Below, one piece after another: positions 1 through 64,000 of a stretch of DNA of 64,000 bases (positions within the stretch are counted from its first letter, which is position 1; every line of letters starts with the position of its first letter). The stretch is from contig NZ_JACJPV010000013.1 of assembly GCF_014696225.1 (NCBI RefSeq), forward strand, positions 1-64,000. The letters run 5' to 3'. Both the position numbers and the translations under genes were made by a program. Below the pieces are notes generated by a model. The model saw only the letters and a list, made by a program, of their open reading frames with translations. It did not search any database and was not told where the DNA came from. Source of the DNA: Anabaena sp. FACHB-1237 (lineage in GTDB: Bacteria; Cyanobacteriota; Cyanobacteriia; Cyanobacteriales; Nostocaceae).

Positions 1-420
1 CAACTGGTATGAAGTACAGAGGAATCTGTTTACTTTAGTTGTACGTGAGCATATTTTTGCTAATCTTAATAGCGATCGCATGATCTAGAATACATAGATA
101 ATGTTTTTTGTCAATGCGTAAGTCCTAGATATTATTCCCATTCAAAAACGGCATCATCATCTTGGAAATATTCCCCAAAAGTTAGCAGATATGATAGATT
201 TAGCTTTACGCGAAAAACCACAACTTTATTTTAAAACTGCGGCTGATTTTAAACAAGCTCTGTTAGACTCTATTTAATTAAGCGAAATAAACCTAATTAT
301 TTGTAACTAGCAACTTACGTTAATATCCTGTAAATCCTCAAATCCTGCGTATACTCATTTTGATAAACTTAGATACAAAATATAATATACTGTAGTGAAA
401 ACCAAATCCTTAATACTACT

Positions 421-2208
421 ATGTCAGCCTGGACACTAGATATCATCCTACAAGATAAATATATCATTAAAAAAGCCATTAGCAGAGGTGGCTTTGGGAA
501 AACCTATTTAGCGCAAGATATTAGATTAAAACGTTTAGTAGTAATCAAAACTCTCAACGAAGAACAACAAAAAAAGTCTAGCCATAATAACATTCAACAG
601 AAATTTATCCAAGAAGCAGAAGCATTAGCTAAATGTCAACATCCTTATATCGTGCAAATCTACGATATCTTTGAACAAGATGGAATAGAAGCTATTGTTA
701 TGGAACATATTGATGGACATGAGCTAGAATTATATGTCAAAGAATATAATGGTTATTTGTCCGAAACCGAGGCACTACGATATATAGATCAAATTGGGCA
801 AGCCTTAGAATGTGTTCATGAAAATGGATTATTGCATAGAGACGTTAAGCCTAGTAATATTCTCTTACGAAAACGAACTCAAGAAGCTGTTTTAATTGAT
901 TTTGGTCTAGCACGAGAGTTTGAGTCTGGTAAACTAAAAACCATGACGGGAATGAAAACAGAAGGTTATGCTCCCATAGAACAATATGAGTATGAAGAGC
1001 GGAAATTAATTACACTTATTGATGTGGTAAATGTCAAACCAGGACATTATACAGATGTTTATGGTCTGGCTGCGACTTTATATACTTTATTAACTCAACG
1101 AATTCCTTTACCATCCTATAGTTTAGCCGATAGTGGTTATCCCTTGCCCCCACCACAACAATATAATGACAAGATTAGTAATAGGGTAAATGCTGCTATT
1201 CTCCAGGCTATGCAAATACTACCAGAAAACCGTCCCCAGACTATTAGAGAATTTAGAGATTTGCTAGGTTTACTTAACCAACCTGTAATTAATATTCCTC
1301 TTCAAACTCCTCAAATTAATCTTGATAATGCTGAAAGTATCAAAATCCTATCTCCACAATTTGAAATTCCTATACCAGTAAAACCACAACCTATGAAAAT
1401 TCCTAAGTTTGAAATTCCTGTACCACCACAACCTAAATTTCAATCTTTTACAGAAAATTTGGGAAAAATAGAAACTAAAGGTCTCTTATCTCTGTTTACA
1501 GGCGATCGCCAACTATTATTAGATATGATTGCCATTCCTGGTGGAAAATTTCTTATGGGTTCATCAGATAACGATCACCAAGCAACAAGTTACGAAAAAC
1601 CTCAACATGAAGTTATTGTTTCACCTTTCTACATGGGAAAATACCCTGTTACTCAGCTACAATGGCAAAAAGTGGCCAGTTTACCCAAGGTAAAAATTGA
1701 TTTAGACCCCAAACCATCATACTTTAAGGGCAAAAATCTTCCTGTCGAACAGGTTTCATGGCTTGACGCTCAGGAATTTTGTGCTAGACTGAGCAAAGCT
1801 ACAGGTAAAAAATATCGGTTGCCTAGTGAAGCTGAATGGGAATACGCCTGTAGGGCTAAAACCACAACTCGCTATTATTTCGGTGATAGCATTACTACTG
1901 ATTTAGCCAATTATGATGGACGATATGGACAAACCACAGAAGTAGGCAAATTTCGACCTAATGCTTTTGGTTTGTATGATATGCATGGGAATGTATGGGA
2001 ATGGTGTGAAGATACTTGGCATCAAAATTACATCAATGCCCCTACATATAGTAGAGATTCCACTGGACAAGGCAATATTGCACTGCTGCGTGGTGGTTCT
2101 TGGATCAACGATGCTAGTTGCTGTAGATCTGCCTTTCCTGCTAGGCTTTTGCGTGATAATCGTTTCAACCGGTGCGGTTTTCGGGTCGTCCTTTCCCTGA
2201 GAAATTAA
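421..2208 (+). CDS. Ser/Thr protein kinase fused to a C-terminal formylglycine-generating-enzyme (FGE/SUMF1)-like domain
   Basis: N-terminus carries the kinase glycine loop (ISRGGFGKTYLA), VIK lysine, HRDVKPSNILL catalytic loop and DFG. C-terminal ~250 aa match FGE-sulfatase-modifying-domain motifs (GGKFLMGS, LPSEAEWEYACRA, YDMHGNVWEWCED, RGGSW). Pro-rich linker between the two. Confidence 0.8.
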   Translation: MSAWTLDIILQDKYIIKKAISRGGFGKTYLAQDIRLKRLVVIKTLNEEQQKKSSHNNIQQKFIQEAEALAKCQHPYIVQIYDIFEQDGIEAIVMEHIDGHELELYVKEYNGYLSETEALRYIDQIGQALECVHENGLLHRDVKPSNILLRKRTQEAVLIDFGLAREFESGKLKTMTGMKTEGYAPIEQYEYEERKLITLIDVVNVKPGHYTDVYGLAATLYTLLTQRIPLPSYSLADSGYPLPPPQQYNDKISNRVNAAILQAMQILPENRPQTIREFRDLLGLLNQPVINIPLQTPQINLDNAESIKILSPQFEIPIPVKPQPMKIPKFEIPVPPQPKFQSFTENLGKIETKGLLSLFTGDRQLLLDMIAIPGGKFLMGSSDNDHQATSYEKPQHEVIVSPFYMGKYPVTQLQWQKVASLPKVKIDLDPKPSYFKGKNLPVEQVSWLDAQEFCARLSKATGKKYRLPSEAEWEYACRAKTTTRYYFGDSITTDLANYDGRYGQTTEVGKFRPNAFGLYDMHGNVWEWCEDTWHQNYINAPTYSRDSTGQGNIALLRGGSWINDASCCRSAFPARLLRDNRFNRCGFRVVLSLRN

Positions 2209-2403
2209 AGTGTAGAATTAATGCTATGATTGAGTTTCAAGTCTTACAGCAGTTTCCATGATTATCAAGTAATGATAAAATTCTTGTAGTGCAGGCATCT
2301 TGCACCCTTTTACCCCCTGTAGATAGAAATAGAATGTGCCGTATAACTGTATTACAGCAGTTTTAATGTATTTAGACCACGCTCCAAAACAATTTTATTC
2401 TTC

Positions 2404-2497
2404 TAGGACTTACGCAAGATGTAACTGAAACCCTGATTATTTGCTAGGGGTAATTCATGAATTACTCCTACCTTCGTTCTCTTTTGCGTAAGTCCTG
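2404..2497. mobile_element. ~94-bp MITE-like element with TIR ctaggacttacgcaag / cttttgcgtaagtcctgg
   Basis: Seen directly in the intergenic region between the kinase-FGE gene and the flotillin-like gene. Solo TIR half-sites at 113..127 and 18207..18220. Confidence 0.65.
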
Positions 2498-2565
2498 GAT
2501 CAAAAATTAGATCATTTTTAAGAAAAACACCTGAACCGAAATGAAGTGATATGTTAAGCAATTAG

Positions 2566-4653
2566 TTGCCCAAAGAGGGCGTTTTTATGAAAAATCGCAA
2601 ACATCAATTAGTCAGTTTTGCAGCATCTACATTTGCCGCTTTAGCAATAGCTACTGGTATCTCAACTGCTAATGCTACGCCTTTAAAAACTTCTACAAAG
2701 ACAGAAATTAAATCACATATTACTGTTAATATTCCCAAACAACCTGCAATTAACCAACTTGTTCCCTATCAAGCAATGGGCATGGAAGTATTAATTATAC
2801 CTGCCTTAATTCTTGGAGGTTGTATATTTTTCGGTGGTTTAGTGGTTATTGGTGAACGAGAAGTTGGTATAGTTGTTAAAAAATTTACGATTACAGGTAA
2901 GGGACTTCCCGCAGGAAGGTTAATAGCTTTAAATGGAGAAGCAGGTTTGCAAGCGGATACACTCGCCCCTGGTTGGCATTGGGGATATTGGCCTTGGCAG
3001 TTTGCAGTTAAAAAAGAATCTGTAATCGTTGTACCTCAAGGACAAATCGCTTTAGTAGTAGCTGCTGATGGTACTTCTATCCCTCCAGAACGCATTTTAG
3101 GCAAGATAGTAGACTCTGATAACTTCCAAGATGCACGAAAATTCTTGACTAAGGGTGGGGAAAAAGGTCGCCAAATGGGTTTCCTCACCGCAGGTACTTA
3201 TCGTATTAATACTGCTCTGTTTAAAGTGATTACATCCGATAATGCTAGTAGTCATGGAATGCGTCCAGAACAAATGCACATCTATGAAATCGCACGAGAA
3301 AAGGTTGGTATTGTCACTACTTTAGATGGTTCACCCATTGAAGAAGGTGAAATTGCTGGACGTATTATTCGGGGTCACGATAATTTCCAAAATGGGCAAA
3401 AATTTATTGATGCTGGCGGACAACGCGGTTTACAAGAACAGGTATTATTATCTGGTACTTGGAATTTAAACCCTTGGTTAGTTAATATTGAACAAGTACC
3501 TATGACCGAAATTCCTATCGGTTATGTCGGTGTGGTTATTTCTTTCGTAGGTGAAGAACAAGAAGATGTTAGTGGTGCCTCTTTCACTCATGGTAATTTG
3601 GTAAATCAAGGACATAAAGGTGTTTGGGTTGAACCTTTGTATCCAGGAAAACACCCCCTCAACACTAAGGTGATGAAAGTTGAGTTAGTACCAACTACAA
3701 ATATTGTCTTAAACTTTACTGACAGAATTAGTGGACAACACGGATATGATACTAATTTAAAAGCTCTAAAACTATTGTCTTTTGACGGTTTTAGCTTTGA
3801 TTTAGAAATATTCCAAATTATTCATATTGGTGCTTCAGATGCTCCGAAAGTAATCTCTCGCTTAGGTTCAATGCAAAACGTCATTGATCAGGTTTTACGC
3901 CCTATTGTGGGTAATTATTTCCGCAATTCTGCTCAAGAATATACTATCTTAGATTTCTTGATTGCACGTAGTGAACGACAAGTGGAAGCTTCTGAATATG
4001 TTAAATCTGCTTTACGTGCTTATGATGTTCAGGCTGTAGATTCATTAATTGGTTTAATTACACCACCACCTCAATTGATGAATACGCTGACAGATCGGAA
4101 AATTGCTGAAGAAGAAAAGAAAACCTATGAAGTGCAACAAATGGCACAAACTCAACGTCAGCAACTTGTACGAGAAACAGCTTTAGCTAATATTCAGAAA
4201 GAAATGGTACAATCAGAACAAAATGTCGAAATAGCAGAGTTGAAAGCGCAAGCAGCCATTAAAGAAGCAAATGGACAAGCTGAGGCGACTAAGTTAAAAG
4301 CATTAGCTGAAGCAGAAGCTATTCTTGCCACAGGTAATGCTAAAGCGGAAACCTATAAAGCTGGTGTACAAGCATTGGGATCACAAGGGTATACAGCGAT
4401 GCAATTAATGCAAATTATAGGCGATCGCAATGTCCGCGTCATTCCTGATATCCTGGTGGGAGGTAGTAACGGCAATAATACTACTAGTTTGGTTGATGGT
4501 TTATTATCTATGATTTTGTGGAATCAAAGTAATCATATACCAACTAATAACACGATAAAAACAAGTGTACCTCCATCTGTAACATCATTACCAAAAACTA
4601 CAGAATTACAGCATCATAACGGACAAAGTACCAGTAATTTTCCCAAGGAATAA
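2566..4653 (+). CDS. Flotillin-like SPFH/band-7 family membrane protein (start possibly at an internal Met near 2782)
   Basis: Membrane hairpin followed by the EREVGIVVKKF motif typical of flotillin/YqiK. Long SPFH core. C-terminal Ala/Glu-rich coiled coil (AELKAQAAIKEANGQAEATKLKALAEAEAILATGNAKAE). The first 70 aa resemble a signal peptide, so the true start is uncertain. Confidence 0.65.
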   Translation: MPKEGVFMKNRKHQLVSFAASTFAALAIATGISTANATPLKTSTKTEIKSHITVNIPKQPAINQLVPYQAMGMEVLIIPALILGGCIFFGGLVVIGEREVGIVVKKFTITGKGLPAGRLIALNGEAGLQADTLAPGWHWGYWPWQFAVKKESVIVVPQGQIALVVAADGTSIPPERILGKIVDSDNFQDARKFLTKGGEKGRQMGFLTAGTYRINTALFKVITSDNASSHGMRPEQMHIYEIAREKVGIVTTLDGSPIEEGEIAGRIIRGHDNFQNGQKFIDAGGQRGLQEQVLLSGTWNLNPWLVNIEQVPMTEIPIGYVGVVISFVGEEQEDVSGASFTHGNLVNQGHKGVWVEPLYPGKHPLNTKVMKVELVPTTNIVLNFTDRISGQHGYDTNLKALKLLSFDGFSFDLEIFQIIHIGASDAPKVISRLGSMQNVIDQVLRPIVGNYFRNSAQEYTILDFLIARSERQVEASEYVKSALRAYDVQAVDSLIGLITPPPQLMNTLTDRKIAEEEKKTYEVQQMAQTQRQQLVRETALANIQKEMVQSEQNVEIAELKAQAAIKEANGQAEATKLKALAEAEAILATGNAKAETYKAGVQALGSQGYTAMQLMQIIGDRNVRVIPDILVGGSNGNNTTSLVDGLLSMILWNQSNHIPTNNTIKTSVPPSVTSLPKTTELQHHNGQSTSNFPKE

Positions 4654-4712
4654 ATGATGATTTTATCTCACGCAAGGATGCAAAGGTGCAAAGAAGGAAA
4701 TAGATAATTTTA

Positions 4713-6413
4713 ATGCTTCAGGAACGTTATCGTTTAGTTAAGTTAGTTGGTAATGGGGGAAAATATCAGACTTTTATCGCTGTTGATGAAGGTGTTTTTC
4801 CTCCAATTTCTTGTATTTTGCAAAGGTTGGTAGTTAATGGGGAACTATCAATGACATTTTCTGATAAGGTTACTAAGTTAAAAAGTTTAAATGATCATCC
4901 CCAAATTCCTAATTTACTAGATTTTTTCACAGATCAAAAATATAATTATCTTGTTTATGAATTGATTATTGGTGATACTTTAAATCAGTTTTTAGCAAAA
5001 CAAGGTACTTTTAATGAAATCCAAATTTGGCAGTTATTAAAAACTATTCTGCCTATATTACAGTTTATTCATGATCATGATCTAATTCATGGTAATTTTC
5101 AACCGAAAAATATCATTATTAACAATTCAATTGAAAATTTGGTGTTAGTCAATTTTGCCGCATCCCTAATATTGCCAAATAGAGAAAAAACTATCGTTAG
5201 TGATCCTGAATATAGCGCCCCAGAACAAATTGAAGGTAAACCTGTGTTTTCTAGTGATTTATATAGTTTAGGAATTATTTGTATTTATCTATTAACACAC
5301 GTTTCTCCTTTTGATTTATTTGATATTAATAATAAATGTATTTGGCAAGATTATTTGACACAACCTATTAGTGAATATTTAAGCCAAGTTTTGACAAAAA
5401 TGATAGATATTAATATTAATACTAGATGGAATTCAACATCAGATATGATAAGGAATCTGGGAATTAAGAGGTGGAAATATCAACAACAAAAAAGTTATAA
5501 TTATGCAGATGTAGTAACTATAAAAAATGATATTGATCAGCAAATTAATACTATCAGATTTAGTCCTGATCAGAAAATTTTAGTTGCTGGAGATGATAAG
5601 AATATTAAAGTTTGGGGTGTGGAAATTTACAAGTTGTTAAGTAATTTTGTGGCACATACTCAAGCAATAACTTGTTTAGATTTTAATGATAATGGTCAAA
5701 TATTAGCTACGGGTAGTGATGATAAAAATATTAAAATTTGGCAGGTAGAAACCTGGGAATTAATACATACTTTAAATACCCATACAAAAGCGGTAAAATC
5801 AGTTAGTTTCCATCCGCACAAGAATATTTTAGTTAGTGGAAGTTGGGACAAAACTATTAAAGTTTGGGATATTGATCAATTTCAGGAAGTTTTGTCTATT
5901 ACAGGACATAAATTACAAATAAATGCGGTGGTTTTTAGTCCTAATGGTAATATAATAGCTAGTGGAAGCAGCGATCGCACAGTGAAATTATGGCGAATAT
6001 GGCAAGGTGAAAAATCAACACACTACCATTATCAACTGTTAAGAACATTAGTAAATCATACTTGGCCAGTATTAACAATTGCCTTTAGTCCAGATGGCAC
6101 AATATTAGCTAGTGGTAGCAGCGATAATACTATTAATTTATGGGATCTAAACACAGGAGAATTAATTACAACACTTGCGGGACATTCTTGGTCTGTGGTA
6201 GCATTAGCATTTATTAAAGATAGTCAAACTTTGATTACTGGTAGTTGGGATACAACTGTAAAAATTTGGAATTTACAGACAAATAAAGAGATAATTACAT
6301 TCAACAATCATAGTGATTTAATCACAGCTATAGATGTAAGTGCAGATGGAAATTTAATTGCTAGTAGTAGTAAGGATAAAACTATAAAAATAATTCTTAA
6401 TTCTTTTATTTAG
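4713..6413 (+). CDS. Ser/Thr kinase-like domain fused to a WD40 beta-propeller
   Basis: N-terminal kinase-like fold with degenerate motifs (glycine loop VGNGGKYQTF; no canonical HRD, which reads HGNFQPKN, so possibly a pseudokinase). At least 7 WD40 repeats follow, ending in WD/WN/WQ dipeptides (KVWGVE, KIWQVE, KVWDID, KLWRIW, NLWDLN, KIWNLQ). Confidence 0.75.
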   Translation: MLQERYRLVKLVGNGGKYQTFIAVDEGVFPPISCILQRLVVNGELSMTFSDKVTKLKSLNDHPQIPNLLDFFTDQKYNYLVYELIIGDTLNQFLAKQGTFNEIQIWQLLKTILPILQFIHDHDLIHGNFQPKNIIINNSIENLVLVNFAASLILPNREKTIVSDPEYSAPEQIEGKPVFSSDLYSLGIICIYLLTHVSPFDLFDINNKCIWQDYLTQPISEYLSQVLTKMIDININTRWNSTSDMIRNLGIKRWKYQQQKSYNYADVVTIKNDIDQQINTIRFSPDQKILVAGDDKNIKVWGVEIYKLLSNFVAHTQAITCLDFNDNGQILATGSDDKNIKIWQVETWELIHTLNTHTKAVKSVSFHPHKNILVSGSWDKTIKVWDIDQFQEVLSITGHKLQINAVVFSPNGNIIASGSSDRTVKLWRIWQGEKSTHYHYQLLRTLVNHTWPVLTIAFSPDGTILASGSSDNTINLWDLNTGELITTLAGHSWSVVALAFIKDSQTLITGSWDTTVKIWNLQTNKEIITFNNHSDLITAIDVSADGNLIASSSKDKTIKIILNSFI

Positions 6414-6676
6414 AAAACAAAAAAATATATGTAGAGACGTTTCAAGAAATGTCTCTATTCATAAAACGCCTCTACATTATCTCAAATAATTTACAAGTAA
6501 CTTAGTAAATGGTAATCAGAAATTACGCATTAAAACGTAAATAATCACATATCAGAAATCATGCAGCAAATATCAAGATTGTAGCTATTATGTAATATAT
6601 AGTATAGCTTATCTGTACATATTAGCTGAATGCTGAATGCTGACATTAGCAATTACTAATTAAAGTGTTAAAACAA

Positions 6677-6976
6677 TCAAGCACTACCTGTGAAGGCCAC
6701 TTCAGGGAACTTCAACTGTGCTTCGGCCATGGGACGGTTTCTACCTTCCTCTTGCCAATAGTTGATTACTTCTGTAGCTTTGTTGAGTAATTCAACGCGA
6801 TCAATATCTGTAATCCAGTGTTTAGATTCTAACTCTTTTTTGAGTTCTTCCCAGGCATCATTTCTAGGCCAGAAGAAATACTTTGTTAAAGGACTAGAAC
6901 CCTTACCGACAACTTGATCTACTGCTAGGGCTACGTTTTCGTCTAACCAGAGAATTTTTAAAATGAACTTGGTCAA
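6677..6976 (-). CDS. ycf65: Probable 30S ribosomal protein PSRP-3 (Ycf65)
   Basis: 99-aa protein [55 protein letters not shown] matches the conserved cyanobacterial/plastid PSRP-3 signature. Recognised from memory of the family. Confidence 0.75.
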
Positions 6977-7595
6977 TTATACCTCCGGGATATGTCCGGC
7001 TACTAATTACTAATTGGTGGATTTGCACAAAACAAAATGAAAATCCTAAATTATGAGTATAACTCCTTTTTGAGTTATTTTTCGGTAAACCGCCAAATTC
7101 CATCCCGGTGATCTGGTCTACCTTGTTCTAACAAATAATTAACTCTACTTAAATACAAATCTAGGTTTTTATCAGCATTATTAATTTATTAATATTTAAA
7201 AACTTTTATAAACACTTTTTCTCTTTTTTTACAGTGTCAGCACTTATGCAACTGGCACATTGGTAGGGTACATCAGACTGCATAAATCCTGCAAATAAAT
7301 TGATTCTTGATATGTGACACACCCCACAAGAGATTTTTAGTGTGACACTTGCGTAACTTCCTCACTCCTTGTAGGGGTTTATTATTGCTTAATGGTCTCA
7401 ACCTAACCCAAAATTGTTTTATTTGTTTGCTTCCACACCCACCCTGAAATGAATTTCAAGCCTAATAACCAAAGTAAACTTTAGTTTACTAGAAGAATTT
7501 TTGTTCATTAAGTCATCTTTAAATGACTTCCCAGTGCGGTTATGGGTTTTACGTTAAGTTGACACCAATGATTACCGTTAAACCCCTACTGACTC

Positions 7596-9245
7596 CTATT
7601 TAATCATTTCTAGAATGTTAGGAGGAAGTTGACGAACTGTGCGAAATGGAAATAATTTAGTTGATGCTATTTGTGCATAATCAGATGTTAAAAAAGGTTG
7701 ATATTCTGCTGCTTGCGGTGTTTGTTGGGCAGCCATTGCTAGGGTAATACCTTTAACAAATTGACGCACATCTTTAGCGTCATCTCCTACTATTTCTTTG
7801 CCAAATAATGGTGTATTAGTTTTGCCAGCTTGATCTAAAGTTGTGCTCGGATCTTTGACACTTAAATGAGTCGCACCAATGGCGGCAACTAACCATTTAG
7901 GAGAGGTAATCTTAGCAAAACCTATCACTTGTTCTGTTAATGCTGGTGTGGTTTTATCTGCGGAACTTGTGAATATTAATGTGGGTATTTCAACTTTTGT
8001 TAATCCTGTTTCTCCAAACATTAAAGAAGATGTAGGATTAAATGCGATCGCTTGTTTAATTCTTATGTCTCGCAATTGATAACTTTTTTCTGGTAATTCC
8101 TGCGCTATACATTGCACTCCTTCCCCTAAACTAACTTCAGCTAAATTTTGCTGGCAATTTGCTTTTAAACTCTCTATTTGTAATTCCCCCCCAGCTAATG
8201 TTAAAGCCGTCGCACCACCAAAAGAATAACCCACAAACATCACATTATTAGTCGCTAATTTTCCCTGCAATTCACTATTATTTGTTTGATTATTTGTTTT
8301 ATTACTTATTTGATTCATTTTAGCTAATTCATCCAGTACAAAACTAACATCTTTTGGTCTATCTAAAAATTCTTGCGGCTCTACTATTCTTCTTTTACCT
8401 TTAGTAATTGCATTAGTATTAGTTTCATTACTACCAGGATGTTCTAAAGCCGCAACTACATAACCATGAGAAGCTAAATGTTCCGCTAAGTACCCTAAAT
8501 CTTTTTTATTTGAACCTAACCCATGAGAGAACACCACTAAAGGCTTATCAGCCTTTACAACTGCTGAATAATATATATCTACAGGAATTTGACGCTGACG
8601 TTTTGCATCCGTGAACTTTAAACTCAATATTTCTACTTTAGCTTTTCCCGGCTGACGAGGATCAATAGGATATACAGCTTCGATATTTCGCGGACTAAGT
8701 TGCGGCGAAATAGCTAACATAAACTGCTGGGTCTTAAAAAAAGAACCGTTTAAATTTTGCACCACATTAATCATTTTCGGTAAATTGATCTCCAAGCGTT
8801 TACTAGGATAAGCAGATATAAAACTTAACACTGATAAACCTCCGGGCTGTCTAGCGCCTAAAATTAATCCCGCTTTCATCGCTGATACTCCTCCTTGTCC
8901 AGAACGATTGATCACTGGCGCAAGATCACTAAGTACAGTATCGGCAATTTGAGTATTAATTAATCTGTCTAATACAATAACACTTATGGGAATTTTAGCC
9001 CTCAAACCCCCAAGAAAAGCCTGGCGCTGTTCCTGAGTCATCCTCTTGGTAAACGTTTCTAAGCTTTCTGGTAGTTTCCCCGTCTCTGCTGCTATTTTTA
9101 AGTCCGCTACTGATGCTGACTCTTCTAATAAGCCATAACGCAAGACTACAGTTTCCGCAGCTTTTACAGTGCTATTCATAGCAACAATCGCACACACAGC
9201 ACCTATAAATGCTTTCCCCATCTTCCAGTTTTTTATTGTTAACAT
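7596..9245 (-). CDS. Secreted alpha/beta-hydrolase (esterase/lipase-like) with an N-terminal extension domain
   Basis: Signal peptide (MGKAFIGAVCAIVAMNSTVKAAE). C-terminal hydrolase fold with oxyanion region VVFSHGLGS and nucleophile elbow GYSFGG. Confidence 0.6.
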   Translation of the reverse strand: MLTIKNWKMGKAFIGAVCAIVAMNSTVKAAETVVLRYGLLEESASVADLKIAAETGKLPESLETFTKRMTQEQRQAFLGGLRAKIPISVIVLDRLINTQIADTVLSDLAPVINRSGQGGVSAMKAGLILGARQPGGLSVLSFISAYPSKRLEINLPKMINVVQNLNGSFFKTQQFMLAISPQLSPRNIEAVYPIDPRQPGKAKVEILSLKFTDAKRQRQIPVDIYYSAVVKADKPLVVFSHGLGSNKKDLGYLAEHLASHGYVVAALEHPGSNETNTNAITKGKRRIVEPQEFLDRPKDVSFVLDELAKMNQISNKTNNQTNNSELQGKLATNNVMFVGYSFGGATALTLAGGELQIESLKANCQQNLAEVSLGEGVQCIAQELPEKSYQLRDIRIKQAIAFNPTSSLMFGETGLTKVEIPTLIFTSSADKTTPALTEQVIGFAKITSPKWLVAAIGATHLSVKDPSTTLDQAGKTNTPLFGKEIVGDDAKDVRQFVKGITLAMAAQQTPQAAEYQPFLTSDYAQIASTKLFPFRTVRQLPPNILEMIK

Positions 9246-9829
9246 CTTCTATCACATCTCTACTGACAGTGATTGTAACTGATTTTCCGCTTCTGTTACC
9301 GCCATCATCTTTTTAATAAGTAAGTCTTAATAGATACTATCCGGATTTTTTTGTCAATAGCAATAACAATGGGACGTGCAGCTAACGCTTCAATAAAAGG
9401 TTTAGCCCAGTGATTGGTAATTAGTATCCGTAAAATTTTTTATACATAGTAGATACTATTTTTATTAGCGATTTGTTGCGGAAAATTATTTCCCAAAAAT
9501 TATTTTAACTTGCTCACTACAAATTCACTTTCATCTGATACAATAGCTCACTGATAGTATCTATCAAGAAATTGTATATATTTTCTAAATTTTAGGTCTC
9601 GCAAACCCTTATATATCAGGCAATTATCTTATGTAACCCCAAAATCCTTGTTCAAACGTGCACTACCTGTGCATTTTCGTGATATATTCCTAACATTGAC
9701 AATTGACATTAGTATAATTTGGTGCTAATATAATGATTATCTGTGGTCTGTAAAAATAGGTGACGATTAGTACCAACTATTAAACTATTTTTAACCGTAA
9801 AACCTACATAACAAAACAACTAAACATAT

Positions 9830-18299: not shown

Positions 18300-21200
18300 A
18301 TGCCATTACAAAACCCTGATTATTTAATAAATGATAGCGATATAGCCATTATTTCCCTCGCTGGCAGATTTCCTGGGGCAAAAGATATTGATGCTTTTTG
18401 GGAAAATATGAAAAATGGTGTAGAGTCAATTTCCTATTTTACCGATGATGAACTATTAGCAGAAGGTATTAACCCCAAATTATTAAAAAGTGATAATTAT
18501 GTTAAAAGTTCCGGTGTTTTAGAAAATATTGATTTATTTGATGCCGAATTTTTCGATTTTAGTCCTAGAGAAGCAGAAATTTTAGACCCTCAACAAAGAT
18601 TATTTTTAGAATGTGCTTGGGAAGCTATAGAAAAAGCAGGTTATAACCCCGAAATTTACCCTGGGTTAATAGGAATATATGCGGGAATTGGTATTAATAG
18701 TTATTTATTAAACAACCTCATTTATCATCGAGAATTGTTAGAGTCTGTTGGTGAATATCAAGTTATTTTAGATAGTGATAAAGACTTTTTACCTACTCGT
18801 GTTGCTTATAAATTAAATCTTAAAGGACCTGCGGTAAATATTCAAACTGCTTGTTCTACTTCTTTAGTTGCGGTACATTTAGCTTGTCAAAGTTTGTTAA
18901 GTGGTGAATGCGATATGGCCTTAGCTGGTGGGGTAACATTGCGTGTTCCTCACAAAAATGGTTATTTATATCAAGAGGGGATGATATTATCTCCTGATGG
19001 TCATTGTCGCACTTTTGATGCTGAAGCTAAAGGTACGGTGGGAAGTAATGGTTTAGGAATTGTACTATTAAAAAGATTAGGTGATGCGATCGCCCAAAAT
19101 GATCAAATTCATGCCATAATTAAAGGTTCAGCTATTAATAATGATGGTGCTGTCAAAGTTGGATACACTGCCCCTAGTATAACAGGTCAAGCCGCAGTTA
19201 TTACTGATGCTTTAGCGATCGCAGATATTGAACCAGAAACTATCACTTATATTGAAGCCCATGGTACAGCTACAGAATTAGGTGATCCTATCGAAATTAC
19301 CGCCTTAAATCAAGTATTTAAACCCAAAACTTCAGCTAGAAATTTTTGCGCCATTGGTTCTTTAAAAAGTAATATTGGCCACACGGATACTGCTGCTGGA
19401 GTGGGAGGTTTAATCAAAACAACCTTAGCTTTAAAACATCAATTAATACCTCCTAGTTTACACTTTAAAAATCCTAATCCTAAAATTGATTTTGACAACT
19501 CACCTTTTTATGTCAATACTCAATTAACACCCTGGGAAACTATTAATCATACCCCCTTACGTGCCGGAGTGAGTTCCTTTGGAATTGGTGGTACAAATGC
19601 CCATGCAATTTTAGAACAAGCCCCCCAAATTGCACCTATAGAAACAGCAAAAATTGCCCATATTTTAGTAATTTCTGCTAAAAATGAAACTGCTTTAAAT
19701 CAAGCAACAGAAAATTTAGCAAATCATTTAAAAACACATTCTCATGACAATTTAGCAGATATCGCCCATACATTAAGTTGTGGTAGAAAAGCCTTTAATC
19801 ATCGGCGGATGTTAGTATGTGAAAACATCAATCAAGCTGTAGAAATATTAAGTAATCATGATTCATCATCATTAATTACTAATAACATAGAAGTGCAAGA
19901 ACGTCCTGTAATTTTCATGTTTTCTGGCCAAGGTTCACAATATATCAACATGGGTAGAGAACTATATGAAACAGAAACAGTATTTCAACAAACCATAGAT
20001 TTATGTTGTGAAATCTTGCAACCATATCTAAAATTAGACTTACGAGAAATCATTTATCCTCAACCAGAAAACATTAAACAAGCAGAAGAAAAATTAACCC
20101 AAACAGCAATTTCTCAACCTGCCATATTTACTATTGAATACGCATTAACTCAACTGTGGAAATCTTGGGGAATATCACCAAAAGCCATAATAGGTCATAG
20201 TATAGGAGAATATGTAGCAGCTTGTATTGCAGAAGTATTTTCTTTAGAAGATGCCTTATATTTGGTAGCAAATAGAGGAAAAATGATGCAACAACTTCCT
20301 ACTGGGGCAATGTTATCTGTACCATTATCTCCCCAGGAAATTCAACCATTTTTAACATCAGAAATTGACATAGCAGTAATTAATGAACCTTCCCGTTGTG
20401 TAGTGTCAGGAACAATAACAGATATCGAAAAATTGGAGGAATTACTAACAATTAAAAATATCGAATCTCGACGTTTACATACTTCCCACGCTTTTCATTC
20501 ACAAATGATGGCAGGAATTGTTAAACAATTTACAGAGATATTTAGAAAAGTATCTTTGAATAGTCCCCAAATTCCTTACATCTCTAATTTAACAGGAACT
20601 TGGATTACTCCACAACAAGCTACAAACCCTGAATATTGGGCGCAACATTTACGCCAAACAGTGCGTTTTTCTCAAGGTTTAGAAACTTTATTTAATGAAT
20701 CACAATTTACAGAATCAATCTTTTTAGAAGTAGGACCAGGAAGAGTTTTAACCTCCTTTGCTAAAAAACATCCGCAAAAATCACCATCACAATTAATTTT
20801 CACATCCTTACCTCATCCTCAAGAAATCATTTCAGATAGTGCATTTTTATTGAATACTTTGGGTAATTTATGGTTAACAGGTATAGAAATTGATTGGAGT
20901 CAGGTTTATTCTCCAGAAGAACATTATAAAGTTACCTTACCTACCTATCCCTTCCAACGTCAAAGTTATTGGATTTCTGCACCAGAAAATAGAAATTTAC
21001 CTACTACAAATTCAGAGATCTTAGTGAAAAAATCTAATATTGCTGATTGGTTTTATGTTCCTTCTTGGCAACGTTTACCTTTATTACCATCACAAACAAC
21101 CGTTAATCAGATTTTATTGTTTATAGATGATGTGGGAATAGGAGAAGAATTAGCTAAACAATATCCCCAAGCAATTACCGTTAAAATCGGAGAATCTTTT

Positions 21201-22937
21201 AAACAAGAAAGTGCAGGAAAATATACCATTAATCCTGAAAATTCAGAAGATTATGTTTCCTTAATTCAAGAATTGCAAAGTTTAAATTTCACTCCTGAAA
21301 AAGTTGTCCATTTATGGAATTTAACAGATGAAAAACCCAATCAAAAATTAGATGAAGAATTAGATATTGATATCATCCAAAAATCCCAAAGTAGAGGATT
21401 TTATAGTTTACTATTTTACGTGAAAGCGTGCAGTCAACAAGTATTTATTCATGAATGTGAAATTACCGTCATAGCTAACCATATTCAAGATGTCACTGGG
21501 GACGAAAATTTACATCCTGAAAAATCTACAATTTTAGGAACTATTCCCACTATTCCCCAAGAATATCCTTATTTTACTTGTCGCGCTGTTGATATTATTG
21601 TTAGTAACAATAAAAATCAAATAATTAATCAATTAGTGACAGAAATTAATACCAAAACCACAGATAAAAATATTGCTTATCGTGGTAAAAATCGCTGGGT
21701 ACAAACTTTTGAAAAATTCCCCATTCCTTTACATTCAAAAAATACTAATTTGAGGGAAAATGGTATTTATCTAATTACTGGAGGTTTAAGTTATGTAGGA
21801 TTTAGTTTAGCCAAATATTTAGCCAAAACTGTGCAAGCAAAATTGATTTTAACAGGACGTTCTCAATTACCAGCGCGAAAAGATTGGACTAAACATCTTA
21901 AAAATCATGCAGAAGAAGATAGTATTAGTCAACAAATTCTCAAAGTTCAAGAATTAGAAGAACTAGGTGCAGAAGTCATAGTTATTAGTGCCGATGTTGC
22001 TGATTTTGCACAAATGAAAACAGCAATCAATAAAGCTGAGAAAAAATTTGGTAATATTAATGGTGTGATTCATGCTGCTGGTGCTGGGGCAATTTGGGGA
22101 CAGTCAATAAATGTAATTGAAAATATCACAAAAACTGAATGTGAAAATCAATTTACAGCTAAAGTTTACGGCACATTAGTGTTAGGTAAAATCCTGAAAA
22201 ATAAAGAATTAGATTTTTGTATGTTGACATCTTCCCTATCTGCCATATTAGGAGGATTAGGATTTGTAGCTTATGCTGCGGTAAATACTTTTATGGATGT
22301 ATTCGTGCAAGCATATAATAAAAATCATGATTATCCTTGGATAAGTATTGATTGGGATGGTTGGCAAAGCAATAAACAAGTAACAGTAAATAATCAAACT
22401 TTTGGAGAGGAAATCTCAGATTTAGAAATTACATCAGAGGAAGGAGTTACAGCATTTAGTCATTTATTATTGGCTAAAGAATGCAGTCAAATAGTAGTAT
22501 CCACTGTAGATTTAGAATCAAGAATTAATTTATGGGTTAAACGTGGGTTAACAAAAAACCAAGATTCTGTTAATCAGAAAAAATTAACAAAATCAACCAA
22601 TAAATTAACTAATTATGTAGCACCAAGAAATGACACAGAAGCGAAAATTGCTAGTATATTTGAGTTGCTTTTAGGTGTGACTGATGTTAGTATTCATGAT
22701 AGTTTTTTAGAAATAGGAGGAGATTCATTAACTGGAACACAGTTATTATCTAAACTTAAACAAACCTTTGCGGTTAATTTACCAATTAACACTATTTTTG
22801 AATCACCAACTATTGCGGAATTAGCCAAAGTAGTTGACAATACACAGGAAATAGTGCAAGATGATATGGATAAAATTAGTGATATGTTGGATATGTTAGA
22901 TGAACTTTCAGAGCAGGAAATTAAATCATTGCTGTAA
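18300..22937 (+). CDS. Type I PKS module: KS-AT-KR-ACP (malonyl-specific AT), with a C-terminal docking-like acidic tail
   Basis: KS at ~18315..19610: DIAIISLAGRFPG, active Cys TACSTSLVA, His motifs EAHGTATELGDP and NIGHTDTAAG. AT at ~19900..20790: FSGQGSQY, GHSIGEYVAA, HAFHS indicating malonyl. KR at ~21750..22340: Rossmann GIYLITGGLSYVGFSLAKYL. ACP at ~22635..22850: LEIGGDSLTGTQLL. No DH/ER/MT. Confidence 0.9.
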   Translation: MPLQNPDYLINDSDIAIISLAGRFPGAKDIDAFWENMKNGVESISYFTDDELLAEGINPKLLKSDNYVKSSGVLENIDLFDAEFFDFSPREAEILDPQQRLFLECAWEAIEKAGYNPEIYPGLIGIYAGIGINSYLLNNLIYHRELLESVGEYQVILDSDKDFLPTRVAYKLNLKGPAVNIQTACSTSLVAVHLACQSLLSGECDMALAGGVTLRVPHKNGYLYQEGMILSPDGHCRTFDAEAKGTVGSNGLGIVLLKRLGDAIAQNDQIHAIIKGSAINNDGAVKVGYTAPSITGQAAVITDALAIADIEPETITYIEAHGTATELGDPIEITALNQVFKPKTSARNFCAIGSLKSNIGHTDTAAGVGGLIKTTLALKHQLIPPSLHFKNPNPKIDFDNSPFYVNTQLTPWETINHTPLRAGVSSFGIGGTNAHAILEQAPQIAPIETAKIAHILVISAKNETALNQATENLANHLKTHSHDNLADIAHTLSCGRKAFNHRRMLVCENINQAVEILSNHDSSSLITNNIEVQERPVIFMFSGQGSQYINMGRELYETETVFQQTIDLCCEILQPYLKLDLREIIYPQPENIKQAEEKLTQTAISQPAIFTIEYALTQLWKSWGISPKAIIGHSIGEYVAACIAEVFSLEDALYLVANRGKMMQQLPTGAMLSVPLSPQEIQPFLTSEIDIAVINEPSRCVVSGTITDIEKLEELLTIKNIESRRLHTSHAFHSQMMAGIVKQFTEIFRKVSLNSPQIPYISNLTGTWITPQQATNPEYWAQHLRQTVRFSQGLETLFNESQFTESIFLEVGPGRVLTSFAKKHPQKSPSQLIFTSLPHPQEIISDSAFLLNTLGNLWLTGIEIDWSQVYSPEEHYKVTLPTYPFQRQSYWISAPENRNLPTTNSEILVKKSNIADWFYVPSWQRLPLLPSQTTVNQILLFIDDVGIGEELAKQYPQAITVKIGESFKQESAGKYTINPENSEDYVSLIQELQSLNFTPEKVVHLWNLTDEKPNQKLDEELDIDIIQKSQSRGFYSLLFYVKACSQQVFIHECEITVIANHIQDVTGDENLHPEKSTILGTIPTIPQEYPYFTCRAVDIIVSNNKNQIINQLVTEINTKTTDKNIAYRGKNRWVQTFEKFPIPLHSKNTNLRENGIYLITGGLSYVGFSLAKYLAKTVQAKLILTGRSQLPARKDWTKHLKNHAEEDSISQQILKVQELEELGAEVIVISADVADFAQMKTAINKAEKKFGNINGVIHAAGAGAIWGQSINVIENITKTECENQFTAKVYGTLVLGKILKNKELDFCMLTSSLSAILGGLGFVAYAAVNTFMDVFVQAYNKNHDYPWISIDWDGWQSNKQVTVNNQTFGEEISDLEITSEEGVTAFSHLLLAKECSQIVVSTVDLESRINLWVKRGLTKNQDSVNQKKLTKSTNKLTNYVAPRNDTEAKIASIFELLLGVTDVSIHDSFLEIGGDSLTGTQLLSKLKQTFAVNLPINTIFESPTIAELAKVVDNTQEIVQDDMDKISDMLDMLDELSEQEIKSLL

Positions 22938-23000
22938 ATAAATGTTTCTTATAAATCTATCTATAAAAATCTATAAAAATTTACTTAATAACAAACTGCC

Positions 23001-26000
23001 ATGAAATCACAAAAAGAACAAGAACAAATAGCCCAAAAATTAGCCAGTCTCACACAACAAAAACGCAAAGTATTAATTAAACTATTGCAAAAAGAAGGCA
23101 TAAATCCCGCTAAATTACCCATAATTGCCAATAGAAAATCAGCACAAATTCCTCTATCTTGGGGACAGGAAAGACTATGGTTTTTAGACCAATTTGAAGA
23201 AAATAGCACTACATATAATTTATTATTAGGAGTAACAATTACTGGAAAATTAGACATTAATTATTTACAAAAATCATTAAATACTATTATTGAACGTCAT
23301 GAAGTATTAAGAACTAACTTTCAAGAAATTGATGGTCATGCAGTACAAATAATTACAGCAGAAAAAACCTGGCCATTGATAGTAGAAAATTGTCAAGAAT
23401 CAGAAATTAATAAATATATTCATCAAGAACAACAAAAACCCTTTAATTTAGCTACAGATACCTTAGTTAGAGGCAATTTATTAAAAATATCTGAGAATAA
23501 ATTTATATTATTAATCACTAGACATCATATAGTTTGGGATGGATGGTCAACTGGTATATTTTTACAAGAACTATCTACTATTTATCAATCTTATATTCAA
23601 GGTAAAAATCCTGATTTAACACCTTTAACTATTCAATATGCAGATTTTTCTCAATGGCAAAGAGAATGGTTAACAGAAGAAATATTAGGAGAACAAATTA
23701 AATATTGGCAAGAAAATTTAAAAAATGCCCCATCATTATTACAATTACCCACAGATAAACCTAGACCATCTATAATGACTTTTAATGGCAAAAGTCAACA
23801 ATTAATTATTAATCAAGAAATAACTGAAAAATTACAATTATTAAGTAGGGAAACAGGAACAACCCTATTTATGACATTATTGGCAGTATTTTCTACCTTA
23901 TTATATCGCTACAGTCATCAAGAAGATATCTTAATAGGTTCACCAATTGCTAACCGTAACCGTGCGGAAATAGAACCATTAATCGGATTTTTTGTAAATA
24001 GCTTAGTATTAAGAACATCATTTACAGAAAATCTTAGCTTTGCAGAATTATTACAACAAATTAAACAAACTACTTTATCAGCTTATGAACATCAAGATGT
24101 TCCCTTTGAACAAATAGTAGATGCGGTAAAAGTAGAACGTTCTTTAAGTCATTCTCCCTTATTTCAGGTAATGTTTGTTTTACAAAATACACCTAGTGAG
24201 ACAACAGAATTACCTGATGTAACTTTGACACCATTAACATTAGAAAAGGAAACTACCAATTTTGATTTAACCTTAGATATAGAACCCAGTGAACAAGGTT
24301 TAGTGGCAAATTGGGAATATAACAGTGATTTATTTGAAGATGCCACAATTACAAGAATGTTAGGACATTTTGAGAATGTTTTAACATCAGTTTTAGCAAA
24401 TCCTCAACAACAAATTAATCAGATAAATTTATTAACAGTAGCAGAAAGAAATCAGTTATTGTTTGAGTGGAATAATACAAAAGTTGCATATCGCCAAGAT
24501 AAATGTATTCATCAATTGTTTGAAGAACAGGTAATTAAAACTCCTGATGCTGTTGCAGTAGTATTTGAAAATCAACAATTAACTTATCAAGAATTAAATC
24601 AAAAAGCCAATCAATTAGCCCATTATTTGCAAAACTTAGGAGTAAAACCAGAGACATTAGTGGCGATATGTGTAGAACGTTCTTTAGAGATGGTAATAGG
24701 ATTATTAGGAATATTAAAAGCTGGAGGAGCGTATGTACCAATAGATCCTAATTATCCATCTGACAGAATAGCATATATGTTATCAGATGCAGCAATGCCA
24801 ATATTGCTAACTCAAGAATTATTATTAACAACCTTACCAAAAAATCAAGCACAAATAATCTGTTTAGATAGTCACTGGGAGAAAATAGCGACCCAAAAAG
24901 ACGAAAATTTGACTACTGTTTCAGTAAAATTTGATAACTTAGCCTATGTAATTTATACATCAGGATCTACGGGAAAACCCAAAGGTGCAATGAATACTCA
25001 TGGTGGTATCAGTAATCGGTTGCTATGGATGCAAGATGCTTATAAATTAACAGCAAGCGATCGCATTTTACAAAAAACTCCCTTTAGTTTTGATGTTTCC
25101 GTGTGGGAATTTTTCTGGCCGTTATTATTCGGTGCAACCTTAGTAGTAGCACAACCAGAAGGGCATAAAGACAGTGCTTATCTAGTAAATTTAATTAAGC
25201 AAGCAGAAATTACTACCTTGCATTTTGTACCATCTATGCTACAGGTATTCTTGCAAGAATCAGGAGTAGAAACTTGTAAAAGCATTAAACGGGTAATTTG
25301 CAGTGGAGAAGCATTACCTTATGAACTTCAAGAACGGTTTTTTACCAAATTAAACCAATTAAATTGTGAATTACATAATCTTTACGGACCCACAGAAGCA
25401 GCTATTGATGTTACTTTTTGGCAATGTCAACCCCAACTACCACAAAAAATAGTTCCCATTGGTAAACCCATAGCTAACACTCAACTATACATTTTAGATC
25501 GCTATTTTCAACCTGTACCAGTAGGTGTACCAGGAGAGTTATATATAGGTGGTGTAGGAGTGTGTCGTGGCTATCTTAACCGGACAGAATTGACAAATGA
25601 AAAATTTATCTCTAATTTATTTGGTACTGGCAAATTATATAAAACTGGTGATTTAACTCGTTATCTAGCAGATGGTAACATTGAATACCTCGGACGCATT
25701 GATAACCAAGTGAAGCTAAGAGGTTTCCGTATTGAATTAGGAGAAATTGAATCAGCTTTAGACAGTTATCCCGGCATACAACAAACAGTAGTGATAGTTC
25801 GGCAAGATATACCTGGAAATCAGCGTTTAGTAGCTTATTTAGCTACAGAAGATAAATCTTTAAACATTGAGAAATTAAAAGATTCTCTCAAAAAACAATT
25901 GCCAGAGTTTATGATTCCCTCTGCTTTTATCATATTAGAAAATCTGCCATTAAGTCCCAATGGGAAAGTAGACAGAAAAGCCTTACCAGCACCAGATTTA

Positions 26001-29000
26001 GATTTAAGTAAAAGTAAAGAATTTGTGCCTCCACAAACACCTAATCAAGAAATTATAGCTGATATTTTCAGGACAGTTTTAAATTTAAAATCAGTGGGAA
26101 TATATGATAGTTTCTTTGACTTAGGAGGACATTCTTTACTAGCAACTCAAGTTATATCTCGGTTACGAAAAGTGTTTTCTGTAGAGATAAGTTTAAAAGA
26201 ATTATTTGCTTATGCTACCATATCTGAGTTGAGCGATCGCATTACTTCAATAAAACAATTAGCAACAAGTTTACAAAATAGTATTAAGACTATTGCTCCG
26301 GTTTCTAGAAATGGTAATTTAACCCTATCTTTTGCCCAAGAAAGACTATGGTTTTTAGATCAGTTAGAAGGTGCAAGTTCCACCTATAACATCCCAGGAA
26401 TCTTAAAAATTACTGGCAACTTACAAATCAATATCTTAGAAAAATCTTTACAGGAAATTGTCAATCGTCATGAAGTATTAAGAACCAATTTTCAAGCCAT
26501 TAATGGACAACCTGCACAAGTAATTAATTCTGAAAATACCTGGCAATTAAAAATAGAAGATTGGACAAATATTAACCTAGCAGAAATTAAAAAAGCGATT
26601 CAAAAAGAAATAGAAACACCTTTTAATTTAGCAACAGATAATTTATTAAGAGTTATTACTGCCCAAATAAACAAAGATGAATTTCTGCTAATAGTCACCA
26701 TGCACCATATTATCTCAGATGGTTGGTCATTAGGAATATTTATTCAAGAATTATCTACTCTTTATCAAAATTATTTACAAGGAAAATCTTCACCATTACC
26801 AAATTTAACCATTCAATATGCTGATTTTGCCACTTGGCAAAAACAATGGTTAACAGGAGAAACATTAGATCAGGAAATCAAATATTGGCAAGAACAATTA
26901 ACAGCAGCACCATCATTATTACAACTACCCACAGATAAACCTAGACCATCAATAATGACTTTTAATGGTAAAAGTCACAACTTAAAAATTAATCCAGAAA
27001 TTACCAAAAAACTGGAAAATTTAAGCAAAAAAACAGGCACAACATTATTTATGACATTATTGGCGATATTTGCCACATTATTATATCGCTATAGTCATCA
27101 AGAAGATATTTTAATAGGTTCACCAATAGCGAATAGAAATAGGTCAGAAATAGAACCATTAATAGGATGTTTTGTAAACACATTAGTATTAAGAACAAAA
27201 TTCACAGAAAATATCAATTTTAGAGAATTACTCAATCAAGTCAAAGAAACAACTTTAGAGGCTTATGATCATCAAGATGTACCCTTTGAACAAATAGTAG
27301 AAGCCATTAAACCAGAACGTTCTTTAAGTCACTCACCATTATTTCAAGTATTATTTGTTTTACAAAATGCACCAATGGAAAAACTAGAATTACCAGGTGT
27401 AAATATTGAGATATTACCATCACATACATCAACAGCCAAATTCGATTTAACTCTATCAATGATGGAACAAGATCAAGAATTAAGCTGTACATGGGATTAT
27501 AACAGTGATTTATTTGATGAAAAGACAATAACAACTATGTCTAATCATTTTCAGAAATTAATCACAGAAATAATTGTCAACTCAGAACAAAAAATCAATC
27601 AGATTAAAATATTAGCAGAAGCAGAAGAAAAGCAACTAATAGAAGAATATAATAATACAAAAATTAAATATCCTCACCAAAAATGTGTTCATCAATTATT
27701 TACAGAACAAGCAGAAAAAACGCCAGATGCAATAGCTATAAAATTTGCAAACCAGCAATTGACGTATCAAGAATTAAATCAAAAAGCCAATCAATTAGCT
27801 AATTATTTACAAAAATTAGGAGTCAAACCAGAAACCTTAGTGGGAATATGTATAGAACGTTCCCTAGAAATGGTCATAGCATTATTAGGGATATTAAAAG
27901 CTGGGGGAGCTTATGTACCCATAGATCCCAATTATCCCACAGAAAGAATAGCCTATATGCTATCAGATAGTAATGCCGAATTATTATTAACACAATCATC
28001 ATTACTAGCAGATTTTACAGAATATCAAAAAACCATAGTTTGTTTAGATCAAGATTGGGAAAAAATTAACCAAGAAAGTACAGAAAACATCATTAGTCAA
28101 GTTAAACCAGACAATTTAGCTTATGTAATTTATACTTCAGGTTCAACAGGAAAACCCAAAGGAGTACAAATACAACATCAAGGGCTAGTGAACTTTTTAA
28201 ATACCATGAAAAAACAACCTGGTATTAAGAGAAAAGATGTATTTAATGCCGTTACTACCATCTGTTTTGATATAGCAGGTTTGGAATTATATTTACCATT
28301 AATAGTTGGGGCAAAAGTAGTAATTACCTCCAGAGAAATAGCTACCGATGGCATGAGATTATTACAACATATTCAAGATGAAAAAATTACCATCATGCAA
28401 GCTACCCCAGCAACATGGCAAATGTTAATTACAGCAGGATTAAATAAAGAAACACTCCAGAAAAACAAAATCAATAAAAATAAAATTAAAATGTTATGTG
28501 GTGGAGAAGCATTAACCACACAATTATCTAATCAATTATTAGAAACAGGTGGAGAATTATGGAACTTATATGGACCTACAGAAACCACAATTTGGTCAAT
28601 GGTAAAGCAAGTTGAAAAAACAGATGATGTAGCGGTAATATCCATAGGAAAACCCATAGCAAACACTCAAATTTATATATTAGATAGTTATTTAAACCCC
28701 GTACCCATAGGAGTAGGAGGAGAATTACACATAGGAGGAGATGGGTTAGCCAGAGGTTACTTAAATCGTCCAGAATTAACAGCAGAAAAATTTATTGAAA
28801 GTCCATTTTCTGCCAATCAAAAAATATATAAAACAGGAGACTTAGCGAGATATTTACCAGATGGTAACATAGAATATTTAGGCAGAATAGATCATCAAGT
28901 AAAAATACGCGGGTTCAGAATAGAACTAGGAGAAATAGAAGCAGTAATTAATGATTATCTCCAGATAAATCAGTCAGTAGTAATTGCTAAAGCTGATAAA

Positions 29001-30302
29001 TTAGGTAATCAAAATCTTGTAGCTTATTTATTAGTGAAAAATGATTTTGAGTTACAAGAATTAAGAAGCTACTTAAAATCTAAACTACCAGATTATATGA
29101 TTCCTAATGCTTTTGTAGTCTTAGAATCATTCCCTCTGACTCCTAACGGTAAAGTAGACAGAAAAGCCCTACCTGAACCTGAATTGAATCGAGAAAATTT
29201 ACAAAGTAGTTATCAAGCACCTCGCACAGCATCAGAAGTAATATTATGTGAGATATTCTCAGAATTGCTAAATATTAATCCTGTGGGAGTCCATGATAAT
29301 TTCTTTGATTTAGGTGGACATTCATTATTAGCTGTGCGGTTAATGGCATTAATTCAAGATAGATTTAAAGTCAATTTACCTTTAGCTATTTTATTCCAAT
29401 CTCCCACCGTAGAACAATTAGCATTATTAGTAAATGAGAATAATGTAAAAATTGCTAATCATACATTAATTCCCATGCAAACTCAAGGGAATAAACCACC
29501 TTTATTTTTCATTCCTGGTGCGGGTGGTAATGTGATTTATTTACATAGTTTAGCCCAAGCATTAGGAACAGAAAGACCATTTTATGGCTTACAACCTAAA
29601 GGTTTAAATGGAGAAGAAGAGTTAGATAATTCTGTGGAAGCAATGGCTAATACTTACATTCAAGCCATGAAAAAATTACAACCACAAGGACCATATTTTA
29701 TAGCAGGCCATTCTTTTGGAGGTTATGTAGCTTATGAAGTGGGAAGACAATTACAGGCACAAAGTGACAAAATTGGTTATATTTTAGAAGTGGATACTTT
29801 AGCACCAAAAGAGAAAAAATATAGCCAAGAAAAAAATATGCAAGAATGGCAATGGTTAGCCATGATGTTACAACAAGGTGAAGGTTTATATGGTCAAAAA
29901 ATAGGAGTCATACCAGAAGATTTAGAAAAAATCACTGATGATGATGAGTTATATAATTATGCTTTAAAACTACTAATAAATGCGGGAATTTTACCTCCAG
30001 GAAGTTTGGTAAAACAATTACGAGGAATTGTCACAGTTTATAAAGCCAATAATGATACGAAATATGTCGTAAATGAACAAAATTGTGAAAAATTGCCTAT
30101 AGTATTATTTCGTTCTCAGGGAGGTTTTGGGGAAGAGTTGGATGTGATGAAAGAAGATTGGTTTAATTTAGAAGACTGGGGATGGAGTGATTACGCTAAT
30201 AAATCTGTTAATGTGGAATGGATACCAGGAGATCATCATACTATGATGGCTATTCCTCATGTAGAGATTTTAGCGGAGAAAATGCGGAATTATTTGGGTT
30301 AA
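23001..30302 (+). CDS. Bimodular NRPS with terminal thioesterase: Ndock-C-A-PCP-C-A-PCP-TE
   Basis: C1 HHIVWDGWS (~23526). A1 LAYVIYTSGSTGKPKGA with canonical FDVSV. PCP1 FFDLGGHSLLATQV. C2 HHIISDGWS (~26703). A2 LAYVIYTSGSTGKPKGV with FDIAG. PCP2 FFDLGGHSLLAVRL. TE GHSFGG (~29707) to end. N-terminal ~40-aa helical segment consistent with a docking partner for the PKS C-terminus. Confidence 0.9.
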   Translation: MKSQKEQEQIAQKLASLTQQKRKVLIKLLQKEGINPAKLPIIANRKSAQIPLSWGQERLWFLDQFEENSTTYNLLLGVTITGKLDINYLQKSLNTIIERHEVLRTNFQEIDGHAVQIITAEKTWPLIVENCQESEINKYIHQEQQKPFNLATDTLVRGNLLKISENKFILLITRHHIVWDGWSTGIFLQELSTIYQSYIQGKNPDLTPLTIQYADFSQWQREWLTEEILGEQIKYWQENLKNAPSLLQLPTDKPRPSIMTFNGKSQQLIINQEITEKLQLLSRETGTTLFMTLLAVFSTLLYRYSHQEDILIGSPIANRNRAEIEPLIGFFVNSLVLRTSFTENLSFAELLQQIKQTTLSAYEHQDVPFEQIVDAVKVERSLSHSPLFQVMFVLQNTPSETTELPDVTLTPLTLEKETTNFDLTLDIEPSEQGLVANWEYNSDLFEDATITRMLGHFENVLTSVLANPQQQINQINLLTVAERNQLLFEWNNTKVAYRQDKCIHQLFEEQVIKTPDAVAVVFENQQLTYQELNQKANQLAHYLQNLGVKPETLVAICVERSLEMVIGLLGILKAGGAYVPIDPNYPSDRIAYMLSDAAMPILLTQELLLTTLPKNQAQIICLDSHWEKIATQKDENLTTVSVKFDNLAYVIYTSGSTGKPKGAMNTHGGISNRLLWMQDAYKLTASDRILQKTPFSFDVSVWEFFWPLLFGATLVVAQPEGHKDSAYLVNLIKQAEITTLHFVPSMLQVFLQESGVETCKSIKRVICSGEALPYELQERFFTKLNQLNCELHNLYGPTEAAIDVTFWQCQPQLPQKIVPIGKPIANTQLYILDRYFQPVPVGVPGELYIGGVGVCRGYLNRTELTNEKFISNLFGTGKLYKTGDLTRYLADGNIEYLGRIDNQVKLRGFRIELGEIESALDSYPGIQQTVVIVRQDIPGNQRLVAYLATEDKSLNIEKLKDSLKKQLPEFMIPSAFIILENLPLSPNGKVDRKALPAPDLDLSKSKEFVPPQTPNQEIIADIFRTVLNLKSVGIYDSFFDLGGHSLLATQVISRLRKVFSVEISLKELFAYATISELSDRITSIKQLATSLQNSIKTIAPVSRNGNLTLSFAQERLWFLDQLEGASSTYNIPGILKITGNLQINILEKSLQEIVNRHEVLRTNFQAINGQPAQVINSENTWQLKIEDWTNINLAEIKKAIQKEIETPFNLATDNLLRVITAQINKDEFLLIVTMHHIISDGWSLGIFIQELSTLYQNYLQGKSSPLPNLTIQYADFATWQKQWLTGETLDQEIKYWQEQLTAAPSLLQLPTDKPRPSIMTFNGKSHNLKINPEITKKLENLSKKTGTTLFMTLLAIFATLLYRYSHQEDILIGSPIANRNRSEIEPLIGCFVNTLVLRTKFTENINFRELLNQVKETTLEAYDHQDVPFEQIVEAIKPERSLSHSPLFQVLFVLQNAPMEKLELPGVNIEILPSHTSTAKFDLTLSMMEQDQELSCTWDYNSDLFDEKTITTMSNHFQKLITEIIVNSEQKINQIKILAEAEEKQLIEEYNNTKIKYPHQKCVHQLFTEQAEKTPDAIAIKFANQQLTYQELNQKANQLANYLQKLGVKPETLVGICIERSLEMVIALLGILKAGGAYVPIDPNYPTERIAYMLSDSNAELLLTQSSLLADFTEYQKTIVCLDQDWEKINQESTENIISQVKPDNLAYVIYTSGSTGKPKGVQIQHQGLVNFLNTMKKQPGIKRKDVFNAVTTICFDIAGLELYLPLIVGAKVVITSREIATDGMRLLQHIQDEKITIMQATPATWQMLITAGLNKETLQKNKINKNKIKMLCGGEALTTQLSNQLLETGGELWNLYGPTETTIWSMVKQVEKTDDVAVISIGKPIANTQIYILDSYLNPVPIGVGGELHIGGDGLARGYLNRPELTAEKFIESPFSANQKIYKTGDLARYLPDGNIEYLGRIDHQVKIRGFRIELGEIEAVINDYLQINQSVVIAKADKLGNQNLVAYLLVKNDFELQELRSYLKSKLPDYMIPNAFVVLESFPLTPNGKVDRKALPEPELNRENLQSSYQAPRTASEVILCEIFSELLNINPVGVHDNFFDLGGHSLLAVRLMALIQDRFKVNLPLAILFQSPTVEQLALLVNENNVKIANHTLIPMQTQGNKPPLFFIPGAGGNVIYLHSLAQALGTERPFYGLQPKGLNGEEELDNSVEAMANTYIQAMKKLQPQGPYFIAGHSFGGYVAYEVGRQLQAQSDKIGYILEVDTLAPKEKKYSQEKNMQEWQWLAMMLQQGEGLYGQKIGVIPEDLEKITDDDELYNYALKLLINAGILPPGSLVKQLRGIVTVYKANNDTKYVVNEQNCEKLPIVLFRSQGGFGEELDVMKEDWFNLEDWGWSDYANKSVNVEWIPGDHHTMMAIPHVEILAEKMRNYLG

Positions 30303-30306
30303 CCAA

Positions 30307-30337
30307 GATCCCGGACTTCTTAAAGAAGTCCGGGATC
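30307..30337. repeat. Perfect 31-bp palindrome GATCCCGGACTTCTTAAAGAAGTCCGGGATC (member of a dispersed hairpin family)
   Basis: Seen directly. Lies 5 bp after the NRPS stop and before recN. Near-identical copy at 45316..45346; related copies at 61172..61202, 61511..61542 and 63794..63853. Confidence 0.85.
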
Positions 30338-30371
30338 TGAAAGTTATTTAAAGATTGGAGATTCTATTATC

Positions 30372-32099
30372 ATGTTACTGTGTTTAAGAATTGAAAATTT
30401 CGCCTTAATTGATAAATTAGAATTAGATTTTGGTAAAGGTTTAAATGTTTTAACCGGAGAAACTGGTGCGGGTAAATCTATTATTTTAGATGCTATTGAT
30501 GCTATTTTAGGTGGTAAGGTTTCTAGTCGTGTGATTAGAACGGGTACTAATCGTGCTATTATCGAAGGAACTTTTTTAGTTAATCCTAATTTAGCTATAT
30601 GGTTAAATGAACAGGAATGTGATTTAATTGATGAAAATTGCATTATTATTAGTCGGGAAATTGTGGCTAATGCTAATAATGTTCGCAGTCGTTCACGGGT
30701 AAATGGGGTATTAGTAAATCGCCAATTTATGGGAGAACTGCGGGAAAAGTTAGTGGAAATTACCGCCCAGGGACAAACTGTACAAGTGGGAAAATCAGCC
30801 CAAGTCAGAGAATGGTTAGATGTTTATGGCGGAGATTTACTATTACAACAACGTCAAAAGGTAGCTACTGCTTTTCAACTTTATCAACAAACTCATCAGA
30901 CTTTAGAAAAACGCCGTACTTCGGAAAAAGAACGATTACAACAATTAGATTTATTGACTTATCAAGTACAGGAATTAAAAGCGGCAAATCTTGATGATCC
31001 TCAAGAAATGGAATTATTAACTCAAGAAAGAGAACGTTTAAATCATGTGGTTGATCTGCAACAAATGAGTTATAAAATTTATCAGGCTTTATATCAAAGT
31101 GATTCAGAAACTCCTACAGCAGCAGACTTTTTAGCCGATGGCGAAACTTTTTTAACTCACATGGTAGAGTATGATTCTCAATTAGAACCATTATTAGAGT
31201 TGGTAAGAGATGCGATCGCCGCAGTGACAGAAATAGGTAGACAAATTAATGCTTATGGCGAAAATTTAGAAGCTGATCCTCAAAGACTAGAAGAAGTAGA
31301 AGAAAGAATTAGGGAATTAAAACAAATTTGTCGTAAATATGGACCAAGTTTAGCAGAAGCGATCGCCTATTATGAAAAAATCCAAACGGAATTATCAGAA
31401 TTAAATAATAATGAACAGTCTTTAGAAAAATTAGAACATCAAGAACAATTATATTTACAACAACTAATTCAATATTGTCAAAAATTAACCACACTTCGTC
31501 AAGAAACCGCCGCTAATTTTCAATTTCATTTATTAAATGAACTCAAACCTTTAGCAATGGATAAGGTAAAATTTGAAGTAGAAATTACGCCTATTTCTCC
31601 CACTTCCACTGGTGCTGATAAAATCACTTTTATGTTTAGTCCTAACCCTGGAGAACCAATTCAACCATTAACAGAAATAGCTTCTGGTGGAGAAATGAGT
31701 CGTTTTTTATTAGCATTAAAAGCCTGTTTTAATCACAGTGATGAAGTGGAAACTATGGTATTTGATGAAATTGATGTGGGAGTTTCTGGTATTGTAGCCC
31801 AATCTATTGCGGAAAAATTACATCAACTGAGTCAAAATCAACAAGTATTATGTGTGACTCATCAACCTTTAGTAGCAGCGATGGCTGATAGACATTTCCG
31901 TGTAGTTAAAGAGGTAATTAATAAGATAAATAATGATGAAGAGAGAACCGTTGTCAGAGTGACAAAACTAGATAATTTAACCACTAGAAGACAAGAATTA
32001 GCACAATTAGCAGGAGGAAAATCAGCAAATGAAGCGATCGCTTTTGCCGAATCTTTATTATTGCAAGCTGCTAACCATCGGCAGAATTTTAGATGTTAG
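30372..32099 (+). CDS. recN: DNA repair protein RecN
   Basis: N-terminus MLLCLRIENFALIDKLELDFGKGLNVLTGETGAGKSIILDAI with Walker A. Long central coiled coil. C-terminal signature/Walker B region (SGGEMSRFLLALK...MVFDEIDVGVSG). Confidence 0.9.
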   Translation: MLLCLRIENFALIDKLELDFGKGLNVLTGETGAGKSIILDAIDAILGGKVSSRVIRTGTNRAIIEGTFLVNPNLAIWLNEQECDLIDENCIIISREIVANANNVRSRSRVNGVLVNRQFMGELREKLVEITAQGQTVQVGKSAQVREWLDVYGGDLLLQQRQKVATAFQLYQQTHQTLEKRRTSEKERLQQLDLLTYQVQELKAANLDDPQEMELLTQERERLNHVVDLQQMSYKIYQALYQSDSETPTAADFLADGETFLTHMVEYDSQLEPLLELVRDAIAAVTEIGRQINAYGENLEADPQRLEEVEERIRELKQICRKYGPSLAEAIAYYEKIQTELSELNNNEQSLEKLEHQEQLYLQQLIQYCQKLTTLRQETAANFQFHLLNELKPLAMDKVKFEVEITPISPTSTGADKITFMFSPNPGEPIQPLTEIASGGEMSRFLLALKACFNHSDEVETMVFDEIDVGVSGIVAQSIAEKLHQLSQNQQVLCVTHQPLVAAMADRHFRVVKEVINKINNDEERTVVRVTKLDNLTTRRQELAQLAGGKSANEAIAFAESLLLQAANHRQNFRC

Positions 32100-32113
32100 A
32101 TTGGCGATGGATA

Positions 32114-32219
32114 ATAAGCTAATGTGCAGCACTCACTGTATAATTAAAAAACCTGAAGTTACAGTAGCACAAGCATCTTGCTTGTATTAATTATTCAAGT
32201 TAAAAGCACAACAGCTTAA
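32114..32219. repeat. ~106-bp dispersed repeat, copy 1 (second copy 61383..61488, ~98% identical)
   Basis: ataagctaatgtgcagcactcactgtataattaaaaaacctgaagttacagtagcacaagcatcttgcttgtattaattattcaagttaaaagcacaacagctta. Contains the hairpin core gcaagcatcttgcttgc. Partial copies at 58263..58320, 51581..51615 and 2287..2310. Confidence 0.85.
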
Positions 32220-32247
32220 TGAAGTATTTTATATTCTCCTACGTTTT

Positions 32248-32490
32248 TTAAATCTTTATCGAGAGGATTTTTTTACCCACCAAAGTTTTAATCATTCCTA
32301 ATAACTTAGATTTATATGAAATATCTGTATTTAAAAATGTTACAACTTGATTTGGTGTATGTTCCGTTTCAATAAAGACTCGAAAAAGTCTATTACCTAT
32401 TTGCACTGTATCACCATGTTGTAAATCATATTGCAGGTAATCTGATTTAATTTCTGATGCAGATTGATAAAACCCTTGTAACACAGGCAT
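32248..32490 (-). CDS. Hypothetical small protein (80 aa)
   Basis: ORF only; no recognisable motif. Confidence 0.3.
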   Translation of the reverse strand: MPVLQGFYQSASEIKSDYLQYDLQHGDTVQIGNRLFRVFIETEHTPNQVVTFLNTDISYKSKLLGMIKTLVGKKILSIKI

Positions 32491-32593
32491 CTTGCCTGTT
32501 CCTAGTGTACCTCATGTAGATGGAATGTGCTGTACTTTTGTCCAGAGGTTGCGCCATGAGTGACGATTAAAATAACTTTAGCAGTCATAATTG

Positions 32594-33166
32594 TTAAATT
32601 GTGATTAATTGAGGAAGTAAGGCTTTGATAGCATTACCGCGATGACTAATTGATTTTTTCATTTCAGGAGACATTTGGGCAAAAGTCAATTTTTGTTCAG
32701 GAACATAAAAAATTGGATCATAACCAAAACCTTGATCTCCTGTAGATGCAAATAAAATTTCTCCCTGACAAACACCTTCTGATTCAATTACTATTTCTCC
32801 TTGGGGGTTAGCAATTGCGATCGCGCAAACAAACCTAGCCTGACGATTTTTGTTATCTCCAAGTTCCCGCAATAATCTGGCAATTCTTTCTACATCTGTA
32901 TTACCATAACGGGCAGAATATACTCCAGGTTGACCATTTAGGGCATTTACCATTAAACCAGAATCATCAGCGATCGCCCAATTTCCTGTGATTTTAGCCA
33001 CTGCTGCGGCTTTTAAACAAGCATTTTCCGCAAAAGTTACTCCCGTTTCTTCTACCTCAAAATCCTCTGGTTTTAAAGTTAATTCCCAACCAGAATCAGC
33101 TAGATAATTCTGCATCTCCTTTAATTTTCCTGGGTTTCCTGTAGCCACTACAAGTATTTTTTTCAT
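32594..33166 (-). CDS. rdgB: Non-canonical purine NTP pyrophosphatase (RdgB/HAM1 family dITP/XTP pyrophosphatase)
   Basis: MKKILVVATGNPGKLKEMQNYL..., FVCAIAIANPQGE, GFGYDPIFYVPE, SHRGNA match Ham1/RdgB motifs. Confidence 0.85.
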   Translation of the reverse strand: MKKILVVATGNPGKLKEMQNYLADSGWELTLKPEDFEVEETGVTFAENACLKAAAVAKITGNWAIADDSGLMVNALNGQPGVYSARYGNTDVERIARLLRELGDNKNRQARFVCAIAIANPQGEIVIESEGVCQGEILFASTGDQGFGYDPIFYVPEQKLTFAQMSPEMKKSISHRGNAIKALLPQLITI

Positions 33167-33268
33167 ATTATGGTGATTGGTAATTGGTAATTGAACTTAA
33201 AAGAAGGAACATTAGTTATCAATTGTCAATTATTCCTTCTTTATTGTTTAATTTTTGTTAAATTAACT

Positions 33269-34711
33269 TTAAGTTGACTCAGCCCAATTTTTCGCCCAAT
33301 TTAGGGTTTGATGAACTTCTGTCATATTAGCAGCTTCACAATATAACCTTAAAACCGGTTCAGTGCCACTAAATCTAATCATTAACCAACTGTGATCAGC
33401 TAGACGGAACTTATAACCATCTATTTTATTACAATCAGTCACTTTTTTACCATTGATTTCTGTTAATGGTTGAGATTGTAATTGTGCTAGTAATTTATTT
33501 CTTACCTCCATACTAGCTAAAGGTAAATCAATCCGATCATAGTCCGATAAGAAATTAGTTTTTTCTTGAAGATAGCGATAATAATCACTTAAATTCAATT
33601 GAGATTCTACCACAGCTTCTAACACATATAAAGCCGAAAGTAAAGCATCTCGTTCAGGAATATGACTACCATAACCAATACCTCCCGATTCTTCACCTCC
33701 TAATAAAACTTCTGTATCTAACATTCTATCAGCAATATATTTATAACCAACTGCCGTTTCATGGAGTGATAAATTATGTAATTTAGCCACCAGAGGAATT
33801 AAATCAGAACCACTGACAGTTTTCACAATTTCCCCTGTGAATTTCCGTCTTAAAGTCAAGTGATCAATTAAAATGGGAATTAAAATTTGTGAACTGAGAA
33901 AATTTCCCTGTTCATCAACTGCGGCTATGCGATCGCAATCTCCATCAAATACCAAACCCACAGTTAAACTGCAATTATTAACTTTTTGATATTCCTTAAT
34001 TACAGTAAATAACTTAGACAAATATTTAGGTAAAGGTTCAGGCGCACCATTTTCAAATAATGGATCTCGTTCACTATTAATTTCCTTAATTTCTGCACCT
34101 AAAAGCCTAGCTAAACCGCCTGCTGCAGCACCGTGCATAGCATCAACAAAAATAGTTAAATTATGACTACTAATTGCTTTTTTAATTTCCTCCAGATCCA
34201 CCTTACTAGCTAATTCTTGACAATAACTAGGCCAAGGATCAAAACTTTTCTCACCACCAACATTATCGGCAAATGTCACTTCTGTTAATAATAATTTTTC
34301 AATTTCCTTAGTTACTTCTGGCGGTACTGAACCCCCGAAAGCACTTTTTACCTTCAAACCCAAATATGTACCAGGGTTATGGCTGGCCGTTACTACCAAA
34401 GCCCCTAAAGCCTTTAAATCCTTAGCAGCCCAACTAAAAGCCGGAGTGGGTGCATAACTTTCACTAAAAAGGACATCAAAACCCGCCCTTATTACAGCCT
34501 TAGCTACCACTCTTGCAAATTCTTCTGCCATAAATCGGCGATCGTAACCGATAATAATCGTGCGACTATTAGTGTAAGACGAGTAGGTTTTATATAAAAC
34601 TTTTGCTGCTACATTGGCCACTAAAGCCAAACGTTCAAAAGTGAACTCTTCAGCGATAACACCTCGCCAACCATCTGTACCAAACTTAATAGGATTACTC
34701 AAAACTGCCAT
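33269..34711 (-). CDS. Phosphoglucomutase/phosphomannomutase family sugar-phosphate mutase
   Basis: Active-site phosphoserine loop VVTASHNPGTYLGLK; metal-binding FDGDCDR; sugar-binding loop GGEESGG. Confidence 0.8.
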   Translation of the reverse strand: MAVLSNPIKFGTDGWRGVIAEEFTFERLALVANVAAKVLYKTYSSYTNSRTIIIGYDRRFMAEEFARVVAKAVIRAGFDVLFSESYAPTPAFSWAAKDLKALGALVVTASHNPGTYLGLKVKSAFGGSVPPEVTKEIEKLLLTEVTFADNVGGEKSFDPWPSYCQELASKVDLEEIKKAISSHNLTIFVDAMHGAAAGGLARLLGAEIKEINSERDPLFENGAPEPLPKYLSKLFTVIKEYQKVNNCSLTVGLVFDGDCDRIAAVDEQGNFLSSQILIPILIDHLTLRRKFTGEIVKTVSGSDLIPLVAKLHNLSLHETAVGYKYIADRMLDTEVLLGGEESGGIGYGSHIPERDALLSALYVLEAVVESQLNLSDYYRYLQEKTNFLSDYDRIDLPLASMEVRNKLLAQLQSQPLTEINGKKVTDCNKIDGYKFRLADHSWLMIRFSGTEPVLRLYCEAANMTEVHQTLNWAKNWAEST

Positions 34712-34817
34712 AAAAATATCCTAAATTTTGTCAATTGTCAATTTTTTGTGAATTTTTAACTAATGATGACCGACCATTTTACCATACAACAGATCAATCA
34801 TAAACCTATCCAAGAAG

Positions 34818-35477
34818 TTATTTATCTTTAGTTAATAAATCTATAGCTAAAGGTAAAATACGATGTTCTTGAACTTGAATCCTAGCATGGAGACTTTCAT
34901 AAGAATCATTAGGAAAAACTGGGACAGCAGCCTGGATCAAAATTTCTCCACTATCTACTTCCACAGATACCAAATGCACAGTACAACCAGTAATTTTTAC
35001 TCCCGCAGCTAAAGCCTGTTCTACCGCCCGCGCACCTTTAAAACTGGGTAATAAACTAGGATGAATATTAATTATTCGTCGAGGAAAAGCATCAATTAAA
35101 ACTTGTGTAACAATACGCATCCAGCCAGCCATAACCACAATTTCTACATCATGAATTTGTAGAATGTTCACAATTTCTTGATCTAATTCCTCACGTATTT
35201 GATAATCTCGATGATTAATAAAAACCGTTTTTACACCCCAATTTTTTGCCCTCATAGCTGCCTTAGCTTGACGATTATTGTAAATTAAAACCGTAATTTC
35301 AGCATTAAGTTTACCCGCAGAAATTGCCTGAGCAATTACTTCAAAATTACTACCATTTCCAGAAGCCATCACTGCCAATTTTACAGGTTTATTTGGGGAA
35401 TAATTAGCGTAATTATTATAATCAACTTGAGGATAAATTAGACTAGCATCCATATCATCTTTAGACCAGTGAGACAA
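34818..35477 (-). CDS. purN: Phosphoribosylglycinamide formyltransferase PurN (first ATG gives a ~30-aa N-terminal extension; true start may be internal)
   Basis: KLAVMASGNGSNFE (GAR-Tfase N-terminus), NIHPSLLPSFKG, HLVSVEVDSGEIL (catalytic His/Asp). Confidence 0.85.
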   Translation of the reverse strand: MSHWSKDDMDASLIYPQVDYNNYANYSPNKPVKLAVMASGNGSNFEVIAQAISAGKLNAEITVLIYNNRQAKAAMRAKNWGVKTVFINHRDYQIREELDQEIVNILQIHDVEIVVMAGWMRIVTQVLIDAFPRRIINIHPSLLPSFKGARAVEQALAAGVKITGCTVHLVSVEVDSGEILIQAAVPVFPNDSYESLHARIQVQEHRILPLAIDLLTKDK

Positions 35478-35619
35478 GTTAAAAGTTAGTGGTTTTAGGA
35501 ATCTATTGATCCCCCCTAACCCCTTTAAAAAAAGGGGGGGGAAATGAAATCAAAGTCTCCGTTTTTAATGGGAATTTAGGAGGATCTGAAACTCAATTAG
35601 TTAGTCCCTAATATAATAA

Positions 35620-36576
35620 TTATTTCAGCAAAATCGAACCTGATGGACATTTAACATCTTGAGAAGATTTAGCGGAAATTCTAGGAATAGCAGGAGGTTT
35701 AGTGCCAGGTTTTAAACTTTCACAAATTGCTGTATCTGTGAATATTTCACCCTTCACTTTTCTGATAAATACTACCCCTATATAACTCTTGAAATTAGGT
35801 TTTTTAGGCGTTGCTGTATGCACTACCATATTGCTTATCCTACGATTTAAGATAATACCATAACGATAGTTTACTGTTTCTGACTTAATTCCAACTCCCA
35901 AATCTCGGATATTCTTAGCAAACTTATTATTTTCTAAATAATAAGCCTGTTGTCCGCGATTCATTGACCCTATATATTGTTTACCTTCACCAGAACTTTC
36001 AGTAATATTTCCAGCAATATTTTCAGATGGTTTTTGGTCATTCGTGACTAATTCCACATTTTGAGGTAAACTTGTATTTTCGGAAACTTTTTTAAAAAAA
36101 GTAACATTTTTAGAAAACTCTTTTGGTCTAGGTTCACCTGGATTAGTTCCTTCTATTTGCATTCGCATTTGTCCATCCGCAGTAAAATCAAAAATGGTTA
36201 ATACTGGTTGAGGAGTATCTGGTAAATTAATATTTAAGTGCATCGGTTGTGGAGTAGAATTAATTTGATATGTGACAGCATAGGCTGCGGATCTTTGGGC
36301 ATCCCCCATCATTAAAAACAACTTACCATTACCATCAAAAATAAAACTTACAGTGATAGAAGATGTCGCATCTTGAGATTCCCATCGTCCTGATAATTTC
36401 TTGATCACTTCTGCATCACTAGAACTCACAGTTTCCGCATTTTTAGGCGTTGGTGTGCTCGTAGGTTGTGCTAAAACAGTGTCAGGAAAGGTTAAAGGTA
36501 AACTTATTAATAGGCTGTACTTCAGCAATTTATTAACGATTTTTTCTGTGGGAAAATTAAGAAAAGTTGTCAGCAT
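35620..36576 (-). CDS. Hypothetical secreted protein
   Basis: Signal-like N-terminus (LLISLPLTFPDTVLAQP), then Ser/Thr-rich mature region. No confident family assignment. Confidence 0.5.
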   Translation of the reverse strand: MLTTFLNFPTEKIVNKLLKYSLLISLPLTFPDTVLAQPTSTPTPKNAETVSSSDAEVIKKLSGRWESQDATSSITVSFIFDGNGKLFLMMGDAQRSAAYAVTYQINSTPQPMHLNINLPDTPQPVLTIFDFTADGQMRMQIEGTNPGEPRPKEFSKNVTFFKKVSENTSLPQNVELVTNDQKPSENIAGNITESSGEGKQYIGSMNRGQQAYYLENNKFAKNIRDLGVGIKSETVNYRYGIILNRRISNMVVHTATPKKPNFKSYIGVVFIRKVKGEIFTDTAICESLKPGTKPPAIPRISAKSSQDVKCPSGSILLK

Positions 36577-36738
36577 TATTGAGGTAAAATCTAATGTATT
36601 AATTAGGATCTTAACAGTCCCTAGAGAGATTGAGAAAAAATATACATAAATTCACGATTTCTCCATAGCAGTCAGCTATCAATAGGGGTAAAGCATGAAC
36701 TCATTTTTGTCAACTTAAGCTACAGATGGCTTATTTGT

Positions 36739-37719
36739 ATGGCTACCCGCCCAGAAATGAATTATAACTTACACACGCTATCACGGCTAATAGCTTACAT
36801 TACTTCACACTGTCACCTTCATACCATTATGAATACACCAAAAACCTCAAAATTCCAATTATTTGATAACGAAATTATAGCAGCATGGATTTTTCTCACA
36901 CCAGCCCTAATTATATTAGGTTTATTTATAATTTGGCCAATATTTTACTTGTTTTACCTCAGCTTTACAGCAGGTAGTTTTACATCCACAGGTGCATATT
37001 GGGTAGGTTTAAAAAACTATTTGCGACTCTTAGGAAATGCAGATTTTTGGCAAATTCTGTTTAACACAATCTATTTTACCATTGGTAGTGTTATTCCTAG
37101 TTTAATCATACCTTTAGGACTGGCAGTATTATTAAATAAAGCTATTCCTATGCGGGGAATTTTCCGTACAGCATACTTTTTACCATCAATAATTTCCTTA
37201 GTTGCTGCTGGTTTAGGATTTCGGTGGTTGTTTCAAAATACTGGACCAATTAATCAATTATTAGGTATTTTTAATATTCCTGAAATTGCTTGGTTAGGAG
37301 ATACTTTTTGGGCAATGCCAGTAATGATTCTTTTCAGTATTTGGAAACAAATAGGGTTTAATATGGTAGTTTTTTTGGCAGGTTTACAAGCAATTCCTGT
37401 GAATAGATATGAAGCAGCAGAATTAGATGGGGCAAATGATTTACAACAATTTTGGCATATTACTTTACCAGGATTAAGACCTACTTTAATTTTCGCTACT
37501 ATTACCACAGTAATTTTTACTTTCCGCAGTTTTGAACCAGTTTATGTGATTACGGGAGGAGGTCCTTTAAATTCTACCAATTTATTAGTTTATTACACTT
37601 ATCAAGAAGCCTTTGGACAATTTGATTTTGGTTATGCTGCGGCCATTGCTACGGTACTTTTAGTCATAACTTTAGGACTAGTTTATTTACAAATCCAAGT
37701 CACGAATGAGAAGGAATAA
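36739..37719 (+). CDS. ABC transporter permease (MalF/UgpA-type, binding-protein-dependent sugar/solute uptake); start probably at an internal Met (~36829)
   Basis: 6 TM helices and the EAA loop YEAAELDGANDLQQFWHITLPGLRPT. Confidence 0.8.
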   Translation: MATRPEMNYNLHTLSRLIAYITSHCHLHTIMNTPKTSKFQLFDNEIIAAWIFLTPALIILGLFIIWPIFYLFYLSFTAGSFTSTGAYWVGLKNYLRLLGNADFWQILFNTIYFTIGSVIPSLIIPLGLAVLLNKAIPMRGIFRTAYFLPSIISLVAAGLGFRWLFQNTGPINQLLGIFNIPEIAWLGDTFWAMPVMILFSIWKQIGFNMVVFLAGLQAIPVNRYEAAELDGANDLQQFWHITLPGLRPTLIFATITTVIFTFRSFEPVYVITGGGPLNSTNLLVYYTYQEAFGQFDFGYAAAIATVLLVITLGLVYLQIQVTNEKE

Positions 37720-37720
37720 A

Positions 37721-37789
37721 TAATGGATAATGGATAATTGATAATTGATAATTGATAATTGATAATTGATAATTGATAATTGATAATTA
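37721..37789. repeat. Heptamer tandem array (ATAATTG/GATAATT) x ~9, STRR-like
   Basis: taatggataatggataattgataattgataattgataattgataattgataattgataatt, immediately after the permease stop. Shorter arrays at 53577..53600 and a ttggtaa array at 33173..33198. Confidence 0.9.
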
Positions 37790-37946
37790 ACCGATTAAAC
37801 AGTACATTAGTGAGTTATTTGGATAGATTTAATCATCAAAAATAATTATCAATTGTCCATTTTCAATAGACATTTTATAACCTCTTTACAAGGGTTATAG
37901 AAAAAGCATATTGAATTTTCAGACAGGTTTAATTAGGTTTAATTAT

Positions 37947-38795
37947 TTAAAACTCTCTTTTTAAGAAGATTAAAATAGCTAATGCTAACAACATAAAACT
38001 GTAAATTAAACCATAACCAGCATTGATAGTTAAAGTCATAAAATCTGGTAATGCTTGGATACCATAAACGGCATCATTTTTTAAGTCTAATCTCGATAAA
38101 TCTGGCAAAATTAAATATAAACCTTGGGTCATTTGCATAATCCCTTGACTACCACTTAATTTACCTAATGCTACTAAATCTTTGGTAATAGTTCCCATTA
38201 AATAAACAGCAAAAGTTAAAGCTGTGGCAATGAGAGAACTAGTAAATACTCCTAAAGCAACCGCGACAGCAGTAATTAAAGATAACTGCAAAATTAAAAA
38301 TAATACAGCCAGAAGAATACTAGTAAAAGGATAAGATATTTTACCAATTAGTAAAAATCCTACATAAATGATGGTCATTGCTGTAATTAAAACAGTGATC
38401 ACAGCAGATAAACCGAAATATTTACTAGCAATAAATTCACTACGACTGATAGGTTTAGCAATTAATACTAAAATTGTGCGTTTTTCAATTTCTTTATTGA
38501 CTAAACCTGTACCAATAAATATGGCAACAATTAACCCGATGATATTCATTGTTGCTAAACCAAAATCTAAAAATATTTTGTCAGCACTGGTAGCAGAAAA
38601 TTCAGGAATAGCGTGGAAAGCAACGGCTAAAATAATCGCATAAAAACCGATAATGTAGACAATGCGATCGCGGATCACTTCCTTAAATACATTTTTACCC
38701 ATGACAAAGGTTCTCATTACATTCATAATTCTTCCTCGTTGTAATTTATATTGTGATAATTCAACTAATTCGATAAATGGGTATTGATAACCCAT
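37947..38795 (-). CDS. ABC-2-type transporter permease-like polytopic membrane protein
   Basis: ~6 predicted TM helices with hydropathy typical of ABC-2 permeases. No cognate ATPase adjacent. Confidence 0.5.
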   Translation of the reverse strand: MGYQYPFIELVELSQYKLQRGRIMNVMRTFVMGKNVFKEVIRDRIVYIIGFYAIILAVAFHAIPEFSATSADKIFLDFGLATMNIIGLIVAIFIGTGLVNKEIEKRTILVLIAKPISRSEFIASKYFGLSAVITVLITAMTIIYVGFLLIGKISYPFTSILLAVLFLILQLSLITAVAVALGVFTSSLIATALTFAVYLMGTITKDLVALGKLSGSQGIMQMTQGLYLILPDLSRLDLKNDAVYGIQALPDFMTLTINAGYGLIYSFMLLALAILIFLKREF

Positions 38796-38874
38796 ATTTA
38801 CACATTCAGTATTAATTATAAATCGGGCTAGAAGCCTAATCTACTATTGAGAAATTAATTATCAATTGTCAATT

Positions 38875-39882
38875 CTACTGTTGTGGTGGAGGAGAACCAA
38901 TAATAAGGGTACTAGTTTCGCAGGAAATATTAGCCACTGCATTTTTATTTTCTGATGTTTTATCAGAACCTTTAGGTTCTATCAAACAAGATTTTTTCCA
39001 ATAAAATCCTTTATTATCTGGACTCGGTCCTTTCCAAATAGTTAAAATATCCAATCTGTATCCAGTTTTAATACTAACTACTCTTGGTTGTACTTCCCAT
39101 AATTTCTTTTCCTCCAATTTACTTAAATTCTTGTCAATAGTTCTCTGGCCTAAATTACCTAATTTTTGATTAGCATCTAATAACCATTTTTCCACTTCTG
39201 ACCAAGGTTTATTAGCAATTTGTTGCTGTACTAAAGGTTGAATTTTTCTTAAAATTAAATCACCATTTTTAGGTTTTTGTTTTCGCGGTTCTACCCTAAT
39301 CACAAAAGCGCTATTTTGAAAATTATCTCCGCGTAAACTGGGATAGTCTTTTAACCATTTATCTACAACAAAGTAAAATTGAATCCAACAACTAATTAAC
39401 ATAGACCAAGCTAACAAAATCAGAATTTTTTGTTTCTGTTCTAATTTAGGAAGCGTAACCTTTGCTGTTGTTCCTCCTGTACCTTCAAAAAAACTGGGTA
39501 AAACAGTCATTATTGCTGCGATAGTTGGCCAGATAACTATGGTTTTAGTAGTAATAATATTTTTTTCATGGCCGAAGGCAAATACACTGATTAAAAAACC
39601 ACTAATTACTGCTCCCACAGGCATAAAAGTTCCAGGAACTCGCAAGGGATCATCTGTTGTATACCATGCTGTTCCTGCTATTAAAAATAACCAGCCACAA
39701 AAAGCAATAATATCTTTAACAAATCCTACAGCAAAATATGATGCTGCCCAAGAAAATACACTCAAATAAATTAAGGTTTGCCATGAATATATTTTAGCTG
39801 GAGTTAATAATTTTCGCACTCCTGAGAATAAGTCTTCAATAAACTTAAATATTGCTAATACATCCTTAAATAAACTGTCCAT
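38875..39882 (-). CDS. Hypothetical integral membrane protein
   Basis: Multiple TM segments N-terminal, soluble C-terminal ~150 aa. No motif recognised. Confidence 0.45.
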   Translation of the reverse strand: MDSLFKDVLAIFKFIEDLFSGVRKLLTPAKIYSWQTLIYLSVFSWAASYFAVGFVKDIIAFCGWLFLIAGTAWYTTDDPLRVPGTFMPVGAVISGFLISVFAFGHEKNIITTKTIVIWPTIAAIMTVLPSFFEGTGGTTAKVTLPKLEQKQKILILLAWSMLISCWIQFYFVVDKWLKDYPSLRGDNFQNSAFVIRVEPRKQKPKNGDLILRKIQPLVQQQIANKPWSEVEKWLLDANQKLGNLGQRTIDKNLSKLEEKKLWEVQPRVVSIKTGYRLDILTIWKGPSPDNKGFYWKKSCLIEPKGSDKTSENKNAVANISCETSTLIIGSPPPQQ

Positions 39883-39898
39883 TTCTTCTCCTGTATTT

Positions 39899-40435
39899 TT
39901 AAAGTGAACGTATTAATAAAAGTGCTGTAATAGCACTATAACTCAGTGAATTAGCGACTAATGTTGCTAAAACCAGTTGATTATTTTGAACTTTATTGAT
40001 ATTCAGATAAGCTGCTCTTTCTTGTCCAGTCATCACGGTAGTTTGTTCTTGCTTTTTAGCTTCGTTCAAAAATATCATTAGTAATTTTAGTAATAAAAAT
40101 TTGACTAAGAAAGTTCCGAAGAAAATAGCAGAAGATGTAAAAACTATCATGGTTTGGATACTGGGATCTTTGAGTTTATTGAAAAGTACATAGTTAATTA
40201 ATTGTGATTTAATTTCTATAGCTAATATTGGTTCAATTGAGAAAAATATTAACCAGCCAATAACACTAGAGAAAACATTAGTACATATAGCATAAAATGT
40301 ACTAGTTTTTTTATCAAATTTCAACCATTTATGGAGAACAGTAGCTTCTATGGGAATAGCTGTGATTAAAAATAGGACTTCAAACAGAATTGCCCCAACT
40401 GGTAAAATTATCGGTAGTGTTAATTCTTCAGACAT
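39899..40435 (-). CDS. Hypothetical integral membrane protein
   Basis: 4-5 TM helices. Adjacent to the preceding membrane protein; likely co-transcribed. Confidence 0.45.
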   Translation of the reverse strand: MSEELTLPIILPVGAILFEVLFLITAIPIEATVLHKWLKFDKKTSTFYAICTNVFSSVIGWLIFFSIEPILAIEIKSQLINYVLFNKLKDPSIQTMIVFTSSAIFFGTFLVKFLLLKLLMIFLNEAKKQEQTTVMTGQERAAYLNINKVQNNQLVLATLVANSLSYSAITALLLIRSL

Positions 40436-40744
40436 AGTGGTGTGTCGGTAGGGTAAACTGTACAGAGTATCACTAAATAGGTAAGATAGGTTTAATAATA
40501 AAAGTATCTTCCCACATTTCTGATTACTTTTTATTTATGATAACTTGATGCTTCTGTCAAGTCATAATACTGATGATTCACTTGATCGCTATAGACCAAC
40601 TTGTTACATATCTTAATATAAAGTAAATAATTAAGAGAAAATACAAGTTGCTGATATACAAACAAACACCGCATAATCACATTTATACTTAGTTTATATT
40701 TAGCATTTTCGTAGTTTTTTGAAAATAATAAATAAGGAGTAATT

Positions 40745-41185
40745 TTGTTACCATTGTTACCAGATTCTTTTCCTCAAGCAGCAGCAAGACATTTATATGA
40801 TGCAAAAATCTTGTTAGATCAGCAACGATGGGATAATGCTGTATATCTTGCGGGTTATGTCGTTGAATGCTCATTTAAGGTATTAGTAGAAGTATATATT
40901 CCTGAAGGTAAAACAGCAGTTAAAAAGTATGGACATGATTTAACAGAACTTCAAGGAAAAGCAATAGATAGATTACGCTTGATGTATCCTGTACTTATGC
41001 AGCTTCCAACTTCTCAAACCCAAGGAACAAAATTAGCAGAAAATCATCCAGGCAGACGCTATTATAAATCAGGAATTTGGAATCAAACTGAAGCGGAGGA
41101 AGCAGTTAACAGAGCAGAGGAAATTTATCAGGAAGTTATCACTAAATTGGTTTTAGATGGTATAATTAGCAGTAACGAATTTTAG
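40745..41185 (+). CDS. HEPN-like small alpha-helical protein (tentative)
   Basis: AARHLYDAKILLDQQRWDNAVYLAGYVVECSFKVLV resembles the first HEPN helix pair. KKYGHDLTEL lies where the Rx4-6H motif sits (Arg replaced by Lys). Confidence 0.4.
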   Translation: MLPLLPDSFPQAAARHLYDAKILLDQQRWDNAVYLAGYVVECSFKVLVEVYIPEGKTAVKKYGHDLTELQGKAIDRLRLMYPVLMQLPTSQTQGTKLAENHPGRRYYKSGIWNQTEAEEAVNRAEEIYQEVITKLVLDGIISSNEF

Positions 41186-41201
41186 AAAAATTGAGAAAAA
41201 T

Positions 41202-42590
41202 ATGATTAGTTTTGGTGATACTTTTGACAAAGTAAAAGAGTGTTTTACAGAAGCAAATATTGAATCAGGACTCAAACCAAAGTTAAAATCTGTAACCATA
41301 ATTCGTGATATTTATGGTAAAATTCGGCTGTTTCTTGAACCAAAGGAAAGTATTACAATTGATGCAGGAGAAACAGATAAATTAAAAAGACATTTACAAC
41401 AAAAATTAAGTTATTATTATGGTGAAGATATTTGGTTGGCACAAGGTGAAAAAGATGGTTACAAATCCTTAATTGATGCCATAAAAAATGAAAGAATAGC
41501 GGCTGAATGGGATGATAATAATATTGATTGGTATGTGCTAGAACGCCATCTTGCTAAACAGACATGGACTAATCAAAATTCAGGTAATCCACCTTGGGAA
41601 ATAAGATGGGTGGATACAGGAACAAAACCAGCAGTTGTCACTTTTTTCTCATTCAAAGGTGGTGTAGGTAGAACCACAGCATTAGTAGCTACAGCACTTA
41701 CTTTAGCTCGTAATGGACACCGAGTAGCTATAGTAGATTTAGATTTAGATTTAGAAGCTCCCGGGTTATCCAGTATCTTTTTTAAAGATACAGTAGAAAA
41801 CTTTGGTGTGATTGATTATTTATTAGAGAAAAAGATTCAAAATAGAAATTGGTCTTTAAGAAATGATATTTTAAGAATTAATGATCCCCTATTACTCGGA
41901 AATTCAGGAGGACAAATATATTTATTTACTGCGGGAAATGTAGATAATAATTACTTAGAAAAGTTAGCAAGGTTAGATTTTCAAAACTTAGTAGATCATC
42001 AACTTCCTGAAACCTTTAAGGGAATGTTGAAAGAACTAGAAAGTGCTGTTAAACCTCTTGATTTTATTCTCTTAGATTCTAGAGCAGGATTTCATGATAT
42101 TGGAGGATTAGCATTAACTGATTTATCTCACGCCGCAGTGATATTTGGTAGACAGTCTCGGCAAAGTTGGGCTGGTTTAACTTATGTTATTCGTCGTTTA
42201 TCTCAACCATTATTAGCAGAAAGGGAAAAATTCGCTGTAATATTAGTTCATGCTATGGCTCTTGCCAGTTTGGAAAGACGAAGGAATGAAGAATTAAGAG
42301 CATTTAAAGAACAGGCATATATAGCATTTCAAGAAAACTACTATTATGAAGGTGAAGTTGTACCTAATGCCGATGATATTAATGAACCTTTTTTACCTAT
42401 AATACTGCCTTTGAAAGATGAATTACAAGGAGATATTAGTTTATTTGTGCGTGATGAAAGTCAAGAAGAATCTGAACGGCTGAAACAGTTTGTATCTTTG
42501 ATGACTAATGAAGATTATCAAAAAATTGCTCAAAGGTTGTGTATAAGATTTAATAAGAGATTTAACAAAATAGAAGAGGAAGTAAGATGA
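41202..42590 (+). CDS. ParA/MinD-family P-loop ATPase homologue with N- and C-terminal extensions and a degenerate Walker A (KGGVGRTT)
   Basis: VVTFFSFKGGVGRTTALVATALTLARNGHRVAIVDLDLDLEAPGL is the ParA deviant Walker A with the P-loop Lys replaced by Arg. Walker B-like FILLDSRAG. Confidence 0.65.
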   Translation: MISFGDTFDKVKECFTEANIESGLKPKLKSVTIIRDIYGKIRLFLEPKESITIDAGETDKLKRHLQQKLSYYYGEDIWLAQGEKDGYKSLIDAIKNERIAAEWDDNNIDWYVLERHLAKQTWTNQNSGNPPWEIRWVDTGTKPAVVTFFSFKGGVGRTTALVATALTLARNGHRVAIVDLDLDLEAPGLSSIFFKDTVENFGVIDYLLEKKIQNRNWSLRNDILRINDPLLLGNSGGQIYLFTAGNVDNNYLEKLARLDFQNLVDHQLPETFKGMLKELESAVKPLDFILLDSRAGFHDIGGLALTDLSHAAVIFGRQSRQSWAGLTYVIRRLSQPLLAEREKFAVILVHAMALASLERRRNEELRAFKEQAYIAFQENYYYEGEVVPNADDINEPFLPIILPLKDELQGDISLFVRDESQEESERLKQFVSLMTNEDYQKIAQRLCIRFNKRFNKIEEEVR

Positions 42591-44101
42591 GTAATTCTGA
42601 TAAACAAAAACTACTAGAATTAATGGCTGGTATAGCACCACGAAACGCAACAGCAGAAAATGAAAGTAATGATCATGCCATTTTTCTCAAAAACTTTCTA
42701 CCTATTCCTAACTATCGCCAAGTTTTAGAAAGAGATACACTTTTAATATTAGGAGGAAAGGGGGTAGGTAAAACTGAACTATTTCGGTTATTAGCCATTC
42801 CTTCAGGACGAAAAATCCTGGTAGAAAACTTAAAAATTAGAGCATTAGAAGACTTAGACAAAACAACATGGATTGCTGGTTTTGGACGTACTCAACAGCA
42901 GGAAAAAACCTTTCCTACGCCAGAAACTATAGAAGCACAAATACACAATGGGAGTAATTTGGATTGGCGGATATTTTGGATTGGTTTAATGTTAGGAAGA
43001 ATTTTAAGCCAAGAACAAGAAATATTGAAAGGTGATTGGGTTGATGAGATACCTTTAGAAATTCGGGAATTATTAATCAATAAATTACCTCTATTATCTG
43101 CTTGGTTTCCTCTTGTATGTCAAAACATAGAGAAAATTAATTATGCTTTAGATTTGTTAGATCAAAAATTAATTGAATCAGATCAATGGTTATTTATCAC
43201 CTATGATGAACTAGATAGATTAGGATATTCATATCATCAATTAGCTACTCCTATACGTGAACTTTTAGCTTTTTGGTTAGATAGATGGCGACGTTGGGAA
43301 AGAATTAGACCTAAGATTTTTTTACGTACTGACCTTTTTCGAGAAGATTTTTTAAGTTTTCCTGATGCTTCTAAATTAAAAGCTTATCAAGTTAATTTGG
43401 AATGGAAAGATTCATGGTTATATCAACTACTATTCAAAAGATTAGCAAATTCTGGTCAAGAAATGGCTGAATATTTGCAGGATATATCACCGACATCACC
43501 AAATTTTCTCAAGGAAACTAACACACCTTTAGGAATAATTATCACTGCTAATGAAGTTTCTCATGAATTTGTGATCGGCAGAATAATTAATAGATTTATG
43601 GGTGATAATCCTAGAAAGGGATATACACATCTTTGGATTCCTAATAATCTTAAAGATGCTGGAGGTCGAATTTATCCCCGCGCATTTTTACAGCTATTTT
43701 CATTACCAGCACAAAGAAGAATAAATGAATCTGATATGCAAAATTTAACTGGAGATACTCTCCTCACTCCTGCTGATTTACAAAGCGCACTTGTGGATAT
43801 TTCTCAGTATAGAATTGGAGAATTAGTAGATGAATATCCTTGGTTAGAACCTCTCAAAAATAGCTTAAATGGTTTGAAAGTTCCTGTGGAAGAAGAAATT
43901 TTCCTCGATAAACTTAAAAATACAATGTGGAGTGAAGAATTAGGAAAACAACCTCCTGCTTCCAAACCAGAGGAAATTATGGGATATTTGCTACAACTGG
44001 GAATTATTGACAGGCGTTCTGATAAGCGTGTTAATATGCCTACAATTTATATGTATGGATTTGGGGTAAAACGTCCTGGTGGTGTAAAACGTCCAAAGTG
44101 A
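42587..44101 (+). CDS. P-loop NTPase of unknown family (Walker A GGKGVGKT, Walker B LFITYDE) with a ~200-aa C-terminal domain
   Basis: Start overlaps the upstream stop (ATGA) by 4 nt, indicating translational coupling. LLILGGKGVGKTELFRLL; WLFITYDELDRL. Confidence 0.6.
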   Translation: MSNSDKQKLLELMAGIAPRNATAENESNDHAIFLKNFLPIPNYRQVLERDTLLILGGKGVGKTELFRLLAIPSGRKILVENLKIRALEDLDKTTWIAGFGRTQQQEKTFPTPETIEAQIHNGSNLDWRIFWIGLMLGRILSQEQEILKGDWVDEIPLEIRELLINKLPLLSAWFPLVCQNIEKINYALDLLDQKLIESDQWLFITYDELDRLGYSYHQLATPIRELLAFWLDRWRRWERIRPKIFLRTDLFREDFLSFPDASKLKAYQVNLEWKDSWLYQLLFKRLANSGQEMAEYLQDISPTSPNFLKETNTPLGIIITANEVSHEFVIGRIINRFMGDNPRKGYTHLWIPNNLKDAGGRIYPRAFLQLFSLPAQRRINESDMQNLTGDTLLTPADLQSALVDISQYRIGELVDEYPWLEPLKNSLNGLKVPVEEEIFLDKLKNTMWSEELGKQPPASKPEEIMGYLLQLGIIDRRSDKRVNMPTIYMYGFGVKRPGGVKRPK

Positions 44102-44163
44102 TAGAAAAGCGATTGATTAGTAATGGATCATATTGGTAGACAATTAAGGAGTTAGTAATTACA

Positions 44164-45300
44164 ATGACAAGAAATGGTATCGGTATTCGTACAGCCCAAG
44201 CCCGTTCGGAACGCCTTACTGGTCAAATTCATGTTTATGATGGTATTGGTAAAGGTAAATCACAAGCGGCTTTAGGTGTGGTTTTACGTTCTATTGGTCT
44301 AGGTATAAACGCGGAAAATAATTTTCATCGAGTCTTATTATTACGTTTTTTAAAAGGACCAGAGCGAGATTATGATGAAGATGGAGCAATTACAGCGTTA
44401 CAAAAAGGGTTTCCCCATCTTATTGACCAGGTTCGTACAGGAAGGGCGGAATTTTTCGGACATGATGAAATTACCAGTTTTGATCGTGTGGAAGCTGCTA
44501 GGGGTTGGGATGTGGCTAAAGGAGCGATCGCTTCTGATTTATATTCTGTGGTAGTGTTGGATGAAATTAACCCGGTGTTAGATTTGGGGTTATTATCTGT
44601 GGCAGAAGTGGTTAAAACTCTGCAAAATAAACCCCAAGAATTAGAAATTATTTGTACAGGACGCGCTGCACCACAACAACTATTAGATATTGCGGATCTG
44701 CATTCAGAGATGAAACCGTTACATCATCCTACAGCAGATGAGTTGTTAATTGAAGGTATAGAAATTTATACAGGTGCAGGTAAAGGTAAATCTACTAGTG
44801 CTTTGGGAAAAGCATTACAGGCAATAGGTCGAGGTATTAATCACCCTGGATCTACCCGTGTATTAATTATGCAGTGGTTAAAAGGTGGTAGTGGATATAC
44901 TGAGGATGCAGCGATCGCCGCTTTACAACAATCCTATCCTGAAGTAGTAGATCATCAACGTTGTGGGCGTGATGCTATTGTTTGGCGTAATTCTAGACAA
45001 GATTTAGACTATTTAGAAGCTCAAAGAGGTTGGGAAATTGCCAAAACAGCGATCGCTTCTGGAGTGTATAAAACTATTATTCTGGATGAACTTAACCCTA
45101 CAGTTGATTTAGAATTATTACCTGTTGATCCCATTGTACAAGCATTACTACGGAAACCAAGAGACACAGAAATTGTTATTACTGGGCGCTGTCAACATCA
45201 ACCAGCTTATTTTGATTTAGCTAGTGTTCATTCGGAGGTATATTGTCATAAACATTACGCAAATCAAGGAGTAGAATTGAAGCGGGGCGTTGATTTTTAG
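44164..45300 (+). CDS. cobO: Tandem-duplicated CobA/CobO/BtuR-type ATP:cob(I)alamin adenosyltransferase
   Basis: Two repeats of the family. Repeat 1: IHVYDGIGKGKSQAALGVVLRSIGLG...VVVLDEINPVLDLGLL...ICTGRAAPQQLLDIADLHSEMKPLHHP. Repeat 2: IEIYTGAGKGKSTSALGKALQAIGRG...TIILDELNPTVDLELL...VITGRCQHQPAYFDLASVHSEV. Confidence 0.75.
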   Translation: MTRNGIGIRTAQARSERLTGQIHVYDGIGKGKSQAALGVVLRSIGLGINAENNFHRVLLLRFLKGPERDYDEDGAITALQKGFPHLIDQVRTGRAEFFGHDEITSFDRVEAARGWDVAKGAIASDLYSVVVLDEINPVLDLGLLSVAEVVKTLQNKPQELEIICTGRAAPQQLLDIADLHSEMKPLHHPTADELLIEGIEIYTGAGKGKSTSALGKALQAIGRGINHPGSTRVLIMQWLKGGSGYTEDAAIAALQQSYPEVVDHQRCGRDAIVWRNSRQDLDYLEAQRGWEIAKTAIASGVYKTIILDELNPTVDLELLPVDPIVQALLRKPRDTEIVITGRCQHQPAYFDLASVHSEVYCHKHYANQGVELKRGVDF

Positions 45301-45315
45301 AAATATTCAGATTCA

Positions 45316-45346
45316 GATCCCGGACTTCTTCAAGAAGTCCGGGATC
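45316..45346. repeat. 31-bp palindrome GATCCCGGACTTCTTCAAGAAGTCCGGGATC (same family as 30307)
   Basis: Seen directly, 16 bp after the cobO-like stop. Confidence 0.85.
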
Positions 45347-45478
45347 TAGTTTTTATTAATCGCCATTTTTATAAAGAGGAGAAACACCCACAGATACAAA
45401 CCAATCTGGTCTTTTATACCATCTGGGATGATGAGGATCATAATATAAATTCATATTTTAAAACAACCTCTGAAAAAT

Positions 45479-46633
45479 ATGTTTAATGTTACAAAAAAGA
45501 TAGTGTTTATTGGTGGTGGACACACTCATTCCATTGTATTAAATCTTTTAGGTAAATGTCCACTGTCAAAGGTAAGATTGATTTTAATTACTCCAGATAT
45601 ATATACTCCTTATTCAGGTATGTTACCCGGACATATTGCTGGTTTTTATAGTTATTCTCAGTGCCATATTAATTTACAATATTTAAGCAATTTTGCTGGT
45701 TCTGAGTTGTATCTTGATTCTGTGGTAGGTTTGGATTTAAAAAATAATTATGTGCTTTGTGCTAATAAAGAACCTGTAAGTTTTGATGTTCTTTCTATTG
45801 ATATTGGTAGTGTTCCTCAACAATTATCTGTATTGGTTGGTTCCGAATATACTATTGGTGTAAAACCTGTGAGTCGTTTTTTAAAATGTTGGTATAATTT
45901 ACAAGAAAATATCTGGAATAATTCTGGTAAGTCTTTTAGTATCGCTGTGGTTGGTGGTGGTGCTGGCGGTGTGGAATTGGTATTATCCATGATCAGAGGT
46001 TTACAAGGAGAAAGTTGTTTAAAATTGCCAAATGTGGAGTTTCATTTATTTCACAGTGGTATAAGTTTAATGCCAAATTACTATTATTTGGTTGGTGAAT
46101 TTATACAGGATCTTCTCCTCAGTAAAGGTGTGAATTTACATCTAAAGGAAAGGGTATGTGAGGTAATAAAAATTATAGATGATAGGTTAAATGTTAAATG
46201 TGAATCTGGTTTGATCCTAAGTTGTGATTATGTGTTTTTGGTAACTCAACCATCAGCAGCAAGTTGGGTTAAAGATTCGGGAATTGCTACGAATGATGAT
46301 GGTTTTATTTTGGTAAACAATGCTTTACAATCAGTCTCTCATCACCATATTTTCGCTGCGGGTGATATTGCTACTATGATTAATTATAATTTACCGAAAT
46401 CAGGTGTATTTGCGGTACGTCAAAGTAAAACTTTATATGATAATTTACGCAGAATAATGGATGATCAACCTTTAAAATCTTATAAACCACAAAGTAGTTA
46501 TTTGAGTTTAATCGGTACAGGAGATGGTAAGGCCATAGCTACTAAAGGTAATTTCACTTTGCCTCCTCATAAGTTATTATGGTGTTGGAAAGATTTTATT
46601 GATCGTCGTTTTATGGAACAATTTCCACAGTAA
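45479..46633 (+). CDS. FAD-dependent pyridine-nucleotide-disulfide-type oxidoreductase
   Basis: N-terminal Rossmann KIVFIGGGHTHS. Second dinucleotide fold SIAVVGGGAGGVE. C-terminal IFAAGDIAT motif. Confidence 0.65.
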   Translation: MFNVTKKIVFIGGGHTHSIVLNLLGKCPLSKVRLILITPDIYTPYSGMLPGHIAGFYSYSQCHINLQYLSNFAGSELYLDSVVGLDLKNNYVLCANKEPVSFDVLSIDIGSVPQQLSVLVGSEYTIGVKPVSRFLKCWYNLQENIWNNSGKSFSIAVVGGGAGGVELVLSMIRGLQGESCLKLPNVEFHLFHSGISLMPNYYYLVGEFIQDLLLSKGVNLHLKERVCEVIKIIDDRLNVKCESGLILSCDYVFLVTQPSAASWVKDSGIATNDDGFILVNNALQSVSHHHIFAAGDIATMINYNLPKSGVFAVRQSKTLYDNLRRIMDDQPLKSYKPQSSYLSLIGTGDGKAIATKGNFTLPPHKLLWCWKDFIDRRFMEQFPQ

Positions 46634-46700
46634 GGTTATTGACTTATTTAAGAAGTCGAGAATTGCAATTTTATGAAAACATTAACAGAGGTTTACAAAT

Positions 46701-47321
46701 ATGAATCAACGATTAAATGAGGAAGAACTAAATCAAATTATTTATGAGGTTCAATCTTTACAATTACGTCAAGAATCAGAATTGAATAAACAGCAGGTTC
46801 AACAAATTTTACAAGAGTTAAATTTGCCTCCTGAATTATTAGATGAAGCGTTAATTCAATTACGTCGTCGTCAAGCATTACAAGTTGAAAAAAGTCGCAA
46901 TAAGTTAATTATTGCTAGTATGGTTGCTGGTGTAATTATTTCTTTAGGAGGATGGTTATTTGTCTCTCAAAAAGAAAGTTCTTTATTAGCTAATGTTAGT
47001 TCTCAAGCTGATAGAATTACTTTATCTTCCAATAATAGTAATATCACCAATATTTCTCGTCAATCTAATTCAGAAGTTTTCTATCGTGTGACTTTAAAAG
47101 ATGCACCCATAGGTAAAAAGTTGTCTCTTTCTTGTAATTGGATTGATCCTACTGGTACTATTGTCAAACAAAATAAATACATAACTAAAGAAGTCGCAAC
47201 TTCTATATTCGATACTCATTGTCGTTATACTATTAATCCTAGTGCTAAAGTTGGTAATTGGCAAGTACAAATGTTACTTGATGGTCGAAAAATTAGCGAT
47301 GAAATTTTTAGTGTTGAGTAG
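46701..47321 (+). CDS. Hypothetical single-pass membrane protein with an N-terminal coiled-coil
   Basis: Coiled-coil/Gln-rich N-terminus, one TM (LIIASMVAGVIISLGGWLFV), beta-rich C-terminus. Confidence 0.4.
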   Translation: MNQRLNEEELNQIIYEVQSLQLRQESELNKQQVQQILQELNLPPELLDEALIQLRRRQALQVEKSRNKLIIASMVAGVIISLGGWLFVSQKESSLLANVSSQADRITLSSNNSNITNISRQSNSEVFYRVTLKDAPIGKKLSLSCNWIDPTGTIVKQNKYITKEVATSIFDTHCRYTINPSAKVGNWQVQMLLDGRKISDEIFSVE

Positions 47322-47329
47322 TTTTTGAT

Positions 47330-49060
47330 ATGTCTGTTTATCATTTTATCGGTTATTGGGGTGATGGTTGTGAAGATATTTTGCAGAAAATTATCACGCA
47401 AAGTCGCAAAGTCGCAAAGGTAGAAAGTGGTTCTTGTAATGTTCTTTATGTTGGTTGTGAATGTTTACCAATTTTAGCTAAAAATACATCTACAAATATT
47501 ATTGGTGGTATTTCTGCTGGAGGATTTTCTGGTGATCCTGATGTTTGGATAAAGCTAAGAGAAAATAAGTTGATTTTAGGAAGGGAAATTTTTGGTAAAG
47601 TTCCTTTATTTTGGATGAAAGTAGATCAGGTAATTTGGTTTTCTTCTCAATTACAATTGCTTTTACAAGTGATGGAAAAACCCGAAGTTAGTATTTCTGG
47701 TTTATATGGTTATAGTTGTTTTTCTTATGTTCCTACTCCTTTAACTGCCGTTAATCAGATTTTCTCTGTACCTGCGGGAGTTGAAATGATCTGGGATAAT
47801 ATTAATAATTATAAGTTACATTATCTTGATCAATGGTATGAGTCTCAGGAACAAGTTAAAGATGAAAAAGTCGCTGTTTCTCAATTACAAACTTTACTCA
47901 AAGATGCTGTTGAAAAACAAATTTCTGATATTAATAATGAACCAGTGGGAGTTTTCCTTTCTGGAGGTTTAGATTCTTCTATTGTTGCTGCTTTGTTAGT
48001 AAAAGCTGGTGTAAAAGTTCGTGCTTATAGTTTAGATTTTGGTAAGTTTGGTATTTCTGAGTTTTCTTATGCAGAAAAAGTGGCAAATTTTTTAAATATT
48101 CCTCTTGTAAAAGTTGATGCAAGTCCTGATAAAATAAAAAAGTATTTAGTTCCTACTGTTCAAGCATTAGATTTACCTTTTGGTGATGGTGTTACTGTTC
48201 CTTTGTATCTTCTTAATAAAGCTGCTTCTCAAGAAACAAATATCATTTTTAATGGTGAAGGTGGTGATCAATTATTTGCAGGTTGGACTAATAAACCTTT
48301 AATTGCTGCTGGTATTTATCAATCACAAAATCCTCAAAAACAAGAGGGTTTTATGCAACAATATCTCCGTACTTTTCACCGTTTATGGGGCTATGAAAAT
48401 AGGGTTTATCTACCACAAATATATGCACAGATTCAAGGTTTAAATGCTGAAGAATGGCTCGTTAATGCATTGGATATCAGTTTTGCTTCTTCATTATTAC
48501 ATCGTCTGAGAAGGGCAAATTTAATGTTAAAAGGATCACAAAACATTCATCCTCGTGCGTCTGCTTTGGGTTTTGTTCATGGGTTAAATGTGCGATCGCT
48601 CTTTTGTGATTTAAACTTAGCAAAATGGACTTTTCAACTATCAGGAGAACTCTATTTACAAGGTGCTTGTGAAAAGTATATCCTTAAACGTGCAGTGCAA
48701 GATTTATTACCATCCGATATTGTTTGGAGACAAAAACGCGGTATGGGTGTTCCTTTAACCTCGTGGTGTTTTCATGATTTATGGCATAATATCGGTAATT
48801 GGTTAAATCCGGGTATAATCGCAGCAGAAAATATTTTTTACCCTGATATTGCTACACAAATCATTACGGGACAATTAGGAGGTAATATTCAAGGAAGACG
48901 CATTGGTGAGATACTTTGGTTACTGATTATGTGGGAACTTTGGTATAATCACGTTTTTGGAAGAAAAGTAGGTAAAATCTCTTTTAATCATTCTTTTGTA
49001 CTCCCTAGTTGGTTATGGAAACAATACAAAAAAATCCAGCAACAATTCCCAGTTTATTAA
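47330..49060 (+). CDS. Asparagine-synthetase-B-like ATP-dependent amidotransferase lacking the N-terminal Cys nucleophile (beta-lactam-synthetase/lasso-cyclase-like)
   Basis: PP-loop VGVFLSGGLDSSIVAAL. N-terminal domain retains the AsnB Ntn fold (GGISAGGFSGDPDVWIKLRENKLILGREIFGKVPLFW) but begins MSVYHF with no Cys2. An in-frame stop lies directly upstream. Confidence 0.75.
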   Translation: MSVYHFIGYWGDGCEDILQKIITQSRKVAKVESGSCNVLYVGCECLPILAKNTSTNIIGGISAGGFSGDPDVWIKLRENKLILGREIFGKVPLFWMKVDQVIWFSSQLQLLLQVMEKPEVSISGLYGYSCFSYVPTPLTAVNQIFSVPAGVEMIWDNINNYKLHYLDQWYESQEQVKDEKVAVSQLQTLLKDAVEKQISDINNEPVGVFLSGGLDSSIVAALLVKAGVKVRAYSLDFGKFGISEFSYAEKVANFLNIPLVKVDASPDKIKKYLVPTVQALDLPFGDGVTVPLYLLNKAASQETNIIFNGEGGDQLFAGWTNKPLIAAGIYQSQNPQKQEGFMQQYLRTFHRLWGYENRVYLPQIYAQIQGLNAEEWLVNALDISFASSLLHRLRRANLMLKGSQNIHPRASALGFVHGLNVRSLFCDLNLAKWTFQLSGELYLQGACEKYILKRAVQDLLPSDIVWRQKRGMGVPLTSWCFHDLWHNIGNWLNPGIIAAENIFYPDIATQIITGQLGGNIQGRRIGEILWLLIMWELWYNHVFGRKVGKISFNHSFVLPSWLWKQYKKIQQQFPVY

Positions 49061-50256
49061 CTCCTTTTTCTTTAGAAGTTGCTGAGGAGTTATTACAAGT
49101 TTACGGTTTTCCTCTCTATGTTTATGATAGTAATATTCTGAAAAACACTATTTCTCATATTACTAATTCTATTAATTATCCTAGAACTAAATTTTACTTT
49201 GCCAGTGTCACTAATGGTAATATCTCATTATTGAAATTCTTTAAAGATGCTGGTTGGGGACTTCATGCTAATACCCCAGGTGATGTTTTTTTAGGTTTAA
49301 AATCAGGGTTTTATCCTAGTGAAATTGTTTATAGTGGTAGTAACTTAAATCAAGAGGATATTTCACAACTTTTAGATTGGGGTATTACTACGTTTAATCT
49401 GGATAGTATTAGTCAGTTACAGTTATTTTCTCAGGTTTTGTTATCTCACCCACAGACGCAGAGTCACAGAGAGAATTTAGGAGAAAATTTAAGAATCGGG
49501 TTACGTTTGAATGTTTCTCAAGATAGTCGTATAGGGGTTAGTATAAAGGATTTTCAGGAAGCAATAGATATTGCTAGTTTAGCAGGTTTGAAAATTACAG
49601 GTTTACATTTTTATCGCGGTACGGGAACTAATGCGACGGCCGCTTTTACTAATGTTATTGATCAGGTAATATCCATAGCAGAAAATTTACCACATTGGCA
49701 ATATTTAGATTTTGGTGGTGGTTTTGGTTATCCATATCATCGTGATCAAATATCTTTTAATTGGCATATTTTTGGAGATGAATTAACCGCAAGACTGAAT
49801 AAATTACCAATAAATGTAGATTTAATTATTGAACCTGGACGTGCTGCTGTTGCTGGTTGTGGTACTCTTTTAGTACAGGTTGTATCTATAAAATGGCAAG
49901 GTGATAAACAAATTGTCGGAGTTAATTCTACTGTTGCAAATATTTCTGTTCCTGCTGTACATGGAGGTTATCGAGAAGTTGTCACTTGGAAAAATTCCAC
50001 ATCGGAAACATACCTCACGGATGTTTGTGGAAATACTACTTATTCCAGAGATTATTTAGCTAAAAATTACCAACTTCCTGCTTTACAAATTGGTGATATT
50101 ATTGCTATTTTAGATGTTGGTGCTTATGGTTATGCTATGTCTTCTCATTTTCTACATCGTCCTAAACCTGCGGAAATACTCCTAGAAAATGGTTCACATC
50201 GCTTAATTAGAAAACGTGAAAATTACAATGTTTTACTTAACAATCAGATTGTATAA
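49009..50256 (+). CDS. Diaminopimelate/ornithine-decarboxylase-like (fold-type III PLP) protein, apparently lacking the Schiff-base lysine
   Basis: FPLYVYDSNIL...KFYFASVTNGN aligns to LysA PVWVYD...FAQKACSN with the PLP Lys replaced by Val. C-terminal EPGRA and GAYGY motifs present. Overlaps the upstream gene by 52 nt. Confidence 0.65.
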   Translation: MVMETIQKNPATIPSLLTPFSLEVAEELLQVYGFPLYVYDSNILKNTISHITNSINYPRTKFYFASVTNGNISLLKFFKDAGWGLHANTPGDVFLGLKSGFYPSEIVYSGSNLNQEDISQLLDWGITTFNLDSISQLQLFSQVLLSHPQTQSHRENLGENLRIGLRLNVSQDSRIGVSIKDFQEAIDIASLAGLKITGLHFYRGTGTNATAAFTNVIDQVISIAENLPHWQYLDFGGGFGYPYHRDQISFNWHIFGDELTARLNKLPINVDLIIEPGRAAVAGCGTLLVQVVSIKWQGDKQIVGVNSTVANISVPAVHGGYREVVTWKNSTSETYLTDVCGNTTYSRDYLAKNYQLPALQIGDIIAILDVGAYGYAMSSHFLHRPKPAEILLENGSHRLIRKRENYNVLLNNQIV

Positions 50257-50271
50257 TATCAGGATAAAATT

Positions 50272-51576
50272 ATGAAATGTATTAATTGTGGAACTGACAA
50301 CAATTTAAAAGACAGAAGGGGAAATCAAGGAAGATGTAAACAGTGTAATCATCGTTTTGCTTTTGAACCCACAGCTATGGGAAATGTGAAGGTTACAGAT
50401 CCTATGTTTGCTAAAATATTAGCTGATATTTCCGCTAATAATACTTTATATTTTACACCTAAACAACTTCTATATTTTCTGGATAATCGTATCCGACGTA
50501 AAGCATCTTCAGTCGTTGGAAATATCTTTTCATATATATTTTTGAATGTTTGGGTAACGGTTTTTTTTGGAGGATTTACTCGTGGATTTTTACCTAATTC
50601 TTTTCTAATTTGTAATTTAATTTATCAGGTAATCACAATTATTGGTTTATATCAACAAACTAAATCTCCTCAACTAAATTATGCAGGACGTAAAGCTAGT
50701 GCAAAATCTTTGAAAATTGTTGGTATTCTGATTTTATCAGTGGGAACTTTGATTACTTTTCTACTAAAATCTCCACCAATTATGATTGCTGTAATAATTT
50801 TAGGAGGTTCAGCACTACTTCTCAGTCAGCAAAAATTTGCTCCTGCTACAAGTATTCAAGATTTTATAATTTCTCAATCATCTTTAAAAAGTTGGTTAAC
50901 AAGATGGCAAGACATTAATGGTACAATTGATAAAGTTCTTCCTTCTGTACAACAGGTTATTTCAGAAAGTAATTCAATATCTATTAATCCTGAAGTTACA
51001 GCTTATAGTTTTGATAGATTGGTAGTGTGTGATAGTGCTAATATTGCACAATTATTAATTGCTAATAATTTCCATTTTGAAAATAACTGTGCAATTTTGA
51101 GTATTACTGGTTATCCTCAAAGTATTTTTACAACAACTATGGAAATGGTGAGACGTAACCCAGATTTACAAGTCTTTGCTTTACATGATTGTAGTGCTAA
51201 AGGTGTTAGTTTAGTCCATCATCTTCGTAGTAGTGAAAATTGGTTTTTTAATAGCAATGTGAAAATTATTGATGTAGGTTTATTACCTCGTCAAATTCTA
51301 GCTAATAAACGGGGAATGTTTATTCAAAATAATACTGCTTTATGCCAAAAATCTCAAGATTTACCCATAGAAGTTCGCCAAAATTTGTCTAAGGAAGAGT
51401 TAAAATGGTTAGATGCTGGAAATTTTGTGGAATTAGAGTCTTTTACCCCGCAAATGTTAATTAAAGTCCTCAGAAATGGTATTTCTGGTAGTCTTAATTT
51501 AGCAAGTGATGATAGTAGTATGATTTTTATTGGTGATTCTAGTAGTGATATTTATGTTGTGGAAAGTTTTGGTTAA
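50272..51576 (+). CDS. Zinc-ribbon-containing polytopic membrane protein, hypothetical
   Basis: N-terminal CxxC...CxxC (MKCINCGTD...RCKQCNH), 3-4 TM helices, then a ~230-aa soluble C-terminal domain. Confidence 0.5.
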   Translation: MKCINCGTDNNLKDRRGNQGRCKQCNHRFAFEPTAMGNVKVTDPMFAKILADISANNTLYFTPKQLLYFLDNRIRRKASSVVGNIFSYIFLNVWVTVFFGGFTRGFLPNSFLICNLIYQVITIIGLYQQTKSPQLNYAGRKASAKSLKIVGILILSVGTLITFLLKSPPIMIAVIILGGSALLLSQQKFAPATSIQDFIISQSSLKSWLTRWQDINGTIDKVLPSVQQVISESNSISINPEVTAYSFDRLVVCDSANIAQLLIANNFHFENNCAILSITGYPQSIFTTTMEMVRRNPDLQVFALHDCSAKGVSLVHHLRSSENWFFNSNVKIIDVGLLPRQILANKRGMFIQNNTALCQKSQDLPIEVRQNLSKEELKWLDAGNFVELESFTPQMLIKVLRNGISGSLNLASDDSSMIFIGDSSSDIYVVESFG

Positions 51577-51635
51577 TGTGTTAATGTAGTGCAAGCATCT
51601 TGCTTGCATCCTTAATTATTCAATTGCTTAATTAC

Positions 51636-51903
51636 TCTAGGACTTACGCAAGTGTCACACTAAAAAATCTGTTGAGTGGGTGCGTCAGATATCAACAATT
51701 TGGTGATTTATATCATGTCCGCCCAATCACTTACGATATAGTTCATCATTGTATTGCCTTTTCCCAATTACCAATTACCCATTACCAGCCTCAACAGATA
51801 TGATAAGTGTTCAACCGGACATGATATTACATGATTTACACTGTCTGACGTGGTTGGTGAGCTTGTCGAACCACACCCTACCAATGTACCAGTTGCGTAA
51901 GTC
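51636..51903. mobile_element. Composite/nested MITE-like non-autonomous element (outer TIR GGACTTACGCAAG, inner TIR GGGTGCGTCAGA, ~95-bp internal module shared with 61267..61362)
   Basis: Outer ends: ctaggacttacgcaagtgtcacact ... agttgcgtaagtcc. Inner ends: gggtgcgtcagat ... ctgtctgacg. No ORF of transposase size inside. Confidence 0.7.
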
Positions 51904-51925
51904 CTGTGTTCAATTGCTGAATTAT

Positions 51926-52612
51926 TCAATTGTCAATTTCTTCAGGAATGTAATTCTTAATCACTCTACCCGCACCTCGCAATTGTTTATAATAATTTTG
52001 ACTAATTTGATCTCCATCAGCAGAAAGTTGATCTATTCCTATGCCATTTCTACCCTGATCTTTTCCTGAACTATGAATATAAAAATTATTACCTAAATAT
52101 AATCCCACATGGGTGGCTTTTTCAGGAGTACCAAAAAAAATTAAATCTCCTGGTTGTATTTCATTAATATCTATAGGTTGAGTAAATCCTTCCTGTTGAT
52201 AAGCGTCTCTAGGTATCCAAATATTTACAGAAATAAATGCAGCTTGCATTAATCCAGAACAATCATAATTAGGTGCTACTGTGCCTCCCCAAAGATAATA
52301 ATTTGGCTGTTGTTTTGCTTTTTGGATAAATTTAATTACTTCTGGTATTTTTGCTTGTACTTCTGCTGTGGTAAATGTCTGTGGTTTATAAGCTGATTTA
52401 GCTTGTGTAATTAGGTGTAAATCATTGATAGATAACCATCCTGGATAGTTGTCTTCTCTGAGATAGATTTTAATGGCGCTATTTTCATGGTTTGATGTCA
52501 TTTGTAAGTATCTTCCTCTAGCGGCTTGGGTAGCTAAACGGTTACACTGAGGAGAATCATATAGGTTTAAATTGGCTAAACATTGATAGATGGTAGTTTT
52601 ACTGTGAGTCAT
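51926..52612 (-). CDS. NlpC/P60-family (C40) cell-wall peptidase
   Basis: Catalytic Cys region YDCSGLMQAAF. His region ATHVGLYLGNNFYIHSS. N-terminal SH3b-like part. Confidence 0.8.
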   Translation of the reverse strand: MTHSKTTIYQCLANLNLYDSPQCNRLATQAARGRYLQMTSNHENSAIKIYLREDNYPGWLSINDLHLITQAKSAYKPQTFTTAEVQAKIPEVIKFIQKAKQQPNYYLWGGTVAPNYDCSGLMQAAFISVNIWIPRDAYQQEGFTQPIDINEIQPGDLIFFGTPEKATHVGLYLGNNFYIHSSGKDQGRNGIGIDQLSADGDQISQNYYKQLRGAGRVIKNYIPEEIDN

Positions 52613-52622
52613 TTTTTTAAGG

Positions 52623-53573
52623 ATGTTGATAGAAATGGTATTTTTTAAGGAAGATCAAGAATTGGCAAGTATCGGTAATGATATTTTACAAATTACTTGG
52701 CGAGAATTTCCTAGTTTGACAGATACCCAAATTGCGCTCACGTGGGTTGTTTATGATCCACCTGTGCCTGTTAATACTGGTGGTGCTTTAACTCCTAATG
52801 CGTTTTGGGATCATGGGGTACGGGGTTTTAGTTATCGTGGAAGTGAGAGAATTTACCCTGCTAGTGTGGTGAAGTTATTCTATTTGGTAGCTGCACAGGA
52901 ATGGTTAGAAAAGGGGATGAGTTCTGGTTCTGAGGAGTTGGATCGGGCTTTACATGATATGATTGTGGATTCTAGTAATGATGCTACTAGTTTAGTGGTG
53001 GATATTTTGACGGGTACAACTTCTGGACCTGAGTTAACCGCAGGACCTTTTGAAACTTGGAAGTATCAACGTCAAATTATTAATCGTTATTATCAGTCTT
53101 TGGGATGGAATGAGTTACAGGAAATTAATGTTTGTCAGAAAACTTGGGGAGATGGTCCTTATGGCCGGGAAAGACGGTTTTATGGTGATATGTTTGAAAA
53201 TCGTAATATGTTAACTACTGATGCTACTGCGCGGTTGTTACATAGTATTGTGGGTGGTATTGCGGTTTCTAGTGAGCGATCGCAAGCCATGATGGAACTA
53301 CTCAAACGTAGTCTCAAAGGCGTTGATTTGCCCCAGGATGGCGAGGAAAATCAACTTACAGGGTTTTTTGGTGGTGGACTGCCAGATACGGCACAAATAT
53401 GGTCTAAGGCAGGCTGGACAAGTTCAGTACGTCATGATGCGGCTTATATTGAGTTAGTGGATCAACGTCCTTATCTGTTGGTAGTTTTTACAGAGGGTAA
53501 GAAGCAAGCGGGAAATAAAGAAATTTTACCTTTTATATCTCGTTTATTTGCAAATGCGATTAGTAAGTTGTAG
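52623..53573 (+). CDS. Class-A beta-lactamase-related serine hydrolase family protein
   Basis: SxxK motif in YPASVVKLFYL, SDN-like region DSSNDAT, KAGWT (KTG-like) motif. Confidence 0.65.
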   Translation: MLIEMVFFKEDQELASIGNDILQITWREFPSLTDTQIALTWVVYDPPVPVNTGGALTPNAFWDHGVRGFSYRGSERIYPASVVKLFYLVAAQEWLEKGMSSGSEELDRALHDMIVDSSNDATSLVVDILTGTTSGPELTAGPFETWKYQRQIINRYYQSLGWNELQEINVCQKTWGDGPYGRERRFYGDMFENRNMLTTDATARLLHSIVGGIAVSSERSQAMMELLKRSLKGVDLPQDGEENQLTGFFGGGLPDTAQIWSKAGWTSSVRHDAAYIELVDQRPYLLVVFTEGKKQAGNKEILPFISRLFANAISKL

Positions 53574-53699
53574 AAATTGATAATTGATAATTAATCTTAG
53601 AGGATGTTTGTAGAGGCGAATATAATTCGCTTTTTACAACATCCTCTCAGATATTCAGATATCCTAATTTAGAAAATAGAAGTCGGGGATCTGATTACA

Positions 53700-54473
53700 T
53701 TAAGCAATATTAGAAGTACCAAAGTCTGCTGGTATATCTTGCAGTCTTCCAGGTCCGATCGCTTGCAATGCTTCTTTCAAAATAATATCATTGGTATATA
53801 ATGCTTTACCAATTATTACCCCTTCAACTCCTTGGGGTTCTAATGCTAATAAACTCAATAAGTCGGTTACAGAACTTACTCCTCCAGATGCTATCACGGG
53901 TATGGAAATTGTGGCGGCCAGTTCTCGCAGTGCCTCTAAATTTGGTCCTTGTAATGTGCCATCTCTATTAATATCAGTGTAAATAATGGCGGCTGCACCT
54001 AATTCTTGCATTTGTACTGCTAATTGTGTGGCTAATACTGTGGAAGTTTCTAACCATCCTCTAGTAGCAACTTGTCCATTTCTGGCATCTATTCCTACTA
54101 TAATTTTTTGGGGGAATTGTTGACAAAGTTCCTGGACTAATTCTGGTTTTTCTACAGCAACAGTTCCTAAAATTGCCCATTCTATGCCGATATTAAATAA
54201 TTGTATAACACTAAAGCGATCGCGTAATCCTCCTCCCACTTCTATAGGAATAGAAAGTTCATTTCTAATAGCTTCTATGGCGGCTAAATTAACTATTTTA
54301 CCAGCTTTCGCGCCATCTAAATCAACTAAATGTAATCTAGTTGCCCCTTGATCTTCCCACATTTTGGCAACTTCTACAGGGTTTTCTCCAAAGACTTGAG
54401 ATTGTGCATAATCGCCTTTGTATAATCTAACACAGCGACCATCTAATAAATCAATTGCGGGGATAACATCCAT
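53700..54473 (-). CDS. hisA: 1-(5-phosphoribosyl)-5-[(5-phosphoribosylamino)methylideneamino]imidazole-4-carboxamide isomerase HisA
   Basis: [22 protein letters not shown]..., [18 protein letters not shown] are classic HisA motifs. Confidence 0.85.
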
Positions 54474-54575
54474 ATTATTTGTTAATTCCTAAATTACTAA
54501 AGTAGTTGTTAGTTGAATGAGAATTTATGGTCATCATAAAACTCTAATAAAATGTGAGAACAAAAGATGTTAAAA

Positions 54576-54875
54576 CTATTCTTTGTTCCCTGCTTCCAAT
54601 TTGGCAATAGCTTCACGAAAACCTAAGACTATTAAAATATTAGTTAAGGTTAAAAATACTTCCGCACTACCATGTAACCAGTCTATATTAGCTAATTGTT
54701 CTCCATATTGCAATTTGGCATAAATTCCGGCGGGAATTGTCACAGCAACAAATACTAAAGTACCATAAAATCCATACAGAGCTAATTTAGGCATTTGTTG
54801 ACTACGGGTAATGAACCACAAAAAGCCTAGATAGGGAAATAATGATAGGGCAAATAATGTTTCTTTGGAGATCAT
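54576..54875 (-). CDS. Small conserved membrane protein (likely start at MISKE; the longer track ORF 54576..54938 overlaps its neighbour)
   Basis: 3 TM helices. The ATGA overlap with the upstream gene suggests a coupled pair. Confidence 0.45.
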   Translation of the reverse strand: MISKETLFALSLFPYLGFLWFITRSQQMPKLALYGFYGTLVFVAVTIPAGIYAKLQYGEQLANIDWLHGSAEVFLTLTNILIVLGFREAIAKLEAGNKE

Positions 54876-55192
54876 TTTTCGATTTTGGTAGAATTTACAG
54901 ATTGTGCATTTTGCCAAATCCAAATAGCAGCCGCCCATAATGTAAAATTACCAATTAATGTCATGGTAGCTTGTAGGGTGACTAACCATTGTAATGATTC
55001 GCTATTATCAAAATAATGCCATGTACAGGCGCACATAGCACTAATTAAGGCTGGTAACATGGCGAAGGATAAACCCCACCAAGTGCGGTTATTTGTCAGT
55101 TCTCCATAGCGCCAAATTAGCCAAATGGCTACTATCCATTCGATGACGCTGGAAACGTGAATTATCCAGGTAGGAATTGAAAGTGCGTGCAT
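54872..55192 (-). CDS. Small conserved membrane protein (Ycf49-like/DUF2499-type, tentative)
   Basis: MHALSIPTWIIHVSSVIEWIVAIWLIWRY..., 3 TM helices. Family recalled from cyanobacterial genomes, not confirmed. Confidence 0.4.
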   Translation of the reverse strand: MHALSIPTWIIHVSSVIEWIVAIWLIWRYGELTNNRTWWGLSFAMLPALISAMCACTWHYFDNSESLQWLVTLQATMTLIGNFTLWAAAIWIWQNAQSVNSTKIEK

Positions 55193-55533
55193 AATTGTTG
55201 ATTAGGGGTTGAGCTATTGGTATTAATTATAATATTATAATATCCCAAAATGAGTATGATATTAGGGTTTTTAAAATAGGTGATGTCTGTGGGAAGCGAT
55301 CGCATTTGATGATCAATCTGAGAAAATTTCTAAAAATTGGGTAGCTGTCATAATATTAAAATAATATTAACTCCTGTAATGATATGAGTTGCATTACCAT
55401 TTCCTAGGCAGCGCTTCGCGATCGCTTATTGACACAAAAAAAGCGATCGCACTAATTTAGATGAAAGCTCACTCCTCACTCTCTACTCATGATATAATCA
55501 AACTATCCCATAACATTTTAAAATTGCATATTT

Positions 55534-55755
55534 ATGCAAATTATCACCCTTGAAGTCAGCCATGAAATTGCCGAAGCATATCAATTTACTCCCTTAGAAG
55601 AACGTCAACAAATTCAACAAATTGTTAGCCTATTACTGAAAAAAGAAAATGACATTGATTTTCTCAGAAAAATCATGGATGAAATCAGCGATAGAGCATC
55701 TGCTAGAGGCTTAACACCAGAAATTTTAGATGAATTTTTAAATCTAATACTGTAG
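55534..55755 (+). CDS. Hypothetical small acidic protein (73 aa)
   Basis: ORF immediately upstream of csaB. No motif. Confidence 0.3.
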   Translation: MQIITLEVSHEIAEAYQFTPLEERQQIQQIVSLLLKKENDIDFLRKIMDEISDRASARGLTPEILDEFLNLIL

Positions 55756-55765
55756 TTAATAAACA

Positions 55766-64000: not shown

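What the first reader, a model, noticed from the sequence alone, without database searches (positions are those of the whole stretch)
40745..44101. Translationally coupled cassette: HEPN-like protein + ParA/MinD-like ATPase with Arg-substituted P-loop + unclassified P-loop NTPase
Three same-strand genes are spaced 16 bp apart and then overlap by 4 bp (ATGA overlap at 42587). The middle protein has an unmistakable ParA deviant Walker A, but the invariant lysine is Arg (FKGGVGRTT). This is expected to abolish or alter ATP hydrolysis. It also carries a ~140-aa N-terminal and a ~90-aa C-terminal extension. The third protein has an intact Walker A/B (GGKGVGKT; LFITYDE) and a C-terminal domain of unknown fold. 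The first is a small helical protein with HEPN-like helices. HEPN modules paired with NTPases are a recurring theme in abortive-infection, toxin-antitoxin and other anti-phage systems. I do not recognise this combination as any named system. The cassette lies between membrane-protein genes and a repeat-bounded block, which is consistent with an accessory or defence-island location.
Basis: partly seen in the sequence, partly recalled or inferred. Interest (0 to 1): 0.72.

Follow-up and report, generated by a model that had tools for sequence, protein, structure and literature searches.

The report
Untested three-gene phage-defence candidate (PDC-M28)
The three overlapping genes are real and form a compact cassette (a small HEPN protein, a ParA-like ATPase whose key lysine is always arginine, and an ORC/BrxC-like AAA+ ATPase) that recurs unchanged across many bacterial phyla and plasmids. 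It is already catalogued as the untested anti-phage candidate PDC-M28, so this copy is a new member of a catalogued but uncharacterised system.

Summary
Genes A (40745-41185), B (41202-42590) and C (42587-44101) lie on one strand, with a 16-nt gap and then an ATGA overlap. B reads FKGGVGRTT.

The cassette is not unnamed. All three proteins match PADLOC's candidate system PDC-M28 (A/B/C). This is one of 145 untested "guilt-by-embedding" candidates. B passes NCBIfam "KGGVGR-motif variant AAA ATPase" and C passes "P-loop ATPase, Sll1717 family".

The A-B-C order is kept in 54 complete trios and on plasmids of Proteobacteria and Actinomycetota. The arginine is present in 74 of 74 B homologues. Flanking genes vary. 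Three plasmids carry the trio inside BREX-2 operons, and other copies sit beside a MADS-like gene, a retron RT, TIR/TA genes or integrases. In this window the neighbours are housekeeping genes (fraC operon, cobO-like).

The best reading is an NTPase-gated HEPN abortive-infection or toxin-antitoxin-like module. No paper describing an experiment on it turned up in my searches of the held library.

The parts
40734..40739 (+). Shine-Dalgarno-like AAGGAG, 5 nt upstream of the TTG start of gene A
   Evidence: Read directly from the sequence.
40745..41185 (+). Gene A: 146-aa HEPN protein matching PDC-M28A. An alternative start at TTG 40754 gives 143 aa. Invariant residues are E41, K45 and R105. R15, H16, C42 and Y106 are nearly invariant; H64 was 98% conserved in the first set but falls below 95% once the plasmid copies are added, where a His is still present but the alignment shifts. 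No His lies 4-6 residues after R105.
   Evidence: Pfam PF05168 E 3.1e-5, 24.6 bits against a cut-off of 22. PADLOC PDLC04558 E 1.6e-12. Conservation. NCBI name 'HEPN domain-containing protein'.
41202..41606 (+). Gene B, N-terminal alpha/beta domain (aa 1-135). It is specific to this family. Conserved residues are the IRD36xxG39xxR42 hairpin, W103, R115, K119 and W122.
   Evidence: AF2 secondary structure. A phmmer search of 1.84 billion representatives gave only 47 clusters, essentially all B-type proteins or fragments of them. No Pfam hit.
41619..42401 (+). Gene B, ParA/MinD-type ATPase core (about aa 140-400). Signature Lys K152 is kept. The P-loop Lys is replaced by R157. Also conserved are the switch-I-like D181-L-D183-L-E-A-P-G and the Walker-B-like D287...D292-S-R294-A-G296-F-H-D.
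41652..41678 (+). Deviant Walker A FKGGVGRTT. The R157 codon AGA is at 41670-41672.
   Evidence: Sequence. KGGxGR is invariant in 74/74 homologues.
42402..42590 (+). Gene B, C-terminal helical extension (about aa 401-462) and stop codon
   Evidence: AF2 helices 421-434 and 437-449. This part lies outside the roughly 234 residues aligned to ParA structures; the boundary is an inference.
42587..42590 (+). ATGA overlap of the B stop codon and the C start codon (translational coupling)
   Evidence: Sequence. The same -4 overlap occurs in 22 of 54 complete trios, and the rest lie within about 15 nt.
42587..44101 (+). Gene C: 504-aa AAA+ ATPase of ORC/Cdc6/BrxC/archaeal-ATPase type, matching PDC-M28C and the Sll1717 family. 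Walker A is G56-G-K-G-V-G-K62-T and Walker B is F-I-T-Y-D207-E-L-D210-R. A probable C-terminal winged helix spans about aa 430-492.
42752..42775 (+). Gene C Walker A (aa 56-63, GGKGVGKT)
   Evidence: G56, G59, G61 and K62 are invariant in 71/71.
43193..43219 (+). Gene C Walker B region (aa 203-211, FITYDELDR). The D-x-L-D-R form resembles KAP NTPases. E208 is not conserved.
   Evidence: One homologue is annotated 'KAP family NTPase' by PGAP.
44057..44098 (+). Gene C conserved basic C-terminal tail (aa 491-504, GFGVKRPGGVKRPK). R496, G498 and G499 are about invariant. The tail is predicted to be disordered.
   Evidence: Conservation 70-71/71. Tail sequences in plasmid homologues. pLDDT below 50 at 501-504.

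Best explanation
This is one copy of a self-contained, horizontally mobile three-gene conflict module, catalogued as PADLOC candidate PDC-M28. It most likely works as an NTPase-gated abortive-infection or toxin-antitoxin-like system. Every functional step below is inferred; only the folds, motifs and gene contexts cited in the For line come from tool results.

- **A, the likely effector.** A is a HEPN dimer. It probably cuts or binds RNA through a non-canonical site (invariant R105, upstream H64 and/or R15-H16, E41/K45).
- **B, the likely switch.** B is a ParA/MinD-type ATP-sandwich dimer. The invariant Lys-to-Arg change in its P-loop probably makes the ATP-bound state long-lived or dependent on a partner. 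B would hold A inactive and release it on a nucleotide-dependent change. This is the role proposed in 2013 for ParA/Soj partners of HEPN toxins.
- **C, the likely sensor.** C is an ORC/Cdc6/BrxC-like AAA+ ATPase with a winged helix. It probably assembles on invading DNA, or on a phage or BREX-derived cue. It may act on B through its conserved basic C-terminal tail, as ParB, MinE and ParG peptides act on ParA-type ATPases.
- **Context.** Where the trio lies inside BREX-2, it may guard that system in the way PrrC guards EcoprrI.
For: **Catalogue and family matches.**
- All three proteins match PDC-M28A/B/C (E 1.6e-12, 2.4e-63, 5.3e-73).
- PDC systems were derived from genes embedded in BREX, DISARM or type I RM systems. 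They are stated to be untested (bioRxiv 10.1101/2024.01.29.577857). CAS_00115, with a count of 121, is listed as 'Assign as candidate PDC-M28'.

**Conserved cassette.**
- The A-B-C order and strand are kept in 54 complete trios from Cyanobacteriota, Bacilli, Myxococcota, Planctomycetota, Acidobacteriota, Bacteroidota and Lentisphaerota.
- The same order holds on alpha-, beta- and gammaproteobacterial and Streptomyces plasmids.
- Identities of A, B and C to the window's proteins co-vary across loci (r = 0.94-0.98), and gene junctions are tight.

**Gene context.**
- Flanks are not conserved.
- The trio is embedded in BREX-2 in three unrelated plasmids: Streptomyces (pglW-trio-pglX), Sphaerotilus (pglX-trio-DUF6079-pglZ-brxD) and Thiodictyon (pglX-Arc-trio-'phage resistance protein'-pglZ-brxD).
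- Other copies lie beside a DUF499/mad3 gene plus an SNF2 helicase, a retron-type RT, TIR and GNAT/DUF1778 TA genes, and integrases or IS elements.

**Protein evidence.**
- A is a PF05168 HEPN. Its pattern (R kept, H lost, conserved upstream H) matches the alternative active site proposed for the AF0298 and AbiV HEPN families (PMC3710099).
- The same paper predicts HEPN plus ParA/Soj dyads to be TA systems with the ATPase as antitoxin.
- C has an ORC/Cdc6/BrxC fold with an intact Walker A and Walker B aspartate.
Against: - My searches of the held library found no paper testing any member of this system, and PDC systems are explicitly untested.
- In this window, and in most of the neighbours sampled in 35 chromosomal loci, the flanking genes are housekeeping genes. 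My estimate of enrichment for defence neighbours is rough.
- Cyanobacterial genomes keep little synteny anyway, so variable flanks weigh less there.
- The HEPN lacks the canonical Rx4-6H histidine, so RNase activity is uncertain.
- No interaction among A, B and C was modelled. Both structure-prediction jobs went on monomers.
- The role of the C tail and the direction of regulation are pure inference.
- No homologue was found in phage records or IMG/VR contigs. This is neutral evidence.
Confidence: 0.45

Rival explanations
1. B itself is the effector. It would be a naturally ATP-locked ParA/MinD-like protein that, once released by C, coats the nucleoid or poisons host MinD/ParA-dependent division and segregation, arresting the infected cell. 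A would be a non-catalytic HEPN acting as a nucleotide- or RNA-binding regulator.
For: - Kaur et al. 2020 (PMC7159879) report MinD/ParA-like domains predicted to be inactive as effector domains in conflict systems of multicellular prokaryotes.
- F-plasmid ParA K120R binds ATP but does not hydrolyse it.
- A lacks the catalytic His.
- The invariant E41-x3-K45 of A recalls the nucleotide-binding pair of KNTase-type HEPN domains. This point rests on my own knowledge and was not tested.
Against: - B keeps every other catalytic motif under strict conservation. This is unlike the degenerate domains described by Kaur et al.
- R105, H16 and C42 of A are strongly conserved, and H64 largely so, which fits a catalytic or ligand site.
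- No test of DNA binding or toxicity was possible.
Confidence: 0.15
2. The trio is a stabilisation (addiction or partition-like) module of plasmids and integrative elements rather than an anti-phage system. It would act as a HEPN toxin with an ATPase antitoxin, or as an atypical ParA-based segregation device with C as the DNA-binding adaptor.
For: - The trio occurs on many plasmids, often directly beside tyrosine recombinases or integrases and other TA pairs.
- The 2013 prediction treats HEPN plus ParA/Soj as a TA pair.
- C's basic tail resembles ParA-stimulating peptides (inference).
Against: - Most copies are chromosomal and far from replication or transfer genes.
- The K-to-R change is expected to cripple the hydrolysis cycle that partition needs.
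- Embedding inside BREX-2 operons is typical of defence cargo.
- TA and defence functions are not mutually exclusive.
Confidence: 0.15
3. The trio is an accessory or regulatory module of BREX type 2 (Pgl), for example loading or controlling PglY/PglX. The stand-alone cyanobacterial copies would be remnants or would work with unlinked partners.
For: - Three unrelated plasmids have the trio on the same strand inside pglW/X/Y/Z operons.
Against: - The great majority of trios, including this window, 54 complete chromosomal trios and seven other plasmid contexts, have no BREX genes within the stretches examined.
- The position within BREX-2 differs between hosts (pglW|pglX against pglX|pglY), as expected for independent insertion.
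- MazF/CopG and Arc genes are embedded in the same operon.
Confidence: 0.1
4. The trio is a housekeeping cell-biology system of filamentous cyanobacteria, such as cargo positioning or a filament or septum function. This would be suggested by its position next to fraC-fraD-fraE in this genome.
For: - The cassette diverges from the fraC operon across a 309-bp spacer.
- Sequence identity is about 60% across cyanobacterial orders.
Against: - The scan found only 124 relatives among the genomes of 185,579 species. This is a lower bound, because the search patterns came from cyanobacterial sequences.
- The fraC neighbourhood is not shared by other loci.
- Two divergent copies occur in one strain (L004 and L029).
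- Decayed copies exist (L053, L055, L057).
- The trio is present in unicellular Microcystis, Bacilli, Myxococcota, Proteobacteria and Streptomyces, and on plasmids.
Confidence: 0.05

Closest known systems
PADLOC phage-defence candidate PDC-M28 (Payne et al., bioRxiv 10.1101/2024.01.29.577857)
   Same: All three proteins match the three PDC-M28 models over their full lengths, in the catalogued order FAM_01482>>FAM_02546>>FAM_01036. The BREX-embedded copies I found match the way the candidate was discovered.
   Different: Nothing differs in kind. This copy is a cyanobacterial chromosomal instance in a non-defence neighbourhood. PDC-M28 is only a bioinformatic candidate, with no tested activity and no proposed mechanism.
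HEPN (MAE_18760 family) + ParA/Soj-like ATPase dyads predicted as toxin-antitoxin systems (Anantharaman et al. 2013, PMC3710099)
   Same: A HEPN gene is directly coupled to a SIMIBI ParA/Soj-type ATPase gene. The proposed logic has the ATPase controlling the HEPN toxin through a nucleotide-dependent change or phosphorylation.
   Different: That family is listed as keeping Rx4-6H, and it is a two-gene module. Here A matches only PF05168 (and HEPN_AbiV weakly) and lacks the His. The ATPase has the KGGVGR variant plus a unique N-terminal domain. A third AAA+ gene is obligatory. I could not test whether MAE_18760 itself is an orthologue.
PrrC / RloC anticodon nucleases (NTPase + HEPN, PrrC embedded in the EcoprrI type I RM locus)
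   Same: A HEPN module is controlled by P-loop NTPase activity. It lies embedded within a restriction-type defence operon and is thought to fire when the host system is attacked (PMC3710099; details of PrrC biology are from my own knowledge).
   Different: PrrC and RloC are single polypeptides with an ABC-type ATPase and a canonical Rx4-6H HEPN. Here the functions are split over three proteins with ParA-type and AAA+ NTPases, and the HEPN is non-canonical.
ParA/MinD deviant-Walker-A ATPases (Soj, MinD, FleN/FlhG, McdA)
   Different: The P-loop lysine is invariantly arginine. B has an extra family-specific N-terminal domain of about 135 aa. No ParB-, MinE- or McdB-type partner or centromere is evident. 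McdA is a precedent for a variant Walker A, but there it is the signature lysine that is lost (own knowledge).
ORC/Cdc6-type AAA+ ATPases, including BREX BrxC and archaeal PF01637-type ATPases (PAB2304, SSO1545), and KAP NTPases (PifA, RADAR RdrA)
   Different: C gives no significant sequence match to Pfam KAP_NTPase, and only a sub-threshold match to ORC-CDC6-like (E 3.4e-4, 19.9 bits against a cut-off of 27). The catalytic Glu after the Walker B Asp is not conserved. C has a unique conserved basic tail.

Membership tests
PADLOC PDC-M28 candidate system | Matches to the three component HMMs (PDC-M28A, B, C) | tested here: met
   E 1.6e-12 (A, 7-139 of 146), 2.4e-63 (B, 3-400), 5.3e-73 (C, 1-503).
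PADLOC PDC-M28 candidate system | Three genes adjacent, on the same strand, in the order A>>B>>C | tested here: met
   Coordinates. The catalogued order is FAM_01482>>FAM_02546>>FAM_01036. PADLOC's own system-calling rules were not run.
PADLOC PDC-M28 candidate system | Anti-phage activity | not testable with these tools
   The authors state that the 145 PDC systems are untested. No paper mentions PDC-M28.
NCBIfam NF047398, KGGVGR-motif variant AAA ATPase | Score above the curated cut-off and the KGGVGR motif | tested here: met
   184.9 bits against a cut-off of 90, covering residues 143-333. The motif K152-G-G-V-G-R157 is seen in the sequence.
NCBIfam NF047389, P-loop ATPase Sll1717 family | Score above the curated cut-off | tested here: met
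   104.6 bits against a cut-off of 75, covering residues 21-481. Close homologues carry this name in NCBI and UniRef.
ParA/MinD (SIMIBI, deviant Walker A) ATPases | ParA/MinD fold | tested here: met
ParA/MinD (SIMIBI, deviant Walker A) ATPases | Deviant Walker A K-G-G-x-x-K-[ST] with both lysines | tested here: not met
   The signature K152 is present. The second (P-loop) lysine is R157 in 74/74 homologues.
ParA/MinD (SIMIBI, deviant Walker A) ATPases | Cognate stimulatory partner (ParB, MinE or McdB type) and a cargo or centromere | tested here: inconclusive
   No such gene is present in the cassette or its neighbours. The basic tail of C is only a candidate stimulatory peptide.
HEPN superfamily RNases | HEPN domain (four-helix bundle; Pfam PF05168) | tested here: met
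   PF05168 E 3.1e-5, 24.6 bits against a cut-off of 22, covering 12-131. Most homologues carry PF05168 in precomputed annotation. No structure was predicted for A.
HEPN superfamily RNases | Catalytic Rx4-6H motif | tested here: not met
   R105 is invariant (73/73), but no His lies 4-6 residues downstream in any subgroup. A conserved upstream His (H64) and R15-H16 could form the alternative site described for the AF0298 and AbiV families. This was not tested.
HEPN-MNT (type VII) toxin-antitoxin | Adjacent minimal nucleotidyltransferase antitoxin | tested here: not met
   No nucleotidyltransferase domain appears in A, B, C or the immediate neighbours. The N-terminal domain of B has no detectable relatives outside the family.
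ORC/Cdc6-BrxC type AAA+ ATPases | AAA+ core plus lid plus C-terminal winged helix; Walker A and Walker B | tested here: met
KAP family P-loop NTPases | Match to the KAP_NTPase profile; inserted transmembrane helices in many members | tested here: not met
   No KAP_NTPase hit at E <= 1. Only the Walker B form DELDR and one PGAP label on a homologue point that way.
BREX type 2 (Pgl) system | pglW, pglX, pglY, pglZ (and brxD/brxHI) in the locus | tested here: not met
   None of the ten neighbouring genes annotated here (36739-40435 and 44164-51576) is a pgl or brx gene. BREX-2 genes flank the trio only on three plasmids.

The most novel reading that the evidence does not exclude
The trio is a working immune system of a new mechanistic type. 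A ParA-family ATPase that evolution has fixed in a K-to-R 'ATP-bound, slow-hydrolysis' form would serve as a molecular latch or timer between an ORC/BrxC-like AAA+ DNA sensor and a non-canonical HEPN effector. The basic C-terminal tail of the sensor would act as the ATPase-activating finger. When nested in BREX-2, the trio would guard that system against phage inhibitors, like a PrrC split into three proteins. This would be the first assigned function for the KGGVGR ParA variant. It would also be the first case of a ParA-type switch used for immune signalling rather than positioning.
Probability: 0.25. Interest if true: 0.75.

Novelty: new member of a known kind. Interest (0 to 1): 0.5.

Why it matters
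- If PDC-M28 is a real defence system, it adds a new combination of parts to bacterial immunity: a ParA-type switch, an ORC/BrxC-like AAA+ protein and an atypical HEPN.
- It would also give a biological role to a strictly conserved Lys-to-Arg P-loop variant. In laboratory ParA mutants this change separates ATP binding from hydrolysis.
- The recurrent nesting of the trio in BREX-2 makes a direct test possible of the idea that embedded genes guard larger systems.
- For this window alone the result is more modest. The cassette is a well-preserved member of a catalogued family that my searches found no experiments on. It sits in an ordinary chromosomal neighbourhood of Anabaena sp. FACHB-1237.

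Tried and rejected
**Literature.** Searches for 'KGGVGR', 'PDC-M28', 'sll1717' and combinations of HEPN, ParA, MinD and defence terms found no paper on this system.

**Sequence searches of solved structures.**
- A gave nothing significant, even with a 28-sequence profile.
- C gave nothing.
- B gave only P-loop-level ParA hits.

**Other features in the region.**
- Rfam found no RNA family in 39800-44400.
- No extra small ORF of note lies in the 309-bp upstream spacer.
- Promoter and terminator scans were not above the shuffled expectation.
- Repeat searches found no direct or inverted repeats bounding the cassette, so no insertion scars were found and the 'repeat-bounded block' is not supported.

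**Other collections.**
- Phage records (tblastn with C) and IMG/VR contigs (patterns from B) gave no homologue.
- E. coli complete genomes gave no DNA match to the Enterobacter copy.
- An exact-sequence contig look-up for B gave nothing on record.

**Hypotheses considered and rejected.**
- The N-terminal domain of B as a hidden minimal nucleotidyltransferase. It has only one invariant acidic residue (D36), its secondary-structure order does not fit the pol-beta fold, and it has no relatives outside the family. I rejected this, though without a dedicated fold search.
- The Arg as a sequencing error (AGA against AAA). Its invariance in 74/74 homologues rules this out.
- Several Streptomyces plasmid hits turned out to be C-like genes alone, without A and B, so I did not count them as trios.

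**Limits.** Flank enrichment was estimated only roughly, because the family tool reports counts per family and not per protein.

Full report
**1. Observation**

The three ORFs exist exactly as described.
- A is at 40745-41185 (146 aa, TTG start).
- B is at 41202-42590 (462 aa).
- C is at 42587-44101 (504 aa).

A's TTG lies 5 nt after an AAGGAG. NCBI's own annotation of the same genome starts three codons later (143 aa, P0316). A ends with TAG at 41185, and 16 nt separate it from B's ATG. B's TGA overlaps C's ATG as ATGA at 42587-42590, and a GAGGAAG precedes it.

The Walker A of B reads FKGGVGRTT, with R157 encoded by AGA at 41670-41672. C has GGKGVGKT and FITYDELDR.

The window comes from Anabaena sp. 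FACHB-1237 or a near-identical genome. B is 100% identical to an NCBI protein of that strain.

**2. What the proteins are**

*Protein A.*
- A passes Pfam HEPN PF05168 (E 3.1e-5, 24.6 bits against a cut-off of 22).
- Across 73 homologues, E41, K45 and R105 are invariant. R15, H16, C42 and Y106 are nearly so; H64 was 98% conserved among the 65 chromosomal homologues.
- No histidine follows R105 at a distance of 4-6 residues in any subgroup. The canonical HEPN RNase motif is therefore incomplete.
- Anantharaman et al. 2013 describe exactly this pattern for the AF0298 (HEPN-T) and AbiV families: R kept, H lost, and a second conserved His upstream. They suggest it forms an alternative active site (PMC3710099).

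*Protein B.*
- B passes NCBIfam NF047398 'KGGVGR-motif variant AAA ATPase' (184.9 bits against a cut-off of 90, residues 143-333).
- The signature lysine K152, T158, D181-x-D183-L-E-x-P-G and D292-x-R294-x-G296 are conserved together with R157 in 74/74 homologues. The nucleotide site is therefore under selection and is not decaying.
- In F-plasmid ParA, the equivalent K120R mutant binds ATP but does not hydrolyse it, and fails to reach the active ATP* state (bioRxiv 10.1101/2024.03.17.585406).
- The first roughly 135 residues of B form an alpha/beta domain. A phmmer search of 1.84 billion representative proteins found it in only 47 clusters. Essentially all are B-type proteins or fragments, and one is a tandem B-B fusion.

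*Protein C.*
- C passes NCBIfam NF047389 'P-loop ATPase, Sll1717 family' (104.6 bits against a cut-off of 75).
- Its AF2 model is good (pLDDT 85.7, pTM 0.86).
- Foldseek independently ranks archaeal ORC2 and BrxC first (E about 1e-4).
- Walker A and the Walker B aspartate D207 are invariant. The following glutamate is not conserved. The D-x-L-D-R form recalls KAP NTPases (the KAP comparison is from my own knowledge, and one homologue is labelled KAP by PGAP).
- The last 14 residues form a conserved basic tail (R496-x-G498-G499 in 70-71 of 71), which is predicted to be disordered.

**3. The cassette as a unit**

A scan of one genome per species (185,579 species) with patterns from B returned 124 relatives.
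- In the 78 loci kept, A-B-C occur in the same order and strand wherever the contig is complete, giving 54 complete trios.
- The hosts are Cyanobacteriota, Bacilli, Myxococcota, Planctomycetota, Acidobacteriota, Bacteroidota, Lentisphaerota and an Enterobacterales MAG.
- Identities of A, B and C to the window's proteins co-vary across loci (r = 0.94-0.98).
- Junctions are tight. The -4 overlap between B and C occurs in 22 of 54 trios.
- One strain has two divergent copies (L004 and L029), and some copies are decayed (L053, L055, L057).

A tblastn search with C found 24 plasmid records and no phage record. Annotated plasmids show the same trio, with KGGVGR, in Calothrix, Paraburkholderia, Enterobacter, Burkholderia, Agrobacterium, Tistrella, Skermanella, Sphaerotilus, Thiodictyon and one Streptomyces.

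**4. Context**

Flanking genes are not conserved.

On three unrelated plasmids the trio is embedded on the same strand inside BREX type 2 operons:
- pglW-trio-pglX in Streptomyces sp. NBC_01334;
- pglX-trio-DUF6079-pglZ-brxD in Sphaerotilus;
- pglX-Arc-trio-'phage resistance protein'-pglZ-brxD in Thiodictyon.

Elsewhere the trio adjoins:
- a DUF499/mad3 ATPase and an SNF2 helicase on a Calothrix plasmid;
- a retron-type reverse transcriptase (L060) and a DNA methyltransferase (L072);
- a TIR protein and a GNAT/DUF1778 pair;
- tyrosine recombinases or integrases and IS elements.

Among 129 near neighbours from 35 chromosomal loci, most are ordinary metabolic or regulatory genes. A minority are defence-type: mad3 in 3, PtuA/AriA-like ABC ATPases in 3-4, Csx1 in 2 and AbiLi in 2. 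I estimate roughly 8% defence-type neighbours. This is a modest and unrigorous enrichment.

In this window the cassette diverges from fraC, a DUF5357 gene and an ABC-2 permease (the filament-integrity operon). Downstream lie a tandem-duplicated cobO-like gene, an FAD oxidoreductase and biosynthetic genes. No bounding repeats were found. The local setting is therefore not a defence island.

**5. Relation to what is known**

- All three proteins match PADLOC's PDC-M28A/B/C models (E 1.6e-12, 2.4e-63, 5.3e-73).
- PDC systems are 145 candidates derived from genes embedded in BREX, DISARM and type I RM systems, and are explicitly untested. The supplement lists CAS_00115, with a count of 121, as 'Assign as candidate PDC-M28'.
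- No paper in the library mentions PDC-M28, KGGVGR (in this sense) or Sll1717.
- The nearest conceptual precedent is the HEPN plus ParA/Soj dyad predicted in 2013 to be a toxin-antitoxin pair, with the ATPase as antitoxin. That family keeps Rx4-6H and has no third gene.
- Kaur et al. 2020 note MinD/ParA-like domains predicted to be inactive as effectors in conflict systems of multicellular bacteria.

**6. Mechanism (inferred)**

I favour an NTPase-gated HEPN module.
- C senses an invading nucleic acid or another infection cue by ATP-dependent assembly through its AAA+ and winged-helix parts.
- C acts on B, possibly through its basic tail.
- B is an ATP-sandwich dimer whose Arg P-loop slows or gates hydrolysis. 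It changes state and releases or activates the HEPN dimer A.
- A damages or sequesters RNA and stops the infected cell.

Shown by the analysis are the folds, the motifs, their conservation, the co-inheritance of the three genes, and the recurrent embedding in defence loci. Inferred are every interaction, the direction of control, the RNase activity and the defence phenotype.

The rivals are:
- B as the toxic effector;
- a plasmid addiction or partition role;
- a BREX-2 accessory role;
- a cyanobacterial housekeeping role.

The last is the weakest, given the sparse and cross-phylum distribution and the plasmid carriage.

**7. Verdict**

The cassette is a new member of a catalogued family that my searches found no experiments on, and it is not a new kind. 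Its interest lies in the invariant Arg P-loop, the three-NTP-module logic and the BREX-2 nesting, all of which can be tested directly.

Noticed in passing
window 9830-30302 (+): A hybrid NRPS/PKS gene cluster. It comprises a 2460-aa protein (aminotransferase, luciferase-like monooxygenase, C, A, FkbM methyltransferase, PCP), a 1545-aa KS-AT-KR-ACP protein, and a 2433-aa protein with two C and two A domains, PCP domains and a terminal thioesterase.
   Followed up: partly
window 30372-32099 (+): A 575-aa SMC_N/AAA_23 (RecF/RecN/SMC-type) ATPase directly after the NRPS/PKS cluster. Its role is unknown.
   Followed up: no
window 37947-40435 (-): A fraC (PF24301), DUF5357 (fraD-like) and ABC-2 permease (fraE-like) filament-integrity operon. 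It is transcribed divergently from the cassette across a 309-bp spacer.
   Followed up: partly
window 44164-45300 (+): One ORF holds two tandem CobA/CobO/BtuR adenosyltransferase domains. Internal direct repeats lie about 525-531 nt apart. These are the only repeats near the cassette.
   Followed up: partly
window 46701-50256; L012 6864-10574; L031 14211-17361: The same downstream gene set lies 1.6-3.3 kb after the cassette in two distant cyanobacteria as well (Anabaena CCY 0017 and a Pseudanabaena MAG). The set is a 206-aa unknown protein, an Asn-synthase-like protein and a PLP decarboxylase. This could be a shared ancestral position or a hotspot, and remains unexplained.
   Followed up: no
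P0391 (metagenomic protein, 907 aa): A tandem fusion of two complete B-type proteins. Each has the N-terminal domain and HKGGVGRS. This is consistent with B working as a dimer.
   Followed up: no
L086, L087 (Streptomyces plasmids): A distant C-like protein (about 496 aa, 24-25% identity) occurs alone, without A or B. It lies beside a replication-relaxation gene, a ParB-N-domain gene and ATP/GTP-binding genes on these Streptomyces plasmids. The Sll1717 family is therefore wider than the trio.
   Followed up: partly
L088 506-1052 and 5642-5902 (Thiodictyon plasmid): The same BREX-2 operon that holds the trio also holds an embedded CopG/MazF toxin-antitoxin pair and an Arc-family regulator just upstream of gene A.
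   Followed up: no

Follow-up and report, generated by a model that had tools for sequence, protein, structure and literature searches.

Organisation and distribution of the locus

The window analysed here is a stretch of 64,000 nucleotides from Anabaena sp. FACHB-1237. It contains five consecutive open reading frames on the same strand (Table 1), which the initial annotation had read as an operon bounded by a palindrome and a MITE. The palindrome is present; it is a perfect repeat of 16+16 nt followed by a T tract, resembles a terminator hairpin after cobO, and in this strain marks the upstream limit of the run of same-strand genes, outside the conserved unit. The five-gene grouping was correct as to strand but not as to membership. 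Neither the FAD oxidoreductase nor cobO is a neighbour in any of 80 related loci, in which the other four genes stay together, and the oxidoreductase was therefore rejected as a cassette member and is treated as an unrelated neighbour. The conserved unit is thus a four-gene cassette (46701-51576) encoding, in order, p206, a Cys-less AsnB-like enzyme (AsnBL), a Lys-less diaminopimelate (DAP) decarboxylase-like protein (LysAL) and p434, a zinc-ribbon protein with four membrane helices. The LysAL gene overlaps that of AsnBL by 46 nt if it begins at ATG 49015. The 52 nt given previously applies to a TTG start at 49009, and it is the ATG that yields 413 residues, matching in length the database protein P0001, which is 100% identical. 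Repeats in the spacer downstream of p434 have copies at 61263-61372 (96%), 56980-57052 (90%), 7303-7356 and elsewhere, and are compatible with the label "MITE-like". Just downstream of the cassette in this window are genes for an NlpC/P60 peptidase and a class-A beta-lactamase-family protein, neither of which is a conserved neighbour (0 of 80 loci).

Table 1. Coordinates of features at the locus
Feature	Position	Strand	Basis or remark
Terminator-like perfect palindrome 3' of cobO	45315..45347	+	15-16 bp stem, 8 GC pairs, T-rich tail
FAD/pyridine-nucleotide-disulfide oxidoreductase, TIGR03169 ("Nterm_to_SelD")	45479..46633	+	418.9 bits vs cut-off 310
p206, predicted single-pass membrane protein	46701..47321	+	alignment; in 77/82 loci
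AsnBL, AsnB-family PP-loop enzyme without N-terminal Cys	47330..49060	+	
LysAL, DAP-decarboxylase-like fold-type III protein without Schiff-base Lys	49015..50256	+	
p434	50272..51576	+	
p434 C-terminal tail (ASDDSSMIFIGDSSSDIYVVESFG)	51502..51573	+	pLDDT below 50
Spacer containing short dispersed repeats (MITE-like) and inverted repeats	51577..51925		
Terminator-like hairpin after p434, downstream boundary	51589..51609	+	

A genome scan found a relative in the genomes of about 420 species, identity declining as taxonomic distance grows; the best 80 loci from these genomes are all cyanobacterial and represent several orders. Among 82 loci, AsnBL is encoded in 81, LysAL in 79, p206 in 77 and p434 in 76, with constant gene order and strand, so that the AsnB-like/LysA-like pair recurs and is accompanied, as had been proposed, by two membrane proteins. 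In the window and in loci L001, L003, L169 and L170 the two enzyme genes either overlap or adjoin each other. The cassette is also found in Aerosakkonema and on a megaplasmid of the unicellular Gloeothece, where a single fragment annotated as a PEP-CTERM sorting domain is located upstream. Iningainema has the cassette without LysAL, and in Symploca AsnBL is followed by neither LysAL nor p434. The cassette occurs once per locus, with p434 duplicated in a few, and its contexts are varied and not island-like. In Limnoraphis, glycosyltransferase genes lie upstream.

Residue states of AsnBL and LysAL

AsnBL matches Asn_synthase (PF00733, E 2.7e-54) and, like both the Cys-less amide synthetases of the AsnB family and the AsnB-like enzymes TsrC, ScdTA and PesC (peptide C-terminal amidases and a nitrile synthetase), is a two-domain AsnB with a PP-loop ATP site (SGGLDSS, 47960-47980). 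Its N-terminus, MSVYHF, has no Cys, as the initial annotation observed, and this is a property of the whole family, which begins ..YHFIGYWGYG and in no member of which is the Cys nucleophile found. The glutaminase Cys is likewise absent from beta-lactam synthetase, CarA and the lasso cyclases. Of its two domains, the N-terminal one (residues 1-185) is degenerate, and conservation is high in the synthetase domain (186-539). E310, D313 and K469, equivalent to E348, D351 and K449 of E. coli AsnB, are invariant together with the PP-loop, as are the ATP, Mg and phosphate ligands, and the catalytic Glu and Asp fall within an invariant stretch of 20 residues. In contrast, the Glu-Tyr pair of E. coli AsnB (E352/Y357) is replaced by Gln-Trp (Q314/W319). 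Mutation of the equivalent Tyr in PesC abolishes activity (PMC13060819), and the catalytic competence of AsnBL is therefore not assured. AsnBL falls under every curated AsnB-family cut-off, scoring 175.5 bits against the AsnB model (cut-off 267.1) and 56 against the lasso cyclase model (cut-off 525). CarA is a weak PDB match, and a weak QueC match (E 1.6e-6) is confined to the PP-loop region. The cassette lacks the precursor peptide, B-protein/RRE and clavam or carbapenem partner genes of those systems; AsnBL is instead linked to LysAL and the two membrane proteins.

LysAL is a full-length fold-type III protein (187 bits against Aquifex LysA, 2p3e; 238 against the LysA model, below its cut-off of 297.9). 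When it is aligned with three solved DAP decarboxylases, its FASVTNGN falls on (Y/F)AVKAN with no gap nearby and places Val opposite the Schiff-base Lys, as had been suspected; this residue, Val65 (codon 49207-49209), occurs in all 81 cyanobacterial members of the family. The stacking His, second in HxHxGS, is Tyr, and Thr-Tyr stands in place of Cys-Glu in the CES motif. DAP-binding residues have changed at three positions. The substrate-binding R, Y and H are V, H and R; among the residues for the distal end of DAP, R312 is Val, Y316 is His and E343 is Tyr. Each of the replacements V65, Y200, T203, T342, Y343 and R320 is found in 79-81 of the 81 members. LysAL keeps the ligands of the PLP phosphate and pyridine, with the GGG phosphate loop, EPGR and GAY shared with LysA, and the GGG loop, E273, R276, Y371 and D346 are invariant (n=81). 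By these residue patterns the pocket appears to be under selection. The original label "degenerate" misleads, since the replacement residues are invariant and so is the PLP-phosphate/pyridine pocket.

BtrK, SbnH and FslC are DAP-decarboxylase-like enzymes that act on the products of ligases and are paired with an ATP-dependent ligase, and LysAL resembles them in having such a partner. For the wider Lys-less clade to which it belongs, neither a dedicated NCBIfam model nor a solved structure was found. Outside the cyanobacteria, its Lys-less relatives are encoded beside thioesterase, PCP, AMP-ligase, sulfotransferase and B12-rSAM genes, and some beside P5CR-like reductases. Some relatives occur as fusions with spermidine synthase or a methyltransferase, which suggests that the clade is enzymatically active on small amino compounds.

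An AsnB-family and a DAP-decarboxylase-family gene also share a locus in exosortase A (PEP-CTERM) systems (TIGR03108/TIGR03099), a context that the initial annotation had named as one that would contradict its reading. The cassette proteins score far under the cut-offs of these models (164 vs 817 and 101 vs 478 bits, the first alignment starting at profile position 131 and so not covering the N-terminal Cys region), and neither exosortase-type EPS genes nor the exosortase, acyl-CoA ligase, ACP and hydrolase partners are among the recurrent flanking families of the 82 loci.

The membrane proteins and a second AsnB paralogue

p206 comprises an N-terminal helical domain (residues 1-70), one transmembrane helix and, at the C-terminus, a domain resembling a beta-sandwich, in which two cysteines, C145 and C174, are invariant; weak matches to MG2, DUF3859 and GBD were obtained for 8-12 of 14 members. 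p434 begins with a zinc ribbon (C3, C6, C22 and C25, within residues 1-34), followed by a small helical domain and four high-confidence transmembrane helices (about 81-185). Fold comparison identifies residues of about 245-410 as a Toprim domain of the Topo VI-A/Spo11/MksG (JetD) type, with matches to Topo VI-A, Spo11, the Wadjet-type nuclease MksG, RecR and primases. The domain retains the first Asp of DxD and the P-x-G behind it, but the cyanobacterial proteins have lost two of three metal ligands (Cys replaces the beta-1 Glu, and DxD reads DxS). Unlike its structural relatives, p434 has no 5Y-CAP/winged-helix domain, and its Toprim domain sits behind the zinc ribbon and membrane helices and carries a tail. 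This tail is variable, acidic and disordered and ends in ESFG in the window; the terminal FG is found in 75/76 and 118/120 sequences, divergent paralogues included, and is missing from P0463 and P0524, two divergent homologues with a double module.

A second Cys-less AsnB paralogue, AsnB2 (175 bits against the lasso-cyclase model), adjoins the cassette in 38 of 82 loci and is absent from all 64 kb of this window. Among plasmid records its close relatives are found only in Gloeothece and Streptomyces, in both cases adjoining p434-like genes. The Streptomyces order is three tandem zinc-ribbon/TM/Toprim-like ORFs, a TM protein and the AsnB2-like gene. None of the three ORFs ends in FG, whereas the TM protein has an acidic tail that ends in DDDFG. 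DxD is retained in two of the Streptomyces p434 homologues.

Possible function of the cassette

From the gene content and synteny, residue states, Toprim fold and tail invariance observed here, we infer a membrane topology, a physical association of the four proteins, a reaction and a substrate. In the reading that we prefer, with low confidence and a probability of roughly one in three, the cassette would encode a membrane-anchored, glutamine-independent, ATP-dependent carboxylate-activating (amide-bond-forming) complex that acts on a tethered carboxylate. AsnBL, with its intact PP-loop and Mg/phosphate site, would adenylate the carboxylate and couple it to an amine not derived from glutamine. 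LysAL would be a repurposed partner with a PLP-type pocket, not a LysA-type decarboxylase, and would most likely bind or present the amino-group partner or carry out non-canonical PLP chemistry. p206 and p434 would anchor the soluble enzymes to the membrane on its cytoplasmic side. A tethered substrate, protein or membrane-bound, is considered likelier than a diffusible metabolite; the preferred candidate is the disordered acidic p434 tail with its almost invariant FG carboxylate. There is precedent in TsrC, ScdTA and PesC, AsnB-like enzymes that work on peptide C-terminal carboxylates (PMC13060819), and in PP-loop QueC-family enzymes that modify unstructured protein termini with a Gly motif (PMC13279940). 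In these QueC-family systems, Cap9 of type IV CBASS and QatC-QatB, a PP-loop ATPase is paired with a partner whose flexible terminal tail bears an essential terminal-Gly motif (PMC13279940), an arrangement resembling the cassette. The tail in those systems is N-terminal and not C-terminal, AsnBL belongs to the AsnB and not the QueC PP-loop family, and the cassette has no TGT-like, ATPase or nuclease partners. This model leaves the zinc ribbon and Toprim domain, a usual sign of nucleic-acid work, unexplained and gives no role to the p206 domain predicted to face outward. The Gln-Trp pair of AsnBL, the p434 homologues without FG, the lack of AsnB2 in this window and the incomplete gene sets of Iningainema and Symploca also count against it.

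One alternative, suggested originally with the tabtoxin pairing of TabA and TblS as an analogy, is a small-molecule pathway. AsnBL would form an intra- or intermolecular amide (lactam or beta-lactam-type), LysAL would make or hold an amino-acid-derived substrate, and export or sensing of the product would fall to the membrane proteins. Beta-lactam and carbapenam synthetases are Cys-less AsnB homologues, CarA is among the weak matches, both pockets are invariant, and the Lys-less relatives outside cyanobacteria occur in metabolic or BGC-like contexts and in enzyme fusions. However, the likeness to CarA does not extend beyond the PP-loop region, the DAP-binding positions are replaced, p206 and p434 lack transporter features and the latter has a Toprim fold, and context lends no support: none of the 82 loci has a conserved tailoring, transporter, regulator or resistance gene beside the cassette, and the wide distribution, with identity following taxonomic distance, is unlike most specialised-metabolite clusters. 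We consider such a pathway rather unlikely. Less probable is that the pair amidates or decorates a carboxylate of a peptidoglycan precursor (meso-DAP, D-Glu) or polysaccharide, with LysAL as a DAP-recognising subunit and the membrane proteins coupling the reaction to lipid-linked precursors. In some Gram-positive bacteria meso-DAP is amidated by AsnB-family enzymes (AsnB1/LtsA), LysAL derives from a DAP-binding enzyme, and the predicted extracytoplasmic domain of p206 carries a conserved Cys pair. The envelope-related neighbours in this window and the Limnoraphis glycosyltransferases would also fit; the former recur in 0/80 loci, Mur, flippase and polysaccharide genes do not recur among the flanks of the 82 loci, the residues for the distal end of DAP are replaced, and the exosortase-associated scores are low.

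In a further alternative, p434 would bind DNA or RNA at the membrane, and the PP-loop and PLP-fold proteins would modify a nucleobase or serve as sensor or effector in the manner of QueC-containing defence systems. The Toprim matches, the zinc ribbon, the DxD of two Streptomyces homologues, the plasmid-borne Gloeothece cassette and the expansion of p434 paralogues argue for this, as does the action of PP-loop enzymes in defence (PMC13279940). However, the cyanobacterial Toprim domain lacks two of its three metal ligands, there is no winged-helix/5Y-CAP domain with a catalytic Tyr, there is no phage match, the cassette lies once per locus outside defence islands, and PADLOC returned nothing significant for p206 (marginal, E 0.062), LysAL or p434 and only a weak QueC PP-loop match for AsnBL (E 2.8e-6). 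This role is improbable, and equally so is a non-catalytic complex in which both "enzymes" are pseudoenzymes serving as ligand sensors or scaffolds; they might, for example, sense an amino acid or ATP and control transmembrane signalling by p206 and p434. The missing Cys1 and E352/Y357 of AsnBL, the missing Lys, Cys and second His of LysAL, the signal-transducer-like architecture of p206 and the precedent of pseudoenzyme partners without the PLP lysine in other families (PMC11726168, PMC10211241) are consistent with such a complex. Against it stand the invariant ATP, Mg and phosphate ligands and catalytic stretch of AsnBL, the Lys-less relatives in enzyme-only operons and fusions, and the lack of an output domain (kinase, cyclase or DNA-binding HTH).

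AsnBL and LysAL are a real, selected gene pair, overlapping or abutting in many genomes. Judged from their sequences, both appear to be repurposed rather than decaying, because the substituted active-site residues are themselves invariant. The cassette, of which no description was found in the literature searched, is uncharacterised and stays intact across hundreds of species of cyanobacteria, and the Streptomyces locus is a cross-phylum link between the AsnB2 type and the zinc-ribbon/Toprim architecture.

The conserved unit and its neighbourhood

The initial annotation described the five same-strand ORFs of this region, among them one for an FAD oxidoreductase, as one operon of apparently degenerate enzymes. 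The same-strand run is real, but as a conserved unit it shrinks to four genes, to which we refer as the cassette: p206 and p434, encoding membrane proteins, AsnBL, encoding an AsnB-like PP-loop protein, and LysAL, encoding a protein resembling diaminopimelate (DAP) decarboxylase. With the AsnBL alignment as query, a scan covering a single genome for each species recovered 420 genomes that encode a relative, and the best 80 loci were all cyanobacterial, mainly from Nostocales, with Limnoraphis, one Leptolyngbyaceae and one Xenococcaceae genome also represented. When the cassette genes were counted in 82 loci by tblastn and all-against-all clustering of ORFs, AsnBL was present in 81, LysAL in 79, p206 in 77 and p434 in 76. 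Gene order and strand are constant across loci and the absences fall mostly at contig ends. The cassette is also found in Aerosakkonema, and all four genes are carried by a 474-kb megaplasmid of the unicellular Gloeothece verrucosa PCC 7822. Iningainema has a cassette without LysAL, and in Symploca the gene after AsnBL encodes a 2-hydroxyacid dehydrogenase. AsnBL and LysAL overlap or abut in several loci: the overlap is 46 nt in the window, 43 nt in L001 and 13 nt in each of L003 and L169, and in L170, the Gloeothece locus, the genes are adjacent.

Neither the oxidoreductase, in contrast to its proposed place in the block, nor cobO was found in any of the 80 related loci; synteny (0 of 80) likewise removed the NlpC/P60 peptidase and the beta-lactamase-family protein from consideration as cassette members. 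In the window a strong terminator-like palindrome precedes the oxidoreductase gene and a weaker hairpin follows p434. No terminator-like structure was seen between these two, so that in Anabaena sp. FACHB-1237 the oxidoreductase may be co-transcribed with the cassette. Upstream of p206, a search of 77 loci for NtcA, LexA-like, HLR1 and DIF1 patterns and for shared k-mers detected no conserved regulatory motif beyond close relatives. In one metagenome-assembled genome (L014) the heptamer GGCAGGA forms a long tandem array some 170 nt upstream of the p206 homologue.

Several other features of these neighbourhoods are included in the table below. A copy of the Sll1717-family gene also lies upstream of the cassette in one related locus, L047. 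The short repeats that follow p434 recur elsewhere in the window and, judged by sequence, resemble the MITE-type or short dispersed repeats of cyanobacteria. A 543-aa metagenomic protein, P0254, joins in frame the first ~375 residues of AsnBL to the last ~170 of LysAL. With about 120 aa missing from one protein and about 240 aa from the other, it was rejected as a functional fusion of the two and probably reflects a deletion or an artefact of assembly.

Coordinates of the cassette, its neighbours and related features (positions are those of the window unless a locus or record is named)
Feature	Location	Strand	Remarks
P-loop ATPase, Sll1717 family	42587-44101	+	NF047389, 104.6 bits (cut-off 75)
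Double-domain cob(I)yrinic acid a,c-diamide adenosyltransferase	44164-45300	+	378 aa; two CobA/CobO/BtuR domains; NF005647, 727 bits
Five-ORF same-strand run	45479-51576	+	ORF call
FAD oxidoreductase	45479-46633	+	384 aa; pyridine-nucleotide-disulfide oxidoreductase family TIGR03169, 418.9 bits (cut-off 310)
p206	46701-47321	+	206 aa; no family above threshold
AsnBL	47330-49060	+	576 aa; Asn_synthase PF00733, E 2.7e-54
LysAL	49009/49015-50256	+	413-415 aa; both Orn/DAP/Arg decarboxylase domains
p434	50272-51576	+	434 aa; no family above threshold
Short dispersed repeats	51577-51925; copies 61263-61372, 56980-57052, 7238-7356, 58259-58288, 32158-32198		82-97% identity
NlpC/P60 peptidase with SH3 domain	51926-52612	-	divergent from the beta-lactamase-family gene
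Class-A beta-lactamase-family protein	52623-53573	+	
AsnB2	L001 14487-16217; L038 12922-14649; L074 11548-13287; L170 10356-12056	-	
Toprim membrane protein, tandem-duplicated	L001 11320-13993; L038 9992-12916; L169 11248-13693		
"PEP-CTERM sorting domain-containing protein" CDS	Gloeothece plasmid NC_014534.1 (L170) 5003-5131		42 aa; ~100 nt upstream of cassette
Protelomerase gene	linear Gloeothece plasmid NC_014534.1 (L170) 13720-15081		3.4 kb downstream of cassette
Streptomyces sp. NBC_01237 locus L171	NZ_CP108509.1 6378-13485		no annotation for this stretch in the record

Active sites of AsnBL and LysAL

In glutamine-hydrolysing AsnB an N-terminal Cys (Met-Cys-Gly...) serves as the nucleophile of an Ntn glutaminase domain. 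The absence of this residue from AsnBL, reported from the window sequence, was borne out by alignment: the protein begins MSVYHF, and Cys occurs in none of 14 diverse relatives with identities of 58-90%. In the same alignment a conserved N-terminus (..YHFIGYWGYG) is followed by a variable insert and then by a very strongly conserved synthetase domain, and of the glutaminase domain a family scan recognised no more than 37 residues, as a GATase_7 remnant. The PP-loop is retained as SGGLDSS (SGGxDS). Profile alignment with E. coli AsnB (1ct9) places the family-invariant E310, D313 and K469 opposite E348, D351 and K449, and shows the Glu-Tyr pair E352/Y357 replaced by Q314/W319, both of them invariant. 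AsnBL thus lacks the pair that is present in E. coli AsnB and, as E363/Y368, in PesC. On these alignments the ATP site looks intact and the chemistry around the carboxylate changed. An equivalent Glu-Tyr pair is reported to be important in an AsnB-like peptide nitrile synthetase, in which replacement of Tyr by Phe left no activity (preprint, PMC13060819). Against the AsnB model TIGR01536, AsnBL scores 175.5 bits, below the curated cut-off of 267.1.

LysAL, which is 100% identical to P0001 of Anabaena sp. FACHB-1237, has lysA (TIGR01048) as its best model, with 238.3 bits and a cut-off of 297.9. The initial annotation stated that its Schiff-base lysine is missing, and this survived closer alignment. 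FASVTNGN lies opposite (Y/F)AVKAN, with Val at the Lys position in all 81 cyanobacterial members of the window protein's branch, on which all residue counts for this family are based; pairwise HMMER alignments with three DAP decarboxylases of solved structure (2p3e, 3n2b and 2yxx) contain no gap near the site. Other elements of the pocket have changed as uniformly. Tyr takes the place of the second His of HxHxGS in 81 of 81 (the window motif reads H-F-Y-R-G-T), Cys and Glu of the CES motif have become Thr (81/81) and Tyr (79/81) to give T-Y-S, and three DAP-binding positions are Val, His and Arg, with R/Y replaced by V312/H316. No variation occurs at the positions that bind the PLP phosphate and pyridine nitrogen, which are the GGG loop, Glu and Arg of EPGR, Tyr of GAY and Asp346. 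No compensating lysine was seen elsewhere in the protein, the only invariant ones being K298 and K293, the latter also present in true DAP decarboxylases. Since the pocket in its new state is under purifying selection, "repurposed" is a better term than "degenerate". LysAL may serve as an amine-presenting subunit, a non-canonical PLP enzyme or a sensor.

The window protein belongs to a wider group. From a search of 1.84 billion proteins we took the best 150 representatives and aligned the 122 full-length sequences among them; Lys is absent from 34 of these, including the window protein and three close relatives, and the Tyr and Thr substitutions are common to all 34. The cyanobacterial branch has additional substitutions at the DAP-binding positions. 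We also observed that the clade (P0245-P0385; L004, L086, L088-L091, L094) is broad and non-cyanobacterial, with the motifs FA.M.N, H.Y.GTN and GNT..S.D. In four contigs non-cyanobacterial members adjoin P5CR-like reductases, and others lie in clusters resembling biosynthetic gene clusters, with B12-radical-SAM, AMP-ligase, carrier-protein and sulfotransferase genes. Natural fusions join the Lys-less domain to a spermidine synthase (P0331) and to a SAM-type methyltransferase (P0272), hinting that some members may work on SAM-related or polyamine substrates. Together, these gene contexts and fusions suggest that the clade consists of working enzymes with non-canonical chemistry. The hit lists contained no dedicated NCBIfam model for it, and two members, with 324.8 and 298.2 bits, exceed the NCBIfam LysA cut-off of 297.9 and would be misnamed LysA. 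When metagenomes were scanned with Lys-less sequences, most of the genes recovered were true LysA; of 80 loci, only 9 clearly lacked the Lys, and in one further locus the site was not covered.

Two membrane proteins and a second Cys-less synthetase

p206 consists of a conserved helical N-terminal domain, a single transmembrane (TM) segment and a C-terminal domain in which two cysteines are invariant. Beta-sandwich families matched this last domain weakly but repeatedly (MG2 in 12 of 14 members, DUF3859 in 10 of 14). p434 begins with a CxxC...CxxC zinc ribbon and a small conserved helical domain, followed by a variable region, in which AlphaFold2 predicts four confident TM helices, and a highly conserved C-terminal domain. 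All 24 p434 members examined match the Topo VI-A/Spo11 Toprim model, with a best E of 7.5e-8. The full-length AlphaFold2 model was poor (pLDDT 57) and gave no PDB match by Foldseek, and the C-terminal domain was therefore modelled alone. Its fold matches were Topo VI-A 1d3y_B (score 12.4, 158 residues aligned), 2zbk_A (11.3) and 2q2e_A (10.7), Spo11 8uru_A (9.5) and the Wadjet-type nuclease MksG 8b7f_B (9.1), with the Toprims of RecR, topoisomerase I and primase lower. Foldseek against viral structures returned no significant match. Based on this model, the assignment of a Toprim fold of the Topo VI-A type is solid. The metal triad of Topo VI-A and Spo11, a Glu plus DxD, is not kept: tDgDPyG aligns to HDCSPKG, so that DxD reads DxS (D-C-S), and by inspection only the beta-1 Glu position is occupied by the invariant Cys253. 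Nor does p434 possess the 5Y-CAP/winged-helix domain with the catalytic Tyr, its N-terminal part being the zinc ribbon and the four TM helices. In some genomes the Toprim membrane protein is duplicated in tandem (loci in the table).

The last ~25 residues of p434 are modelled as disordered and are acidic and variable, except for their end. FG forms the C-terminus of 75 of 76 sequences taken from the loci and of 118 of 120 database homologues, and the same ending is found in divergent paralogues (SSDTFG, VDNFG) and in the Gloeothece protein (VQSFG). Two Microcoleus-type double-module proteins (P0463 and P0524, fusions of ~810 aa) do not end in FG.

In 38 of 82 loci the cassette is accompanied by a convergent gene, usually just downstream of p434, for a second Cys-less AsnB paralogue of ~576 aa, AsnB2. 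These loci belong to Nostocales, Limnoraphis, Leptolyngbyaceae and Gloeothece; AsnB2 is absent from the 64-kb window. It is ~29% identical to AsnBL and has a recognisable glutaminase-domain remnant without the N-terminal Cys. In 72,556 plasmid records, close relatives of AsnB2 were confined to Gloeothece (58% identity) and a 1.6-Mb Streptomyces replicon (40%, E 1e-113), the next matches being generic AsnB genes at 26%. In Streptomyces, three ORFs of the zinc-ribbon/TM/Toprim-like type, two of which keep the DxD, lie in tandem upstream of the AsnB2-like gene. Between these and the AsnB2-like gene lies a 179-aa TM protein, whose acidic, Gly-rich tail ends DDDFG. The frames have GC3 values of 0.89-0.93, as expected for real Streptomyces genes. 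An aldehyde dehydrogenase gene adjoins the AsnB2-like gene on the downstream side of the array. This locus, the one non-cyanobacterial example, shows that p434-type proteins, AsnB2-type enzymes and FG tails are associated outside cyanobacteria too.

A proposed membrane-anchored amide-forming complex and its rivals

We consider, with a probability of roughly one in three, that the cassette encodes a complex, anchored in the membrane, that forms amides with ATP and without glutamine. Four rivals are left: a pathway to a small molecule, modification of the envelope, a role in nucleic-acid work or defence, and a regulatory complex without catalysis. The initial annotation suggested a small-molecule or cell-envelope modification pathway, possibly a lactam-forming one, and AsnBL does share with beta-lactam and carbapenam synthetases an AsnB fold without Cys and an intact adenylation site. 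These synthetases use a Tyr-Glu catalytic dyad. The carbapenam synthetase CarA (1q15) matches AsnBL only over residues 204-326 around the PP-loop, with E from 1.6e-5 to 7e-8, and the dyad region is unaligned. The recurrent neighbours in 82 loci include no CEAS, clavaminate synthase, CarB/CarC or equivalents, and there are no conserved tailoring, export or resistance genes; two membrane proteins without transporter features are always present. These observations, together with the wide and apparently vertical conservation of the cassette, fit the amide-forming complex better than a diffusible beta-lactam pathway. The lasso-peptide cyclase model NF033535 gives 56 bits with AsnBL and 175 with AsnB2 at a cut-off of 525; leader peptidase/RRE or precursor-peptide genes were not among the recurrent partners in the 82 loci.

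Embedding in a known exopolysaccharide or exosortase locus had been raised as a way to overturn the proposal of a new pathway, and no such recurrent context was found in the 82 loci; the exosortase A-associated models TIGR03108 and TIGR03099 give scores far below their cut-offs (164 vs 817 and 101 vs 478 bits). The Toprim fold of p434, which lacks the metal triad, would speak for work on nucleic acids or for defence. When the four proteins were scanned with PADLOC, nothing emerged beyond a weak QueC PP-loop hit for AsnBL and a marginal match for p206 (E 0.062), and tblastn of phage records found no match. A regulatory complex without catalysis would accommodate the lost catalytic residues.

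Returning to the amide-forming complex, the identity of its substrate can be approached from precedent. AsnB-like enzymes act on peptide carboxylates, C-termini included (PMC13060819), and QueC-family PP-loop enzymes modify flexible protein termini that bear a Gly motif (PMC13279940). With these precedents, and with an FG carboxylate lying beside Cys-less AsnB homologues in two phyla, we infer that the invariant FG carboxylate on the disordered tail of p434 is the preferred candidate for a substrate or docking element. The more specific idea that the cassette and AsnB2 form a protein-terminus modification system, a C-terminal counterpart of N-terminal conjugation by the QueC family that is housekeeping in cyanobacteria and reduced in Streptomyces, is speculative and on balance improbable. 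In this reading the AsnB-type PP-loop enzymes would adenylate the terminal carboxylate of the tail and join it to an amine that the Lys-less PLP-fold protein supplies or keeps bound.

Full-text literature searches found no description of the cassette or of Lys-less DAP-decarboxylase-like proteins, and the source databases name the genes generically ("asparagine synthetase B family", "decarboxylase", "hypothetical"). Each component belongs to a known superfamily and fails the tested defining features of its characterised families. The cassette may be one more version of the AsnB-type systems that form amides, and there is a modest chance that it is something more unusual.

As a whole, these results identify a cassette kept by hundreds of cyanobacterial species, including the bloom-forming Dolichospermum, Aphanizomenon and Raphidiopsis and symbiotic Nostoc. 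They expose a large Lys-less branch of the DAP decarboxylase family, some members of which pass the LysA naming threshold, and illustrate that the loss of textbook catalytic residues can signal a repurposed rather than a dead protein. They also connect, in two phyla, AsnB-type enzymes with a membrane protein whose fold is of the topoisomerase type. The modification of the p434 tail, if true, would be a new kind of protein conjugation chemistry.
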